Source: an uncultured Rhodospirillaceae bacterium (GTDB lineage: Bacteria > Pseudomonadota > Alphaproteobacteria > UBA11136). From it: DNA of 64,000 bases. Positions 1 through 64,000 of the stretch are shown piece after piece. The position numbers were made by a program, and so were the translations under genes. The first letter of the stretch is position 1; the number at the start of each line of letters is the position of its first letter. The notes under the pieces are model-generated. The model searched no databases. It had not been told where the DNA came from and saw only the letters and a program-made list of their open reading frames with translations. Location: contig CAZAKR010000002.1 of NCBI GenBank assembly GCA_964486105.1, positions 62,949-126,948 on the forward strand, read 5' to 3'.

Positions 1-339
1 CCGAGTACCCTTTTTATCGCCTCGACGCAGGAATAGGGCATTACCGGCGCCGGTTTCGTCGCTTCCCTGTCCACTTGCGCCGCCGCCACGGTGAACCCCT
101 GCCCCTCCAGCCATTCTTTGAGATCGAAATCGCTGCTCATGGGCAGAATGCCAATTTCCATCCTGTGGGCCAGAGGGTCCAGCGCCACCCATCTTTCCCC
201 GTCATCGATGCACACGAAACAATGGCGGAACCCCTTTTTGAGAAATCGCAACCACCACAGATCCGTGCGCCCGCTAAAGGCGACGATAATCTGGCGGTGC
301 TTTTCCCCCATTGGGCTGAATTTAGTTTGAGGATATTCC
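1..339 (-). CDS. Hypothetical protein, partial (runs off window edge); not in ORF track because it has no stop in the window
   Basis: Reverse-strand translation from ATG at 339: MTEYPQTKFSPMGEKHRQIIVAFSGRTDLWWLRFLKKGFRHCFVCIDDGERWVALDPLAHRMEIGILPMSSDFDLKEWLEGQGF... The residue pattern looks protein-like. Family not recognised. Confidence 0.3.
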
Positions 340-720
340 GTCATTGCGGCTGACCCTTTCCACAATGCCCTTTTCGACCAGGATTTTTCCCAATTTTTGA
401 TGGGATTCCCGCCACAATTTCGCGGCCCCGTATTCGGCTTCCCGGCGATAATCCGGAACCAGGAGCTGCTGGCCGTAATCGCTCAGAACTTTCAGATGAT
501 CCGACTTCAAAAAACGCCGCCTGTGGAGGTCCTCAACAGCTTTGAGAATATCCAGCGGCTCACAGGGGCGGATGACATCTCCCGCCCCCTAGCTCAACCG
601 GGCGCCGGCGGCCTTCAAAAGGTGACACTGGACGGTCCAGAACCAGGCCTCCTCGCTGTCGGTAAAAAGGGTAAAGGCATGGTCGGACTGACGACGGGGT
701 ATAAAGCGGGCACGCGCCAT
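322..720 (-). pseudogene. Interrupted ORF: two collinear reading frames (718..592 and 588..322) in the same frame separated by a single TAG at 589-591. Possible pseudogene or stop-codon readthrough gene, divergent from the XRE/S24 repressor
   Basis: Manual translation: MARARFIPRRQSDHAFTLFTDSEEAWFWTVQCHLLKAAGARLS-TAG-GAGDVIRPCEPLDILKAVEDLHRRRFLKSDHLKVLSDYGQQLLVPDYRREAEYGAAKLWRESHQKLGKILVEKGIVERVSRNDGISSN. The downstream ORF 339..1 follows in the +1 frame. Confidence 0.25.
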
Positions 721-815
721 GACACGCTCTCCTGTGACTGGAAAGTGGATAAAAGACAAAAGCTTTGAAAACGCCGGGATAGGCCGGACACGGTCTGCCC
801 CTGTTATGACCGCCA

Positions 816-904
816 GTATATACGTATATATTCCTATGTCAAGAAATATATCGGTATATCTTCCTAGTGATAAATTCCTCACAATATAAGAAGATATCCC
901 TATG
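816..904 (+). promoter_or_regulatory. Three direct repeats GTATAT(A/C)TTCCTA(T)G at about 824-838, 854-867 and 892-904. The last overlaps the start codon. Candidate operators and promoter of the XRE/S24 repressor gene
   Basis: Repeats read directly in sequence. Spacing about 30 bp (three helical turns). Located between divergent ORFs. Confidence 0.5.
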
Positions 905-1531
905 TTCAAGCATGGAGATATCTGGGACGCCGTCGACCGGCTTGCCGCCGAGTATCACCTTTCGGCCTCGGGCCTGGCCAAAAAGGCCGGGCTTGACCCC
1001 ACCACCTTCAACAAGAGCAAGCGCCACACCCGTGACGGCAAACCCCGCTGGCCCAGCACCGAAAGCATTGCCAAGATTCTCGCCGCCACCGGCAGCGGGC
1101 TTTCCGAATTTGTCGGCTATATCGGCGGGGGAGGATCAAGCGGCATGCAGCGCATCCCGGTGATCGGCTATGCCCAGGCCGGGCAAAGCGGTTTTTTTGA
1201 CGACGGCGGCTATCCGGTGGGCAGCGGCTGGGACGAAATCATCTTTCCCAACGTCAACGACCCGACGGCCTATGCCCTGGAGATCAGCGGCGACAGCATG
1301 GAGCCCTTATATCGGGACGGCGATACCATCATCGTTTCGCCGGCCACGGATCTGCGCCGCGGTGACAGGGTCGTGGTCAAGACCCATGACGGTGAGGTTA
1401 TGGTCAAGGAACTCATACGCCGCTCGGCCCAAAAGGTTGAACTGCGCTCCCTCAATCCCGATCACAACCTGCGGGAAATTTCCCAGGAAAATATCGAGTG
1501 GCTGGCCCGCGTCATCTGGGCCAGCCAATAA
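902..1531 (+). CDS. XRE-family HTH transcriptional repressor with C-terminal S24 (LexA/CI-like) peptidase domain
   Basis: N-terminal HTH-like region (LSASGLAKKAGLDPTTFNKSKR), Gly-rich linker, C-terminal S24 signature (GDSMEP...GD...V...K..R). 209 aa. Confidence 0.85.
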   Translation: MFKHGDIWDAVDRLAAEYHLSASGLAKKAGLDPTTFNKSKRHTRDGKPRWPSTESIAKILAATGSGLSEFVGYIGGGGSSGMQRIPVIGYAQAGQSGFFDDGGYPVGSGWDEIIFPNVNDPTAYALEISGDSMEPLYRDGDTIIVSPATDLRRGDRVVVKTHDGEVMVKELIRRSAQKVELRSLNPDHNLREISQENIEWLARVIWASQ

Positions 1532-1538
1532 TCCGGCC

Positions 1539-2135
1539 CTAGAGGCTCGGGTTCATCGATTCCGCTACAAAATCGGTCAAAGGCTTGATCGCCTCTTCGA
1601 TCGAACTTTTAGAAAGCGCAAGCCCCTCTTCAACCAGAGCCGTCTGAACGGCAGCCAGCTTCGTCACATCGCCGTCGGTAAGAAAGGTTTGTGAAGCTGT
1701 AAGCCCGGTCTGAAAAGAGCGTTGCGCATAATCAGCATAGGTCTTGGAAAACAGCTCAGCACCTTCGCCCATCGCCGTCCCCAGCTTGAGAGCGGCGGCA
1801 TACTGTTTTTCCAGTGTCGCGGTGAGGTCGGCAAAATCGATACCGGCCAGAGTCTCGTCGAACCCGGTGGTGGAAAGAACGGCCGGCAGAGTTGGCGTTT
1901 CGGTGGCGGCGGCCTTCTTCGGAGCGGCCTTCTTCGGAGCTACTTTTTTCGCGGCGACCTTCTTGACCGCAGCCTTCTTGACTGGGGCCTTCTTGACTGG
2001 CGCCTTTTTCATCACGACCTTTTTGGCCGGAACCTTTTTGGCCGCGGCCTTGATAACCGGCGCAGGCGCAGGGGAGGCGGCCTTCTCATCAATGATGGTC
2101 TTGGGCAGGGTGATCTCGGAATTTTTGGTCGCCAT
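1539..2135 (-). CDS. Phasin-family PHA granule-associated protein with N-terminal histone H1-like AKKA/KKAP repeat tail
   Basis: Start moved to MATKNSE (ATG at 2135) preceded by GAGGAGG SD. KKVPAKKVVMKKAPVKKAPVKKAAVKKVAAKKVAPKKAAPKK repeats followed by a phasin-like helical domain. Confidence 0.75.
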   Translation of the reverse strand: MATKNSEITLPKTIIDEKAASPAPAPVIKAAAKKVPAKKVVMKKAPVKKAPVKKAAVKKVAAKKVAPKKAAPKKAAATETPTLPAVLSTTGFDETLAGIDFADLTATLEKQYAAALKLGTAMGEGAELFSKTYADYAQRSFQTGLTASQTFLTDGDVTKLAAVQTALVEEGLALSKSSIEEAIKPLTDFVAESMNPSL

Positions 2136-2198
2136 GAAAAGGCCTCCTCGATTGAAAACAGGCATGAGGCAAGACGCCAAATGCCGGAAAGAATATAT

Positions 2199-2261
2199 TG
2201 CAGTGCAGCAATTGATTATTGCCTGAAAACGGTCATTCAGTCAAATTTATTGTGCGCTGCA
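2199..2261 (-). promoter_or_regulatory. Two TGC-N3-GCA motifs (TGCAGTGCA 2199-2207; TGCGCTGCA 2253-2261) in the phasin promoter region. Candidate PhaR-type operator half-sites
   Basis: Read in sequence. PhaR regulators of alphaproteobacteria bind TGC-rich palindromes upstream of phasin genes (established knowledge). The assignment here is inferential. Confidence 0.3.
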
Positions 2262-2307
2262 ATAAACAGTGTCCCCGACACCCGCCGAGACCGGGGCGAG
2301 GGGCCGC

Positions 2308-3897
2308 CTAGCTGGACGCCAGATCCTCACCGGCGAGCACCCGGCGGATCAGGGAAACCGTCTCTTCTACCCCGTAAAGGGCAATGAACGAGCCCATCCG
2401 CGGCCCTTGCTCCTGACCGAGCAAGGTCTCGTAAAGGGCCCGGAACCAGGCCTTCAGATCGGCGAAATCGTGGCGCTTGCCGATTTCATAGACCTGGGTC
2501 TGGATATCCTCAGGGGACGCATCGGCAGGCAATCCCTCAAGTTCGCCGATCAGATCTTCGAGCGCCGCCTGTTCATTGGAATCGGGGAGCCGATAGCGCT
2601 TCTGGGGTTTGACGAAATCCTGGTAATAGGCCACCGCATAACCGGCGAGCCGGTCGAGGATGGGGTCGCTTTGCGGCGTCGCCTTGGGCGCATAGCGTGA
2701 GATAAATCCCCAAAGCGCCGATTTATCGTCGGCATGGCATACCCCGGCGAGGTTGAGAAGAATATTGAAACTCAGATGCGCCTCTTCCCGCGGCGGTTTA
2801 CCGTCGTGAATATGCCACACCGGGTTTTCCAGCCGCCTGTCCGCTTCTTCGGTCTCAAATTTACCGAGAAAGGTCAGATAATCGTCGACGCTACGCGGGA
2901 TAACGTCGAAATACAGGCGCTTGGCCTTGCGCGGCGACTGGTACATATAAAGAGACAGGCTTTCCGGCGGCGCATAGCGCAGCCATTCTTCCACCGCCAG
3001 GCCGTTACCCTTGGATTTGGAAATTTTTCCCCCGTTCTCGTCGAGGAATAATTCGTAGGTGTATGATTCCGGCGGCCGGCCCCCGAGGATTTTACATATC
3101 CGGCTTGAAAGCCGCACCGAATCGATCAGATCCTTGCCCGACATTTCATAATCGACGTTGAGCGCCGTCCAGCGCATGGCCCAATCGGCCTTCCACTGCA
3201 ATTTACAGTGACCGCCTGTAACCGGCACGGTAATCGTTTCACCGCTCGCCTCGTCGACGTAAGACACCGTTCCGGCGACCGCATCGGTGGCCGTAATCGG
3301 CGCCTGCAAAACCTGACCCGTTTGTTTGCAAAGCGGCAGAAAGGGGCTGTAGGTAGCGCGGCGCTCGAGGCCAAGGGTCGGCAGAATAACGTCCCTGACC
3401 TTTTCATATTCGTTTAATACCTTAAGCAGCACATCGTCAAAACGGCCGCTTTGATACCATTCCGTGGCGCTCTGGAATTCATACTCAAAGCCGAAGGAAT
3501 CGAGAAAATCCCGCAGCCGGGCATTGTTATGTTCGCCAAAGCTTTCATGGGTGCCGAAAGGATCAGGAATAGAGGTCAGGGGCTTGCCCAGATGTTCGGC
3601 CACCATTTCCTGATTGGGAATATTGTCGGGCACCTTGCGCAGACCGTCGAGATCGTCGGAAAAAGCGAAAAGGCGGGTCGGAATATCCGATATGGCGCTA
3701 AAAGCCCGGCGCACCATAGTGGTACGCGCCACCTCGCCAAAGGTGCCGATATGAGGCAATCCCGAAGGGCCGTAGCCGGTTTCGAAGAGGACATAGCCCT
3801 TCTCGGGCGTCTGATCCTTGATCCGGGCAAGAATTTTCCGGGCTTCTTCAAAGGGCCAGGCCTTGGCGGTCAGGGCAAGATCGCGAATATCCGTCAT
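2308..3897 (-). CDS. lysK: Lysyl-tRNA synthetase, class I (archaeal/alphaproteobacterial LysK type)
   Basis: HIGH motif (PHIGTFGE) and KMSKS motif (KISKSKG). 529 aa from MTDIRDL start. The ORF-track start at 3942 is a likely N-terminal over-extension. Confidence 0.93.
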
Positions 3898-4033
3898 AAA
3901 ACTATCCTGCAGCGGAGAAACGTGGCCAGAACCTAGGCGCAAAGCCGCCCTTGCGTCAACGCCCGCGAACAGGGAATATCCCTGAGCTGACTAATCCTCG
4001 GCCTGTAAACCCTCTATCTGGAGAAAATATCGC

Positions 4034-4507
4034 ATGTCGAAATGGGACGTCCGGTTCCTCCGCCTCGCTCATGAGGTGGCTAAATGGTCAAAAGACCGCT
4101 CAACCCGCGTCGGCGCCGTCATTGTCGGCGAGGATAGAACGCCGGGACCCTACGGCTATAACGGCTTCCCCCGCTACGTTGATGACGAACGGGAAGAACG
4201 CCACGCGCGACCGGAAAAATATTCATGGACCGAACACGCCGAACGCAACGCCATCTATAATGCGGCACGGGTCGGCATGGCGCTCAAAGGCTGCACGATT
4301 TACGTCACCCATATTCCCTGTGTCGATTGCACCCGCGCCATCATTCAGGTGGGTATGCGGCAAATCATCGTCGATGAGGGCTGTCTTGCCGATGGCGGCT
4401 TTAAAGAGCGCTGGGGCGAACATGAAAAAACAACCAAGGAAATGCTGGACGAGGCCAGTGTCGAGTTGAGCTTCGTGCCCGTGCCTGCGGGCAACGAGGA
4501 CGACTAG
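4034..4507 (+). CDS. dCMP/cytidine deaminase family protein (ComEB-like)
   Basis: HAE(R)NA zinc-binding motif and PCxxC motif (HIPCVDCTRAI). 157 aa. Confidence 0.85.
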   Translation: MSKWDVRFLRLAHEVAKWSKDRSTRVGAVIVGEDRTPGPYGYNGFPRYVDDEREERHARPEKYSWTEHAERNAIYNAARVGMALKGCTIYVTHIPCVDCTRAIIQVGMRQIIVDEGCLADGGFKERWGEHEKTTKEMLDEASVELSFVPVPAGNEDD

Positions 4508-4518
4508 GCGCCCCCCGG

Positions 4519-7365
4519 ATGCCTCCCACGGCGAGAAACGCCCCCTCACACTCAACTCCACCCGTGCTGGTTGCCGGCTTGCGCCGGGCCTGCTGGTTTA
4601 TGCCGGGGAAAAACGGCAAGGACGAAAGCATTGAAACCCTCACCCTTAAAGAGGCTGCCGCCAGGGTTCGCAAAGGCCCGGCGCCTGTAATCTGTCACAT
4701 GCCCGCGACGGCAAAACGCCTTGGGCTGGGGGGCTTTGCCGGCCTCGACATTCTTGAGCTTTTCGCCTTCACCCGCCCCGCCCGTTTCTGCCTGCCGACG
4801 CCGCGCGGTCTTGCCCAGGCACTGGGGCTCAGCCTGCCGAAAACGCTGGAGGATGAAGCGCGCTCGCTTTCAGCGGTTATGTCCGCCCTTATGAATGAAA
4901 TCGCCGCCCCCGATCTGATGCGCAACCGCGAGGTGGCGGCCCTGGCCCAAATCATGGCCGATGGAGGCTGGCCCTGGGGCGAAAGGGTTCTTGCCGCCCT
5001 GCCGAAGGGGCAACCCACCGACATGGCAACCCAAATGCGGGCGCTGGAAGTCTGGCACGGCCTGAAGGAATGGAGCGAATACGCCCCTGAGCCGCCCCCC
5101 GGCCAGGCCGTGGTGGAGCCGGAAGAATCCCTAAAACGTCTCGCCGACCTTCTCGGCGCAAATGCCGAATCGAGGCCCCAGCAAAAGGAATATACCGCAG
5201 GCGTCACGGCCGCCTTTTTGCCCCGGGAAAACGAGGATGAACCGCAATTTGTTCTCGCCGAAGCCGGCACCGGCACCGGCAAGACCTTAGGCTATCTCGC
5301 TCCGGCCAGCCTGTGGGCGCAAAAGAACAACGGCCCGGTCTGGATCAGCACCTACACTAAGAACCTTCAGCATCAGATCGACCGTGAACTCGACCGCCTT
5401 TATCCCGATCCCGGCCGCAAGGCGGCAAAGGCGGTGATCCGCAAGGGCCGCGAAAACTATCTCTGCCTACTCAATCTGGAAGAGGCCGTCGCCGCCTTGC
5501 CGACGCGCCCCGATGCGTCGCGGGAACGCGACGCCGCGGCGCTGGGCCTGATCGCCAGATGGGCGCTGGCCTCACGGGACGGCGATATGATGGGCGGCGA
5601 TTTTCCCGCCTGGCTCGGCGATCTTCTTGAAAAAGCCCGCACCTATGCCCTTGCCGACCGCCGCGGGGAATGCATCTATTCCGCCTGTTCCCATTTCAGG
5701 AAATGTTTTATCGAACGCAGCATCCGGCGGGCCTGGCGGGCCGAGATCGTCGTCGCCAATCATGCCCTGGTAATGATTCAGGCGGCTCTTGGCGGCGGCA
5801 CCGACGACGATGTGTTTTCTCCTGCCCGCTATGTTTTCGATGAGGGGCACCATATTTTCGATGCCGCCGACAGCGCCTTTTCGGCCCATCTTTCGGGCGT
5901 TGAAATGCTCGAATTACGGCGCTGGATTATCGGCCCCGAAAAGGGGCGTCGCGGTGGCGGCGGCGGCGGGCGCATGCGCGGTCTTGAAAAACGGGTCGGC
6001 GACCTCGCCGCCCGTGATGAAAAGGCATCCCTCGCCTTGAAAGAAACTCAGAGCGCGGCCCTGGCCCTGCCCGCGCCGGGCTGGATGTCGCGCATCAACA
6101 GCGGCGCCCCCCAAGGCCCCGGCGAGGCCTTTCTCACTCTTCTTCGCCAACAGGTCTATGCCCGGGCCGCCCAACCCGGCTCCCCCTACAGCCTTGAAAC
6201 CGAGGCCCGGCCCGCCGCATGCAATCCCGGCGATGGTCTGGTCGAGGGTCTGCTTGAGGCGGCCAAAGAACTGGAAGCCTCGCTGGCCCTTCTCGCCGGG
6301 CCATTGATGTCGCTGGCCACCCATCTCTCCCGTTTAATCGACGAACAGGCCAGCGATATGGACAGCCACGACCGCCAGCGCATCGAAGCCATGTGCCGGG
6401 GTCTGGCCCGGCGCGCCGAGACTCAGGTCGAAGCCTGGCGGTCCATGCTCACCTCCCTGAGAGAGGAACAGCCCGCCGCTTTTGTCGACTGGTTTGCCGT
6501 TGACCGTTCAGGTGGCCGGGATGTGGATATCGGTTTCAATCGCCATTGGATCGATCCCACACTTCCCTTCATCGACTATGTGGCCCGGCCGGCCCAGGGC
6601 CTGCTCATTACCTCGGCGAGCCTTTGCGACCACGATCATAAAACCGGTGAAAATAACGATGCGCCCGCCCCCGACTGGGCGGCGGCGGATCAACGCACCG
6701 GGGCTTGTCACCTTAAGGGCGAACCCGGCCGCCTTGCCGTGGCCTCGCCTTTTGATTATCCCAACCAGACCCGGGTCCTTGTCGTCACTGATGTCTCCCG
6801 CGACAACCCGGATCAGGTGGCGAGCGCCTACCGGGAACTCTTTCTGGCGGCGGGCGGCGGCGGGCTTGGATTGTTTACCGCCATCTCGCGCCTTAGGGCC
6901 GTTCACCAGCGTCTTGCCGCCCCCCTCGACGATGCCGGCCTGCATCTTCTGGCCCAGCATGTGGACGGGCTCGACACCGCCACCCTGATTGATATTTTCC
7001 GCGCCGAACACGATGCCTGCCTCCTCGGCACCGATGCCATACGCGACGGCGTTGATGTCCCCGGCCCGGCCCTGCGCCTGATCGTCTTCGACCGGGTCCC
7101 CTGGCCGCGGCCGGATATTCTCCATGCCGCCCGGCGCAAGGCATTCGGCTCAAAGGTCTATGACGACCGCCTCACCGGGTTGCGGCTGAAACAGGCTTAC
7201 GGCCGCCTGGTGCGCAAGGCTGACGATCACGGGGTTTTCGTTCTTCTCGATAATCGCATGCCGAGCCGCCTGGGGGCAGCCTTCCCGCCGGGTGTTGAAA
7301 TCCAGCGTCTCGGTCTGGCCGAGGCCGTCACCCTCACCCGCGATTTCCTGCACCCTGAACCATAA
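4519..7365 (+). CDS. ATP-dependent DNA helicase, DinG/Rad3 family. Start uncertain: ATG at 4519, 4600 or 4699
   Basis: Walker A AEAGTGTGKT, DEAH-like box VFDEGHH, helicase C-terminal region. About 948 aa, typical of the conserved alphaproteobacterial helicase. Confidence 0.85.
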   Translation: MPPTARNAPSHSTPPVLVAGLRRACWFMPGKNGKDESIETLTLKEAAARVRKGPAPVICHMPATAKRLGLGGFAGLDILELFAFTRPARFCLPTPRGLAQALGLSLPKTLEDEARSLSAVMSALMNEIAAPDLMRNREVAALAQIMADGGWPWGERVLAALPKGQPTDMATQMRALEVWHGLKEWSEYAPEPPPGQAVVEPEESLKRLADLLGANAESRPQQKEYTAGVTAAFLPRENEDEPQFVLAEAGTGTGKTLGYLAPASLWAQKNNGPVWISTYTKNLQHQIDRELDRLYPDPGRKAAKAVIRKGRENYLCLLNLEEAVAALPTRPDASRERDAAALGLIARWALASRDGDMMGGDFPAWLGDLLEKARTYALADRRGECIYSACSHFRKCFIERSIRRAWRAEIVVANHALVMIQAALGGGTDDDVFSPARYVFDEGHHIFDAADSAFSAHLSGVEMLELRRWIIGPEKGRRGGGGGGRMRGLEKRVGDLAARDEKASLALKETQSAALALPAPGWMSRINSGAPQGPGEAFLTLLRQQVYARAAQPGSPYSLETEARPAACNPGDGLVEGLLEAAKELEASLALLAGPLMSLATHLSRLIDEQASDMDSHDRQRIEAMCRGLARRAETQVEAWRSMLTSLREEQPAAFVDWFAVDRSGGRDVDIGFNRHWIDPTLPFIDYVARPAQGLLITSASLCDHDHKTGENNDAPAPDWAAADQRTGACHLKGEPGRLAVASPFDYPNQTRVLVVTDVSRDNPDQVASAYRELFLAAGGGGLGLFTAISRLRAVHQRLAAPLDDAGLHLLAQHVDGLDTATLIDIFRAEHDACLLGTDAIRDGVDVPGPALRLIVFDRVPWPRPDILHAARRKAFGSKVYDDRLTGLRLKQAYGRLVRKADDHGVFVLLDNRMPSRLGAAFPPGVEIQRLGLAEAVTLTRDFLHPEP

Positions 7366-7397
7366 AAAAGGGGCCGCACAAATGCGACCCCTTTTCC
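7365..7397. terminator. Bidirectional Rho-independent terminator between convergent helicase and groEL
   Basis: AAAAAAGGGGCCGCACAAATGCGACCCCTTTT: GC stem flanked by an A-run and a T-run. Confidence 0.6.
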
Positions 7398-7423
7398 GTA
7401 TCGTCGAATGGTTGGAAGAGGCT

Positions 7424-9097
<1,674 letters not shown>

Positions 9098-9108
9098 TTA
9101 TTCGCTCC

Positions 9109-9396
9109 TTACTCGATGATGCCCAAAATGTCGGATTCTTTCATGATCAACAGCTCATCACCGTTGACCTTGACTTCGGTACCCGACCATTTGCCGAACA
9201 GAATGTTGTCGCCTTTTTTCACGTCCAGGGGATGAACCTTGCCATCCTCACTGCGTGATCCGGCGCCAACAGCGACAACCTTGCCTTCCATGGGCTTTTC
9301 CTGGGCGGTATCGGGAATGATGATGCCACCGCTGGTTTTCTCTTCACTATCCAACCGTTTGACGAGCACACGGTCATGAAGGGGTCTGAATTTCAT
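9109..9396 (-). CDS. groS: Co-chaperonin GroES
   Basis: 95 aa Cpn10 sequence, 14 bp upstream of groL. Confidence 0.97.
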
Positions 9397-9444
9397 TCAG
9401 TCTCTCCAATAAAATGGGGAAAAACAAAAACTTGACGAAAGTTG

Positions 9445-9471
9445 TTAGCACTCCCGCCGCTTGAGTGCCAA
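9445..9471 (-). promoter_or_regulatory. CIRCE (HrcA) operator TTAGCACTC-N9-GAGTGCCAA upstream of groES, with candidate -35 TTGACA at 9496-9501 on the minus strand
   Basis: Near-perfect match to CIRCE consensus TTAGCACTC-N9-GAGTGCTAA, read in sequence 50 bp upstream of the groES start. Confidence 0.85.
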
Positions 9472-9556
9472 TGATCTAGGCGAGACTAAAGCCGATGTCA
9501 AGGGAAGGGAGAGGCAATGGAGCGGATTTCAGGGGTTTCGGTGAGATAGAGAGCCC

Positions 9557-11542
9557 CTAAATCGCGGCGGCCGGCGCCTCTTCTTCCGCTTCGGCCTTGC
9601 CATTTCCGGCCCCGGCAGTACCGCCGAAGCGCTGGCCGACGAATTCCATCAGATCGGCAACGCTTTCAGCCACACTCTGGGATCCGGTATCGACGGCGAA
9701 ATCGGGGTTCGCAGGCTCCTCATAGGGGGCGGAAATACCTGAAAACATCTCGATCTTCCCTTCACGCGCCTTCTTATACAGCCCCTTGGGATCGCGTCCC
9801 TCGCAGGTCTCCAGATCGGCCTGCACGTAAATCTCGTTGAACAGTTCCGAGCGGATGGCGCGGGCCCGCTGCCGGTCGGCGCGATAGGGCGAAATAAACG
9901 CCGTGATGACGAGAAAACCGGCATCGGCGAAAAGCCCCGCCACCTCACCGACCCGGCGGATATTCTCGGCCCGGTCGTCGGGAGAAAACCCAAGATCGGA
10001 GGAAAGCCCGTGGCGCAGATTATCGCCGTCTAGCACATAGACCTGATACCCCTTAACGAATAACTGGCGTTCAAGCTCAATGGCGAGCGTACTCTTGCCC
10101 GACCCCGACAGGCCGGTCAGCCACATAATACCTGGCCGGTGCCCGTTGGCGCCGCTACGCGCGGTCGGCGTCACCCGGTGATCGACGGAGAAAATATTGG
10201 TCGATTTGACGGCCCCCGCCTGACGCTGGTCGGGATAACCCTCCATACTGATGATGCCGCCGCCGACAATGTCGTAATCCTCAACCAGAACAAAACGCCC
10301 GGTACGCGGCATGTGAACAAACTCGTCGAGCACCATCATTTCCCGTGATCGCAGAACAACTTCCGCCACCGCGTTGCGCTCAACCTGGTCCTGCTTGCCG
10401 GTGGAAAGATCGGTCGTGTCGATGACACGCTCGATTTCCTGAACCTCGACCGTATGCTGGGCGGTGGCCAGTTTCAGCGTGTATTTCTTGCCCAATGTCA
10501 GGGGGTTATGCCCCAGCCAGAACACCCGCGCCTTAAAGACATTGGTCTCTACCGGTGGCGTGTCGAAGGCGCTGGCCACATGACCGCGCTCAACAAAAAT
10601 CTGCTCGTCCAGGGTCACCCCGACGGATTGTCCGGCCGACGCCGCCAGAATCGGGCCCGGCGCATTCCAAGACTCGATCGAGGCTACTCTGGCCGGTTTG
10701 TTGTTGGGGGAAAACAGCAATGTGTCCCCCACATGAAACCGTCCGCTCTCGATCCGCCCGGCAATGATGCGGCGCTCGTCGAATTTGTACACGTCCTGCA
10801 CCGGAAAGCGCAGGGGCAGATCGGTCGGCGGCACCGGGGCCTCGAAATGGTCCAGGGCCTCGGCCACTGTCGGGCCTTCGTACCAATCCATAGTTTCAGA
10901 TGGCCCGGCGATCAGATCGCCCTCCCGTGAGGACACGGGAATAATAAAGGTCGGGGTAATGCCAATCTCTTCCAGATAGGTCTTGATTTCGGCCTCGACC
11001 TCGTCGAACCGGTCTTTGGAATATTTCACCAGATCCATCTTGTTGACGGCGACCGCCACCTGGCGCACGCCGAGCAGATGCAGCAGATAACCGTGACGGC
11101 GCGACTGTTCGCGCACCCCTTCCTTGGCGTCGATAACCAGAACCGCGGCATCCGCGCTGGCCGCGCCCGACACCATGTTTTTAAGGAACTCCTTATGCCC
11201 CGGCGCATCGATCAGCACGTATTGGCGCATCTCCGTGGAAAACCAGATCTGCGCCGTATCAATGGTAATGCCCTGATCGCGCTCTGATTTCAGCGCATCC
11301 ATCAGGAACGCCCATTCGAAGGGCATGCCCCGGCGGTCACACATGGCCTGAATGGCTTCGAGCTTACCCTCGGGCAGAGAGCCGGTATCGTGAATAAGAC
11401 GGCCGACCAGGGTCGACTTTCCGTGATCCACATGACCGACGATGACGATTTTCAGGGGCTGGTGATCGACACCGCCATAGACACTCTCTTCTTCCGCCAT
11501 CTTTTTATCGGCCTTGATGTTTTTTGTTTTTTTCGCGCTCAT
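9557..11542 (-). CDS. cysNC: Bifunctional sulfate adenylyltransferase subunit 1 / adenylylsulfate kinase (CysN-CysC fusion, NodQ-like)
   Basis: N-terminal GTPase (GHVDHGKST), C-terminal APS kinase P-loop ([11 protein letters not shown]). Confidence 0.95.
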
Positions 11543-12343
11543 CTACATATACCCGTCGGCACGAAGACGCTCAAAAGCGTCTTCCGCCTCCTTGTCCTGG
11601 GCCCGGCCGGACCGTTCGGCCACCTTGGTGTTTTCCAGTTCCTCGATAATTTCCTCAACCGTGCTCGCCGTACTCTCGAAGGGTTCGGTACAGGGCGCAC
11701 AGCCCAGCGAGCGATAGCGTTTACCGTCCCTGGCGTAATATAGATCGACCATGGGAATGTTCTCGCGCTGGATATAGCGCCAGACATCCAGTTCCGTCCA
11801 GTGCAACAGGGGATGAATACGCAGATGGGTGCCCGGTGCGAAATCGGTCTTGAACTGATCCCAGAATTCCGGCGGCTGGTCGCGGAAATCCCATTTCGCG
11901 CTCTCGCCGCGCGGCGAGAATACCCGCTCCTTTGATCGCGTTCCTTCCTCGTCGCGGCGGATGCCGGCGAAAATCCCGGTGAAAGCATGGGCATCCAGCG
12001 TCGCTTTCAACCCTTCGGTTTTAAGCGCCGAACAGCATTCTATCCGCCCCTTATCCGGCCCCATTCCGGCCTCAAGTGCAGCGGTATTCTGGCCGACGAT
12101 CATGTCGAGCCCCCACTCCTTGGCATAGCGGTCGCGAAACTCAATCATCTCGGGAATCTTGTACGAGGTGTCGATGTGAATAACCGGAAAAGGCACATGG
12201 CCGAAAAAGGCCTTACGGGCCAGCCACAGCATAACGTTGCTGTCCTTACCGATTGACCACAGCATGCCGATTTTCTCAAAGCTGTTGAAAGCCTCGCGAA
12301 AGATATAAATGCTCTGGTTTTCCAGAGCGTCGAGATGGTTCAT
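11543..12343 (-). CDS. cysD: Sulfate adenylyltransferase subunit 2
   Basis: PAPS-reductase-like ATP PPase fold, SIGKDS motif. 266 aa, abuts cysNC. Confidence 0.95.
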
Positions 12344-13104
12344 TGATTAGTCGCCCATTTTGCGTTGTGGATGCCGCATTCCGTTTTTCCCGTGTCGGTC
12401 CAGCGCCCGGCGCGGGCGTCTTCGCCTTCTTCGGTTTCCCGGGTGCAGTGATAGCACCCGATCGAGGCAAAGCCCCGCTTGGTCAGCGGATGCTCCGGCA
12501 GGCCCCTCTCCTTGAATGTCGCTTGAATTTTCTCGTGTGACCAGTGGATGAGCGGGTTGATCTTGACGAACCCGTCCACCCCTTCGATGGTTTCCAGTTC
12601 AAGCCTGAGATCACCGTGATGATGCTTGCGGCCGGTAATCCAGGCATCAATACCTTTCAATGCGCGCTCTAAGGGCTCGACCTTGCGGATATGACAACAA
12701 CGGTCGGGATCGGTTTCCCAAAGGTTGCCGTTGGGGTCCTGCTTGCTCAACTGCACCGGATCGGGAGTAAATGTGCGAATGTCGAGCAATCCCAGATGTT
12801 CCTTCAACTCGGCCAGATAGTTATAGGTTTCCTCGAACAGCTTGCCGGTATCAAGAAAGATCACCGGGGTCGCCGGATCCACCTGGGCGACCAGATCGAG
12901 CAGCACCGCCGCTTCGGCGCCAAAAGACGAGCTCAAGGCGATGCGTCCGGGAAATTCGTCACCGATCATCACCTGCAAAAGGTCGCGCCCTGCAAGATCG
13001 CCATAGGCGTCCTTCAGCGCCGCGGCTTTCGCTTCGGCCCATTCCATGCGCTCCGGCCCGAGGGGGGCCGATGGCGTTGCCAGCGTATTTACATCCGCCG
13101 TCAT
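12340..13104 (-). CDS. cysH: Phosphoadenosine phosphosulfate (PAPS/APS) reductase
   Basis: CysH family sequence ending ECGIH. Start set to MTADVNT (ATG at 13104), overlapping the cysI stop as ATGA. The ORF-track start at 13227 would overlap cysI by 126 nt. Confidence 0.88.
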
Positions 13105-15245
13105 GCACCCTCCTGCTGGGAACGGATCATATCCATAACCGAGCCCGACCCATCGCCGAGCTTCGCCGTATCCAGCATTTCCTGGGAAACCGCTTCCTCG
13201 GCGCGCATTGCGGCCAGATCGATCCACAGGGCCAGGGCCTCTCGGAAGGAGTCACTCGCCCCGTTGCCGTCAGCAGCCTTTTCCGCCGCGACAACGGCGT
13301 CGAGGGCCTCAATAACTTTGCCGTCAGACGCATACGAGGCCTTGACGCGGCCCAGCACCACATCATGATCGACGCCTTCTTCCGCATCGCCAAGACGAAC
13401 CAGAAACCGGCGGCCAGCATAATAAATGCCCTCATGGGCGAAAGCGCGCCCCTGATCCGCCTCGCCGCCGAGAAGAGACCGGTCGAAAGCAATCAGGGCG
13501 TCATCAGCAAGATCCATCAGCAAATCGTCCACGGCGAAGGTCGCCGCGCACTCGCTTTTTGCCGGCGCCGGCGGCACATACTCATCCGACTCACCCCAAT
13601 CCTGATAAATGTCTTTCACTTCGGCGTCGGTCTTTTCCATCACCGGCATAAGAACTTCGCGCAATCCCGTTTTTCCCTTACGTTCGGCCCAGACACGAAT
13701 TTCCTCGCCGGTCTCTTTTGTCGCGGCGTAGGAATCCAGCAACAGCTTTAAGGCCTCCGGCGCATAGCGGGCGGCAATGACCGGGCCGGTTACCCCAACG
13801 GTGCCGTTGCGGCGCGCATCGCCGCCAACGTAAATCTGGTAATGGGGGGCGTTTTTGCCGTCGATCTTCTTGCCCATGCCGCGGAACCCGAAATCACCCA
13901 CATGGTGCAGGCCGCAGCCGTTCTGGCAGCCGGAAATACGCACGGTCACGCCGGGCTTGGCGGCGTAATTCCGCACGTCGCCGGCCACTTCCAGGCCAAA
14001 ACTCTGGGAATTTGTGATGCCGATACGGCATGTGGTGGTGCCGGGGCAGGAAACCACGTCGGAAATATCGCCCGGAGTTTCCTCGACCGGAAAGCCAATC
14101 TCGCGCAGCCCGCTCACAACCGCCGCCACATCCCCGGCATCAAGCCCGGTGACGACCATATTCTGCTCGCGGGTCAGCCGGACCCCGTCAGCGCCGTGTT
14201 TTTCCAACAATTCGGCGAGGGCGTCGGTCTGGTCTGAGGTCAAGAGGCCCAGGGGCGGGCAGAAAACCACCGCCGACTTGCCGTCATATTGGTCGATCAC
14301 ACCACCCGGCGTCATCGGCTCGGGCGCGTCTTGCGGTGTGCGCCAGTCGAGCGCTTCCCAAGGGCGCTGAGGCAGGGCGCGCAGGCGGGCATATTCCTCG
14401 TCGAAGAGGGCCCGGAACTTGTCCTCACCAAACCTTTTGACCAGGAACTTGATCCGCGCCGCATTGCGGTTGACCCGGTTTGAATAGCGCTGATGCAGAC
14501 GGATCAATGTTTCGAGAATAGTCGGAATTTCCGCCTCCTCGGCAAAATCCATGATCTTGATGGCGCTGATGGGCTGACCGCCGGTGCCGCCGGCGCCATG
14601 AACCTCAAATCCCTGTTTGCCGTCCTTTTCGACGGCAATCAGGCCGAGATCGTGAATGCCCGATGCGGCGCAATCGGTGGCGCAGCCGGAAACCGAAATC
14701 TTGAACTTGCGGGGCATGTGCTGAACCAGCGGCTGACGCAGCCAGCTCCGTGACAGACGCGAGGCGACCTCACCGGCATCCACATGTTCGCGCGGGCAGA
14801 CACCGGCCAGATGACAGGAATTCATGTTGCGCAGGGTATTGCCGCAGGCCTCCCGTGACGTCATGCCCGCATCCTGCAAGGCGCTAACCAGATCAGGCGT
14901 GCGTTCCAGGGACACATGATAAAGCTGATAGTCCTGGCGGGTGGTGACATGAATTTCGCCGCCCACGCGATTGAACTCCCGGTTGATCCGGGCCATTGCG
15001 CGAAGCTCGTCAATCGAAGAAATTCCGCCGGGCACCTTCACCCGGACCATCTGAACGCCGGGCTGGAGCTGTCCATAAATACCAAAACGCAGGCGGAACG
15101 CCGTCCACCTTTCGTCATCCCAGGCTCCGGAGACAAAATTCGCATAGGCCTCGCTATATTCCGAAACGTCGGAAGAGTTGGCCAGAGGCTCGGCTTTGGT
15201 GCTCCAGTCCCGGCTTAAAGCCTGTGCTGTGCTGGTCGCGGACAT
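13101..15245 (-). CDS. cysI: Sulfite reductase hemoprotein (ferredoxin-type nitrite/sulfite reductase) with an approx. 170 aa C-terminal extension
   Basis: Two NIR_SIR repeats and siroheme/4Fe-4S Cys cluster regions. GGAGA SD before the ATG at 15245. The C-terminal about 170 aa has no reductase similarity. Confidence 0.88.
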   Translation of the reverse strand: MSATSTAQALSRDWSTKAEPLANSSDVSEYSEAYANFVSGAWDDERWTAFRLRFGIYGQLQPGVQMVRVKVPGGISSIDELRAMARINREFNRVGGEIHVTTRQDYQLYHVSLERTPDLVSALQDAGMTSREACGNTLRNMNSCHLAGVCPREHVDAGEVASRLSRSWLRQPLVQHMPRKFKISVSGCATDCAASGIHDLGLIAVEKDGKQGFEVHGAGGTGGQPISAIKIMDFAEEAEIPTILETLIRLHQRYSNRVNRNAARIKFLVKRFGEDKFRALFDEEYARLRALPQRPWEALDWRTPQDAPEPMTPGGVIDQYDGKSAVVFCPPLGLLTSDQTDALAELLEKHGADGVRLTREQNMVVTGLDAGDVAAVVSGLREIGFPVEETPGDISDVVSCPGTTTCRIGITNSQSFGLEVAGDVRNYAAKPGVTVRISGCQNGCGLHHVGDFGFRGMGKKIDGKNAPHYQIYVGGDARRNGTVGVTGPVIAARYAPEALKLLLDSYAATKETGEEIRVWAERKGKTGLREVLMPVMEKTDAEVKDIYQDWGESDEYVPPAPAKSECAATFAVDDLLMDLADDALIAFDRSLLGGEADQGRAFAHEGIYYAGRRFLVRLGDAEEGVDHDVVLGRVKASYASDGKVIEALDAVVAAEKAADGNGASDSFREALALWIDLAAMRAEEAVSQEMLDTAKLGDGSGSVMDMIRSQQEGA

Positions 15246-15261
15246 GGTCGGTCTCCATTTC

Positions 15262-15278
15262 TACACTTTTATAGTGTA
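15262..15278. promoter_or_regulatory. Inverted repeat TACACT-N5-AGTGTA in an AT-rich divergent cysI/ctaA promoter region that also carries several GTGTA(T) repeats
   Basis: Read in sequence. The region 15246-15529 is strikingly AT-rich relative to the window. Confidence 0.3.
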
Positions 15279-15529
15279 AAGAATAACATTACCCATATAA
15301 TATTGTGTATTAAACTATATAGTCAATCGTATTTGTGTATATTAAATTATTTAACATCATTTATCGTGTGTAAAGCGCCACCCCCCGCAGGAACCTTGGC
15401 CTTGTCCCCCTCCTCATGGTGGATTAAAACACTTCCCTCTACCCGCTCGCCCGCTCTCAATACAAACCTCTCGCCTGATGACAGGCTCTATATCGGACAA
15501 ACCGCCCTTCTGACAAGGATTCCCTTTAA

Positions 15530-16600
15530 ATGACCGCTTCCCCCGCCGCCGCCCTGTCGCCCCTCGACATTGCCCGGAACCGGCAGATTGCCATCTGGCT
15601 TCTTGTAAGTTGCGCCATGGTCTTTGTCATGGTCGTACTGGGTGGTCTGACCCGGCTCACCCATTCGGGGCTCTCCATGGTCGAGTGGAAACCGTTGATG
15701 GGAATTCTCCCCCCCCTGAATGAGGCGGAATGGCAGGACACTTTCACCAAATACCGTGCTTTCCCCCAATACCAGAAATTGAACAGCGGCATGACGCTGC
15801 CCGAGTTCAAGGGCATCTTCTGGCTTGAATACATCCACCGGCTTTGGGGCCGCGCCATCGGCCTGGTGTTTTTTGTCCCCTTCCTCTTCTTTCTGGTCAA
15901 AGGCTATATCGGGAAAAACCTTCGCCACCATCTCGTGGTTATTTTTATCCTTGGCGCCCTTCAGGGATTGCTCGGCTGGTATATGGTCAAAAGCGGGCTT
16001 GTTGATCGTCCCGATGTCAGCCAGTACCGCCTCTCCGCCCATCTGATCGCCGCCTTTATCATCTATGGCTACATGCTCCAGGTAGCCTTCGGCCTTCTCC
16101 ACCCGACTGGCCGCGCCCAGGCGGTGGCTCCATCAGCGGCCCTTTTACGCCTTGCCTGGATCGCCGCCGCGATGACGTTCCTGACCGTCTTTTCCGGCGG
16201 ATTCGTCGCCGGTCTCGATGCCGGACTGGCCTACAACACATTTCCCCTCATGGGTGGCCAATTTGTGCCGGATGGATATCTTGAACTCACACCCTGGTAT
16301 CTCAACTTTTTTGAAAACATTGCCACGGTTCAGTTCGATCACCGCCTACTGGCCATTTTGACCTTCTGTCTTGTTGCCATGGTGTGGATTAAGGGCCGCA
16401 AAGAGAAACTAACCGGCCCATCCATGATCACAATCAACCTGATGATGATCGCCGCCCTGCTTCAGGTCGCCCTCGGCATTTCGACGCTTCTTCTGTTTGT
16501 TCCCATTGACCTGGCTGCCAGCCATCAGGGCGGCGCCCTGGTGTTGTTCACTCTGGCCCTATGGGCGCTTTTTTCATTAAAGTTTGATTTAAGACAATGA
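15530..16600 (+). CDS. ctaA: Heme A synthase (COX15/CtaA)
   Basis: Polytopic membrane protein with conserved His residues, COX15 family sequence. Confidence 0.88.
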   Translation: MTASPAAALSPLDIARNRQIAIWLLVSCAMVFVMVVLGGLTRLTHSGLSMVEWKPLMGILPPLNEAEWQDTFTKYRAFPQYQKLNSGMTLPEFKGIFWLEYIHRLWGRAIGLVFFVPFLFFLVKGYIGKNLRHHLVVIFILGALQGLLGWYMVKSGLVDRPDVSQYRLSAHLIAAFIIYGYMLQVAFGLLHPTGRAQAVAPSAALLRLAWIAAAMTFLTVFSGGFVAGLDAGLAYNTFPLMGGQFVPDGYLELTPWYLNFFENIATVQFDHRLLAILTFCLVAMVWIKGRKEKLTGPSMITINLMMIAALLQVALGISTLLLFVPIDLAASHQGGALVLFTLALWALFSLKFDLRQ

Positions 16601-16638
16601 TTTTCTATCCGTGATTTTCTACCTGTGATTTTCTATCT
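16598..16638. repeat. Three tandem 13-14 bp direct repeats (A/G)TGATTTTCTA(T/C)C(C/T) directly after the ctaA stop and upstream of the PhyH gene
   Basis: tgattttctatcc / gtgattttctacct / gtgattttctatct read in sequence. Confidence 0.7.
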
Positions 16639-16733
16639 TTCCGGGGGCAATGAAGGCCATTGATTGCGGATCGAAAGAGGGCTCATCCCGGCGTCCCCGT
16701 TTGGGGCGTCGAACAACAAGGAAATTCAAGAAT

Positions 16734-17501
16734 ATGAAAAACGGCGAAATCCTCACCAGCGAACAGATCGCCGCCTTCAAGCGCGATGGCTTTCTTCACG
16801 TGCCCGCCATGTATTCCGCGCAAGAGGTGGCCGAATACACCGCCTGGACGACCGAACTGCAGAATCGCGCGGAAGAGCCTGGCCAGCAGATGATGTATTT
16901 CGAAGAAAGCGGGAAAGAGCCCGGCAAACGGATCCTCAACCGGATTGAGGCCTTTACCTCCTATCATGACGGCTTCAAAAAAATGCTGCGTGAAGGAAAA
17001 CTCCGTCAGGCCTGCGGCGATCTTTTCGCCAGTGATGCCGTCCTGTTTAAAGATAAAATCAACTTCAAACAGCCCGGTGGCGACGGCTTTGAGCCCCATC
17101 AGGACCAACAGGCCGGATGGGACCGCTACGCCCCGCATTTCATCAGCGTCATGATCTGTGTTGACGAGGCAACGGTGGAGAATGGCTGCCTCGAGATCGT
17201 CGCCGGCTTTCATCATACAGGACTGGTCGGCAATGAATGGGCACCGCTTACCGAAGAGCAGGTGTCGGGCATTAACTTCGTTCACTATCCGACCAAGCCC
17301 GGCGATATTGTCTTCTTCGACACCTACGCCCCCCACCGCTCGGCGCCCAATATGTCCGACAAGCCCCGGCGTCTGATCTTCGCCACCTACGGCATGCAGT
17401 CGGAAGGCGATCACCGGGAACAGTACTACATTGATAAACGCAATGAATTCCCGCCCGATTGCGAGCGCGAGGCCGACAAGGAATACGTCTACCGGGTCTG
17501 A
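16734..17501 (+). CDS. Phytanoyl-CoA dioxygenase (PhyH) family Fe(II)/2-oxoglutarate oxygenase
   Basis: PhyH-family sequence with His-x-Asp...His triad context. Start at MKNGEIL with AAGGA SD. The ORF-track start at 16650 is an extension. Confidence 0.75.
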   Translation: MKNGEILTSEQIAAFKRDGFLHVPAMYSAQEVAEYTAWTTELQNRAEEPGQQMMYFEESGKEPGKRILNRIEAFTSYHDGFKKMLREGKLRQACGDLFASDAVLFKDKINFKQPGGDGFEPHQDQQAGWDRYAPHFISVMICVDEATVENGCLEIVAGFHHTGLVGNEWAPLTEEQVSGINFVHYPTKPGDIVFFDTYAPHRSAPNMSDKPRRLIFATYGMQSEGDHREQYYIDKRNEFPPDCEREADKEYVYRV

Positions 17502-17620
17502 CCTCCGACACCCTTACGGGTTGCTTAAAAAATATTTTATGGGACAAAAAAGGGCCCGGTCCTGCGACCGGGCCCAAAGTTTTGGCCTTCGTTGGATATG
17601 AAGCGCAAAACCCTTAAGTC

Positions 17621-18383
17621 TTAGAAGCTCGCCGTAACCGATCCGACAACCCGCTCATCGTCAAGGCTGGTGCCGGCATCGTCGGGGGCGGCGCCAAATG
17701 TGTCGATAAAGGCGACTTCCCAGTCAAAGCCGAGAACCGTCGCCCCAAGGGCGACTTTCATGTCTGAATAGTCCTCGCCGCTTTCGATATACTGGTGACC
17801 ATAATGGCCGCTGGCATAAAGGCTCCTGTAGATAGGCACCTCGATATCGGCGGAGTAATAAACGGCGTCATTGGTGCCGCCGAAAAAGTCCGGGGAATAG
17901 GCGATACCGCCGGAAACGGCGACGATGTCGAAGTCATAGCCGAGCGAGCCATAAACCTCCCAGAAATCATACTCAAGGTTCTCGTTGGAACCGGGATACC
18001 AATACTGCAGGAACCCGACATCCCAGCCAAAGCCCATGAGGTCGCCGGCAATACCGGTATAGACGTCGATCTCGATGGCGCCGGCATTGGAACGGGTGCT
18101 GTCATCAGCGGCGTCAAAATCAATGTTCGAAGCCCAGATGCCCGCATACCAGCCGATATCGTAGAAACCTGTATCAATACCGTAATCGATTCCGCCCTGA
18201 ATGGCCGGATCGTTGGAAGTCTGGGAAATGCCGCGATAGATGTAATCGGTGGCCAGGGTCATATTGGCTGAAAACTCACCGGGGAACTGATCGGGGGGCA
18301 GAAAATCATCCGATTCCATTTCCTCAGCAAAGGCGGACGAACCGCCAATCAGAGCGAAAGAAATTGCGAAAGCCAAAAGTTTA
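17621..18383 (-). CDS. Outer-membrane beta-barrel protein (TIGR02001-like), signal peptide MKLKLLAFAISFALIGGSSAFA
   Basis: Signal peptide, alternating aromatic/Gly beta-strand pattern, C-terminal Phe. Start at ATG 18383. The ORF-track extension to 18541 is unsupported. Confidence 0.7.
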
Positions 18384-18999
18384 AGTTTCATGGTCCTAAT
18401 CCTTAATTGTTGGCCGGCGCTATCAGGCCGGTCGTAAAAACCCACGCTATGCGTGGAATAAGGCAGTGCAGCGATCCCTCCCATGGGGGCTGACCTAATA
18501 TGAAAGGCCGGCTGCTTTATCCCGATGACCCTTAATCGCAATCATTGTGCCAAAATGGCACCAATCGATTCTTTTATTTTTTCTCCTTACATTACAAGAA
18601 CTTAACTCGCGTTCTCTTTCCCTGTCTGTGGCATAAAAACAACAGGGATATGGCTCAAAAAATAATCAGTTCCTGTTTTCCTGATGAAATATGAGGCGAC
18701 TATCCTCCCCAGAGCGCCCCGTCTGCGGTTTTATCTCCAGGAAAACCCCGAAAGCCCCCCAATACCAATGGTGATTCACATCCCTTAGCCTACTACAATT
18801 AGTATATATAACAACATCTAGATGTTTTATCAGGTTACAACCGCAAGATTAACCACAGATCTCCGCCAAAAAAGACAATTCGCTTTTCTCTGCTTGGGGT
18901 ATAACGGGCCGGATAAGAAAAAGGGCGAGCTTCAAGGGCTCCCCGGTATTCGCCTCTGGCGCATTTTCAGGAGAGACCCCAATTGAAAGCTCCAGCCAA

Positions 19000-19866
19000 T
19001 TGACATCCCATAGCGGCGCCATTGAAGCCCCTTCGGGCAAGGAAGCGGCTGACGAGAACTTTCCCGTCGGTTCCTGGTTACTGCCGGCTCGCCTGCGTCA
19101 CAGCATCGCCGTTTATTATGCTTTTGCGCGGGCGACGGACGATATCGCCGATGATCCAGACCTCCCCCCGGAAGATAAAGTAGCGCGCCTCGATGCCTTT
19201 GATTCCGCCCTCCAGGGCCGCATAATTGACGATCCGCGGCTTGAAAAAGCCGCCCGGCTGCGGGAGGTCATGACCGAAAAGGGAATTCCCACCCGTCACG
19301 GCAGCGATCTCCTCATCGCCTTTCGTCAGGACGCGACAAAGCACCGCTACAGGGATTGGGATGATCTGATCGGCTATTGCATCAATTCAGCCGCCCCGGT
19401 CGGGCGCTATCTGATCGACCTCCACGGCGAATCCGACGATGCCTACCCCGCTTCCAACGCCCTGTGTAATGCCCTGCAAATCCTCAACCACCTCCAGGAT
19501 TGCCAAAAGGATTTCCGCGAACTTGATCGTGTCTATCTCCCCGGAGACTGGATGAAAGAGGCTGGCGTGACCGTGGCCGATCTCGATGCGCCTTCCAGTA
19601 ATCCGGACCTGCGCCGGGTTCTCGACCAGTGCCTCGACGGGGTGGAGGAATTGCTGATCTCCGCCGGGCAATTACCCGGTCGGATCAAATATTGGCGCCT
19701 GGCGCTTGAATCCGCCGTCATTTACCACATTGCCGTCCGCCTGACCCGCCGTCTGCGCCGCCAGGACCCCGTGGCCGAACGAGTGGAGCTCAACAAATTC
19801 GACTATCTTCTTTGCGCCGTTGAGGGATGTTTTCACACGCTTTTTCGCCGCCGAACCCACCCCTAG
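19000..19866 (+). CDS. hpnC: Squalene/phytoene synthase family protein, first of two. Likely hydroxysqualene synthase HpnC. TTG start
   Basis: YAFARATDDIADD and second Asp-rich motif. AGGAGA SD 6 nt before TTG. Position first in the hpnC-D-E-shc order. Confidence 0.8.
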   Translation: MTSHSGAIEAPSGKEAADENFPVGSWLLPARLRHSIAVYYAFARATDDIADDPDLPPEDKVARLDAFDSALQGRIIDDPRLEKAARLREVMTEKGIPTRHGSDLLIAFRQDATKHRYRDWDDLIGYCINSAAPVGRYLIDLHGESDDAYPASNALCNALQILNHLQDCQKDFRELDRVYLPGDWMKEAGVTVADLDAPSSNPDLRRVLDQCLDGVEELLISAGQLPGRIKYWRLALESAVIYHIAVRLTRRLRRQDPVAERVELNKFDYLLCAVEGCFHTLFRRRTHP

Positions 19867-19882
19867 GTCAGCCCTGGCTGGT

Positions 19883-19891
19883 TGATATAAT
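19883..19891 (+). promoter_or_regulatory. Extended -10 promoter element TGaTATAAT upstream of dxs
   Basis: Read in sequence 160 bp upstream of the dxs start. Confidence 0.4.
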
Positions 19892-20052
19892 TTTCCCTTT
19901 GTGACGCAAGAGCGAACACCGTATGCTTTTCGCACAGAATTTTTCGTTCTTTGGCGCCGCCGGGCTGGACCAGATTTCGATCGCAACGGGGATTGTTGAG
20001 GCAGGGATCGTTGCGCTGCCAGAGATGAGGGGAAAGAGGATTATTTAGCACC

Positions 20053-21972
20053 ATGACCACGCAAACGCCTTTATTGGACGGGATCTCGACGCCTGAAGAC
20101 ATGCGTTCACTGAGCGATGGTGAGCTTCACGATCTGGCCAAAGAGCTTCGCGGGGAAGTAATCGACGCGGTTTCTGTAACCGGCGGCCATCTCGGGGCCG
20201 GTCTGGGCGTTGTCGAACTGACCGTTGCGCTCCATCACGTCTTTGATACGCCGCGGGACCGTCTGATCTGGGACGTTGGTCACCAATGCTATCCCCACAA
20301 GGTGCTGACCGGTCGCCGCGACCGCATCCGCAGCCTGCGCCAGCCCGACGGCCTGTACGGGTTCACCAAGCGCTCGGAGAGTGAATATGACCCCTTCGGC
20401 GCGGGCCACAGCTCGACCTCGATTTCAGCCGGTCTCGGCATGGCCGTTGCGCGGGATCTTCAGGATAAGAACAACAACGTCATCGCGGTCATCGGCGACG
20501 GGGCGATGACCGGCGGCATGGCCTATGAGGCGATGAACAATGCCGGAGCCATGAACGAGCGCCTGATCGTCATCCTCAACGATAACGACATGTCGATCGC
20601 ACCGCCTGTCGGGGCGCTTTCGGCCTATCTCTCAAGGCTGATCTCAAGCCGTTCCTATCGCTCCCTGCGGAACCTGGCGAGAGACATCGCCAAGAAATTC
20701 CCCCGCCCCTGGGCCAATGCGGCGCGCCGGGCCGAAGAGTTCACCCGCGGCTTTGTCACCGGCGGCACGCTGTTCGAAGAGCTCGGATTTTTCTATGTTG
20801 GCCCGGTGGACGGCCATAATCTGGACCATCTGTTGCCGGTCCTGCGCAATGTGCGCGACGCCAAGACCAGCGGGCCGGTTCTGCTCCATGTGGTGACCCA
20901 GAAGGGCAAAGGTTATGAGCCGGCGGAACAGTCGGCCGATAAGGGCCACGGGGTGGGACGCTTTAACGTCGTCACCGGCGAACAGGTTAAATCGACCTCG
21001 AACGCACCGAGCTATACCAAGGTTTTTGCCCAGACGCTGATCGCCGAAGCCGAAAGGGACGACAAGGTTGTGGCGATCACCGCGGCGATGCCCTCGGGCA
21101 CCGGGCTTGATCTGTTTGGCGAGGCCTTTCCGGACCGCTGTTTCGATGTCGGTATCGCTGAACAGCATGCGGTAACCTTTGCCGCCGGTCTGGCGTCTGA
21201 AGGAATGAAGCCGTTTGCAACCATATACTCGACCTTTCTGCAGCGCGGCTATGACCAGATCGTCCATGATGTAGCGATCCAGAACCTGCCGGTTCGCTTT
21301 GCCATCGACCGGGCGGGTCTGGTCGGCGCCGACGGGGCGACCCATGCCGGATCCTTCGACATTACCTATCTGGCGACCCTGCCGAACATGGTCGTGATGT
21401 CGCCTTCCGACGAGGCCGAGCTGGTGCATATGGTGGCCACCGCCGTGGCCTATGACGAGCACCCCTGTGCCTTCCGTTATCCAAGGGGCGAAGGAGTAGG
21501 GGTTGAGCTTCCCTCCCAGGGCGAGATACTTCAGATCGGCAAGGGGCGACTGATCCGCGAGGGAAACAATGTGGCGATTCTGTCCCTCGGCACCCGCTTG
21601 GGCGAGTGCCTCAAGGCGGCCGAGGATCTCAGCGCCCGGGGCCTTTCGGTAACCGTCGCCGACATGCGTTTTGCCAAGCCGCTGGATACGGATCTGCTGC
21701 GCCGTCTGGCCACCGAACATGAGCTATTGCTCACCGTCGAGGACGGCTCCATCGGCGGCTTTGCGGCTCATGTGATGACTTTCCTGGCCAATGAAGGGCT
21801 GATGGATAAGGGCCTGAAAGTGCGCCCGATGACCCTGCCCGACCGCTTTGTCGCCCATAACTCGCCGACGGCCCAGTATGACGATAGCGGCCTCAACGCG
21901 CCCCATATCGCCGCGGCAATCCTCAAGACCCTGGGCCGGAACAATGAAGCTGAGGGTGTGGCGCGGGCCTGA
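20053..21972 (+). CDS. dxs: 1-deoxy-D-xylulose-5-phosphate synthase
   Basis: TPP-binding GDG...N motif and transketolase-like domains. 639 aa. Confidence 0.97.
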
Positions 21973-22023
21973 CCGCGTTCAGCCAGCCCTTATATAATCG
22001 CCATAACCCGCCATTAGCCGAAA

Positions 22024-22878
22024 ATGAACGAAACTTCCGATATTGAGGATATTCGCGCCCATGTTCGGCAGGTTGTCGAGGCTTCCGGCACGTCCTTTTA
22101 CTGGGGCATGCGGATTCTTCCCCCTGAGCGCCGGGAGGCCATGTACGCCATCTATGCCTTTTGCCGTGAGGTAGACGACATCGCCGACGACGATATGCCG
22201 CAACCCGAACGTATCTCCCGGCTGGCCGAATGGCGGACCGAAATAGACCGGCTTTTTGCCGGTAATCCCCAAATGCCGACGGCAAGAGCCCTGCTCGAAC
22301 CGACCCAAGAGTTCGACCTTCAAAGGGAAGACTTTCTCGCCGTCATCGACGGCATGGAAATGGATGCGAGGGAAGCCATGCGCGGGCCCTCCCTGGCCGA
22401 ATTCGAACTTTATTGCGCCCGGGTCGCCGGCGCCGTCGGGCTCCTCTCCACCCGCGCCTTCGGCGATTCCTCGCCGCGGGCGCGCGATCATGCTCTGGCC
22501 CTTGGCCACGCCCTTCAGATCACAAATATTCTGCGCGATATCGTCGAAGATGCCGAACGGGGCCGGCTCTATCTGCCGAAGGAGATTCTCGAGGCCCACG
22601 GCATCACCGACACCGATCCACAAAAGGTTCTGAAAAACCCGGCCCTGCCAAAAGTCTGCGCCGATCTGGCGGCAATGGCGAGACAGCGTTTTGATGAGGC
22701 GCTCGGCGCCTTGGCCGATTGCGACCGCCGGGCCTTGCGGCCAGCCAGCATCATGCGCGCCATATACCGGCGCGTCCTTGATCGCCTGCAAAAGCGGGGC
22801 TGGGAACGGCTCGACCTGCCGGTAAAAGTATCGAAACCGGAAAAGCTGTGGATCGCCCTTCGTTACGGCATACTCTAG
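22024..22878 (+). CDS. hpnD: Squalene/phytoene synthase family protein, second copy. Likely presqualene diphosphate synthase HpnD
   Basis: YAFCREVDDIADD and NILRDIVEDAERGR motifs. 284 aa. Confidence 0.8.
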   Translation: MNETSDIEDIRAHVRQVVEASGTSFYWGMRILPPERREAMYAIYAFCREVDDIADDDMPQPERISRLAEWRTEIDRLFAGNPQMPTARALLEPTQEFDLQREDFLAVIDGMEMDAREAMRGPSLAEFELYCARVAGAVGLLSTRAFGDSSPRARDHALALGHALQITNILRDIVEDAERGRLYLPKEILEAHGITDTDPQKVLKNPALPKVCADLAAMARQRFDEALGALADCDRRALRPASIMRAIYRRVLDRLQKRGWERLDLPVKVSKPEKLWIALRYGIL

Positions 22879-22882
22879 AGCC

Positions 22883-24166
22883 ATGACAAAGGTTCAGCCG
22901 AGCGTCCATATTGTCGGCGCCGGTCTTGCCGGTCTTGCCTGTGCGGTGCGGCTGGCCCGGGCCGGACTGACGCCCGCCTTGTACGAGGCTGCCGATCACG
23001 CCGGGGGGCGCTGCCGGTCCTATTTTGAACCCGCACTCGATCGCCTTATCGACAACGGCAACCATCTGGTCTTAAGCGGCAATGTCGCGGTTCGCAATTA
23101 TCTCGACGACATCGGCGCTACCGATGAACTGTTGATCGCTCCTGAGGCCGCTATTCCCTTTATTGATCTGCCGACAGGCCGGCGCTGGACCCTGCGCCCG
23201 AACCGGGGACGGTTCCCCTGGTGGCTGTTCTTGCCCACCCGCCGGGTGCCCGATAGTCGTCCTCACGAATACCTGGCCGCCCTGAAGCTGGCCAAGGCCG
23301 GTCCACAGACCCACATTGCGGAATGTTTCGACACTAAAAGCCCCCTTTATGAGCGTTTCTGGGAGCCCCTGACCATTGCCATCCTCAACACCTCGCCTCA
23401 AACCGCCGCCGCCCGCCTGCTGTGGCCGGTCATGGCCCTGATCTTCGGTCAGGGAGGCGCGGCTGCTCGCCCCTGCCAACCCCGCGAAGGACTATCCCAG
23501 ACCTTTATCGACCCGGCGCTGGCCTGGCTGGCGGCCCGCAATTGCCCGGCGCCCTCTTTCCATAGCCGCCTGAAAGCCGTTGAACGCGCGGACAATCAGG
23601 TTAAGGCGCTTGAGTTTACGGGCCGCAGGATCGACATCCCTGCTGACGAAAAAGTCGTCCTCGCCCTGCCGCCGGCGGGAACCTCCGGCGTCGTGCCGGA
23701 GATCACGGTGCCAGAACAAAGCTGTGCCATCGTCAACGCCCATTTCCGCCTCGAGACGCCCTGCACCCTTCCCGGCGGCGCTTACCTTCTCGGCCTTGTC
23801 GGCTCGACAAGCCAGTGGCTTTTTCTGCGCCGCGATGTCGCCTCGGTCACCATCAGCGCCGCCGATGAGCTTGCCTCTGAGACCGCTGAAACCATCGCCG
23901 GGAAAATCTGGCCGGAAGTTGCCGGCGCCCTGGACCTGGCGAGCGGGACGCCCCTGCCGCCTTTCCGGATCGTCAAGGAAAAGCGCGCCACCTTCGCCCA
24001 GACGCCGGACTCGCTTTCCCGTCGCCCCCCGACGCGCACCCGGTTTGCCAATCTTTATCTCGCCGGGGACTGGACGGATACCGGCCTGCCTGCCACCATC
24101 GAAGGAGCTATTCTTTCGGGCCACAAAGCAGCGGCGGCAATTCTGGAAGATATTGAAAAAGGCTGA
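22883..24166 (+). CDS. hpnE: FAD-dependent amine-oxidase-like hydroxysqualene dehydroxylase
   Basis: N-terminal GAGLAGL dinucleotide-binding motif, position between hpnD and shc. Confidence 0.85.
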   Translation: MTKVQPSVHIVGAGLAGLACAVRLARAGLTPALYEAADHAGGRCRSYFEPALDRLIDNGNHLVLSGNVAVRNYLDDIGATDELLIAPEAAIPFIDLPTGRRWTLRPNRGRFPWWLFLPTRRVPDSRPHEYLAALKLAKAGPQTHIAECFDTKSPLYERFWEPLTIAILNTSPQTAAARLLWPVMALIFGQGGAAARPCQPREGLSQTFIDPALAWLAARNCPAPSFHSRLKAVERADNQVKALEFTGRRIDIPADEKVVLALPPAGTSGVVPEITVPEQSCAIVNAHFRLETPCTLPGGAYLLGLVGSTSQWLFLRRDVASVTISAADELASETAETIAGKIWPEVAGALDLASGTPLPPFRIVKEKRATFAQTPDSLSRRPPTRTRFANLYLAGDWTDTGLPATIEGAILSGHKAAAAILEDIEKG

Positions 24167-24231
24167 CCTCTTGACAAGGGGCCTATGCACAAGATACCCC
24201 GCTGTTCCGACAAAAAGGACGATCGCCTCTG

Positions 24232-26172
24232 ATGAAAACCGCCGCCCAGCCTTCGAAAAACAACCGCCTCGCAGAAGTCGATACCGTGGTCAAGCAGGTT
24301 CGCAGCGAGCTGGCGGCGCGCCAGGGCGATGAAGGGCACTGGGTCTTCGACCTTGAAGCCGATGCGACGATCCCGGCCGAATATATTCTGCTCAACCATT
24401 TCCTCGACAAGATTGAAGAAGATATTGAAGCGTCACTGGGCGATTATCTGCGCGACATTCAGGGAGAGCACGGCGGCTGGCCCCTGTTTCACGGCGGCGA
24501 TCTCGACATCAGCGCCAGCGTCAAAGCCTATTTCGCCCTGAAGATGATCGGCGACGACGTTGAGGCCCCTCACATGAAGCGGGCGCGGAAGGCCATTCTC
24601 GCCGAGGGCGGGGCGGCCCGCGGCAATGTTTTTACCCGCTTCCAACTGGCGCTGTTTGGCGAGGTTCCCTGGCGCGCGGTCCCCGTCATGCCGGTAGAGA
24701 TCATGCTGCTGCCGCGCTGGTTCCCCTTTCACCTTTCCAAGGTCTCCTATTGGTCGCGCACGGTCATCGCGCCGATGCTCGTTCTCATGGCCTTGAAACC
24801 GACGGCAAAGAATCCCCGCGACGTCCACATCGGTGAGCTTTTCACCACGCCGCCGGAAGAAGAACGCCGCTACAATACAAATCCGACCGGCTCCCTTCTC
24901 GGCGCCTGCTTTCTTGGCCTCGATCGTGTTTTGCGTGTCCTTGAGCCCTTCATTCCCAAGCCCCTGCGCCGCGGCGCTATTGAACGGGCAACGGCCTGGT
25001 TTACCGAGCGGTTGAACGGCGAAGACGGACTCGGCGGCATTTATCCCGCCATGGCCAATGCGGCAATGGCCTATCGCGCCATGGGATATAGTGACGACCA
25101 TCCGGATTACGCCATCGCCCTGAAATCGGTGCGCAAGCTCCTCACCTTTGATGGGGAACGCAAATTCTGCCAGCCCTGCCTGTCGCCGATCTGGGATACC
25201 AGCCTCGCGACCCTGGCCATGTTTGAGGCCGGTGAAAAAGCTGACGGCCCCGTCATTTCAAAAGCCTGCGCCTGGATGAAGGATCGCCAGATCCTTAACG
25301 TCAAAGGCGACTGGGCCGAGAAGAAGCCTGATGTCGCGCCCGGTGGCTGGGCCTTTCAATACTGGAACGATTACTACCCCGATGTCGACGATACCGCCGT
25401 GGTCGCCATGGCCCTTCACCGGGCCGGTATGGACACCCATCAAACATCCCTTAAACGCGCCACCGACTGGATCATCGGCATGCAGAGCAAAAACGGCGGC
25501 TGGGGGGCATTTGACGTCGACAACACCCAGTATTATCTCAACCATATTCCCTTCGCCGATCACGGGGCGCTGCTCGATCCGCCGACCACCGACGTTTCGG
25601 CGCGCTGCGTCAGCATGCTGGCTCAGTTCAGCACGCGTAAAGATCATCCCGCCCTGGAACAGGGGCTGGATTTCCTGCGTCAGGAACAGGAACAAGACGG
25701 CTCCTGGTTCGGGCGCTGGGGTTGTAATTATATCTACGGCACCTGGTCGGCCCTTTGCGCCTTCAACGCCGCTGGTGAAGACATGTCCGCCCCGCATATC
25801 CGCAAGGCCGTGGAGTGGCTGAAATCGCGCCAACGCGAAGACGGCGGCTGGGGCGAGGATGGTGCAACATATTGGGAAGAACGCCGCGACGAGGTCAAGG
25901 TCAGCACGCCGTCGCAAACCGCCTGGGCGCTCATGGCCCTGATGTCGGCGGGCGAGGTCGATAGCGAGGCGGTACGGCGCGGTGTCGATTACCTTCTCCA
26001 AACCCCGCGCAGGAATGGCCGCTGGGATGAGAAATATTACAACGCCGTCGGCTTTCCCCGCGTCTTCTATATTACCTATCACGGCTATGCCGCTTATTTC
26101 CCGCTCTGGGCATTGGCCCGCTACCGCAATCTTGCCAGCGGCAACGCCCCAACCGTGATCCACGGGATGTGA
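24232..26172 (+). CDS. shc: Squalene-hopene cyclase
   Basis: QW repeats and DVDDTAVV catalytic motif. 646 aa. Confidence 0.97.
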   Translation: MKTAAQPSKNNRLAEVDTVVKQVRSELAARQGDEGHWVFDLEADATIPAEYILLNHFLDKIEEDIEASLGDYLRDIQGEHGGWPLFHGGDLDISASVKAYFALKMIGDDVEAPHMKRARKAILAEGGAARGNVFTRFQLALFGEVPWRAVPVMPVEIMLLPRWFPFHLSKVSYWSRTVIAPMLVLMALKPTAKNPRDVHIGELFTTPPEEERRYNTNPTGSLLGACFLGLDRVLRVLEPFIPKPLRRGAIERATAWFTERLNGEDGLGGIYPAMANAAMAYRAMGYSDDHPDYAIALKSVRKLLTFDGERKFCQPCLSPIWDTSLATLAMFEAGEKADGPVISKACAWMKDRQILNVKGDWAEKKPDVAPGGWAFQYWNDYYPDVDDTAVVAMALHRAGMDTHQTSLKRATDWIIGMQSKNGGWGAFDVDNTQYYLNHIPFADHGALLDPPTTDVSARCVSMLAQFSTRKDHPALEQGLDFLRQEQEQDGSWFGRWGCNYIYGTWSALCAFNAAGEDMSAPHIRKAVEWLKSRQREDGGWGEDGATYWEERRDEVKVSTPSQTAWALMALMSAGEVDSEAVRRGVDYLLQTPRRNGRWDEKYYNAVGFPRVFYITYHGYAAYFPLWALARYRNLASGNAPTVIHGM

Positions 26173-26846
26173 CCCCCGATAGCCCTACCAGAATCGGCGT
26201 CATTACCGGTCTTGCAGCCGAGGCGGCATGCCTGCACGGCAGGGGCTATGATATTTTTTGTTGCGGCGCCCGCCCCGCCCGGGCGCGGGAAGGCGTGCAA
26301 AGCCTGATCTCAAACGGCGTTTCCGGTCTCGTCAGCTTCGGCCTTGCCGGCGGGCTCGATCCGGCACTTGCCCCCGGCGCCCTCGTTCTCGCCGCCTCGG
26401 TCATCACGCCGCAAGGGGATCGCCTTGAAACAGACATTGCATGGCGTCAAACCTTCCGCCAGTCCGCCCCGGACGGGGTCATCGAAAGCGCCATTGCCGG
26501 AAGCGAAAGGGCGGTCAAAACCGCGGCGGGAAAACAGGCGATGCACGCATCAACCGGGGCGGTGGCCGTTGACATGGAAAGCCACATCGTTGCCGCCGCC
26601 GCCGAGGATGCGGGGCTGCCCTTCCTCGTCATCCGGGTGGTCGCCGACCCGGCGGCCCGCGCCATCCCGGATCTTGCGATGAAGAGCCTGGACGCTGAGG
26701 GAAACACACTCATTCTTCCGGTTCTGATGACGGTTCTGCGGCGGCCGAAAGAGCTGGCGGGACTGCTGCAACTGGCGATGGATTCGAGAAAGGCCTTTGC
26801 CGCCCTGCGCCGCGCCGCCAGGGTGGACTTGTCGGCAGAAAGCTAG
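26169..26846 (+). CDS. hpnG: Hopanoid-associated phosphorylase/nucleosidase (PNP_UDP family)
   Basis: PNP/MTA-nucleosidase-like sequence, 4-nt overlap with shc. Confidence 0.8.
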   Translation: MTPDSPTRIGVITGLAAEAACLHGRGYDIFCCGARPARAREGVQSLISNGVSGLVSFGLAGGLDPALAPGALVLAASVITPQGDRLETDIAWRQTFRQSAPDGVIESAIAGSERAVKTAAGKQAMHASTGAVAVDMESHIVAAAAEDAGLPFLVIRVVADPAARAIPDLAMKSLDAEGNTLILPVLMTVLRRPKELAGLLQLAMDSRKAFAALRRAARVDLSAES

Positions 26847-27970
26847 GCGGCTTTTGTGCCCTTGCTGCGGATATCTTCCATGGCATCGCTGACATGGGCC
26901 GAAAAAACATCTTCCGCCACCCGCGCATTTTCCAATGGCACATCCGGCGCCATCGGCCCCTCGGTCCGAACACCGCCGAGGGCGGTCTTTAAGGCCTTGA
27001 AGGGGTTTTTCAGGGCATCGGTGACGGCGGTCGCCTCATAGCCGCAATGGGCCATGCAATTGGCGCATTTCTCGTAATTGCCGGTACCGTATTTATCCCA
27101 CTGGGTATCTTCCATCAGCTCGCGAAAACTGTCGGTATAGCCCTCGCCGATCAGGTAGCAGGGTTTTTGCCAGCCAAATATATTGCGGGTGGGGTTTCCC
27201 CACGGCGTGCAATGATAGGTCTGGTTGCCGGCAAGAAAATCGAGGAAAAGCGAGGAATGGCTGAACTGCCATTTCCGGCCCTTGTTGCGACGAAAGATAT
27301 CGCGGAACAGATTGCGGGTTTTCTCGCGGTTGAGAAAGTGTTCCTGATCGGGTGCGCGCTCGTAAGCATAGCCGGGCGAGACGGTAATCCCCTCGATCCC
27401 GAGACCAGTGGCAAAATCGAAGAATCGCGCCACCTGCGCATCATCGGTGCCATCAAACAGGGTGGTGTTGATGTTAACCCTAAAGCCTCTCCTCCGCGCT
27501 TCGCGTATGGCCTCGACCGCCATGTCGAAAACCCCTTCCTGACAGACCGCTTCGTCGTGAACTTCGCGTTCGCCGTCGAGATGGACTGAAAAGGTCAGAT
27601 AGGGGCTGGGGGTGTACTGGTCGATCTTTTTTCTGAGCAGAAGGGCGTTGGTGCACAGATAGACAAACTTTTTGCGCCCCACCAATGCTGTCACGATTTC
27701 AGGCATTTCCTTGTGAAGCAGGGGCTCGCCACCGGGAATGGAAACCACTGGCACCCCGCATTCCTCCACCGCATCAATACATTGCTGCACGCTTAAGCGC
27801 TGATTGAGAATAGGATCGGGATAATCGATCTTGCCGCAGCCGGCACAGGCGAGATTGCAGCGGAACAGGGGCTCGAGCATCAAGACGAGGGGATATTTCT
27901 CGACGCCCATCAGCTTTTGCTTGAGGACATAGGCGCCGACACGAACTTGCTGGATCAGGGGAATAGCCAC
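26843..27970 (-). CDS. hpnH: Radical SAM adenosylhopane-forming enzyme HpnH
   Basis: CNLACAGCGKIDYP radical SAM motif, HpnH-type C-terminal Cys motifs. Confidence 0.9.
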   Translation of the reverse strand: MAIPLIQQVRVGAYVLKQKLMGVEKYPLVLMLEPLFRCNLACAGCGKIDYPDPILNQRLSVQQCIDAVEECGVPVVSIPGGEPLLHKEMPEIVTALVGRKKFVYLCTNALLLRKKIDQYTPSPYLTFSVHLDGEREVHDEAVCQEGVFDMAVEAIREARRRGFRVNINTTLFDGTDDAQVARFFDFATGLGIEGITVSPGYAYERAPDQEHFLNREKTRNLFRDIFRRNKGRKWQFSHSSLFLDFLAGNQTYHCTPWGNPTRNIFGWQKPCYLIGEGYTDSFRELMEDTQWDKYGTGNYEKCANCMAHCGYEATAVTDALKNPFKALKTALGGVRTEGPMAPDVPLENARVAEDVFSAHVSDAMEDIRSKGTKAA

Positions 27971-28009
27971 TTCATCAGTCTCTTTTTATTAAAGGCAAAT
28001 CAAACCCGC

Positions 28010-28969
28010 TTATGCGACCGATGCCGCAACGAGTTGCTCGGGAAGCTTGAACTGAACATTTTCGTCCTCGCCATCCAGGTTTTCGATTGCAAGATCGCGG
28101 CATTTTCGCAATTCCTCAATCAACTCCAGCACCAGTTCTTCCGGCGTCGAAGCACCGGCGGTAATACCGACTGTTCCGATACCCTCCAGCCAGAGCGGGT
28201 CAAAAGCGCTGGGGTCTTCGATCAAATGGGTATCTATCCCGGTTTCCGAACCAATTTCCTGAAGCCGGTTGGAGTTCGAGCTGTTCCGGGCACCAACTAC
28301 GAGCAGCAAATCGACCTTCTCGGTCAGGGTTCGAACTGCCGATTGCCGGTTCTGGGTCGCATAGCAGATGTCCTTGACGTCGGGGCCTACGATTTTGGGG
28401 TATCGGGTCTGCAACGCCTCGATCACGTCGCGGGTGTCATCAACAGACAGGGTGGTCTGGCTGACATAGGCCAGCTTGTCCGGGCTGGTGACCTCAAGCT
28501 TGTTTACATTCTCAGGGGTCGAGACCAGATAGACCTTGCCGGGAATGCGTCCCATGGTCCCCTCGACCTCCGGGTGCCCTTCATGGCCGATCAGCACCAC
28601 TTCGTATCCGTTGGCGGCATAGCGCTGGCCTTCCTTGTGCACCTTGTCGACAAGGGGGCAGGTCGCATCGAGAATGGGCAGGGCGCGGGACAGGGCGTTG
28701 TCGGCAACCTTCTGGGCGACTCCATGGGCGCTGAAAATCGTCACCGCCCCGTCGGGGATTTCATCCAGTTCCTCGACAAAGACAGCGCCCTTGGCCTTCA
28801 AATCCTCAACCACACGTTTGTTGTGAACGATTTCATGGCGCACATAAACGGGCGGCCCATAGAGGCCGAGGGCACGTTCGACAATTTCAATGGCCCGCTC
28901 CACGCCGGCACAAAAGCCCCTGGGCTTGGCAAGGATGACTCGCAATTCCTGTTTCTCCCTCATCGCCAA
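28010..28969 (-). CDS. ispH: 4-hydroxy-3-methylbut-2-enyl diphosphate reductase
   Basis: LytB/IspH family with conserved Cys residues, 39 bp downstream of hpnH. Preceded by a G8 tract forming the SD. Confidence 0.95.
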
Positions 28970-29188
28970 AACGCCCCCCCCTTAATTCCCGATTAGAACA
29001 GCTGGTCATACCACGGCGACCGCGCAATCACAATTGCGGGCGCTTGGCCGGACATGACGGCATCCCCTTATCTCCCAGTTCATATAGATTTCCAGATGCC
29101 TCAAAACAACAACTTTATCCCGTCATCGCGGATGCGCCCGCATAGCGGGCTTTACAAGACAAAGACAAAGCCCCATTAAAGTTGCGTT

Positions 29189-29845
29189 ATGTACGCAATA
29201 ACCCGCCCAAAAAGCCTTTTTCCCCTTATCCGCCACCTCTCCTATGGCGCCACTTTATGGCTGGCAAGGCTTCCCCTGACTCCCAACCAGATCACGACCC
29301 TTTCCCTGGCTACCGGACTAGGTTGCGTATGGTCTTATCTCCATTCAGGATTGGCCTGGCAGTTGGCGGGGGCTCTTCTGCTCGTTATCTGCTACGCCCT
29401 CGATAATTGCGACGGCGAGATTGCCCGGCTGAAAAACCTTCACTCAAACTTCGGCGCCCATTTCGACACCTTCGTCGACTGGATCGTCCACGCCGCATTC
29501 TTTGCCGCGCTCGGCTATCAGGTCAGCGTCGGAAAAGATCAAAACCTCTGGTTCTGGCTCGGCCTGATCGCCGCTTTCGGCGCCACCCTCAACTACATCC
29601 TGGGCTATATCCTCGTCGAGGAAGAAACCGAGCCCCATGAGACGGAATTAACAACCATGCCGGAGGCGCCAATGGAAAAGGCGCTGTTTATCCTGCGTGA
29701 GCTTTTCAGGGCGGATTTCTGCTTCATCCTTCTCTTCCTGACAGTGTTTGACGGGGCATGGCTCCTCCTTCCCTTAGGCGCACTCGGCGCCCAGGTTTAC
29801 TGGGTCTCGGCTTTTCATAAAGCCGCCCGCAACTTTCACGTCTGA
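29189..29845 (+). CDS. CDP-alcohol phosphatidyltransferase family membrane protein, paralog 1. Complete D-x2-DG-x2-AR-x8-G-x3-D-x3-D motif
   Basis: DNCDGEIARLKNLHSNFGAHFDTFVD motif. Multi-TM, 218 aa. Confidence 0.8.
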   Translation: MYAITRPKSLFPLIRHLSYGATLWLARLPLTPNQITTLSLATGLGCVWSYLHSGLAWQLAGALLLVICYALDNCDGEIARLKNLHSNFGAHFDTFVDWIVHAAFFAALGYQVSVGKDQNLWFWLGLIAAFGATLNYILGYILVEEETEPHETELTTMPEAPMEKALFILRELFRADFCFILLFLTVFDGAWLLLPLGALGAQVYWVSAFHKAARNFHV

Positions 29846-29862
29846 ATATTGAGAGCGCAATC

Positions 29863-30480
29863 ATGGCTGATAAAGCTCCCTGGGATCAAAGACTGGCGCG
29901 GATAATCGTCCGCCCCCTTGCCCGCACCGCGATCACTCCCAATCAGATCACAATCCTTACCCTGATCCTGGCCCTGGCCGGAGCCGCGATGTTCGCACAA
30001 GGCACACCGGAAACAGTCAATTGGGGCGCCGGCTTTTTCATCCTTGCCCGCTTCATGGACCATTTCGACGGTGAACTGGCGCGGATGACCGGCAAAACCA
30101 GCCGGCTGGGCTATTACCTTGATTACCTGTCCGGCGGGGTGAGCTACGCCGCTCTTTTCATCTGTATCGGGATCGGGCTTGGCAATGCATCTTTTGCCGG
30201 AGTTTCTCTCGGCATCTGGCCGGCAATACTCGGCTGTCTTGCGGGAGCCGGGGCGTTCGCCAGCATGTTCATCAATCTCAAGATTGACCGGCAGATGGAA
30301 CTGGAAGAAGGCGAGGCGATCGGCTATCCGGGCTTTGCCGGTTTTGAGCTTGAGGACGGGATCTATCTTCTCGGCCCGGTCACCTGGGTCGGCCTGTTGA
30401 CGCCGTTCTTCCTGCTCGCCGCCCCCAGTGCGATCATTTACACCCTGTGGTCGCTTGCCATCAGCCTGCGCAAGGGATAA
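29863..30480 (+). CDS. CDP-alcohol phosphatidyltransferase family membrane protein, paralog 2. Final Asp of the motif replaced by Gly
   Basis: DHFDGELARMTGKTSRLGYYLDYLSGG motif. 205 aa. Closely related to paralog 3. Confidence 0.8.
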   Translation: MADKAPWDQRLARIIVRPLARTAITPNQITILTLILALAGAAMFAQGTPETVNWGAGFFILARFMDHFDGELARMTGKTSRLGYYLDYLSGGVSYAALFICIGIGLGNASFAGVSLGIWPAILGCLAGAGAFASMFINLKIDRQMELEEGEAIGYPGFAGFELEDGIYLLGPVTWVGLLTPFFLLAAPSAIIYTLWSLAISLRKG

Positions 30481-30498
30481 CCCCCCCCGAGAGTGCTT

Positions 30499-31488
30499 TT
30501 AAAGGTAATCCTTGGCCTTGAACCAGTCGATGGCGTCCACCAGGGCCTCTTTTGCCGGGCGTGGCTCATAGCCGAGGTCGCGGCGGGCCTTGTCGATGGA
30601 AAAGAACATATGTTTGCGCGACAGCTTCAACCCGTCGACGGTCACCATGGGCTCCGGCCCGCCGGTTATCCGGGCAAAAGCCTCGGCCACATAAGCAATC
30701 GGCAGAACCAGATTATGGGGCAGATTGACCTTTGGGGGCCGACGGTCGGTAATCCGCGCGATTTCACCGAGAATTTCCCGCAAGGTGGCGTTTTCCGCCC
30801 CCAGCACGTAACGCTCTCCGATCTCTCCGCGCTCAAAGGCCAGAAGATGGCCCCGCGCCACATCATCCACATGAACGATGTTGAGGCCGGTATCGACGAA
30901 AGCCGGCATTTTCCCTGCCGCCGCCTGAACGATCATGCGGCCGGTCGGGGTTGGCCTGATATCCCGCGGACCGACGGGTGCCGCGGGGTTGACGATCACA
31001 GCCGCCAGACCCTTCCCGGCAACCATTTCCCGGACCACTTCTTCGGCCAGAAACTTCGAGCGCTTATAAGCACCGATCATGTCGTCCAGGGTTACCGGCG
31101 TCGCTTCGTCGGACGGGGTGCCGTCGGCGTTCAGTCCAAGGGTCGCGACACTGCTCGTATAGACGACCTTTGAGACACCCTCTTCAAGCGCCGCTTCCAT
31201 GATATTGCGGGTGCCTATTACGTTGGAATCGATGATCTCCTGGGGGTTGGGGGCCCACAGGCGGTAATCGGCCGCCACATGGAACAAGGCCTCGCAGCCG
31301 GCGACAGCCGCCTTAAGAGAATCCTTGTCGCGCAGGTCCCCGGTGACGATCTCGACGTCGAGACCTTCCAGGTTTCGCCGGTCGCTATGGGGCCGCACCA
31401 TGGCGCGGGTCTGGTGGCCGGCCTCAATAAGGGCGCGGAGAACCGCCGCCCCGACAAAGCCCGATGCGCCAGTGATTAAGGTCGTCAC
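30499..31488 (-). CDS. hpnA: NAD-dependent epimerase/dehydratase, hopanoid-associated sugar epimerase type
   Basis: N-terminal GASGFVG Rossmann motif, SDR-extended family, location in the hopanoid cluster. Confidence 0.65.
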   Translation of the reverse strand: MTTLITGASGFVGAAVLRALIEAGHQTRAMVRPHSDRRNLEGLDVEIVTGDLRDKDSLKAAVAGCEALFHVAADYRLWAPNPQEIIDSNVIGTRNIMEAALEEGVSKVVYTSSVATLGLNADGTPSDEATPVTLDDMIGAYKRSKFLAEEVVREMVAGKGLAAVIVNPAAPVGPRDIRPTPTGRMIVQAAAGKMPAFVDTGLNIVHVDDVARGHLLAFERGEIGERYVLGAENATLREILGEIARITDRRPPKVNLPHNLVLPIAYVAEAFARITGGPEPMVTVDGLKLSRKHMFFSIDKARRDLGYEPRPAKEALVDAIDWFKAKDYL

Positions 31489-32105
31489 TTATCCACGCCC
31501 CCATGCACTTTGCGATAGCGGTCAAACAGCACCCAGACGAGAAATACCGGGGCGCCGATACCCGCCGCGATCAAAAACAGCTTAAGCCCCCCGAGCCAGG
31601 TCACGGGGCCGACAATATAGAGGGTGTCTTCGGGCTCAAAACCAAGAAAGTTAGGCTGACTGATCGACCCCCGGCCGACGCGCAGTTCAATGCCGAGGCG
31701 GATCGTAAAAATCAGGGTGACACCGAAACCGGCGAGAATACCGAGAAGGATGGCGGCGTTCCCCAGAGGACCGAAGCGTTCCCCGGCGCCAATGCCGATA
31801 AACAGCGCCACATAGCCGACACCGACGGCAAAATGGTCGTAATAGTGGCCGAAGTCGCTGGTCTTGCCGGTGGCCCGGGCCACTTCACCGTCCACATGAT
31901 CGGTAAAGGCCGCCAGCATGAATAAGGCTGCGGCCCAGTTGGCGGCAACCGTCTCGCCAAGGGAGAACAGATAAGCCGCGCCGATGCCCGATAACAGACA
32001 AAAGGTAGTGACGGCATTGGGATGAACGTGGAAACGGGCCAGAAAGCGGGCCAAGTGCCGGGCCAGAAGATGGTCCCAGGCTATCGGCAGATTAAAAGCG
32101 CTCAC
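31485..32105 (-). CDS. CDP-alcohol phosphatidyltransferase family membrane protein, paralog 3. Final Asp of the motif replaced by Val
   Basis: DHVDGEVARATGKTSDFGHYYDHFAVG motif. 206 aa, 4-nt overlap with hpnA. Confidence 0.8.
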   Translation of the reverse strand: MSAFNLPIAWDHLLARHLARFLARFHVHPNAVTTFCLLSGIGAAYLFSLGETVAANWAAALFMLAAFTDHVDGEVARATGKTSDFGHYYDHFAVGVGYVALFIGIGAGERFGPLGNAAILLGILAGFGVTLIFTIRLGIELRVGRGSISQPNFLGFEPEDTLYIVGPVTWLGGLKLFLIAAGIGAPVFLVWVLFDRYRKVHGGVDK

Positions 32106-32108
32106 TGT

Positions 32109-32852
32109 TCATGTCTCCTGCAAATTGGGGAGAATTTCCGTCTCGGCGCGTTCAACATCTTCAGCAAAGTCGATCTCGATCCAGGGGAGCCCCGTTACAT
32201 CTTCATATCCGAAAGCATCAACGGGCCCGGCCAGCAATTCGTCCCTGACCGCCTCTTCATACCATTCATCCCGGCGACCGTCATCGACATAAGCTTGCGT
32301 CCGCTGGGCCAGGCGGCGGGCGATCTCGGGGGAAAATTTGAAGAAACCGACAGATTCACCGCTGGTGTCAAAGGGGTTTTTGACTTTTTTATGAAAATCG
32401 ACGAGGCGCCCTTCCTTCAGGCACAGCTTGACCGGTTCATCGCCGGGCTCGAAATCGCGATCCATCAGGAAACAATTGGCGGCGCGGGTATCGATCAGAC
32501 GCGCGATCATACGGGCGTCGTACAGCACGTCGGCATCCATCAGCAATACATCCGCGCCGCGTTCAAGTTCGGCCCGCGCCGTCCATAAAGAGACAACGCT
32601 GCCTTCGCGGAAATGGGGATTGTCGAGCCGGCGCACAAAGTCCTGCGCCCCCAGGCGGCCTATTTCCGCCTCGAACAATTCGGCGCGATAGCCGGTTACG
32701 GTCACCACCTCCTCGATACCGCAGGATTTGAGAATTTCGAGATGCCGCTGAAACAGGGTCTTGCCCCCGAACTGCAACATCGCCTTGGGCGGATGATCTT
32801 CACCCGAACCAAGGCGGGCGCCGACACCAGCGGCCAGAATAATCGCTCTCAT
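32109..32852 (-). CDS. Nucleotidyltransferase (LicC/PntC-like cytidylyltransferase family)
   Basis: N-terminal ILAAGVGARLG...PPKAMLQFGGKTL signature of sugar/phosphoalcohol NTP transferases. 247 aa, 4-nt overlap with hpnN. Confidence 0.75.
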   Translation of the reverse strand: MRAIILAAGVGARLGSGEDHPPKAMLQFGGKTLFQRHLEILKSCGIEEVVTVTGYRAELFEAEIGRLGAQDFVRRLDNPHFREGSVVSLWTARAELERGADVLLMDADVLYDARMIARLIDTRAANCFLMDRDFEPGDEPVKLCLKEGRLVDFHKKVKNPFDTSGESVGFFKFSPEIARRLAQRTQAYVDDGRRDEWYEEAVRDELLAGPVDAFGYEDVTGLPWIEIDFAEDVERAETEILPNLQET

Positions 32853-35545
32853 GTCACCTTCCCCGTTACGTCGCCTTCCGCCCTACCCTGCGCCCTGTCT
32901 GCCCGGCAGACAAGAAGAGCCGGCAGAACCACCAACGTGCAGAGCAATGCGAAGGTCAGTGAAATAGACAATAACTGGCCCATGCTCGCCGTCCCCCGGT
33001 GATCGGAGACCACCAGGCTGCCGAAAGCGCACATAGTGGTCAGGGCACTATAGAATATGGCGCGCGGTGTGCTCGTTTGCATGATGCTCATCACCGACGG
33101 CGCTTCCCTGGCCCGCAGGACAAGATAAATACCGTAATCGATGCCGAGACTGAACAGCAGGGGCACGGCAATGATATTGGCAAAATTCAGCGGAATATTG
33201 AAGATCACCGAGGCCGAACCGGTGAGGATTGCGGCAAGAAACATGGGCAACAGCACCAGGACCGCATCGGTCAAATTCCGCAGAACCACAAGAAGCAGGA
33301 GAAAGATCAGGGTCAGTGAAAGGGCGCCGGCCTGTTTGAATGCCGTCATCACGGCGACGCCGCCCTCAAGCAGAATCACCGGGTTGTCGGTGGCCTCCGG
33401 GACAATCGCCCTCACCGCATTGACAAAACGCGCAATCGCTTCATTGCTGTCCATCCTTTCGGTTGGCAGAACTTCGATCAACGCCTGACCGTCGGCCGTC
33501 ATATTGCGGGCGTAAACATCTCCCGGTAAATCTTCCACGGCGACCGGCCGGGCGTCCAGAGAGCGTCGAAGCCGGTCAAGCCGGTTGGGCAGGCTCATCA
33601 GGGCCTGATCCTCGAAAGCGGCGAGATCGGCGGAAGAAATATCCGCCGCCGGGCCAAATTTATCCAGGGCATCGGCCAGGCGCCGGGCGCTGTCTTTAAG
33701 GTGCGCCAGAGTCTCATCTCCAATAAAACCGTCAGGCTTTACCCCGAAATCGAGCTTTGCCCTGAAGTCGGCGATTGCCACCCGCCTTGCGTCGTCGTCA
33801 GGCGGAGCGAGGCGTTCAGAGCTGTCGAGGATGGGATAGAGATAGAGAATCATGTCGTCGATAATCGCCAGCTTGTCCTCCTGATCCTGGGGGACGTAAT
33901 CGGCAAGGGTGATGGTTTTATCGACCAGAGCCAGGGCATCAATTTCACCGGCCTGGATTTGCGCCGTCTCAAAATCCGTCGCCAGGACCGAGATCGCATA
34001 GGTCGAGCGCCGACCGTCTTCCATAACATCGAGAGCCGTCTGCACCGATTGGGTGGAAGGATCGCGCAGGTTCATGGGATCAAAATCAAAATGAAGCCGG
34101 GGCAGGAACGCAACTGCCGCCACCATCCCCAAAACCAGGGCGCCGAAAGAGATAAGGCGGGCGTGGCGCAGAAAAAGGACGGAATAAACTTCCAGCCAGC
34201 GGAGCTTGGGCGCAGGCGCCGCCAAGGCGCCGGATTTAAGTGGAAGAAGCGATAAAACCGCCGGCAGAACAGTCAGATTGGCGAAAAGAGCAATGAACAT
34301 GCTGCCGCCAGCGATAATTCCAAGTTCGGAAAGACCGATATAGGCGGTCGGCGCAAAGGCGAAAAAACCGATGGCGCTGGTCAGGGCGGCGAGGGAAATT
34401 CCGCCCCCGACACCGCTGGCGGCCAGGGACAGAGCCCGCTCGGCGGTGTGGCCATTGCCGATTTCCTCGCGATAGCGCAGGCAATACTGAATGCCGAAAT
34501 CGACCCCGATTCCGATAAAAAGAACCGCGAAAGCAACTGAAATGAGATTAAGCTGACCAACCGAAACCGTTGCCCAGCCTGCCGTCCAGACGAGCCCCAT
34601 GGTCAGAGAAACCAGAGTGGCAAAGACCATGCGGAACGAACGAAAGCCCAGGGTGACAATAACGGCGACCAGAAAAAACGAGAGAAATTCGGCTTTTGTC
34701 GCGCCCTCAAAAACACTTTGGAGCTCCTCCTGTTCGAGGACAATCCCCCCGGTCAGGCGCACATTCACCCCATGCTCGGCATCAAGCCCGAGATCTGCCG
34801 CCGCCTCGCGGATCATATCAATTGCATCGGCGGCCGGATTGAGACCTGAAAAATCAACTTTCGGCTGGGCGATGATAAAATGCCGATAATCCGATGGGTC
34901 GCTCTCGCCGCCGGTCATCATCTCACGCCAGGACAGGGGGATCGGGTGACCCGCCTGTTGCCGTTCAATAGTCTCGGACAGGCGGTCAAAGGCCTCAATC
35001 AACCGTTCGGGATCGGTTTCACCGTCTTTCACCTCATCGGCGGCCAGCCCCAAAACCTCGAACAACCCCCGCAGGCTCGTATCTGTCGAAAGCTTGGCCA
35101 GCATCGGCTGGGCGTCGGCAAGGTTGTCGGAGAGGTCGAGGAGTTCCTCAAGGTCGAGATAGAGAAGACCGTTGGAAACGAAAAAGGGATCATTGGCAAA
35201 ATCGATAACGAAATTGAAAGCGCCCTCTGTCTCCTTCAGGCGGGCTGAAAGAGCAGCCGCGGCGTCTTCGGACAGATCGGGGGTTTCACCATCGATGACG
35301 ATGGTGATGTTATTCCGCAAATTGGGAAAAGCAGCCTGGAATTTATTCTGATCCTTGCGAAATTGCAGTTCGCTGGAAAGCAGGTCGTTGGTTGAGGTGT
35401 TGATTTCGAGCCTGTTCACCGTGTAGAACAGCGAGGCGATTGTAAAAAGGGCGGCAAGCAGCAAAACCGGTATGGGGTTGCGCCCGATTAAATCGACCCA
35501 ATTTTCGAGAAGGCGAAGATATTTCCTGCCAATCGCCTTGATCAC
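32849..35545 (-). CDS. hpnN: RND/MMPL-type hopanoid transporter
   Basis: 898 aa, two 6-TM bundles with large periplasmic loops (sterol-sensing-domain-like RND), hopanoid cluster location. Confidence 0.85.
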   Translation of the reverse strand: MIKAIGRKYLRLLENWVDLIGRNPIPVLLLAALFTIASLFYTVNRLEINTSTNDLLSSELQFRKDQNKFQAAFPNLRNNITIVIDGETPDLSEDAAAALSARLKETEGAFNFVIDFANDPFFVSNGLLYLDLEELLDLSDNLADAQPMLAKLSTDTSLRGLFEVLGLAADEVKDGETDPERLIEAFDRLSETIERQQAGHPIPLSWREMMTGGESDPSDYRHFIIAQPKVDFSGLNPAADAIDMIREAAADLGLDAEHGVNVRLTGGIVLEQEELQSVFEGATKAEFLSFFLVAVIVTLGFRSFRMVFATLVSLTMGLVWTAGWATVSVGQLNLISVAFAVLFIGIGVDFGIQYCLRYREEIGNGHTAERALSLAASGVGGGISLAALTSAIGFFAFAPTAYIGLSELGIIAGGSMFIALFANLTVLPAVLSLLPLKSGALAAPAPKLRWLEVYSVLFLRHARLISFGALVLGMVAAVAFLPRLHFDFDPMNLRDPSTQSVQTALDVMEDGRRSTYAISVLATDFETAQIQAGEIDALALVDKTITLADYVPQDQEDKLAIIDDMILYLYPILDSSERLAPPDDDARRVAIADFRAKLDFGVKPDGFIGDETLAHLKDSARRLADALDKFGPAADISSADLAAFEDQALMSLPNRLDRLRRSLDARPVAVEDLPGDVYARNMTADGQALIEVLPTERMDSNEAIARFVNAVRAIVPEATDNPVILLEGGVAVMTAFKQAGALSLTLIFLLLLVVLRNLTDAVLVLLPMFLAAILTGSASVIFNIPLNFANIIAVPLLFSLGIDYGIYLVLRAREAPSVMSIMQTSTPRAIFYSALTTMCAFGSLVVSDHRGTASMGQLLSISLTFALLCTLVVLPALLVCRADRAQGRAEGDVTGKVT

Positions 35546-35622
35546 GCCACAATCCTTGTGGAAAAGACGTTACAGGCCCTCACAGGCTCACAAAACCGCG
35601 TGCGGAAGGTTAGAACTGCGTA

Positions 35623-36299
35623 TGGCTGATAATAAATCAATATATTCAATTGGTTATAAACTTAACCGCTTTCGGTTTACAGGCAAATTTGTTCATTCGG
35701 TTGTTCTGGTTCTGGCCGTGCTTATAGCGTTTTCGGCCAAGGCAGAGCAAGCCCAGCCGCGTCAGGTCATCGAACGGTTCCACCAATCGCTGATCGCAGT
35801 GATGAAAGACGGGGAAAATCTCGGGTACCAGGGCCGTTATGCCTGGCTGGAGCCGATTATCAAGGAAACCTTCTATCTTTCAGAAATGACCCGGATTTCC
35901 ACCGGGCGAAGCTGGAACAAGGCTTCCGAGGCGATCAAGGCGGAGGTTATCGACGCCTTCACCAACATGACCATCGCCAACTACTCGTCACGATTTGACG
36001 CCTATAACGGTGAATTTTTCGAGACCCTGAGCGTTGAAGACGCGCCGAGGGAAACAGCCCAGGTCAAAACCCAGATCATCAAATCTGACGGGGAAGCCGT
36101 CTCCTTTAACTACCTGCTGCGGAAAAACGATCAGGGAGAATGGCGGGTCGTCGATATCTACCTGAAGGGAACCTACAGCGAACTGGCGACCCGAAAATCG
36201 GAATATGTCTCGGTTATCCGAAACAAGGGATTCGACGCCTTGATCAACGCCTTGCGGGAAAAAACGGTCAATATCGCCAAAAAAGCCGAGGATTCCTGA
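35623..36299 (+). CDS. hpnM: MlaC/Ttg2D-family periplasmic lipid-binding protein, hopanoid-associated HpnM type
   Basis: Toluene-tolerance Ttg2D-like sequence with signal/anchor segment. Start set to MADNK (ATG at 35623), divergent from hpnN. Confidence 0.65.
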
Positions 36300-36430
36300 G
36301 GCCTCTCCCTCCCGCCTTGATTCTGAGCCCCCATTTGCATCCCCGCCTAAGCGTATTATAACTGTCCCCAGGGACTTCTTTTGAAGGCACCCACGGGCCC
36401 CTTTGGTCCCGTCATGAATGGGAACGGAAC

Positions 36431-38095
36431 ATGACCCCGGCCACCAAGCCCAAACTCTCACTCGCCACGCCTGCGCTTTCCAAAGCCGGCCAGCTGCGCC
36501 GTGAGCTCAATTCGCCGGAGCTTTCCTTCCTTATGGAAGCCCATAACGGCCTGTCGGCGAAAATCGTCGAGGAAGCCGGGTTCAAGGGGATCTGGGCTTC
36601 GGGCCTGTCGATCTCGGCTGCGCTGGGCGTACGCGACAGCAACGAAGCTTCCTGGACGCAGGTTCTCGAAGTCCTCGAATTCATGTCCGAGGGAACGTCG
36701 ATCCCGATCCTGGTTGACGGCGACACCGGCTACGGCAACTTTAACAACATGCGCCGCCTGGTGAAAAAGCTGTGCCAGCGCAACATTGCCGGTGTCTGTA
36801 TTGAGGACAAGCTGTTCCCCAAGACCAACTCCTTTATCGGCGACGGCCAGCCGCTGGCCGATATCGGCGAATTCTGCGGCAAAATCAAGGCCGGCAAGGA
36901 TAGCCAGAGCGATCCGGATTTTGTAATCGTCGCCCGTGTCGAGGCGTTGATTTCCGGCTGGGGGCTGGACGAGGCTCTGCGCCGCGGCGAGGCCTACGCC
37001 CAAGCCGGGGCGGATGCCATTCTCATTCATTCGAAAGAACCGACGGCCACTGAAATTCTCAGTTTCAAGGAGGAATGGGGGGATCGCACCCCCCTGGTCA
37101 TCGTCCCGACCATGTATCACGACACGCCGACCGAAACATTCCGCAAGGCCGGTATTTCGATGGCGATCTGGGCCAACCACAATCTGCGCGCCTCGATCGC
37201 GGCAATGCGGGAAACCTGCCGGCAAATCAAGGATTCCGAGAGCATCGTCGATGTCGAGGGAAAGGTCACCTCGGTGCGCGAAGTGTTTGAGCTCGTCGGC
37301 AACGAAGAGCTGGCCGAAGCCGAACGCCTGTATCTCGGCGAGCCCGAGGAAGGTGCCCATGGAATTGTCATCGCCGCCTCGCGGGGCGGCAAGCTCGGAG
37401 AGCTGACCGAGGACCGCCCCAAATGCATGATTGACGTTCGCGGAAAACCCCTGTTGCGGCGGCTCGTTTCCACCTTGAAAAAGAACGGGGTGCGGAACGT
37501 CACCGTGGTGCGCGGCTACAAGAAGGAAGTGATCGACCTGCCCTCCATCAACATGGTGGATAATGACGAGTACGGGGAAACCGGCGAAGCATTTTCCCTT
37601 TCCAAGGCGATTGAACAACTAAAGGGCGACTGCATTATCAGTTACGGGGATATTCTTTTCCGCCGCTATATCCTTGACGCCCTGATGTCGGCGAAGGCCG
37701 ATATCGTTCTCGCCGTCGATGCCCTATCAGAAGGCATGAATATTGAAAATGCCGAGCGCAAAGTTGACGTGGTGTCCTGTTCGCGCCGGTTTACAGGCGA
37801 TTATCTCTCCGAAATCGACCCCGCCTGGGTTGAAAAAATCAGCAACAATATCCCCGCCGCCGACATTCACGGCGAATGGATCGGCCTGGTTCGCACCAGC
37901 CCGAGGGGCTCTGATCTCATCCGCGCCGAGATTGCCGCCATGGAAGAAGAGGGCAGCTTGGCCAATGCCAGCCTGCTAGATCTTCTCAGCCGCCTGCTTG
38001 AGGCCGGGCATAAAATCGGCGCGCTCTATGTCGCTGGAAACTGGCTCGACGTGGATGATGCCTTTGACCTGGCTGAAGCGCGCAACTTCACCTGA
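36431..38095 (+). CDS. Phosphoenolpyruvate phosphomutase fused to a C-terminal nucleotidyltransferase domain (phosphonate-specific cytidylyltransferase-like)
   Basis: N-terminal ICL/PEPM fold with the EDKxxxxxNS motif ([13 protein letters not shown]). C-terminal about 250 aa has the NTP-transferase signature ([28 protein letters not shown]). Confidence 0.85.
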
Positions 38096-38141
38096 TGCCG
38101 CCCCCCGCCGCGCATTTAAATCAATTTTCCGGTGATTCAGA

Positions 38142-39278
38142 ATGATCTCCGCCGAGGATTTTCTCAAACCCGCCAGGGAACGTGGCTTTGATTTTTTCAC
38201 CGGCGTTCCCTGCTCGTTTCTCACCCCCGTTATAAATGCGGTTATTTCCGACCGCCGGATTTCTTATGTCGGCGCGGCCAGTGAGGGCGAGGCGGTGGCG
38301 ATTGCCTCAGGGGCCTGGCTGGCCGGACGCAACACCGTCGTCATGTGCCAGAACTCCGGACTCGGCAACGCCGTCAACCCCCTGACCTCCCTCAACTATC
38401 CTTTTCAAATTCCGACCCTGTTGATCACCACATGGCGCGGCCAGCCGGGACTGAAAGACGAACCCCAGCATGAATTGATGGGCCTCATCACCGATCGTCT
38501 TCTTGAGGTCATGGAAATTCCCCATTTCCCCTTTCCCGACGAAAAGTCGGCCGTTGCCGGGGCATTTGATGCCGCTGAAAGGGCAATCGCCGAAAAAAGC
38601 CTGCCTGCCGCCTTTATCATGGAAAAGGACAGTGTAAGGGATGACGGCCTCGACCAGCCTGTCCGGGCCCTGCCCCCCCCTGGCGCCTTTACCGATCACC
38701 GGGAACATGGCGAACGCCCCGCCCGCGCTGCAATTCTTGAGCGTTTTCTCGGACTTGTCCCGCCGAGCGCCCCGGTTATCGCCACCACCGGCAAATGCGG
38801 GCGCGAACTCTTTACCCTCAATGACCGGGACCAGCACCTCTATCAGGTTGGCTCCATGGGCTGCGCTTCGGCCATGGGACTGGGTGTGGCGCTCAATGTC
38901 GATCGGCCTGTGGTGGTGCTGGACGGCGATGGTGCGGCTTTGATGAAGATGGGGGCGCTCGCCACCATTGGCGCCGAAAGCCCGGCCAATCTCGTCCACA
39001 TCCTGCTTGATAACGGCGTCCATGATTCGACCGGTGGTCAGGCCACTGTTTCGGCCTCGGTTGATTTCGCCGCCCTGGCGCTTGCCTGTGGCTATGCCCA
39101 GGCCATGTCCTGCGATTCCGTGGGTGGTTTCGAGGCGGCCTGTACATCCGCTTTCGCCGGCGCCGGGCCGAGCCTCATTCATATGCGGATTGCGCCGGGC
39201 TCCATGTCGCCTCTCGGCCGCCCGACAATTACCCCCTCTGACGTCGCCCGGCGGTTCAAGGCCTTTCTCGCCTCTTAA
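38142..39278 (+). CDS. Phosphonopyruvate decarboxylase (TPP-dependent)
   Basis: TPP enzyme N-terminal pyrimidine-binding and C-terminal GDG...N-type diphosphate-binding regions. 378 aa, typical Ppd size, directly downstream of pepM. Confidence 0.88.
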   Translation: MISAEDFLKPARERGFDFFTGVPCSFLTPVINAVISDRRISYVGAASEGEAVAIASGAWLAGRNTVVMCQNSGLGNAVNPLTSLNYPFQIPTLLITTWRGQPGLKDEPQHELMGLITDRLLEVMEIPHFPFPDEKSAVAGAFDAAERAIAEKSLPAAFIMEKDSVRDDGLDQPVRALPPPGAFTDHREHGERPARAAILERFLGLVPPSAPVIATTGKCGRELFTLNDRDQHLYQVGSMGCASAMGLGVALNVDRPVVVLDGDGAALMKMGALATIGAESPANLVHILLDNGVHDSTGGQATVSASVDFAALALACGYAQAMSCDSVGGFEAACTSAFAGAGPSLIHMRIAPGSMSPLGRPTITPSDVARRFKAFLAS

Positions 39279-40396
39279 GGCGCGGCGCTCGTCACCCCCA
39301 TCTCACCGAGGACTGATTCCACCGCCGCGATCAGCGCCCCCATGTCTTCTGCTCCCACCTGGCCGATACAGCCGATGCGGAAACTGTCGGCCTTGGTCAG
39401 TTTGCCGGGATAAATGAAAAACCCTTTCCCTGCCAGACCAGTGTAAAAAGCCTCAAAATCGTATTGGGGATCGGCGGGGGTGAGGAAGGTAACGATAATC
39501 GGCGCCTGAAGATCATCACCGAGCAGGGTTTCGAACCCCAGCCCCCGCATACCGTTCACCAGAAGCCGCCAGTTCTCGCTATACCGCTTTCCGCGGCCTT
39601 TAATGCCGCCTTCAGCCCGGTGCTGGTCAAGGGCGCTGGCGAGGGCCGCCAGCACATGGGTCGGCGGGGTAAAGCGCCACTGGCCTGTTTTTTCCATCGC
39701 CTGCCACTGGTCGCTAAGATCGAGGCTCAGGGAATGAGCATTCCCCTGGGCGGCTTCCAGAGCCGATTTACGGGCGATGACAAACCCCATGCCCGGCACC
39801 CCTTCCAGACACTTGTTGCTCGAGGCCATCAGGGCCTCGCAGGGCAGAGCTTCGACATCAAGCGGCAGGGCGCCGAAACTGCTCATGGCATCGACCAGAA
39901 GTCCCCGGTCATGCTTTGAAACTACTTCTGCGATCTCTTCCAAAGGGTTGAGGATTCCGCTGGTGGTCTCGCAATGGACAATTGCCACATGGGTAATCGC
40001 CCCGTCGTTTAACAAGGCCTCGCCGATCCTGGCAGTGGAAACCGGTTCGTTTTCAGGCCATTTGAGGCTCAGGCTGTCCCGGCCGATCATTTCGCAGATC
40101 CGCGCCATACGCGCACCATAAGCCCCGTTTTCGAGAATCAGCAACTTGCCCTCCCGGGGCACCAGGGTGCCGATAGCGGCCTCGACGGCAAAGGTGCCGC
40201 TGCCCTGAACCGGCACACAGCCATGGGTCTCGCCGCCCCCGGCCAAAGCGGTCAGCCTCGCCAGCAATCCGGCATTGAGGGCGATAAAATCCCTGTCCCG
40301 TGAGCCATAATCACGCTGCATCGCCTCGCGGGTCCGCCGCGCGGTGGTCAGGGGACCGGGGGTCAAGAGCAGGGGGTCACGTGGCGGAGCGGTCAT
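39275..40396 (-). CDS. 2-aminoethylphosphonate:pyruvate aminotransferase (class V PLP aminotransferase, PhnW/AepZ-like). Start 40396 or 40435
   Basis: LLTPGPLTT N-terminus and class-V aminotransferase sequence. Convergent with ppd, overlapping stops. Confidence 0.8.
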   Translation of the reverse strand: MTAPPRDPLLLTPGPLTTARRTREAMQRDYGSRDRDFIALNAGLLARLTALAGGGETHGCVPVQGSGTFAVEAAIGTLVPREGKLLILENGAYGARMARICEMIGRDSLSLKWPENEPVSTARIGEALLNDGAITHVAIVHCETTSGILNPLEEIAEVVSKHDRGLLVDAMSSFGALPLDVEALPCEALMASSNKCLEGVPGMGFVIARKSALEAAQGNAHSLSLDLSDQWQAMEKTGQWRFTPPTHVLAALASALDQHRAEGGIKGRGKRYSENWRLLVNGMRGLGFETLLGDDLQAPIIVTFLTPADPQYDFEAFYTGLAGKGFFIYPGKLTKADSFRIGCIGQVGAEDMGALIAAVESVLGEMGVTSAAP

Positions 40397-40631
40397 CGGT
40401 TTTCCATATAAAGAAGGAAATAATCTGGACACCACCGGACCTTAAATTCTCACCCCGGGGGAAATCAATGGGCAGAGTCAGATTACCGTGGCCCGCCGGT
40501 AAGAAAAAGCCAAACAGATATCCCTCTTAATTGTAATGATATTAAACTGGTTTTCCTTTGCGTTATGGAGAAAACAAGCCATTATAACCTATAAAAATAG
40601 ATGGTTATTTGCTGGAATGGAGGGCTGGCAA

Positions 40632-41018
40632 ATGGGAGAAAACCTACTTCAGGAAATCGGCGGCCTGGAAGGCCTTCGTGCCGTTATGCAGCGCTTTTTG
40701 GAAAAGGCGTTAGGGGACCCCGATATCGGTCGCTTCTTCATTCAATCCCACCCGGTCGGTTTTGCCGAAAAAACCTGCCCCGCCTTTTTTGAGATTTTCG
40801 ATAATCCCGGCAATCCCCCCTCAAACAATCTTGCCGATATCCACAGCCGCCAGGTCTATCTCGGTCTCAGCGGTCCCCACTTTGATGCTTTTCTCACCGT
40901 TTTCGCCGACGCCCTGACGGAACATGGCGTTACCCCGGAGAAGACCGAACAGGCCATTGAAATCCTCAATGGGCTGCGCGGCGAGGTGCTGAGCGGTTAT
41001 CAACCTAAAGAACAATAG
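40632..41018 (+). CDS. Truncated hemoglobin (2/2 Hb) family protein, paralog 1 (B10 = Leu)
   Basis: IGG motif, RFL at the B9-B10 position, proximal His in DIHSRQ. GGAGGG SD before ATG 40632. 128 aa. Confidence 0.7.
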   Translation: MGENLLQEIGGLEGLRAVMQRFLEKALGDPDIGRFFIQSHPVGFAEKTCPAFFEIFDNPGNPPSNNLADIHSRQVYLGLSGPHFDAFLTVFADALTEHGVTPEKTEQAIEILNGLRGEVLSGYQPKEQ

Positions 41019-41281
41019 ACTTGATCATCCAACGGCCCCCATCCGTCGGTTTCTTCTCGCGCTTCCGACTGAAAATTGCAGCGATCGACGCAGAAAAGCC
41101 GGGTTTCATCCCACCAGGCCTTTAAAACTCCCATAAATCTAATCCCCAACCCTTTTTTGTATGATTCCAATAAGTTACAAAAATAACCACATTTTAATTG
41201 TTTTTTTAACTTGCTTTGCCGGGCATATACCGACATAACCACGATAAATTTGTGAGTAATTCCTTGTTTTCGGGGGAACCG

Positions 41282-41668
41282 GTGGGCACTGACTTGTTAG
41301 AGGGAATTGGCGGGGAAGATGCCCTGCGGGGTATTCTTTTGCGGCTCTACGAAAAGGCCTGCGCCGACGACCATATCGGCCGCTTTTTCGTCCGCCTCGA
41401 ACCCGACCATTTCTCGGAAAAAGTACTCGGCGTCTTCCTTGATATCTTCACCAATCCTGGAAATAAACCCGAAGCGGATCTCGGTGGCGCACATTTTCAA
41501 TCCGTTCGTCTCGGGCTGGGCCACAAACACTATGACACCTTCATGAATCTGTTCCGCGAGGCTCTGGAAGAAAAGGGCGTGCCACCGGACATTACCTATC
41601 AAACCCTCCAGATCATGGAAGACCAGCGCGGTGGCGTACTCCAGGGACTTAAACAGAAACGCGAATAA
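41282..41668 (+). CDS. Truncated hemoglobin (2/2 Hb) family protein, paralog 2 (B10 = Tyr). GTG start inferred
   Basis: Collinear with paralog 1 (GTDLLEGIGG...RLYEK...HFQSVRLGLG). GTG at 41282 gives 128 aa matching paralog 1. The ORF-track start 41216 is an extension. Confidence 0.65.
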   Translation: MGTDLLEGIGGEDALRGILLRLYEKACADDHIGRFFVRLEPDHFSEKVLGVFLDIFTNPGNKPEADLGGAHFQSVRLGLGHKHYDTFMNLFREALEEKGVPPDITYQTLQIMEDQRGGVLQGLKQKRE

Positions 41669-41683
41669 AACCCTGCCCTTTCC

Positions 41684-42202
41684 TCAACAATGAGGCCCCA
41701 TATAGGCCTGCACCTGATCGCGCCAATCGCCGCTTTCAGCCGATCTTTCCCCAGCCGGGGTTTCTTCCCTCGTCGCACCCCTGCTTTTCCTTAGATTCAT
41801 CTGCAGCAACCGCAATCGCCGGTCAAACAGGTGCATCCGTCCATGGTAGCCGAGAAAGACCTTCTGAAAATGATGGGCCTCGCGTTCACGCAGGCGCCAG
41901 GCTGAAGCGGCGCTATATCCGCTGAACTGTCCGTTTTCGCGTTGAACAAAGTGGATCAGCTCGTGAACCAGCACCGACTGGGCGCACAAATTACTGTCGG
42001 GACGCAAATTATCGTCGAGATAGATGACGCGGGCGGGATCGTAAAAGCCGAGAACGGGACAGGGGCCTTGGCAGGCCATGGCTTCAAGCTGTTGATGATC
42101 GATGAAGACGATTTCCGGCGCCTGATCTGGAATATCGTATCCCGTATAGAGATTGATCCAGACAAAGAGACCGGCAACCAATTGTGTCATAAGAGCGTCC
42201 AT
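41684..42202 (-). CDS. Hypothetical protein with HExxH (HELIH) motif and N-terminal hydrophobic segment
   Basis: 172 aa ORF. The only motif recognised is VLVHELIHFVQ. Confidence 0.4.
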   Translation of the reverse strand: MDALMTQLVAGLFVWINLYTGYDIPDQAPEIVFIDHQQLEAMACQGPCPVLGFYDPARVIYLDDNLRPDSNLCAQSVLVHELIHFVQRENGQFSGYSAASAWRLREREAHHFQKVFLGYHGRMHLFDRRLRLLQMNLRKSRGATREETPAGERSAESGDWRDQVQAYMGPHC

Positions 42203-42562
42203 TTCGCCCTCCTTACCCCGGCTTGGGGGGCATATGCGTTATGTCCTCAGTCCTTTCCGTTCCTCACAGCCTGCCCAGTCCTTAAATAGTTTATAGCAGA
42301 CAGGGGTTAAATTTTTGTAAGGCGACAAATTATTCTACCCCCCCCCGCCTGCCACCTTTGTCAGGCCCGAATAACCACAATATATATGGTACAAGAGTAA
42401 ACAATCAACTATTTGTTGTGTTTTCTGTGACACGGCCTTTCCCAGCCCCGCCAGGACAGGGTTAAAAATACCCAAGTTTTTTAGTCGGTTTTTAAGGGAA
42501 AGCGCCTTGACCGACCCGGGCCTGAGCGGCCCTGGCCGATAGGGTAAATCACCATCCGGCGA

Positions 42563-51665: not shown

Positions 51666-53333
51666 TCAGGCGGCGCGCTTTTTCTTCGTTGCGTGGACCT
51701 TGAAGCGATAGCGCCCATCCTCGGGAAAATCGCTTTCCTTGAGCGCAAAATTATCCAGGGCTATCCCCTGGTAATCGTTGAAAAAGGCCTTAAGCGGCCT
51801 CTCGATCGCCTTGTCGTATTCCGGACGCACCACCTGGCTTGCCCCCCAGACCACATTCACAATCCGGCCGTTGCGCGCCACCAATTGTCCGTCCTTGAAG
51901 ACGTAATCGGGCTTGGCGAACATCTTCTCCTTATTGGCGTGTTCGGTGTAAACGGTGATATCGGCGCCCGCCCCGGCGCCTAAATGGCCGCGGTCTTTCA
52001 GCCCCAGGATCCGGGCCGGTGCGGCGCGGGTCATGATGGCGATTTCATTAAGCGAGTATTCACGCTTGATGGCGCCGAGATTGCTTGCCACCCGGGCGTG
52101 TTTGTTGACCGTCGCCAGCATGTCGTTGCGGAAGGAACGATCCATCAGCAGGCGGATCAGATGCGGATAACTGGTAAAGGGCGCGCCATTGGGATGATCG
52201 GTGGTGAGAAACACCCGCCAGGGATCATCGACCAGCAAAAAGGTTTCCAGCCCAATCGCCCATTGCAGGGCGTTGACGAAATCCTTGTCCCGGTAACGGA
52301 ACGGGACCAGCCCGCAACCGGCCTGGCAATCAATATCCATGCACACCCATTTCTTCGGATTGGCAAGATGGGCGTGAGCGTACTGGGCCATGGTGTCACC
52401 CGAAGCGGTTACCGTCTGGCCGAACATGATCTGGCCGACATCGGCGGTGATATTCTTGTTTTTGTTGATCGCTTCGGCGATCCGCGCCGCACCGGACGAA
52501 AATTTCCGGTCGCCCTCATTGCCATAGGAATGAAACTGAATATGGGTGAGATGCATCGGCAAGCCGCCGGTGCCGGCGATGGTGTCCAGCGTCGTTTCGA
52601 CATTGCCCGGCACGCCGAGATTGCAGCCATGCACATGGAGGGGGTGGGGCACGCCAAGTCCTTCGAGCGCCCCGGCCAGGGACAAAAGCACCTCTCTGGG
52701 GGTGACACCGTAATGGGGCGCCTGCTCGTCAAGGTCGAGTTTGCGGCCGTTGAATTTAAAAGCGTTGATGCCGCCCGGATTGACCACCTTGACGCCCAGA
52801 GCTCCGGTGGCGTTCATCATCCAGGCCACGTAATCGCGAATTGCCTTCTTGTCCTTCTTTCCCGCCAGCATGCGGAGAAAAAAGTCGTCATTCCCGAGCA
52901 TCACGTAAGAACCCTTGTCGATGATCGGGATGTCCGCCATCTCAAGATGAGACTGGCGGGCATTGACGGGCACCATGGCCGGCTCGAAAGCAGCGGTATA
53001 GCCCATCTCGGCATAGCGATAGCCGGTGGTGAAGCTGGTCATTGTCGGCTCGCCCGAGCCCGAGCGCTTGAGACGGGTTCTGTCCTCGACCATATTCCGA
53101 TGCTCTTCAGGCAACAGCACCCGGGCAATGTTCAGCTTGCCCCCGGCAATATGACTGTGAAGATCCATTGCGCCAGCCATGACGATCTTGCCGGAAAGAT
53201 CATAAACCTGGTCCGGTTTCTCGTTGCCCGGCTTGGCGATGATGCGGCCGTCCCGGACATAAATATCGCGGACCTTGCCGTTGATTTTGTTGGCCGGGTC
53301 ATAGACCCGCCCGCTTTTCAGCCGGATCAGCAT
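51666..53333 (-). CDS. fhcA: FwdA/FhcA-family amidohydrolase, copy 2. Likely formyltransferase/hydrolase complex subunit A
   Basis: Collinear with copy 1 (RVYDPANKINGKVRDIYVRDGRI...). 555 aa. Confidence 0.85.
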   Translation of the reverse strand: MLIRLKSGRVYDPANKINGKVRDIYVRDGRIIAKPGNEKPDQVYDLSGKIVMAGAMDLHSHIAGGKLNIARVLLPEEHRNMVEDRTRLKRSGSGEPTMTSFTTGYRYAEMGYTAAFEPAMVPVNARQSHLEMADIPIIDKGSYVMLGNDDFFLRMLAGKKDKKAIRDYVAWMMNATGALGVKVVNPGGINAFKFNGRKLDLDEQAPHYGVTPREVLLSLAGALEGLGVPHPLHVHGCNLGVPGNVETTLDTIAGTGGLPMHLTHIQFHSYGNEGDRKFSSGAARIAEAINKNKNITADVGQIMFGQTVTASGDTMAQYAHAHLANPKKWVCMDIDCQAGCGLVPFRYRDKDFVNALQWAIGLETFLLVDDPWRVFLTTDHPNGAPFTSYPHLIRLLMDRSFRNDMLATVNKHARVASNLGAIKREYSLNEIAIMTRAAPARILGLKDRGHLGAGAGADITVYTEHANKEKMFAKPDYVFKDGQLVARNGRIVNVVWGASQVVRPEYDKAIERPLKAFFNDYQGIALDNFALKESDFPEDGRYRFKVHATKKKRAA

Positions 53334-54646
53334 TATGCGCCCCTCCTCATAACCGTTTCGATGGCGCCGACAATTTCGGCAACGCTGGGCAAATCGTTAT
53401 CGCGCAATTTGCGCAGCGGCAGAGCGACAACAGAATCGGTGCGGACAATGCTTCCGGCGTGGTCGATTCCAGGGGTGGCAACGGGAAGATAAACATCCGC
53501 CCTGGGTGTCACCTTCATGCCGGGAACGCCGATCAGAACACAGGGTATATCCTTGGCGCGTTTCGGCGGCGCAAGATCGCTGCGAAAGGCCGACGTCCAG
53601 ACCAGGGCATCTGCCTCGCCTTCAGCCAAAAGCCGGCGGCCGGAAAGAAGATAGGGGTCGTGAACGGGATGTCCTTCACCAAACGCCGTGCGCAGCGGGA
53701 AACCGCTCTGCCAGGTACCGACCTGGGCAACGCCGAGCGCGTTATCGCCGCCACCGAGCGGGAAGCCGGCAAAGCGCTTTGTCTCGTTAATGTCCTTGAT
53801 GAACTCGGCGATTGCCTGAACCGCCAGATCGCCGAATGTTTCCTCGATCTGTCCGCTTGCCCAGACAATGACGCCATAGCGGGCGGCCTTGATCTTCTCG
53901 ATCAGGTTTTCAAGATCATGTATGGCGACCCCGACGGCTTGCTTCGCATCCAGGCGGCGACCGTGGTAAAGCGCCCGCAAGGTGCCGAATAATTCGGCCA
54001 GACACTTGGTGTCGTAGGAAATAAGCGTCGGCTTCTTTCCCCCCTTGGGCGGCTTGGCGGCACGCGGTATGGAGGGACCGCGACCAAGGAAAACCACCTC
54101 GCGTTCTTTTTGCAGGTTGGTAAACAGCGCTTTTTTCGGCCAGATACATTTATCGAAGAACCGCGGCGCGACGCTGGCGCCATCTGTTCCGGCGAAAATG
54201 ACGAGATCGGCGCGATTGCGAATTTCAGCCACCGTCGTCGTCATCCAGCCGCTGTTCTGCATCACCCTGAAATTACGGAAAAGCGCGTGAGAGGCCGCAT
54301 GATCGACAACCCCGCCGATGCCGTCGGCCAGCTGCATAACCGCCTTGGCCCCTTCAATATCCGTTCCCATGCCGGAAAAAAGAGGCTGGTCGCTGTTCTT
54401 CAAAATCGCCGCCGCCGCCGCCACGGCCTCATCGAAAGACGCCATTTTCCCTGCGATTCTGGGCTCCGCACCGGCAGTCGGCACTTCAAAACCCCGACGC
54501 GCCAGATCACAGCCGTTCTTGGCAATTTTTAACCCCTTGCCGTTCTTGCCCTTCCGCTCAAGAGCAAGATCGTCGCAGCAAAGGCCGCAAAACGGGCAGG
54601 GGACATTCTTAAACTGCCGGGCCGTATTTGGTGTTTTTGTGGTCAT
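53333..54646 (-). CDS. fhcB: FwdB-like protein lacking the catalytic Cys. Likely Fhc complex subunit B
   Basis: N-terminal CPFCGLCC motif but DHAASHA where copy 1 has VCHGPTG. 437 aa, 1-nt overlap with fhcA. Confidence 0.8.
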   Translation of the reverse strand: MTTKTPNTARQFKNVPCPFCGLCCDDLALERKGKNGKGLKIAKNGCDLARRGFEVPTAGAEPRIAGKMASFDEAVAAAAAILKNSDQPLFSGMGTDIEGAKAVMQLADGIGGVVDHAASHALFRNFRVMQNSGWMTTTVAEIRNRADLVIFAGTDGASVAPRFFDKCIWPKKALFTNLQKEREVVFLGRGPSIPRAAKPPKGGKKPTLISYDTKCLAELFGTLRALYHGRRLDAKQAVGVAIHDLENLIEKIKAARYGVIVWASGQIEETFGDLAVQAIAEFIKDINETKRFAGFPLGGGDNALGVAQVGTWQSGFPLRTAFGEGHPVHDPYLLSGRRLLAEGEADALVWTSAFRSDLAPPKRAKDIPCVLIGVPGMKVTPRADVYLPVATPGIDHAGSIVRTDSVVALPLRKLRDNDLPSVAEIVGAIETVMRRGA

Positions 54647-54666
54647 GAAAATTCCGATAACACGGC

Positions 54667-55083
54667 CTAGCCCGGCTTGTCATATTTAATATAGGCAAAA
54701 CGGGGATCTTCCGGCGTCCCCTCAAGCCCCTCCCCACCGGTATCGCCCTCAAGACCGGGCTGCCAGGTGATAACCTCTTCGATTTTTTTCGCCAATTCGA
54801 AATCCTTGTCGGTGACCCCCTTGGCGGCATGGTTCATCAGCCGCACTTCGACCCAGGCATAAGAACAGGTGATGTCGGGATGATGCCAGGCCGCCTCCGC
54901 CAAATGACCGACGGTGTTGACCACCATCAGCGTGCCCTTCCAGCTATGGGTCTTGTATTTGCGGCGGATCCAGCCGCCCTCCAGCCGCCAGTGAGGCAAT
55001 TCCTTTTCCAGCCGCGCGGTCACTTCCGCCTCGCTATAGGTTCGTTCGGATGATTTCTCGGACATGGCCATCTCTCCCTTCAC
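54667..55083 (-). CDS. Pterin-4a-carbinolamine dehydratase-like protein (PCD/DCoH family), H4MPT-cluster associated
   Basis: PCD-like core (E..HHPDI) with extended termini. 138 aa. Confidence 0.55.
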   Translation of the reverse strand: MKGEMAMSEKSSERTYSEAEVTARLEKELPHWRLEGGWIRRKYKTHSWKGTLMVVNTVGHLAEAAWHHPDITCSYAWVEVRLMNHAAKGVTDKDFELAKKIEEVITWQPGLEGDTGGEGLEGTPEDPRFAYIKYDKPG

Positions 55084-55223
55084 GCAGGTCCCCGCCCGCC
55101 CTGATCAGGAGACCATAACCTAAGCATGACCTCGTGACACGGCAAGCGGGAATCCCCCGGCTTTCACCGGCCCGCACTTGCTGATAGAAAGACCGCTCCG
55201 ACGAATTTCTGGATCATCTGCCG

Positions 55224-56234
55224 ATGTCTATCGAGTCCATGGAAAAAAGAGAGATTAGCGTCACCGCCCCGGCGCGGCTGCATTTCGGCTTTCTCGATCT
55301 CAATGGCGCTCTCGGCCGCCGCTTCGGCAGTTTCGGCCTCGCCCTTGAGGGGTTTGGCACCCGGCTGACCGCGTCAAAAGCCCCCACCCTGACGGTAAGC
55401 GGCCCCGGTGCAGAGCGGGCGGCACGCTACGGCGAACGCCTTGGCAAAGCCTTCGGCCTTCCCGGCGGGGCGCATGTCACCATCAGCCGAGCGATCCCCG
55501 AACATGCCGGACTGGGCTCCGGCACTCAGCTCGGCCTTGCCGTCGGCGCCGCGCTGACCCGGCTTTACGGGCTGGAAGCCGACGGCGTCACCATTGCCCG
55601 GGCGCTTGGCCGCGGCGCCCGCTCAGGCATCGGCATCGGCGTGTTCGAGGTCGGCGGCGTTCTTCTCGATGGCGGTAATCCGGTCGGAGAGAACCTCGAC
55701 AAAGGCGGCGATCGGCCGCCTCCGGTCATCAGCCGCCTGCCTTTTCCCGACGACTGGCGCATCCTGTTGATCCTCGATCCCGCCAATTGCGGCCTTCACG
55801 GGCCGGGTGAGGTCAAGGCTTTCGGCGAACTGCCGCCCTATTCGGACGAATTAAGCGGTCGGCTTTGCCGTCTCGTCGTCATGAAGGCCCTGCCGGCATT
55901 GGCTGAACAAAACTTTGCCGCCTTCAGCCAGGCGGTGACGGAATTGCAGAATGCCGTCGGTGATCATTTCGCCCCGGTCCAGGGCGGGCGCTATGTCAGC
56001 CCGGCCGTCGCCGAAACCCTGGAAACGCTTGCCTCCCAAGGGGTTGCGGGCTATGGCCAGAGCTCCTGGGGGCCGACAGGCTTTGCCCTTTTCGCCACCC
56101 GGCAAGAAGCCGAAAAAGCGCTTGAAACCCTGGGTGCAAAAAGCAAGGGTGACGCGCCGCTGGAATTCGTGTTATGCCGTGGCCGCAATCAGGGTTGCCT
56201 GATCGAAACGCGTGATCTCAGCCCTATCTCCTGA
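55224..56234 (+). CDS. mptG: Beta-ribofuranosylaminobenzene 5'-phosphate synthase (GHMP-kinase fold, H4MPT biosynthesis)
   Basis: GHMP-like PEHAGLGSGTQLGLAV motif. 336 aa. Confidence 0.75.
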   Translation: MSIESMEKREISVTAPARLHFGFLDLNGALGRRFGSFGLALEGFGTRLTASKAPTLTVSGPGAERAARYGERLGKAFGLPGGAHVTISRAIPEHAGLGSGTQLGLAVGAALTRLYGLEADGVTIARALGRGARSGIGIGVFEVGGVLLDGGNPVGENLDKGGDRPPPVISRLPFPDDWRILLILDPANCGLHGPGEVKAFGELPPYSDELSGRLCRLVVMKALPALAEQNFAAFSQAVTELQNAVGDHFAPVQGGRYVSPAVAETLETLASQGVAGYGQSSWGPTGFALFATRQEAEKALETLGAKSKGDAPLEFVLCRGRNQGCLIETRDLSPIS

Positions 56235-56310
56235 GTGACCGGAACCGCATTGTGGACCCGGTCTGGGGGTAAGTTTTTCAATTAACGCTGGTTCGTAAAT
56301 ACGGATTGTT

Positions 56311-57225
56311 TTGAAAGAACATGGAATGAGCAGAAAATACATCCTTCACATGATCACCCCCCAGGTGCATGTCAGCCCCTTTGACGTCAACATGGCGTTG
56401 GACGCCGGATTTGACACCGTCATGCCGTACAGCAATGTGGCCGTTAACGAGGTCCAGGGCCTTGTTCAGGACGCCATCTTTTCGCGTTCGGTCAAGGATG
56501 CCAAGCGTACCGGCATTTTCATCTGTGGCAAGGACGCGCCCCTGGCCCTCGATATGCTGGACGCTGCAAAGGCGGCGATGGTGCCGCCGTTTGAAATTTC
56601 CGTCTTCCCCGATCCCGCCGGTTCCTTCACCACGGCCGCCGCCATGGTTGCCTGTACCGAGAAACTGCTCAAAGACAAGTTCGACACCACCCTTAAAGGC
56701 AAAAAGGTCGTCATCTACGGCGGCAAGGGCATCGTCGGCAGCATTTCCGGCGTCATTTGCGCCCAGGCCGGCGCCACCGGCGTACTGGTTGGTTATGACG
56801 GGGTCGGCAACGTCAAGAAGCGCGCCGATGATTACAAGGCCCGTTTCGGCGTCGACCTCATTCCCGCCGACGGCAGCACCGACGAATTGAACACCGCGTT
56901 GCTGGCCGATGCCGATATCGTTTTCTGCGCCGCCCGCGCCGGCACCCAGGTCTTAAGCGAGGAACAGATGGCTACCGCCCCCCAGATCAAGGTGGTTGCC
57001 GACGCCAATGCAGTGCCCCCCGCCGGTATCGCCGGTGTCGGTCTCAACGATAATGGCGAACAAATCAAATCCGGCGCCTTGTCGCTTGGCCCCCTGACCT
57101 TCGGCGACGTCAAGGTCAAGACCCAGGCCCAGTTGCTCAAGGCCATGTGCGAAACCGACAAGCCTCTCTATCTCAGCTTTGAAGAGGCCACGGAAGTCGC
57201 CCGCAAACTCGTCGGGATTGCTTAG
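56311..57225 (+). CDS. mtdB: NAD(P)-dependent methylene-tetrahydromethanopterin dehydrogenase (MtdA/MtdB family). Start 56311 or 56326
   Basis: Mtd family sequence with Rossmann GGKGIVG motif. 304 aa. Confidence 0.85.
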   Translation: MKEHGMSRKYILHMITPQVHVSPFDVNMALDAGFDTVMPYSNVAVNEVQGLVQDAIFSRSVKDAKRTGIFICGKDAPLALDMLDAAKAAMVPPFEISVFPDPAGSFTTAAAMVACTEKLLKDKFDTTLKGKKVVIYGGKGIVGSISGVICAQAGATGVLVGYDGVGNVKKRADDYKARFGVDLIPADGSTDELNTALLADADIVFCAARAGTQVLSEEQMATAPQIKVVADANAVPPAGIAGVGLNDNGEQIKSGALSLGPLTFGDVKVKTQAQLLKAMCETDKPLYLSFEEATEVARKLVGIA

Positions 57226-58372
57226 GCCCCGTGACCCTGTCCTGATTGTTGCACTGTCCGGCCGATCCTTGGCCGCGGCGGCGCAACGGGCCGGTTACAC
57301 CTCAATCGTTCTCGATCTTTTCGGCGATAGTGATACCAGCGCTATCGCCGAAAATTTATCCCCCATCGAGGCTGATGCAGATGGTGGTTTTAACGCTACC
57401 GCCTTGCTTGAGACCGCCAGCCGCCTCGCCCCTTCGCCGATGCCACTGGTCTACGCGGCGGGGTTCGAAAGCCGCCCGGATTTACTGGCCGAACTGGCAC
57501 AGCGGCGATCCATTCTCGGCAATTCGCCCGATACGATAGAGACGCTAAAAGACCCGGCGTATCTCTTTCCCCTGCTCGAGCGCCTCCACCTCCCCCACCC
57601 CGAAACATCCCTCACCCCACCGATAGATCCCGGGAATTGGCTTGTAAAACCGGTCGGCGGATCGGGCGGGCTCGCCATCCGGGGGGCGGAGGGGGCTCCC
57701 TCTCCTGACGGGGTGGTTTTTTTCCAGCGCCGGATTCTGGGCGACGCCCTCTCTCTGCTCTTCCTTGCCGATGGACGGGATATTTATCCCCTCGCCTTTA
57801 GTGAGCAATGGAGCGATCCCTGCCCCGGCCATCCCTTTCGCTTCGGCGGCGCGGCTGGCCCGGTGACGCCTCCAGCCCCCCAGGCAGACACCCTGATCAA
57901 AGCCGCAAGCGGCCTCACCTTTGAGACCGGCCTTGTCGGCCTCAACAGCCTCGATGCACTCATCGACCCCCAGGGCAATTGTCACATCATCGAGATTAAC
58001 CCCCGCCCCGGGGCCACCCTCGACCTCTTCGACCCCCTCAGCACCACACCGCTCTTCGAGCTTCACCTGAATGCCGTGGCCGGCAATTTGCCCGCCGCCG
58101 ATGCCTCCCTCATCGCCAAATCCCCCGCCCATGGCGTCAAAGTTCTTTACGCCGCCGACGATACCGACCCGCCTCTCGTCTTGGCGCCGGATTTCGCCTG
58201 GCCGGACTGGACCGCCGACCGCCCAGCAGCTGGAACGGCAATAGCGCCGCAAGCCCCGGTTTGCACCATTTTCGGGCAAGGGAGTTCGGTTTTCGATGTC
58301 CGCGCCATCCTCGATGAGCGGGCCGGGACTTTACGGGGCAGCCTCGCTCGGTGTAAGGGTTCGTCTGCCTAG
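57216..58372 (+). CDS. ATP-grasp family protein of the H4MPT-linked C1 pathway. Start uncertain (TTG 57216 inferred; ORF-track ATG 57179 lies inside mtdB)
   Basis: ATP-grasp signature HIIEINPRPG. N-terminus PVLIVALSGRSLAAAAQRAGY. Confidence 0.55.
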
Positions 58373-58399
58373 AGACAGCAACAGGATTACATAGACCCC

Positions 58400-59392
58400 A
58401 TGTCTGAAAAACTTGCCAACCAGAACGTCAAGGACTGGCCGAGCGTCGCCACCACCGTCGCCCCCCTGGTCGCCCGCCTCATTGACGACGCCCAAAGCCT
58501 CCGTGTCGGGGTTTCCAAAGGCCCCAAGGGCTGCACCATCGTCGATTGCGGCATCAACCATCCCGGCGGCCTTGAGGCCGGACTTCTGGTTACAGAGATT
58601 TGCATGGGTGGCCTCGGCCGCGCCAGCCTGCAACCGGCCTGGTCCTATGCCCATTGGCCGTGGGCGGTCAACATCCACTCGACCAACCCGGTGCTGTCCT
58701 GCCTGGGCAGCCAATACGCTGGCTGGAGTCTCGCCTTCGGCGACTTCTTCTCCCTTGGTTCGGGGCCCGGACGGGCGCTGGCCGGTCGTGAAGATTTGTT
58801 TAAGGAACTCGCCTACAGGGATCAGGGCGATCGCGCCTGTCTGGTGCTCGAAGTGGATCAGATGCCGCCCGCCGAACTGGTCGAAAAGGTCACTACGGAC
58901 TGCGGCATCAAGCCTGAAAACCTGACCCTGGTGCTGACCCCGACCACCAGCCTGGCGGGAAGTCTCCAGGTTGTCGGCCGGGTTTTGGAAGTGGCGCTGC
59001 ACAAGGTGCATGAACTTCACTTCCCCCTTGAAAACGTTATTGACGGCATGGGCAGCGCCCCGCTGCCGCCACCGGCGAACAATTTCCTCGCCGGCATGGG
59101 ACGCACCAACGACGCCATCATCTATGGCGGCACGGTGCATCTTTTCGTCGCCGGGGATGACGCGGCAGCGGAAAAACTGGCGACCGATCTGCCGAGCAGC
59201 AACTCGCGCGATTACGGCAAACCATTTGAAGAAACCTTCAAGGCTGTGAAGGGCGATTTCTATGCCATCGACGGCTCGCTCTTCTCTCCGGCACGGGTCA
59301 TCGTCACGGCCATGGAATCCGGCCGCAGCTTCCACGCCGGGGCCGTGGACGAAGCGCTTCTCAACACCTCTTTCGGCTATGCGGGAAAATAA
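58400..59392 (+). CDS. mch: Methenyl-tetrahydromethanopterin cyclohydrolase
   Basis: Mch family sequence, 330 aa. Confidence 0.9.
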   Translation: MSEKLANQNVKDWPSVATTVAPLVARLIDDAQSLRVGVSKGPKGCTIVDCGINHPGGLEAGLLVTEICMGGLGRASLQPAWSYAHWPWAVNIHSTNPVLSCLGSQYAGWSLAFGDFFSLGSGPGRALAGREDLFKELAYRDQGDRACLVLEVDQMPPAELVEKVTTDCGIKPENLTLVLTPTTSLAGSLQVVGRVLEVALHKVHELHFPLENVIDGMGSAPLPPPANNFLAGMGRTNDAIIYGGTVHLFVAGDDAAAEKLATDLPSSNSRDYGKPFEETFKAVKGDFYAIDGSLFSPARVIVTAMESGRSFHAGAVDEALLNTSFGYAGK

Positions 59393-60305
59393 CCGGGTCG
59401 CCCTTTTTAGTGACGATCCGGACTGGCATGCCCGGTGCCTGACCGATGCGCTTGCCAAGCGCGGTGTTGAGGCGGTCTGGCTGTCCTTTACCGATTGCGC
59501 CTTTGACAATTCCAGCCCCACCTCGGGGCTCCGCCTTCCCGGCTTTGAGACCGAATTGCCAGCAGGCGCCCTGACCCGCCTGATCGATCCCGGCACGTTG
59601 GAGCAGATCACCGCCCGCCTCGATATCCTCCATGCCCTTGATGAACTGGGCATCGTGGTTTCCAATTCCGCCCGCGCCATTGAACGCACGGTGGATAAAT
59701 CCATGGCCAGCTTCCTTCTCGCCAATGCCGGATTGCCGAGCCCGGCGACCTGGACCTGCGAATCCCCGCAAATGGCCCAGGCCATTCTTGAGCGCCAGAC
59801 CAAAGACGGCGGCAAGCTTGTGCTCAAGCCCCTGTTCGGGGCTCAGGGCAAGGGATTGCGGCTTCTCGAAGCAGGCAGCCCCCTGCCCGATCCGGAAGAG
59901 GTCGACGGGGTTTATTACCTGCAAAAATTCATCGAAACCGGTACCGGGGCCGAGGGCTGGCACGACTGGCGGGTTTTTGTCGTCGGCGGCAAGGCGGTGG
60001 CCGCCATGATCCGGCGCGGCAAGGGATGGATCACCAATGTTCTTCAAGGGGGCGTCTGCGAAGCGGCGCCACTGGAAAGCGATCTGGCGGATTTGGCCGT
60101 CGCCGCTGCCCGGGCGCTTGGCGCCGATTACGCCGGAATTGATATCCTCCGCGACCGTGAAGGGGGCTTTCAAATCCTCGAGGTCAACAGTGTTCCCGCC
60201 TGGAAAGGGCTTCAGGGCGTCGTCGAGGCCGATCTCGCCCAGACCATCGTCGATGACTTTCTTTCCCGGATTGACGCCGCATCACCGGTTCGCAAAGCCG
60301 GATAA
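59379..60305 (+). CDS. RimK-type ATP-grasp ligase, H4MPT:alpha-L-glutamate ligase-like
   Basis: RimK-like ATP-grasp sequence (DILRDREGGFQILEVNSVP). Start at MRENNRV, overlapping the mch stop by 14 nt. Confidence 0.7.
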   Translation: MRENNRVALFSDDPDWHARCLTDALAKRGVEAVWLSFTDCAFDNSSPTSGLRLPGFETELPAGALTRLIDPGTLEQITARLDILHALDELGIVVSNSARAIERTVDKSMASFLLANAGLPSPATWTCESPQMAQAILERQTKDGGKLVLKPLFGAQGKGLRLLEAGSPLPDPEEVDGVYYLQKFIETGTGAEGWHDWRVFVVGGKAVAAMIRRGKGWITNVLQGGVCEAAPLESDLADLAVAAARALGADYAGIDILRDREGGFQILEVNSVPAWKGLQGVVEADLAQTIVDDFLSRIDAASPVRKAG

Positions 60306-60328
60306 CCCTGATCGACACAGGACCCCCC

Positions 60329-61210
60329 ATGGAAAATCCCGGGACTGGCTCCTCTCTTTCGCCCAAAACTCTCAGTGACGCCTATTCCCGTGCCTGTCTG
60401 GCCGAGCTGGCCGCCTTAAAGCCCGGCAATGTCCATATCCATGGCGAAGGCCACGACATGACAGTTACCGACTTCGAGATCAGCGCCAAGGTCAGCGCCG
60501 CTGCCCTCACCGCCCCCGGCCTTTCTCCGGGGCGGCGGATTCTCGACGCTACCCGCGCCACCTTTGAGGCGGTCGGCTGCAATACCAATCTCGGCATCCT
60601 CCTTCTCTGCGCCCCCCTTATCCACGCCGCCCTGACACCGGGCAAAGGCGATCTGCGCCAACGGCTGGACGACACCTTGGCGGCGCTCAACCTCTCTGAC
60701 GCCACCGACGCCTTTGAGGCCATACGCCTCGCCGGTCCAGCCGGATTGGGGGAAAGCCCCCGCCACGACGTTATGACGACGCCCCAGGTCACTCTGCTTG
60801 CCGCAATGAAGGAAGCCGCGGGTTTTGACCGCATCGCCGCCCAATACGCCACCGGCTACAGAGATGTTTTTACGACCGGGATGACCCGTCTCGAGCTGGT
60901 GCATGAGCGGGCAATTGCAGAGGTCTGGCAGCCGACATACGTCTATCTCGGCTTTCTCGGTCATTTCCCGGACAGCCATATCGCGCGCAAATATTCCCTT
61001 GCCCGGGCTGAGGAGATCAGAGCCCTTGGCCGCACCGCCGACGACGACCTGATGGCGGCGTCCGATCCCGAAGACATGAAAGCCGAACTTTTGGCCCTGG
61101 ACCGGCGGCTCAAGGATGAAAAAATCAATCCGGGCACCAGTGCAGATTTAACAGTTGCGTGCTTGCTTGCCGCTGACCTTATGGATATATTCCCTGTTTC
61201 CGCCATCTGA
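60329..61210 (+). CDS. Triphosphoribosyl-dephospho-CoA synthase (CitG/MdcB)-like protein, H4MPT biosynthesis-associated
   Basis: CitG-like sequence (GNVHIHGEGHDM ... NTNLGILLL). 293 aa. Confidence 0.6.
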   Translation: MENPGTGSSLSPKTLSDAYSRACLAELAALKPGNVHIHGEGHDMTVTDFEISAKVSAAALTAPGLSPGRRILDATRATFEAVGCNTNLGILLLCAPLIHAALTPGKGDLRQRLDDTLAALNLSDATDAFEAIRLAGPAGLGESPRHDVMTTPQVTLLAAMKEAAGFDRIAAQYATGYRDVFTTGMTRLELVHERAIAEVWQPTYVYLGFLGHFPDSHIARKYSLARAEEIRALGRTADDDLMAASDPEDMKAELLALDRRLKDEKINPGTSADLTVACLLAADLMDIFPVSAI

Positions 61211-61316
61211 ACAAAGATGGCTGATAACTTGACTCGTGCCTCCTATGGGGCGGGTTGCGTATACGCTAGCAAATTAAGATCTTAAACAACCGTCACTTTT
61301 TGGGGAGGATTTCCAT

Positions 61317-61829
61317 ATGGCGAAAATTGATAGAATGCTGGTCGGCGAATCGCTGGTCGGCGACGGTAACGAAGTTGCTCACATTGATCTCATCATCGGG
61401 CCGCGTGGTTCAGCCGCTGAAACGGCTTTCGCGAATTGCCTGACTGCCTTCAACAGCGATGGCTTCTCGGCTCTGCTCGCGGTTGTTGCACCGAACCTGG
61501 CCACCAAGCCTTCGACGGTGATGTTCAACAAGGTCACCATCAAGGGCGCCAAGCAGGCTGTCCAGATGTTTGGCCCTGCACAGGCCGGTGTTGCCAAGGC
61601 GGTTATGGATTGCGTCGAAGACGGCACCATCCCTGCTGCTGAAGCCGAAGACCTGTTCATCTGCGTTGGTGTTTTCATTCACTGGGAAGCCGACGACGAT
61701 GCCAAGATCCAGCAGTACAACTACGAGGCCGTCAAAGAGTCCATCCAGCGCGCCGTGGCCAATGAGCCCAAGACCCAGGATGTTCTCTCCCAGCGTGGTG
61801 TCGCAGCGCATCCGTTTGCCGCTGGTTGA
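61317..61829 (+). CDS. fae: Formaldehyde-activating enzyme
   Basis: 170 aa Fae sequence ([32 protein letters not shown]...). Strong GGGGAGGA SD. Confidence 0.95.
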
Positions 61830-61950
61830 CAGTCCCACAGCTCGTCATCCAGTTCATCCTCGGGTGGAGGCTGGTTTACGGCGTTGCTGAAGCTCCTGAC
61901 GGGTGAGTAAGGCTTAGGCGTTCTCATACCCGAAGGGCGATCAATTCTAA

Positions 61951-61979
61951 GGGGAGGTGCTAAGCACCTCCCCTTTTTT
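61951..61979 (+). terminator. Rho-independent terminator after fae
   Basis: GGGGAGGTGC-TAA-GCACCTCCCC perfect 10-bp stem followed by TTTTTTG. Confidence 0.85.
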
Positions 61980-61994
61980 GTCGCCGGGCCGTCC

Positions 61995-62729
61995 TTATTT
62001 GCCGCTAAGCGCCCTCATATCCGCCTCTCCGACCCGCCCGTCGTAAAGGGCGCTGGCCAACAAAACTCCGGCCACACCCTGCCTTTCAAGCCGGATCAGA
62101 TCATCGCGTCCGCGCACCCCGCCTGCGGCAATGATATCGATGGGACGGTCCTCATCGCGTCCTGCAGCTTTTGCCGAGATGTCCGCCAGGCGGTCATAAT
62201 CGGGACCGCTATCGCCCCCAATCCGGCCCAGGCTCATGGCAATCACGCGACGCGGCCACAATGCCGGCATATCCAGCAAATCCTTGGGGCCGAGAAAGTC
62301 TCCCCGGCGAAAATCCAGTGAAAGGACGAAACGGTTTTCATCTCCTTCCATCAGCCTTCGCAAAAGCGCCGTATCTTTCTGGCTTTCGCTGCCGATAACG
62401 AGGGACCCCGAATGGCGCGCCAGCCACGCGCTTGCGGCTTCCTTCCCATTGATCCCCCCATCAACCCAGAACTCGACGTCGGGAAAGTCTGCTTGCAAGG
62501 CTGAAACAGCCTCCTCATTGCCCCCGCAACCTTCAATCTGGTCGAGATCGGCAAGATAAATCGTGCTAAAGGAATGCAGGCCGAGCAAAGCCCGGCAAAC
62601 CGCAAGCGGGCTGCTGCCCTCGCAAAGCGGGGTTTCCAGCGGCCGGTAGGCGGCGCGGCGGCCACCCCTTGCATGGACGACCTGGCCGCCCATAAGGTCA
62701 AGAACAGGGATCAGTTTCAAAAGGCTCAA
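61995..62729 (-). CDS. HisA/HisF-family TIM-barrel protein, H4MPT biosynthesis-associated. TTG start
   Basis: N-terminal LIPVLDLMGGQVVHARGG matches the HisA/HisF barrel signature. 244 aa. Confidence 0.6.
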   Translation of the reverse strand: MSLLKLIPVLDLMGGQVVHARGGRRAAYRPLETPLCEGSSPLAVCRALLGLHSFSTIYLADLDQIEGCGGNEEAVSALQADFPDVEFWVDGGINGKEAASAWLARHSGSLVIGSESQKDTALLRRLMEGDENRFVLSLDFRRGDFLGPKDLLDMPALWPRRVIAMSLGRIGGDSGPDYDRLADISAKAAGRDEDRPIDIIAAGGVRGRDDLIRLERQGVAGVLLASALYDGRVGEADMRALSGK

Positions 62730-62732
62730 ACC

Positions 62733-63740
62733 TTGAAGATTTTTGTCTGCGAATACATTACCGGAGGCGGGCTTTCAGGCGAACCCCTACCGCCTTCCCT
62801 GGCAAAAGAGGGGGACCTCATGCTCGGCGCGCTGATCCATGACCTCTCGCAAACCCGCGTCAACGGCGCCGCCCCGACAATCATCGCCAGCCGCGACCCC
62901 CGCCTGCCCGTCCCCGACCTTCCCGCCCGTTTCGTTTTTCCAGAGCCCGGCGAGGACATCGGCGCGCTGTGGAGCCGCCTGATCGCCGATGCCCAGGCCG
63001 TCTGGCCGATCGCCCCGGAAACCGACGGCGCTTTGACGGAATTATCGGCCCTTGTGCTTGCCTTGGAGCGGCTTCTGCTGGGCTCGACCCCGGATGCGAT
63101 AAGGGTCACGGCGAGCAAATTCAAGACCCTGCGGCGGCTCAATGTGGCGAAAATCCCCACCGTGCCGGGCTCCCGGATCTGGGAAACGCCAATGCACGCG
63201 CAATCGGGTTACGTGCTTAAGCCCGACGACGGCGCAGGCGCCGCCGACACCCGCTATTTTGAAACATTCCCCGCCCTCCAGGGCTGGCTCGACGGACAGC
63301 ACCATGACCGGGCCTTTATGGTTCAGCCCTTCATGGATGGCGAGATAGCCAGCCTCTCCGTTCTATTTCTGGATGGAAGGGCGGAACTCCTCACCTGCAA
63401 CCGGCAAACTGTCGCGCTTGAACAATCGGCGTTCCACCTTGAGACGATTGAGATCGCCACCCTGGAATCCCGCCGCCCCGCCTTTACCGCATTGGCTGAA
63501 AAACTTGCCGCCGCCTTCCCTGGTCTCTGGGGCTATGCCGGAATCGATGTGATCTGCCAGGGGGATGACATCCTTGTGCTGGAGATCAACCCCCGCCTGA
63601 CCACCTCCTATGTAGGCTTACACGAGTCCCTGGGCGTCAACCCGGCCCAACTGGTTCTCGACCTCGCCACCGGCGCCGGCCTGCCCCATTTGACAGGCCA
63701 TCCCGCACCGGTAACGATTACCCTTCAAGATGACAAATAA
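62733..63740 (+). CDS. ATP-grasp family protein, H4MPT-linked C1 pathway. TTG start inferred at 62733 (ORF-track ATG 62574 would overlap the HisA/F-like gene in antisense)
   Basis: MKIFVCEYITGGG-type N-terminus and ATP-grasp EINPRLT motif. Confidence 0.55.
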   Translation: MKIFVCEYITGGGLSGEPLPPSLAKEGDLMLGALIHDLSQTRVNGAAPTIIASRDPRLPVPDLPARFVFPEPGEDIGALWSRLIADAQAVWPIAPETDGALTELSALVLALERLLLGSTPDAIRVTASKFKTLRRLNVAKIPTVPGSRIWETPMHAQSGYVLKPDDGAGAADTRYFETFPALQGWLDGQHHDRAFMVQPFMDGEIASLSVLFLDGRAELLTCNRQTVALEQSAFHLETIEIATLESRRPAFTALAEKLAAAFPGLWGYAGIDVICQGDDILVLEINPRLTTSYVGLHESLGVNPAQLVLDLATGAGLPHLTGHPAPVTITLQDDK

Positions 63741-64000
63741 TACCGCACATAAAGAACCGGCAGCCGGTTGGGATATCGGCGGCGCCCACCTCAAGGCGGT
63801 TTTGATGTCGCGGCAAGGCTTGGTGATTGACGCCCTGCAATTGCCCTGCCCCTTGTGGAAAGGACTCGACCATCTTTCATCGGCAGTGGCCGCCGTGCTT
63901 GAGCGCTTCGGCCCGGTCTCCCGCCACGGGGTAACCATGACCGGCGAACTGGCCGATCTTTTCGCCACCCGTAAAGAGGGCGTGCAAAAGCTCATCGCCG
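63730..64000 (+). CDS. Hydantoinase/oxoprolinase N-terminal-like H4MPT-pathway protein, partial at window end
   Basis: MTNNTAHKEPAAGWDIGGAHLKAV... ATG overlaps the previous stop by 11 nt. Runs off the window. Confidence 0.4.
   Translation, partial: MTNNTAHKEPAAGWDIGGAHLKAVLMSRQGLVIDALQLPCPLWKGLDHLSSAVAAVLERFGPVSRHGVTMTGELADLFATRKEGVQKLIA

Follow-up and report, generated by a model that had tools for sequence, protein, structure and literature searches.

A stretch of 64 kb of DNA from an uncultured marine bacterium (the window) carries CMP-aminoethylphosphonate genes and genes for small membrane transferases which are interwoven with hopanoid operons. There is about an even chance that this locus encodes a form of the 'Group 1 phosphonolipid' pathway that is embedded in a hopanoid cluster and in which AEP would be moved from CMP-AEP to a bacteriohopanepolyol by a transferase of the T family described below. 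The product would then be a bacteriohopanepolyol esterified with AEP or hydroxy-AEP, and here, too, we see the balance as even. If this is true, such a 'phosphono-hopanoid' is a lipid that has never yet been observed, and it is now directly testable because the module is found again in many hopanoid producers, some of them culturable. The literature searched describes no hopanoid that contains phosphorus, and none is reported in a wide-ranging 2025 survey of hopanoids from cultured Alphaproteobacteria (PMC12583986). An earlier note on this DNA had proposed that the locus installs an AEP head group on a lipid, and this interpretation is partly supported by our analysis.

All genes listed in that note are intact ORFs and match their families (Table 1). 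The AEP module, a stand-alone nucleotidyltransferase (NTase) and three transferase paralogs (T1, T2, T3) are interspersed among hpnA, hpnN and hpnM and adjoin shc, hpnG and hpnH; further isoprenoid and hopanoid genes (dxs, hpnC, hpnD, hpnE, ispH) are also found upstream. The stop codon of hpnN overlaps the start of the stand-alone NTase by 4 nt (ATGA), 3 nt separate this gene from T3, and the T3 stop overlaps the start of hpnA by another 4 nt (GTGA). These overlaps support the proposed cotranscription of the NTase and T3 with hopanoid genes. There is no hpnL within the 64 kb; in relatives, an hpnL-T2 pair is found at the position occupied by T1-T2 in the window.

Table 1. Genes of the AEP, transferase and hopanoid modules in the window. 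The cutoff for PF01066 is 22 bits; hpnA, hpnN and hpnM each exceed their NCBIfam cutoff.
Feature	Position	Strand	Family match
PhyH-family Fe(II)/2-oxoglutarate dioxygenase, PhnY*-like	16650..17501	+	PF05721, 107 bits
hpnC, squalene synthase	19000..19866	+	TIGR03464, 291 bits (cutoff 250)
dxs	20053..21972	+	TIGR00204, 830 bits
hpnD	22024..22878	+	TIGR03465, 354 bits
hpnE	22883..24166	+	TIGR03467, 373 bits
shc, squalene-hopene cyclase	24232..26172	+	TIGR01507, 817 bits
hpnG	26169..26846	+	TIGR03468, 220 bits
hpnH, adenosylhopane synthase	26843..27970	-	TIGR03470, 570 bits
ispH	28010..28969	-	NF002188, 473 bits
T1, CDP-alcohol phosphotransferase, complete motif DNCDGEIAR-x8-GAHFDTFVD	29189..29845	+	PF01066, 51 bits
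T2, CDP-alcohol phosphotransferase paralog, D-Y-x-x-G type, lacks fourth Asp	29863..30480	+	PF01066, 52 bits
hpnA, extended SDR	30499..31488	-	TIGR03466, 508 bits
T3, CDP-alcohol phosphotransferase paralog, D-H-x-x-V type, lacks fourth Asp	31485..32105	-	PF01066, 54 bits
Stand-alone LicC/PntC-type nucleotidyltransferase ('second PntC')	32109..32852	-	PF12804, 63 bits
hpnN, RND hopanoid exporter	32849..35545	-	TIGR03480, 968 bits
hpnM, MlaC-like periplasmic lipid-binding protein	35622..36299	+	TIGR03481, 198 bits; PF05494
PEP mutase fused to nucleotidyltransferase domain (PF12804)	36431..38095	+	TIGR02320, 386 bits (cutoff 320)
Phosphonopyruvate decarboxylase (Ppd)	38142..39278	+	TIGR03297, 427 bits
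2-Aminoethylphosphonate:pyruvate transaminase	39275..40396	-	PRK13479, 544 bits

The family scores, which exceed the curated cutoffs for all the assignments made, bear out the three AEP enzymes. The PEP mutase carries the Ppm-specific motif at aa 125, and its C-terminal domain is indeed a nucleotidyltransferase (PF12804 at aa 311-430; top PDB match LicC, 1jyk, E 5e-14), with a non-canonical G-loop (AASRGGKLG). Likewise, the stand-alone NTase is LicC-like as had been suggested; among solved structures it is closest to the AEP cytidylyltransferase Tde-PntC (6pd1, E 1.8e-11), and it shares 48-51% identity with the second PntC encoded in AEP modules from Burkholderia, Mycetohabitans, Cupriavidus and Roseomonas. 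Gene calls in an identical contig (L001) give 373 aa for the transaminase, for which GTG at 40435 is a possible longer start, and 225 aa for HpnM, which makes 35622 its most likely start.

The system extends beyond the range considered earlier, as the PhnY*-like PhyH dioxygenase recurs with it in other genomes. Orthologs with 47-59% identity were found at nine loci (L020, L023, L057, L073, L076, L077, L082, L084, L085), adjoining the PEP mutase-NTase gene in L084, and another homolog (55%) occurs in L086. The top NCBIfam match is to the PhnY*-type methylphosphonate hydroxylases (NF052437), with 176 bits, which is under the 500-bit cutoff of that family. We consider the enzyme a candidate 1-hydroxylase of AEP.

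That T1, T2 and T3 are paralogous CDP-alcohol transferases holds at the level of the family, but a canonical active site is not retained in two of the three. The motif is complete in T1 alone; T2 and T3 are without its fourth Asp, which is the proposed catalytic base, and may thus be inactive or perform different chemistry. T2 and T3 share 42% identity, T1 and T3 25%. T1 can be aligned to AF2299 (4o6m, E 5e-11) and falls into clade A together with homologs from L017, L026 and L041, while T2 orthologs are found downstream of hpnA or coupled to hpnL. The AlphaFold model of T3 (pLDDT 89.5) has a TM score of 0.78 to AF2299, and in the structure comparison it resembles AF2299/DIPPS and the polyol-accepting PIP synthases far more than the diacylglycerol-using CEPT1/CHPT1. 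DIPPS receives its donor, a soluble CDP-alcohol, from a fused NTase, and AF2299 has the same fused architecture. To our knowledge, the CDP-alcohol phosphotransferases characterised to date use glycerolipids, ceramide or soluble polyols as substrates and never triterpenoids.

Co-occurrence with shc/hpn genes is seen well beyond the window. Hopanoid-specific genes are found within 10 kb of a T-family transferase at 61 of 79 species-representative loci, and at 55 of the 79 no more than 150 nt separate the transferase from hpnA; the order NTase, transferase, hpnA is kept in related loci. Homologous modules were not found mainly in genomes without hopanoid genes or beside glycan loci: the sampled close homologs lie in hopanoid clusters, and all five sampled relatives of the PEP mutase fusion (60-72% identity) occur in rearranged ones. 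AEP and hopanoid genes are combined in varied gene orders across several lineages, among them alphaproteobacterial MAGs (L003-L012, L017, L083, L084, L085). In a gammaproteobacterial MAG (L081), hpnN-T-hpnA is followed by hpnL on the opposite strand and then by NTase-PepM-Ppd-AEPT. The two gene sets also meet on plasmids p1318-3 of Roseomonas marmotae and pBRH01 of Mycetohabitans rhizoxinica. The Rokubacteria and Methylomirabilota homologs are surrounded by housekeeping genes.

Comparative genomics shows what appears to be a functional, not an accidental, link. The transferase of the stand-alone AEP module from Burkholderia and Cupriavidus is 48-58% identical to those of gammaproteobacterial hpnG-hpnN-T-hpnA operons, so that one enzyme family bridges both gene sets. 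In addition, what is called the 'phospholipid' gene in the AEP seven-gene core codes for a true HpnL (TIGR03476, 330 bits in Mycetohabitans and 260 bits in Roseomonas, cutoff 196). It is highly improbable that there is no common pathway and that an AEP cassette was merely inserted beside the hopanoid cluster in one lineage. Inherited gene order within the window's own clade (L004-L012 and L083 are syntenic) would agree with this, but the comparative data argue against it, with independent arrangements in Gammaproteobacteria, Acetobacteraceae and Burkholderiaceae and with transferase and HpnL families common to both gene sets.

The core of NTase, transferase, hpnA and hpnN is far commoner than the AEP genes: an NTase is present at 48 of the 79 loci, PepM at only 11, and most NTase-transferase-hpnA loci have no pepM within 10 kb. 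On this evidence the transferases are not intrinsically AEP-specific. The core might therefore install a non-AEP head group on hopanoids or another lipid, with phosphoethanolamine, phosphoinositol, phosphoglycerol or a phosphatidyl group from CDP-diacylglycerol as candidates, while the AEP genes serve a glycan or protein acceptor. This would be in line with several gammaproteobacterial hpnG-hpnN-T-hpnA operons having no NTase nearby, and with IPCT/DIPPS and PIP synthases being among the top matches of the NTase and transferases in NCBIfam and PDB. We nevertheless regard it as improbable, since both the second PntC and the transferase of bona fide AEP seven-gene cores are related to those of the window, L020 joins T3, NTase, AEP genes and PhyH in a single compact module, and a transferase of L084 is translationally coupled to Ppd. 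Moreover, the AEP genes of the window are not accompanied by glycan genes, whether of the LicD type or glycosyltransferase arrays.

The main rival reading retains the CMP-AEP pathway, with the transferases placing AEP on diacylglycerol to give a phosphonate analogue of phosphatidylethanolamine, and attributes the hopanoid neighbours to co-regulation or co-export during outer-membrane remodelling. Such a lipid has been predicted for the homologous clusters (PMC8942020), the CDP-alcohol family usually works in glycerolipid synthesis, and the AEP module stands apart from other hopanoid genes in Burkholderia, Cupriavidus and MAG L020. We consider this reading possible but rather unlikely. Operon-level joining with hpnA, hpnN and hpnL recurs in different gene orders and lineages, the core of the AEP module includes HpnL, and the T3 model is closer to the enzymes for polyols and soluble alcohols. 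Furthermore, despite the abundance of Group 1 clusters, no phosphonolipid has been reported for them, nor such a glycerophosphonolipid from these abundant, well-studied genera (PMC8942020), which fits a product overlooked by standard glycerolipid analyses.

In the proposed phosphono-hopanoid pathway, for which the first three steps have strong family matches, PEP mutase would convert PEP to phosphonopyruvate, Ppd would yield phosphonoacetaldehyde, and the transaminase would form AEP, which the PhnY*-like dioxygenase might hydroxylate at C1. One or both LicC/PntC-type NTases would then produce CMP-AEP or CMP-hydroxy-AEP from CTP, and a T-family transferase would move the phosphonyl group from CMP to a lipid hydroxyl, most likely in the polyol that terminates a C35 bacteriohopanepolyol. 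The acceptor may be supplied by HpnA, whose gene is translationally coupled to T3, for example as the long-sought ribosylhopane-to-BHT reductase, and HpnN and HpnM would deliver the resulting ester of AEP and bacteriohopanetetrol to the outer membrane. Where the NTase-transferase-hpnA core has no pepM nearby, phosphoethanolamine, the phosphate isostere of AEP, may be installed instead.

Among known systems, IPCT/DIPPS and AF2299 share with the window the logic that a soluble CDP-alcohol donor is made by a neighbouring activity. They fuse NTase and CDP-alcohol phosphotransferase, whereas in the window these activities are encoded by adjacent separate genes inside a lipid cluster; DIPPS is archaeal/thermophilic and uses an inositol phosphate substrate. 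PntC enzymes (Rice et al. 2019) produce CMP-AEP and are typically fused to Ppm (33% of Ppm proteins; PMC6697681). The window NTases belong to the same fold family, but identity is only about 25%, and the fused domain differs in its atypical G-loop; AEP, hydroxy-AEP and phosphoethanolamine are candidate substrates. A bacterial lipid with a comparable head group, a 1-hydroxy-AEP phosphonoester, is the sphingophosphonolipid of Bacteriovorax stolpii, whose cluster encodes AEPT and a Ppm-PntC fusion (cited in PMC8942020). However, its backbone is ceramide, and the cluster, which has no hopanoid genes, falls into a distant gene cluster family.

The earlier note had called the locus the most likely undescribed system in the window, which is correct only in part. 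The locus is homologous to the Group 1 phosphonolipid clusters (Yu et al. 2013), also known as the 'Burkholderiales_CDP-OH' gene cluster families (Li & Horsman 2022), with a catalogued seven-gene core that is chemically uncharacterised (PMC8942020). In both, Ppm and a PF12804 PntC domain form a fusion, and Ppd, AEPT, a second PntC, an associated Fe/2OG oxygenase and a CDP-alcohol transferase are also present; the transferase of the clusters belongs to the family of T3 and T2 and shares 40-43% identity with them. Unlike these clusters, which have a single transferase, the window has three paralogs, lacks hpnL and interleaves its AEP genes with hpnA, hpnN and hpnM; its PhyH/PhnY*-type oxygenase lies 12 kb away, while Mycetohabitans has a different 2OG-Fe(II) oxygenase. 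'Phosphonate-terpene' hybrids have already been flagged, with no product given, in Nitrosococcus (GCF 731, PMC8942020; antiSMASH call, PMC7285500) and Roseomonas (PMC8776678). There, as in the window, pepM, ppd and aept adjoin squalene synthase, shc and hpn genes, by published description for Nitrosococcus and as confirmed directly by us for Roseomonas marmotae. These reports are one-sentence genome-mining remarks that do not analyse the transferases, the hpnA/hpnN coupling or HpnL. What this analysis adds is the transferase family that bridges the AEP module and the hpnN-hpnA operons, the true HpnL in the AEP core, the PhnY*-like dioxygenase that recurs with the system, and the absence of the fourth Asp from T2 and T3.

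The genes named in the earlier note were all found in their places by ORF listing and profile searches (see the table). From the strong family assignment of its enzymes, the locus is predicted to encode the path from PEP via phosphonopyruvate and phosphonoacetaldehyde to 2-aminoethylphosphonate (AEP). The PEP mutase (PepM) carries the Ppm-specific motif of the EDKxxxxxNS type at residue 125 and belongs to the Ppm enzymes. The nucleotidyltransferase (NTase) that had been claimed for its C-terminus is indeed there, with PF12804 matching residues 311-430 and LicC (1jyk) as the best solved relative (E 5e-14).

Features of the phosphonate and hopanoid region and its surroundings in the window (AEPT, AEP transaminase; Ppd, phosphonopyruvate decarboxylase; T1-T3, CDP-alcohol phosphotransferase paralogs)
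Feature	Coordinates	Strand or location	Length	Best match or family
PhyH-family dioxygenase	16650-17501	about 12 kb from the transferases
Gcw_chp family protein	17621-18541	between PhyH dioxygenase and hpnC		PF09694
T1	29189-29845	+
T2	29863-30480	+
T3	31485-32105	-
Stand-alone NTase	32109-32852	-, opposite strand to PepM fusion and Ppd	247 aa	PF12804-type, PntC-like
hpnA		same strand as T3		508 bits
hpnN		same strand as stand-alone NTase		968 bits
PEP mutase-NTase fusion	36431-38095		554 aa	TIGR02320, 386 bits (cutoff 320); 1m1b, E 5e-123
G-loop region of fused NTase	37331-37400	residues 311-325 of PepM fusion
Ppd		after PepM fusion		TIGR03297, 427 bits
AEPT		after Ppd		PRK13479, 544 bits
Small ORF 1	40536-41018	directly downstream of AEPT
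Small ORF 2	41216-41668	directly downstream of AEPT
Tetrahydromethanopterin-linked C1 genes with GXGXG and amidohydrolase (fhc-like) genes	42563-49614
Formylmethanofuran:H4MPT formyltransferase paralog 1	43378-44274	within C1 block
Formylmethanofuran:H4MPT formyltransferase paralog 2	47059-47952	within C1 block

PntC enzymes are AEP-specific cytidylyltransferases which, by means of a small pocket, prefer AEP over phosphocholine and phosphoethanolamine. The top solved relative of the stand-alone NTase over its full length is Tde-PntC (6pd1, E 1.8e-11), the enzyme demonstrated to make CMP-AEP (PMC6697681), with 1jyk also matching (E 1e-9); this is a similarity at the family level. The fused and the stand-alone NTase of the window share only 25% identity. 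The G-loop of the fused domain is atypical (AASRGGKLG), and its relatives conserve AASRG[GS]xLG. Relative to the common form AAGxGxRLG, these relatives vary at the place of the usual arginine, and an arginine is found three residues earlier. For the PhyH-family dioxygenase, by far the best NCBIfam match is the PhnY*-type phosphonate hydroxylase NF052437, at 176 bits (E 8e-52) against an equivalog cutoff of 500.

The surrounding hopanoid cluster comprises shc, hpnH, hpnG, hpnC/D/E, hpnA, hpnN and hpnM, each scoring above its curated cutoff; the upstream series hpnC, dxs, hpnD, hpnE, shc, hpnG and hpnH is entirely above NCBIfam cutoffs. On the strand opposite to the PepM fusion and Ppd, hpnN, the stand-alone NTase, T3 and hpnA form one tightly packed unit, and T1 and T2 are divergent to this unit and adjoin ispH. 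Reading of the junctions confirmed the translational coupling that had been proposed: hpnN and the NTase share ATGA, T3 and hpnA share GTGA, and the gap between NTase and T3 is 3 nt. The nearest characterised relatives of HpnA in profile searches are SdmB and OleD, lipid-acting enzymes of the 3β-HSD type. No hpnL gene was detected by tblastn in the whole 64-kb window, and this gene lies beside T2 in related loci (L004-L009 and L083). In L083 (2476-4112) and in L004, L005, L006 and L009, an overlapping hpnL-T2 pair is located between ispH and hpnA, the place where the window has T1 and T2 (29189-30480). T1 may have displaced hpnL, or hpnL may reside elsewhere in the genome.

The C1 genes which follow in the window also flank the cluster of L083. 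By the names of cluster members, the window belongs to a MAG of an uncultured marine 'Rhodospirillaceae bacterium'. The two small ORFs downstream of AEPT are paralogous (43% identical), one of them has a weak bacterial-globin Pfam match on the identical contig, and tblastn found no homologs of either in the other loci retrieved. Likewise, the Gcw_chp protein had no homolog in related loci by tblastn.

T1, T2 and T3 all exceed the Pfam cutoff for PF01066, so that the earlier assignment of three CDP-alcohol transferases holds at the level of the family; the complete signature is restricted to T1. This paralog has DNCDGEIAR-x8-GAHFDTFVD and aligns to AF2299 (E 5e-11). T2 (ending LDYLSG) and T3 (ending YDHFAV) deviate from the signature D1xxD2GxxAR...GxxxD3xxxD4 in lacking the fourth aspartate, which has reportedly been proposed as the catalytic base in structural papers on AF2299 and IPCT-DIPPS. 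Among 125 members of the family to which T1-T3 belong (the T family), the D4 position tends to change together with the residue that follows D3. Members located in the slot between an NTase or hpnN gene and hpnA mostly have D-L-x-x-D or D-H-x-x-A/V/G, and those of the T2 type, which follow hpnA or are coupled to hpnL, have D-Y-x-x-G; exceptions include L061 (DHTTD) as well as L053 and L080 (both DLAAG). On the basis of this alignment, the co-variation suggests an active-site rearrangement and not simple decay. In these D3/D4 forms, among them residues 90-94 of T3, the catalytic base may have been relocated. The variability of the fourth aspartate at equivalent genomic positions bears on how CDP-alcohol phosphotransferases catalyse their reaction. 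An AlphaFold model of T3 (pLDDT 89.5) predicts a six-helix transmembrane fold, nearest to AF2299 (TM 0.78), IPCT-DIPPS (0.71) and the PIP synthases (about 0.70) and far from CEPT1/CHPT1, a comparison that is used for the fold class only.

We used the T-family alignment to scan GTDB at one genome per species and obtained 79 loci, all from MAGs, which span Alphaproteobacteria, Gammaproteobacteria, Nitrospinae and Rokubacteria/Methylomirabilota, the best match being 62% identical. These loci were then searched by tblastn with the window proteins. It had been suggested to check whether the module co-occurs with shc/hpn genes, and this is the case: hpnA, hpnN, hpnH, shc or hpnG is found within 10 kb in 61 loci, and in 55 of the 79 the transferase is at most 150 nt from hpnA. 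The 18 loci without hopanoid genes are mostly from Rokubacteria/Methylomirabilota, the remainder being L020 and a few others, including one at the edge of a contig. The Rokubacteria/Methylomirabilota homologs are located among housekeeping genes, and their context was uninformative. In these phyla (L033, L037, L039 and the other loci) the T3-type D-H-V-A-A form is conserved; the neighbours are an aminotransferase gene, ribosomal protein genes, argJ and tsf, and neither a hopanoid nor an NTase gene lies within 10 kb.

A PntC-like NTase gene is present in 48 of the 79 loci. It could be argued that the transferases use CDP-diacylglycerol and make a phosphatidyl-hopanoid or a phosphatidyl-(hydroxy-AEP), but since such a dedicated NTase accompanies the transferase so frequently we rank this reading low. 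PepM occurs in 11 loci, 10 of which have hopanoid genes as well. Complete MAG chromosomes whose core is devoid of pepM include OZ245815.1, OZ245851.1 and OZ244846.1. The many cores of this kind would fit a model in which NTase and transferase add a different head group and AEP is used for something else; as both proteins are orthologous to those of bona fide AEP cassettes, we regard this as quite improbable. In the loci devoid of pepM, unassigned ORFs were clustered all-versus-all to look for conserved accessory genes that might betray the head group, and hpnL and PhyH were the only ones to come up. In the gammaproteobacterial locus L087, an AMP-binding enzyme, an SDR, an acyl-carrier protein and a class I/II aminotransferase (1-3860) are encoded just upstream of hpnL-SQS-hpnG-hpnN-T-hpnA; these four genes are an aminolipid- or sphingolipid-like cassette.

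Three metagenomic relatives of the PepM fusion (72, 66 and 64% identity) were sampled, and all are found within hopanoid clusters of differing gene order. In the MAG locus L084 the order is hpnA-NTase-PhyH-PepM-Ppd-transferase, with overlap of the last two genes. The gammaproteobacterial L081 has hpnG-hpnN-T-hpnA and NTase-PepM-Ppd-AEPT on one strand, separated by hpnL on the other. In L020 the genes for T3, NTase, AEPT, Ppd, PepM-NTase and PhyH form a compact cassette, and hopanoid genes are absent nearby.

Under the pathway that we propose, AEP, optionally hydroxylated at C1 by the PhnY*-like dioxygenase, would be activated with CMP by one or both PntC-like NTases. A T-family enzyme would then move the phosphonyl group onto a lipid hydroxyl, and HpnN and HpnM would export the product. 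Because the coupling to hpnA, hpnN and hpnL is at the level of operons and recurs in multiple lineages, we rank a bacteriohopanepolyol as the likeliest acceptor, an assignment to which we give about an even chance. The main rival is diacylglycerol, which we consider unlikely. For the bacteriohopanepolyol, HpnA might plausibly, if speculatively, be the sought reductase of ribosylhopane to bacteriohopanetetrol (BHT), making the terminal primary alcohol (PMC12583986). In genomes that truly have no pepM, phosphoethanolamine, an isostere of AEP, would be a natural candidate substrate. Our tentative proposal is that the T family forms bacteriohopanepolyol esters of AEP or hydroxy-AEP, and of phosphoethanolamine in genomes devoid of pepM.

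To our knowledge, hpnA and hpnL have been without an assigned function for more than 25 years, we know of no enzyme assigned to the step from ribosylhopane to BHT, and little is known of the biological sinks of marine AEP. No product has been reported for the 'Group 1 phosphonolipid' clusters, which make up about one third of catalogued pepM neighbourhoods. The comparison ties these questions together at one locus, and the interest lies more in this comparison than in the window itself: it yields a hypothesis on a new lipid class and several orphan genes that is coherent, applies widely and lends itself to experiment. If true, marine Alphaproteobacteria, Nitrosococcus-like Gammaproteobacteria, Acetobacteraceae and Burkholderiaceae would make a class of phospho(no)-hopanoids that had not been seen before. 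This would supply the missing product of the phosphonate gene-cluster family that is most abundant in genome databases, give hpnA and hpnL a role, and add both a lipid-bound origin for marine phosphonate and a new class of biomarkers. Culturable and genetically tractable carriers exist in Burkholderia cenocepacia, Mycetohabitans rhizoxinica, Roseomonas marmotae and Nitrosococcus.

The view that this is an undescribed system can be upheld only in part. Each of the enzyme families is known, the cluster family is catalogued already, and 'phosphonate-terpene' hybrids have already been remarked on in Nitrosococcus (PMC7285500, PMC8942020) and Roseomonas (PMC8776678), so that the idea is not unprecedented; what stands is that no product has been reported. 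Our literature search returned no paper on a phosphorus-containing hopanoid or on CDP-alcohol transferases tied to hopanoids. A match to pepM and hopene in a Hyphomicrobium paper was spurious, stemming from 'PepMap' columns.

Cultured carriers were collected by a protein search of PLSDB, in which PepM fusion and transferase were found together in several genera. A megablast search of the region against plasmids gave no match, and no named Nitrosococcus protein was among the best 120 matches when a gammaproteobacterial transferase served as the query of a protein search. On Roseomonas marmotae plasmid p1318-3 (L088), fusion and transferase are embedded in hpnN…ispH-hpnH-hpnG-shc-hpnE/D/C-hpnB-hpnA, and the HpnL gene (18765-19754) overlaps both aepY and AEPT, between which it lies, and is therefore transcribed within the AEP operon. 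Mycetohabitans rhizoxinica pBRH01 has transferase, 2OG oxygenase, HpnL-like protein, NTase, PepM fusion, Ppd and AEPT, followed by dxs, hpnN, hpnM, ispH, hpnH and hpnA. On secondary replicons of Burkholderia and Cupriavidus, the AEP cassette occurs alone within ±20 kb.

The cassette of these carriers is the seven-gene core that PMC8942020 terms 'Burkholderiales_CDP-OH', which corresponds to the Group 1 phosphonolipids in Yu et al. 2013. The window shares with this core the Ppm-PntC fusion (at 50-55% identity to its counterparts in Burkholderia, Mycetohabitans and Cupriavidus), Ppd, AEPT, the second, stand-alone PntC (48-51% identical to its counterpart in L088-L092, the loci of cultured carriers) and a CDP-alcohol transferase (T3 and T2 are 40-43% identical to those of Burkholderia and Mycetohabitans). 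It differs in that the HpnL-like (LPG_synthase_TM) gene is absent. For the Fe(II)/2-oxoglutarate oxygenase of the core, the window has the PhyH/PhnY*-like gene as a possible counterpart, with no detectable homology to the 2OG-Fe(II) oxygenase of Mycetohabitans. The window holds a form of an uncharacterised phosphonolipid pathway that is integrated with hopanoid genes and has three transferases but not hpnL. Two links appear to be new. The 'lysyl-PG synthase domain' gene of the core scores as a true HpnL (TIGR03476, 330 and 260 bits, cutoff 196), a family defined via its association with hopanoid genes (bioRxiv 10.1101/2025.07.29.667474; PMC12583986). The core transferase is closer to those of gammaproteobacterial hpnG-hpnN-T-hpnA operons (48-58% identical) than to T2 and T3 of the window (38-43%). 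These identities therefore point to one transferase family which accompanies AEP genes in some genomes and hpnN/hpnA in others, and which in the window, L081, Roseomonas and Mycetohabitans is joined by both gene sets.

What the first reader, a model, noticed from the sequence alone, without database searches (positions are those of the whole stretch)
29189..32105. Paralog divergence in the CDP-alcohol phosphotransferase triplet: two copies lack the final Asp of the catalytic motif
Paralog 1 carries the full D-x2-DG-x2-AR-x8-G-x3-D-x3-D motif (DNCDGEIAR...GAHFDTFVD). Paralogs 2 and 3 are clearly closer to each other (ARMTGKTSRLGYYLDYLSGG versus ARATGKTSDFGHYYDHFAVG) and both replace the last Asp with Gly or Val. 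This suggests functional divergence: a different donor or acceptor, or a regulatory or structural partner, rather than simple redundancy.
Basis: seen in the sequence. Interest (0 to 1): 0.5.

Follow-up and report, generated by a model that had tools for sequence, protein, structure and literature searches.

The report
Conserved CDP-alcohol phosphotransferases lacking catalytic Asp
Two of three neighbouring membrane lipid-headgroup transferases in a hopanoid-plus-phosphonate gene cluster lack an aspartate thought essential for this enzyme family, and the loss is ancient, conserved and under selection, so they probably work by a modified mechanism.

Summary
P1 (29189-29845) has the full D1xxD2GxxAR-x8-GxxxD3xxxD4 motif. 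P2 (29863-30480) has Gly and P3 (31485-32105, minus strand) has Val at D4, in an ungapped register against AF2299 and M. tuberculosis PgsA1.

This is not decay:
- All 120 listed P2 homologues have Gly at D4.
- 115 of 119 P3 homologues have Ala, Val, Ser, Met or a similar residue there.
- The other seven signature residues are retained.
- dN/dS is 0.14-0.18.

P2 and P3 are sister families inside a clade of about 200-residue CDP-alcohol phosphotransferases. This clade is tied to 2-aminoethylphosphonate (AEP) clusters containing a Ppm-PntC fusion, Ppd, an AEP transaminase and a second PntC. In marine Alphaproteobacteria these clusters are interleaved with hopanoid genes (shc, hpnG/H/A/N/M).

Several related clusters show only D4-less copies in the DNA retrieved, which argues against dead subunits. 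P3 has His, and P2 has Tyr, at D3+1. That is the position of the proposed catalytic His133 of eukaryotic cholinephosphotransferase.

My best reading is active transferases with a relocated base that move AEP from CMP-AEP onto a membrane lipid, possibly a hopanoid. Donor, acceptor and base are inferred. The kind is known; the variant is new.

The parts
29189..29845 (+). P1: CDP-alcohol phosphotransferase of 218 aa with the complete signature (D72, D75, G76, A79, R80, G89, D93, D97). It is AF2299/DIPPS-like (DNCDGEIARLK).
   Evidence: PF01066 at 51.2 bits. Best solved relative is AF2299, E 5e-11. 107 of 108 homologues keep D4. dN/dS 0.146.
29402..29479 (+). P1 signature motif DNCDGEIARLKNLHSNFGAHFDTFVD.
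   Evidence: Translation of the exact coordinates.
29863..30480 (+). P2: CDP-alcohol phosphotransferase of 205 aa lacking D4 (Gly91). It has His67 at D1+1, Tyr84 at G2+1, Tyr88 at D3+1, and a GFELED acidic loop starting at residue 160.
   Evidence: PF01066 at 51.7 bits. Gly at D4 in 120 of 120 protein homologues and 80 of 80 genomic loci. AlphaFold model pLDDT 86.7, pTM 0.84, six TM helices. Foldseek top hit AF2299, TM-score 0.68. dN/dS 0.182.
30058..30135 (+). P2 signature motif DHFDGELARMTGKTSRLGYYLDYLSG. The codon at 30133-30135 encodes Gly at the D4 position.
   Evidence: Ungapped alignment to AF2299 and PgsA1.
30499..31488 (-). hpnA, the hopanoid-associated SDR ('sugar epimerase'). It lies between P2 and P3, and its start overlaps the P3 stop codon.
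   Evidence: TIGR03466 at 508 bits against a 368-bit cut-off. Coordinates.
31485..32105 (-). P3: CDP-alcohol phosphotransferase of 206 aa lacking D4 (Val94). It has His70 at D1+1, His87 at G2+1, His91 at D3+1, and a GFEPED loop starting at residue 155.
   Evidence: PF01066 at 54.4 bits. Among homologues the D4 position is A52, V29, S15, M15, T3, D3, I1, G1, while D1-D3 are kept. D3+1 is His in 110 of 119. dN/dS 0.138.
31824..31901 (-). P3 signature motif DHVDGEVARATGKTSDFGHYYDHFAV. The codon at 31824-31826 encodes Val at the D4 position.
32109..32852 (-). Stand-alone cytidylyltransferase-type NTP transferase, read as a second PntC-like activating enzyme. It is in the operon hpnN-NTPt-P3-hpnA.
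   Evidence: PF12804. Best solved relative is the T. denticola PntC fusion 6pd1 (E 1.8e-11), then LicC.
32849..35545 (-). hpnN, an RND/MMPL hopanoid transporter.
   Evidence: TIGR03480 at 968 bits against a 752-bit cut-off.
35622..36299 (+). hpnM, an MlaC-like lipid-binding protein. The ORF could start as early as 35472.
   Evidence: TIGR03481 at 198 bits against a 160-bit cut-off. The gene call of 225 aa is on the identical contig.
36431..38095 (+). PEP mutase fused to an NTP_transf_3 cytidylyltransferase domain (Ppm-PntC type). It would make phosphonopyruvate and probably activates AEP to CMP-AEP.
   Evidence: TIGR02320 at 386 bits. PF13714 plus PF12804. The fusion type is described in PMC6697681.
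38142..39278 (+). Phosphonopyruvate decarboxylase (Ppd).
   Evidence: TIGR03297 at 427 bits.
39275..40435 (-). 2-aminoethylphosphonate:pyruvate transaminase.
   Evidence: NF010006 at 544 bits.
19000..28969 (.). Hopanoid core genes: hpnC, dxs, hpnD, hpnE, shc, hpnG, hpnH, ispH.
   Evidence: NCBIfam hits for hpnC, dxs and hpnD. Pfam gene calls on the identical contig. ORF translations.

Best explanation
P2 and P3 are most likely functional, non-redundant transferases. They belong to a clade of small (about 200 aa) CDP-alcohol phosphotransferases specialised for phosphonate (AEP) gene clusters.

Shown here:
- The common ancestor of the P2 and P3 families probably lost the fourth signature aspartate (D4).
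- Both families kept every residue that binds the metal and the cytidine nucleotide: D1, D2, D3, the two Gly, Ala-Arg, and the TM1 PNxxT motif.
- Both have been maintained by purifying selection in hundreds of sequence clusters.
- They always sit next to the AEP pathway (Ppm-PntC fusion, Ppd, AEP transaminase, a second PntC-like cytidylyltransferase). In most marine alphaproteobacterial genomes they also sit next to hopanoid synthesis and export genes (shc, hpnG, hpnH, hpnA, hpnN, hpnM).

Inferred:
- The donor is CMP-AEP, or the product of the second cytidylyltransferase.
- The acceptor is the hydroxyl of a membrane lipid, plausibly the polyol side chain of a bacteriohopanepolyol or diacylglycerol. 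The product would then be handled by HpnN/HpnM.
- The job of activating the acceptor hydroxyl has moved one helical turn from D4 to the residue after D3. This is His91 in P3, backed by His87, and Tyr88 in P2, backed by Tyr84. It is the position where eukaryotic cholinephosphotransferase has its proposed catalytic His133/Glu129 pair.
- The invariant Gly at D4 in P2 probably makes room for that Tyr or for a bulky acceptor.
- P1, which keeps D4 and resembles AF2299/DIPPS, probably carries out a separate transfer.
For: Sequence and conservation:
- Motif and register.
- P2 family: Gly at D4 in 120 of 120, His at D1+1 in 120 of 120, Tyr at D3+1 in 119 of 120.
- P3 family: non-Asp at D4 in 115 of 119, His at D3+1 in 110 of 119, His at G2+1 in 118 of 119. 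D1-D3, G, A and R are kept in 119 of 120.
- Purifying selection: dN/dS is 0.18 for P2 and 0.14 for P3, against 0.08-0.10 for neighbouring genes.
- P2 folds confidently as a six-TM CDP-AP: pLDDT 86.7, with AF2299 and PIP synthases as top structural matches.
- A neighbour-joining tree gives (P1,(P3',(P3,P2))), so P2 and P3 are sisters.

Broader clade, among 50%-identity representatives:
- 51 of 133 lack D4, mostly in one subtree.
- Tyr, His or Phe at D3+1 occurs in 43 of 51 D4-less representatives against 16 of 82 with D4.

Gene context:
- Loci L008, L009, L019, L034 and L083/L084 contain only two CDP-AP genes, both D4-less, beside a complete AEP pathway.
- Synteny with AEP and hpn genes holds across 80 genomes.
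- The second NTP transferase is closest to PntC.

Literature precedent:
- In xlCHPT1, His133 (D3+1) and Glu129 (G2+1) are the proposed catalytic pair, and H133A and E129A abolish activity (PMC10182977).
- In MtPgsA1 the D3+1 residue A90 lines the acceptor pocket next to D93 (PMC6506517).
Against: - D4 is described as absolutely conserved and as the likely catalytic base. D93N in M. tuberculosis PIP synthase nearly abolishes activity while substrate still binds (PMC4634129). In PgsA1 and CHPT1, D4 also ligates the second Mg2+. A D4-less enzyme therefore lacks a metal ligand as well as a base.
- The link between D4 loss and D3+1 is not exclusive. An 'RYD' group has Tyr at D3+1 together with D4, and Burkholderia-type proteins have His at D1+1 with D4.
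- P2 is almost never found without a second small CDP-AP nearby (67 of 72 loci), which also fits a partner role.
- The D4 position in P3 varies (A, V, S, M, T), so it carries no specific function there.
- No biochemical datum, product structure or coordinates of the active site were available. The structure tool returns no coordinates, so the geometry of His91 and Tyr88 is inferred from helix periodicity and published homologues only.
- 'Only D4-less copies' refers to about 10 kb each side of MAG contigs. A D4-bearing copy could lie elsewhere in those genomes.
Confidence: 0.5

Rival explanations
1. P2 and P3 are catalytically impaired subunits. They still bind CMP-AEP and Mg2+, but they only work as heterodimers with a D4-bearing paralog (P1 here, P3' in most relatives) or with each other. 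They would supply acceptor-pocket residues in trans, or regulate or hand over donor.
For: - CDP-APs are dimers, and in MtPgsA1 residues of the second protomer (Y133, K135, R137) line the acceptor pocket.
- A D4-to-N mutant binds substrate but is inactive.
- P2 has a second small CDP-AP within 2.5 kb in 67 of 72 loci.
- In the window, P1 and P2 are co-directional and 17 nt apart.
- One MAG encodes a 407-aa in-frame tandem fusion of two P3-type domains. Its second half has also lost D3, so it looks like a fused pseudo-heterodimer. It sits in the same operon position as P3.
Against: - Five loci have only D4-less copies within the retrieved DNA.
- D1-D3, G, A and R are kept in 119 of 120 or more of both families, which a scaffold would not need. 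The degenerate second half of the fusion shows what relaxed constraint looks like.
- In most genomes P2 and its neighbour P3' are convergent, and P1 is on the other strand behind hpnN, so there is no consistent co-operonic pairing.
- CEPT1 protomers appear to act independently.
Confidence: 0.25
2. P2 and P3 catalyse a different chemistry in which no general base is needed. One option is attack by an already anionic nucleophile, such as the phosphate or phosphonate of a lipid or headgroup, giving an anhydride. Another is a hydrolytic, exchange or reverse reaction on CMP-phosphonates.
For: - Donor-binding residues are retained while the residue assigned to alcohol deprotonation is lost.
- Two cytidylyltransferases and three transferases in one cluster imply more than one transfer step.
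- A conserved acidic loop, GF(E/D)x(E/D)D, is shared by P2, P3 and P3' but absent from P1. This points to a distinct headgroup or acceptor site.
Against: - I know of no such reaction in the CDP-AP family.
- The acidic loop also occurs in P3', which keeps D4, so it does not correlate with D4 loss.
- The His at D3+1 in P3 matches a precedent for ordinary alcohol activation.
Confidence: 0.1
3. P2 and P3 are decaying duplicates or annotation or assembly artefacts, with no function of their own.
For: Loss of a residue called absolutely conserved. Nothing else.
Against: - dN/dS is 0.14-0.18.
- More than 1,200 (P2) and more than 200 (P3) homologous 90%-identity clusters match at E<=1e-5, and all 120 listed for each show the family-specific pattern.
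- The locus is identical on many independent contigs.
- The ORFs are intact, and P3 has a plausible ribosome-binding site.
- P2 folds with high confidence.
Confidence: 0.02

Closest known systems
AF2299 (Archaeoglobus fulgidus CDP-alcohol phosphotransferase, PDB 4o6m/4o6n) and the DIPPS domain of IPCT-DIPPS (4mnd)
   Same: - Best sequence match in the PDB for P1 (E 5e-11) and P2 (E 4e-8).
- Best structural match for the P2 model (TM-score 0.68).
- Same six-TM fold.
- Same D1xxD2GxxAR...G...D3 spacing.
- P1 shares the D(N/G)CDGEIARLK string.
   Different: - AF2299 and DIPPS keep D4.
- They carry an extra cytoplasmic domain.
- They have no link to phosphonate or hopanoid genes.
- P2 and P3 have Gly or Val at D4.
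Bacterial phosphatidylinositol-phosphate synthases (M. tuberculosis PgsA1 6h53/6h59, R. salmoninarum PIPS 5d91)
   Same: - Similar size (about 200 aa) and fold.
- Second-best structural matches.
- They are the source of the functional assignment of D4 and of the D3+1 residue lining the acceptor pocket.
   Different: - They use CDP-diacylglycerol plus inositol phosphate.
- D4 (D93) is essential.
- D3+1 is Ala.
- P2 and P3 lack D4 and have Tyr or His at D3+1.
Eukaryotic choline/ethanolamine phosphotransferases (xlCHPT1, hCEPT1), extended motif G2ExxD3HxxD4
   Same: - They transfer a soluble CDP-activated headgroup onto a lipid hydroxyl, the reaction type expected for CMP-AEP.
- The proposed catalytic His sits at D3+1, exactly where P3 has its conserved His91.
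- A partner residue sits at G2+1, which is His87 in P3.
- I recall, from general knowledge and not checked here, that enzymes of this type make AEP lipids in ciliates.
   Different: - They are much larger (10 TM).
- They keep D4 as a Mg2+ ligand.
- The partner residue is Glu rather than His or Tyr.
- They show no detectable close sequence relationship. The resemblance is in mechanism, not membership.
CDP-OH transferases of the 'Burkholderiales_CDP-OH' (Group 1 phosphonolipid) ppm gene-cluster family
   Same: - Same cluster logic: Ppm-PntC fusion, Ppd, AEP transaminase, second PntC, CDP-alcohol transferase genes. The product is still uncharacterised (PMC8942020).
- The B. cenocepacia protein is 40-43% identical to P2 and P3 and lies in the same clade.
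   Different: - The Burkholderia protein keeps D4 (DHTDGELARISGKSSKIGHFYDLAAD).
- That cluster family includes an alpha-ketoglutarate/Fe(II) oxygenase, which I did not find here.
- It is not described as linked to hopanoid genes, and none lay within 9 kb of the B. cenocepacia hit.
Hybrid hopanoid-phosphonate clusters noted in Roseomonas and Nitrosococcus ('terpene-phosphonate' or 'phosphonoterpene' speculation)
   Same: - ppm, ppd and the AEP transaminase sit next to shc and hpn genes (PMC8776678; PMC8942020).
- Roseomonas marmotae plasmid p1318-3 has hpnA, hpnC-E, shc, hpnG, hpnH, ispH, a CDP-AP, the AEP genes, an NTP transferase and an MMPL transporter in one block.
   Different: - Roseomonas has a single CDP-AP, of the P3' type, with D4 present.
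- The window has three, two of them D4-less.
- No product has been isolated for any of these clusters.

Membership tests
CDP-alcohol phosphotransferase family (Pfam PF01066) | Match to the family HMM above the curated cut-off | tested here: met
   P1 51.2, P2 51.7 and P3 54.4 bits against a gathering score of 22.
CDP-alcohol phosphotransferase family (Pfam PF01066) | Eight-residue signature D1xxD2GxxAR...GxxxD3xxxD4, all eight present | tested here: not met
   P1 has all eight. P2 (Gly91) and P3 (Val94) have seven of eight, in an ungapped register. The feature is met for P1 only.
CDP-alcohol phosphotransferase family (Pfam PF01066) | TM1 P(D/N)xx(T/S) motif that contacts the cytosine ring | tested here: met
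   P1 TPNQIT, P2 TPNQIT, P3 HPNAVT. The motif is described in PMC4634129.
CDP-alcohol phosphotransferase family (Pfam PF01066) | Six-TM core fold with an N-terminal juxtamembrane helix | tested here: met
   P2 model: pLDDT 86.7, helices 7-20, 26-46, 49-76, 81-105, 119-144, 163-175 and 179-204. Foldseek top hits are AF2299 and PIP synthases, probability 1.00, TM-score 0.67-0.69. P1 and P3 were not modelled.
CDP-alcohol phosphotransferase family (Pfam PF01066) | Mg2+/Mn2+-dependent transfer of a substituted phosphate from a CDP-linked donor to an alcohol, releasing CMP | not testable with these tools
   Needs an enzyme assay.
Eukaryotic CHPT1/CEPT1-type catalytic centre (G2ExxD3HxxD4) | His at D3+1 | tested here: met
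   P3 has His91, and 110 of 119 homologues have His there. P2 has Tyr88 instead.
Eukaryotic CHPT1/CEPT1-type catalytic centre (G2ExxD3HxxD4) | Glu at G2+1 and Asp at D4 | tested here: not met
   G2+1 is His in P3 and Tyr in P2. D4 is absent from both. They may work like this type but are not members.
Burkholderiales_CDP-OH / Group 1 phosphonolipid ppm gene-cluster family | Ppm fused to PntC, Ppd, AEP transaminase, a second PntC, and CDP-OH transferase gene(s) | tested here: met
   There are three CDP-OH genes here instead of two 'phospholipid' genes.
Burkholderiales_CDP-OH / Group 1 phosphonolipid ppm gene-cluster family | alpha-ketoglutarate/Fe(II) oxygenase in the conserved core | tested here: not met
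   None of the cluster genes or flanking ORFs that I scanned carries an oxygenase domain. Not every small ORF of the window was scanned.
Hopanoid biosynthesis (hpn) gene cluster | HpnC, HpnD, HpnA, HpnN and HpnM above the NCBIfam cut-offs, with shc, hpnE, hpnG, hpnH and ispH adjacent | tested here: met
   The first five are above their cut-offs. The adjacent genes are identified only by Pfam domains on the identical contig and by ORF translations. They were not scored against NCBIfam.

The most novel reading that the evidence does not exclude
The D4-less pair (P2 plus P3, or P2 plus P3') is the dedicated machinery that esterifies 2-aminoethylphosphonate onto a bacteriohopanepolyol side chain. 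The product would be a phosphono-hopanoid, a lipid class not yet described, exported to the outer membrane by HpnN/HpnM in abundant marine Alphaproteobacteria. The enzymes would use a CHPT1-like His or Tyr at D3+1 instead of the canonical fourth aspartate, which would be an independent bacterial reinvention of the eukaryotic catalytic centre.
Probability: 0.2. Interest if true: 0.8.

Novelty: new variant of a known kind. Interest (0 to 1): 0.55.

Why it matters
The fourth aspartate of the CDP-alcohol phosphotransferase signature is treated as invariant and catalytic in every structural paper on the family. Here are two large natural families that do without it yet keep the rest of the active site under selection. 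They offer a ready-made test of what D4 really does (base or metal ligand), and of whether the D3+1 residue can take over, as proposed for eukaryotic Kennedy-pathway enzymes.

They also sit at the unknown final step of a widespread but chemically uncharacterised pathway. Phosphonate-tailored membrane lipids are predicted from about half of all ppm clusters, but none has been isolated from the large proteobacterial cluster families. In marine Alphaproteobacteria the pathway is physically merged with hopanoid synthesis and export. That bears on the sources of marine phosphonates and on hopanoid biomarker diversity.

Tried and rejected
- Register shift. I looked for any alignment that restores an Asp at D4 (MAFFT of the three, phmmer to AF2299 and PgsA1, four-family alignment). 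None does, and there is no acidic residue near the position.
- Pseudogene or artefact. Rejected on conservation and dN/dS.
- 'P3 is the ortholog of the third paralog seen in most relatives.' Rejected. That paralog (P3', DRADG...GHxYDLxxD) keeps D4, and in the tree it is sister to P2 plus P3.
- A strict compensatory rule (His at D1+1 or Tyr/His at D3+1 only when D4 is lost). Weakened. Burkholderia-type proteins have His at D1+1 with D4, and an RYD group has Tyr at D3+1 with D4.
- Active-site geometry from the AlphaFold model. The tool returns confidence and secondary structure only, so I could not measure distances.
- Burkholderia context from the plasmid collection. The record has no annotation, so I used tblastn and a motif scan. 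I found only one canonical-spacing CDP-AP there.
- Yu et al. 2013 (the original Group 1 phosphonolipid prediction) is not in the held library.
- Literature searches for a hopanoid carrying aminoethylphosphonate, or for a characterised bacterial CMP-AEP:lipid transferase, found nothing.
- The neighbour-joining trees are crude (BLOSUM distances, no support values). I use them only for the broad grouping.

Full report
**What is in the window.** The interval 29189-32105 holds four genes: P1 (29189-29845, +, 218 aa), P2 (29863-30480, +, 205 aa), hpnA (30499-31488, -) and P3 (31485-32105, -, 206 aa). P1, P2 and P3 each match Pfam CDP-OH_P_transf (PF01066) well above its cut-off. No NCBIfam equivalog model comes near its own cut-off; the best partial hits are to archaetidylinositol-phosphate and PIP synthases.

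The surroundings form one merged cluster:
- hpnC, dxs, hpnD, hpnE, shc, hpnG, hpnH and ispH lie upstream.
- A PntC-like NTP transferase, hpnN and hpnM follow P3.
- Then come a PEP mutase fused to a cytidylyltransferase domain, phosphonopyruvate decarboxylase, and the AEP transaminase.

The same locus, base for base, is on many marine metagenome contigs. No other CDP-AP motif occurs in the 64 kb.

**The observation.** Translating exact coordinates gives these motifs:
- P1: DNCDGEIARLKNLHSNFGAHFDTFVD
- P2: DHFDGELARMTGKTSRLGYYLDYLSG
- P3: DHVDGEVARATGKTSDFGHYYDHFAV

The spacing from D1 to the D4 position is identical in all three and needs no gap. Alignments to the solved enzymes AF2299 and M. 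tuberculosis PgsA1 put their D4 on P2 Gly91. P2 and P3 are 40% identical. P1 is 27% identical to P2 and 34% to P3.

**It is a family trait, not a local accident.**
- P2 has more than 1,200 homologous 90%-identity clusters at E<=1e-5. All 120 listed (57-100% identity) have Gly at D4, His after D1, and Tyr after G2 and after D3.
- P3 has 217 such clusters. Of the 119 listed that carry the motif, the D4 position is A52, V29, S15, M15, T3, D3, I1, G1. D1-D3 are kept, and 'FGHYYDH' is conserved.
- P1 homologues keep Asp in 107 of 108.
- Against a homologous locus about 85% identical, dN/dS is 0.146 (P1), 0.182 (P2) and 0.138 (P3). The values for hpnA and the NTP transferase are 0.10 and 0.08.
- An AlphaFold model of P2 is confident (pLDDT 86.7, pTM 0.84) and has the six-TM CDP-AP architecture. 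Its best structural matches are AF2299 and PIP synthases.

**Evolutionary frame.** A genome scan with the P2 profile returned 80 loci, almost all alphaproteobacterial MAGs, many of them marine and most labelled Rhodospirillales or similar. One is a cultured strain, Rhodospirillaceae bacterium LM-1.

The typical gene order is hpnM hpnM P1(-) hpnN(-) P2(+) X(-) [AEPT] Ppd PpmNT NTPt hpnA ispH hpnH hpnG shc. Three loci have the AEP genes, the NTP transferase and three CDP-APs but no hpn genes within 10 kb, so the phosphonate module is the tighter association.

In most loci, X is a fourth family that I call P3' (DRADGDLARxTGxTSPxGHxYDLxAD). It keeps D4 in 69 of 69 cases. Only the window's own lineage (L008, L009, L019, L034, L088) has the D4-less P3 type there.

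A neighbour-joining tree gives (P1,(P3',(P3,P2))). A profile search of 1.84 billion cluster representatives found 157 at E<=1e-30. Of the 133 among the 150 listed that carry the motif, 51 lack D4. These fall mainly in one subtree, next to D4-bearing 'HLD' (Burkholderia-type) and 'R(L/Y)D' (P3'-type) groups. The loss therefore looks old and largely single, but the trees are crude.

**Do D4-less copies need a canonical partner?** The evidence points both ways.

Against a required partner:
- L008, L009, L019 and L034 have only P2 and P3. An HpnL-like LPG_synthase_TM gene sits where the window has P1.
- L083/L084 has a P3-type (D4 replaced by Met) and a P2-like (D4 replaced by Gly) copy only.
- An hmmsearch of all ORFs in those loci with a four-family profile finds no third copy.
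- All of these clusters still encode the complete AEP pathway and two cytidylyltransferases.

For a required partner:
- P2 is followed by a second small CDP-AP within 2.5 kb in 67 of 72 loci.
- One MAG encodes an in-frame tandem fusion of two P3-type domains in the P3 operon position. Its second half has also lost D3.

Cultured Roseomonas marmotae (plasmid p1318-3) has a hopanoid-AEP cluster with a single CDP-AP of the P3' type. The Burkholderia cenocepacia 'CDP-OH' cluster protein also keeps D4. A canonical member alone evidently suffices in those organisms.

**Mechanism.** Published work assigns D4 as the catalytic base. D93N in M. tuberculosis PIP synthase abolishes activity without loss of substrate binding (PMC4634129). 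In PgsA1 and CHPT1, D4 also ligates the second metal (PMC6506517; PMC10182977).

Two published details suggest how an enzyme could do without it:
- In PgsA1 the residue after D3 (A90) lines the acceptor pocket next to D93.
- In Xenopus CHPT1 the residue after D3 is His133. Together with Glu129 (after G2) it is the proposed proton-abstracting pair for the diacylglycerol hydroxyl. H133A and E129A kill the enzyme, and the authors extend the motif to G2ExxD3HxxD4.

P3 has His at both of those positions (His87, His91) and P2 has Tyr at both (Tyr84, Tyr88). Among clade representatives, Tyr, His or Phe after D3 occurs in 43 of 51 D4-less proteins against 16 of 82 D4-bearing ones. The association is strong but not exclusive.

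My inference is that P2 and P3 keep donor and metal binding through D1-D3, G, A, R and the TM1 PNxxT motif. They would activate the acceptor with the D3+1 residue. The invariant Gly in P2 would make room for Tyr88 or for a bulky acceptor.

The donor is most likely CMP-AEP. The Ppm-fused NTP_transf_3 domain is the PntC type (PMC6697681), and the stand-alone transferase is closest to the solved T. denticola PntC. The acceptor is unknown. Embedding among shc, hpnG, hpnH, hpnA, hpnN and hpnM points to a hopanoid polyol, but diacylglycerol or another lipid is equally compatible with the enzymology.

A conserved acidic loop, GF(E/D)x(E/D)D, lies before TM5. It is shared by P2, P3 and P3' but not P1. 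It may bind the AEP ammonium group or the acceptor, though that is speculation.

**Comparison with what is known.**
- The cluster logic matches the 'Burkholderiales_CDP-OH' (Group 1 phosphonolipid) family, whose product has never been characterised (PMC8942020). I found no oxygenase here, and there are three transferases rather than two.
- The linkage of ppm to hopanoid genes has been noted for Nitrosococcus ('possible phosphonoterpene') and Roseomonas ('undiscovered terpene-phosphonate').
- I found no paper describing CDP-alcohol phosphotransferases that naturally lack D4, any AEP-hopanoid, or a characterised bacterial CMP-AEP:lipid transferase.

**Verdict.** The interpretation of functional divergence is supported. 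The most likely reading (confidence about 0.5) is active transferases with a relocated catalytic residue in an AEP-lipid, possibly AEP-hopanoid, pathway. An obligate heterodimer role is the main rival (about 0.25). It is a new variant of a known enzyme kind in an uncharacterised but previously noticed type of gene cluster.

Noticed in passing
window 19000-40435: The hopanoid cluster and a complete 2-aminoethylphosphonate pathway form one block. The hopanoid side has hpnC, dxs, hpnD, hpnE, shc, hpnG, hpnH, ispH, hpnA, hpnN and hpnM. The AEP side has the Ppm-cytidylyltransferase fusion, Ppd and the transaminase. dxs is inserted between hpnC and hpnD. No hpnI/J/K, hpnO or hpnP was seen among the genes scanned.
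   Followed up: partly
L090 1300-2523 (NCBI GCA_947258645.1, contig CAMYJL010000318.1): A 407-aa in-frame tandem fusion of two P3-type CDP-AP domains. The first has Thr at D4; the second has Gly at D3 and Ala at D4. The operon is hpnN-NTPt-fusion-hpnA, followed by an HpnL-like ORF that I identified only by eye from its translation. This is a single occurrence and could be an assembly error.
   Followed up: partly
L009 8946-10004 (and by position L008, L019, L034): In L009, a sister lineage of the window, the slot between ispH and P2 holds a 352-aa LPG_synthase_TM (HpnL-like) membrane protein instead of P1. L008, L019 and L034 also lack a P1 hit at that position, but I did not identify the gene there. 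Roseomonas marmotae also has such a gene inside its AEP operon (L087 13679-14668).
   Followed up: partly
L083 11862-12941: A fatty-acid-desaturase-family gene sits between hpnA and the P2-like CDP-AP in another hopanoid-AEP cluster, on a 1.05-Mb contig. This may mean lipid tailoring differs between lineages.
   Followed up: no
most loci L003-L082, upstream of hpnN: Two tandem hpnM (MlaC-like) copies precede the P1-hpnN pair in most Rhodospirillales-type loci. The window has one.
   Followed up: no
window 35472-35622 / 35545: The hpnM ORF can start at 35472, overlapping the start of the divergently transcribed hpnN (which reaches 35545). Gene callers on the identical contig start it at 35622.
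   Followed up: no
window 42563-44274: Genes for formylmethanofuran dehydrogenase subunit C (fhcC-type) and formylmethanofuran:tetrahydromethanopterin formyltransferase (fhcD). These indicate tetrahydromethanopterin-linked C1 metabolism in this marine alphaproteobacterium.
   Followed up: no
window 40536-41018: A small ORF (160 aa) with a weak bacterial-like globin domain (24.9 bits against a 21-bit cut-off), directly downstream of the AEP genes.
   Followed up: no
window 29189 vs 29351: Some gene callers start P1 at an internal Met (164 aa; protein P0242). That truncation would remove TM1 and the PNQIT cytosine-binding motif, so the 218-aa start is the plausible one.
   Followed up: partly
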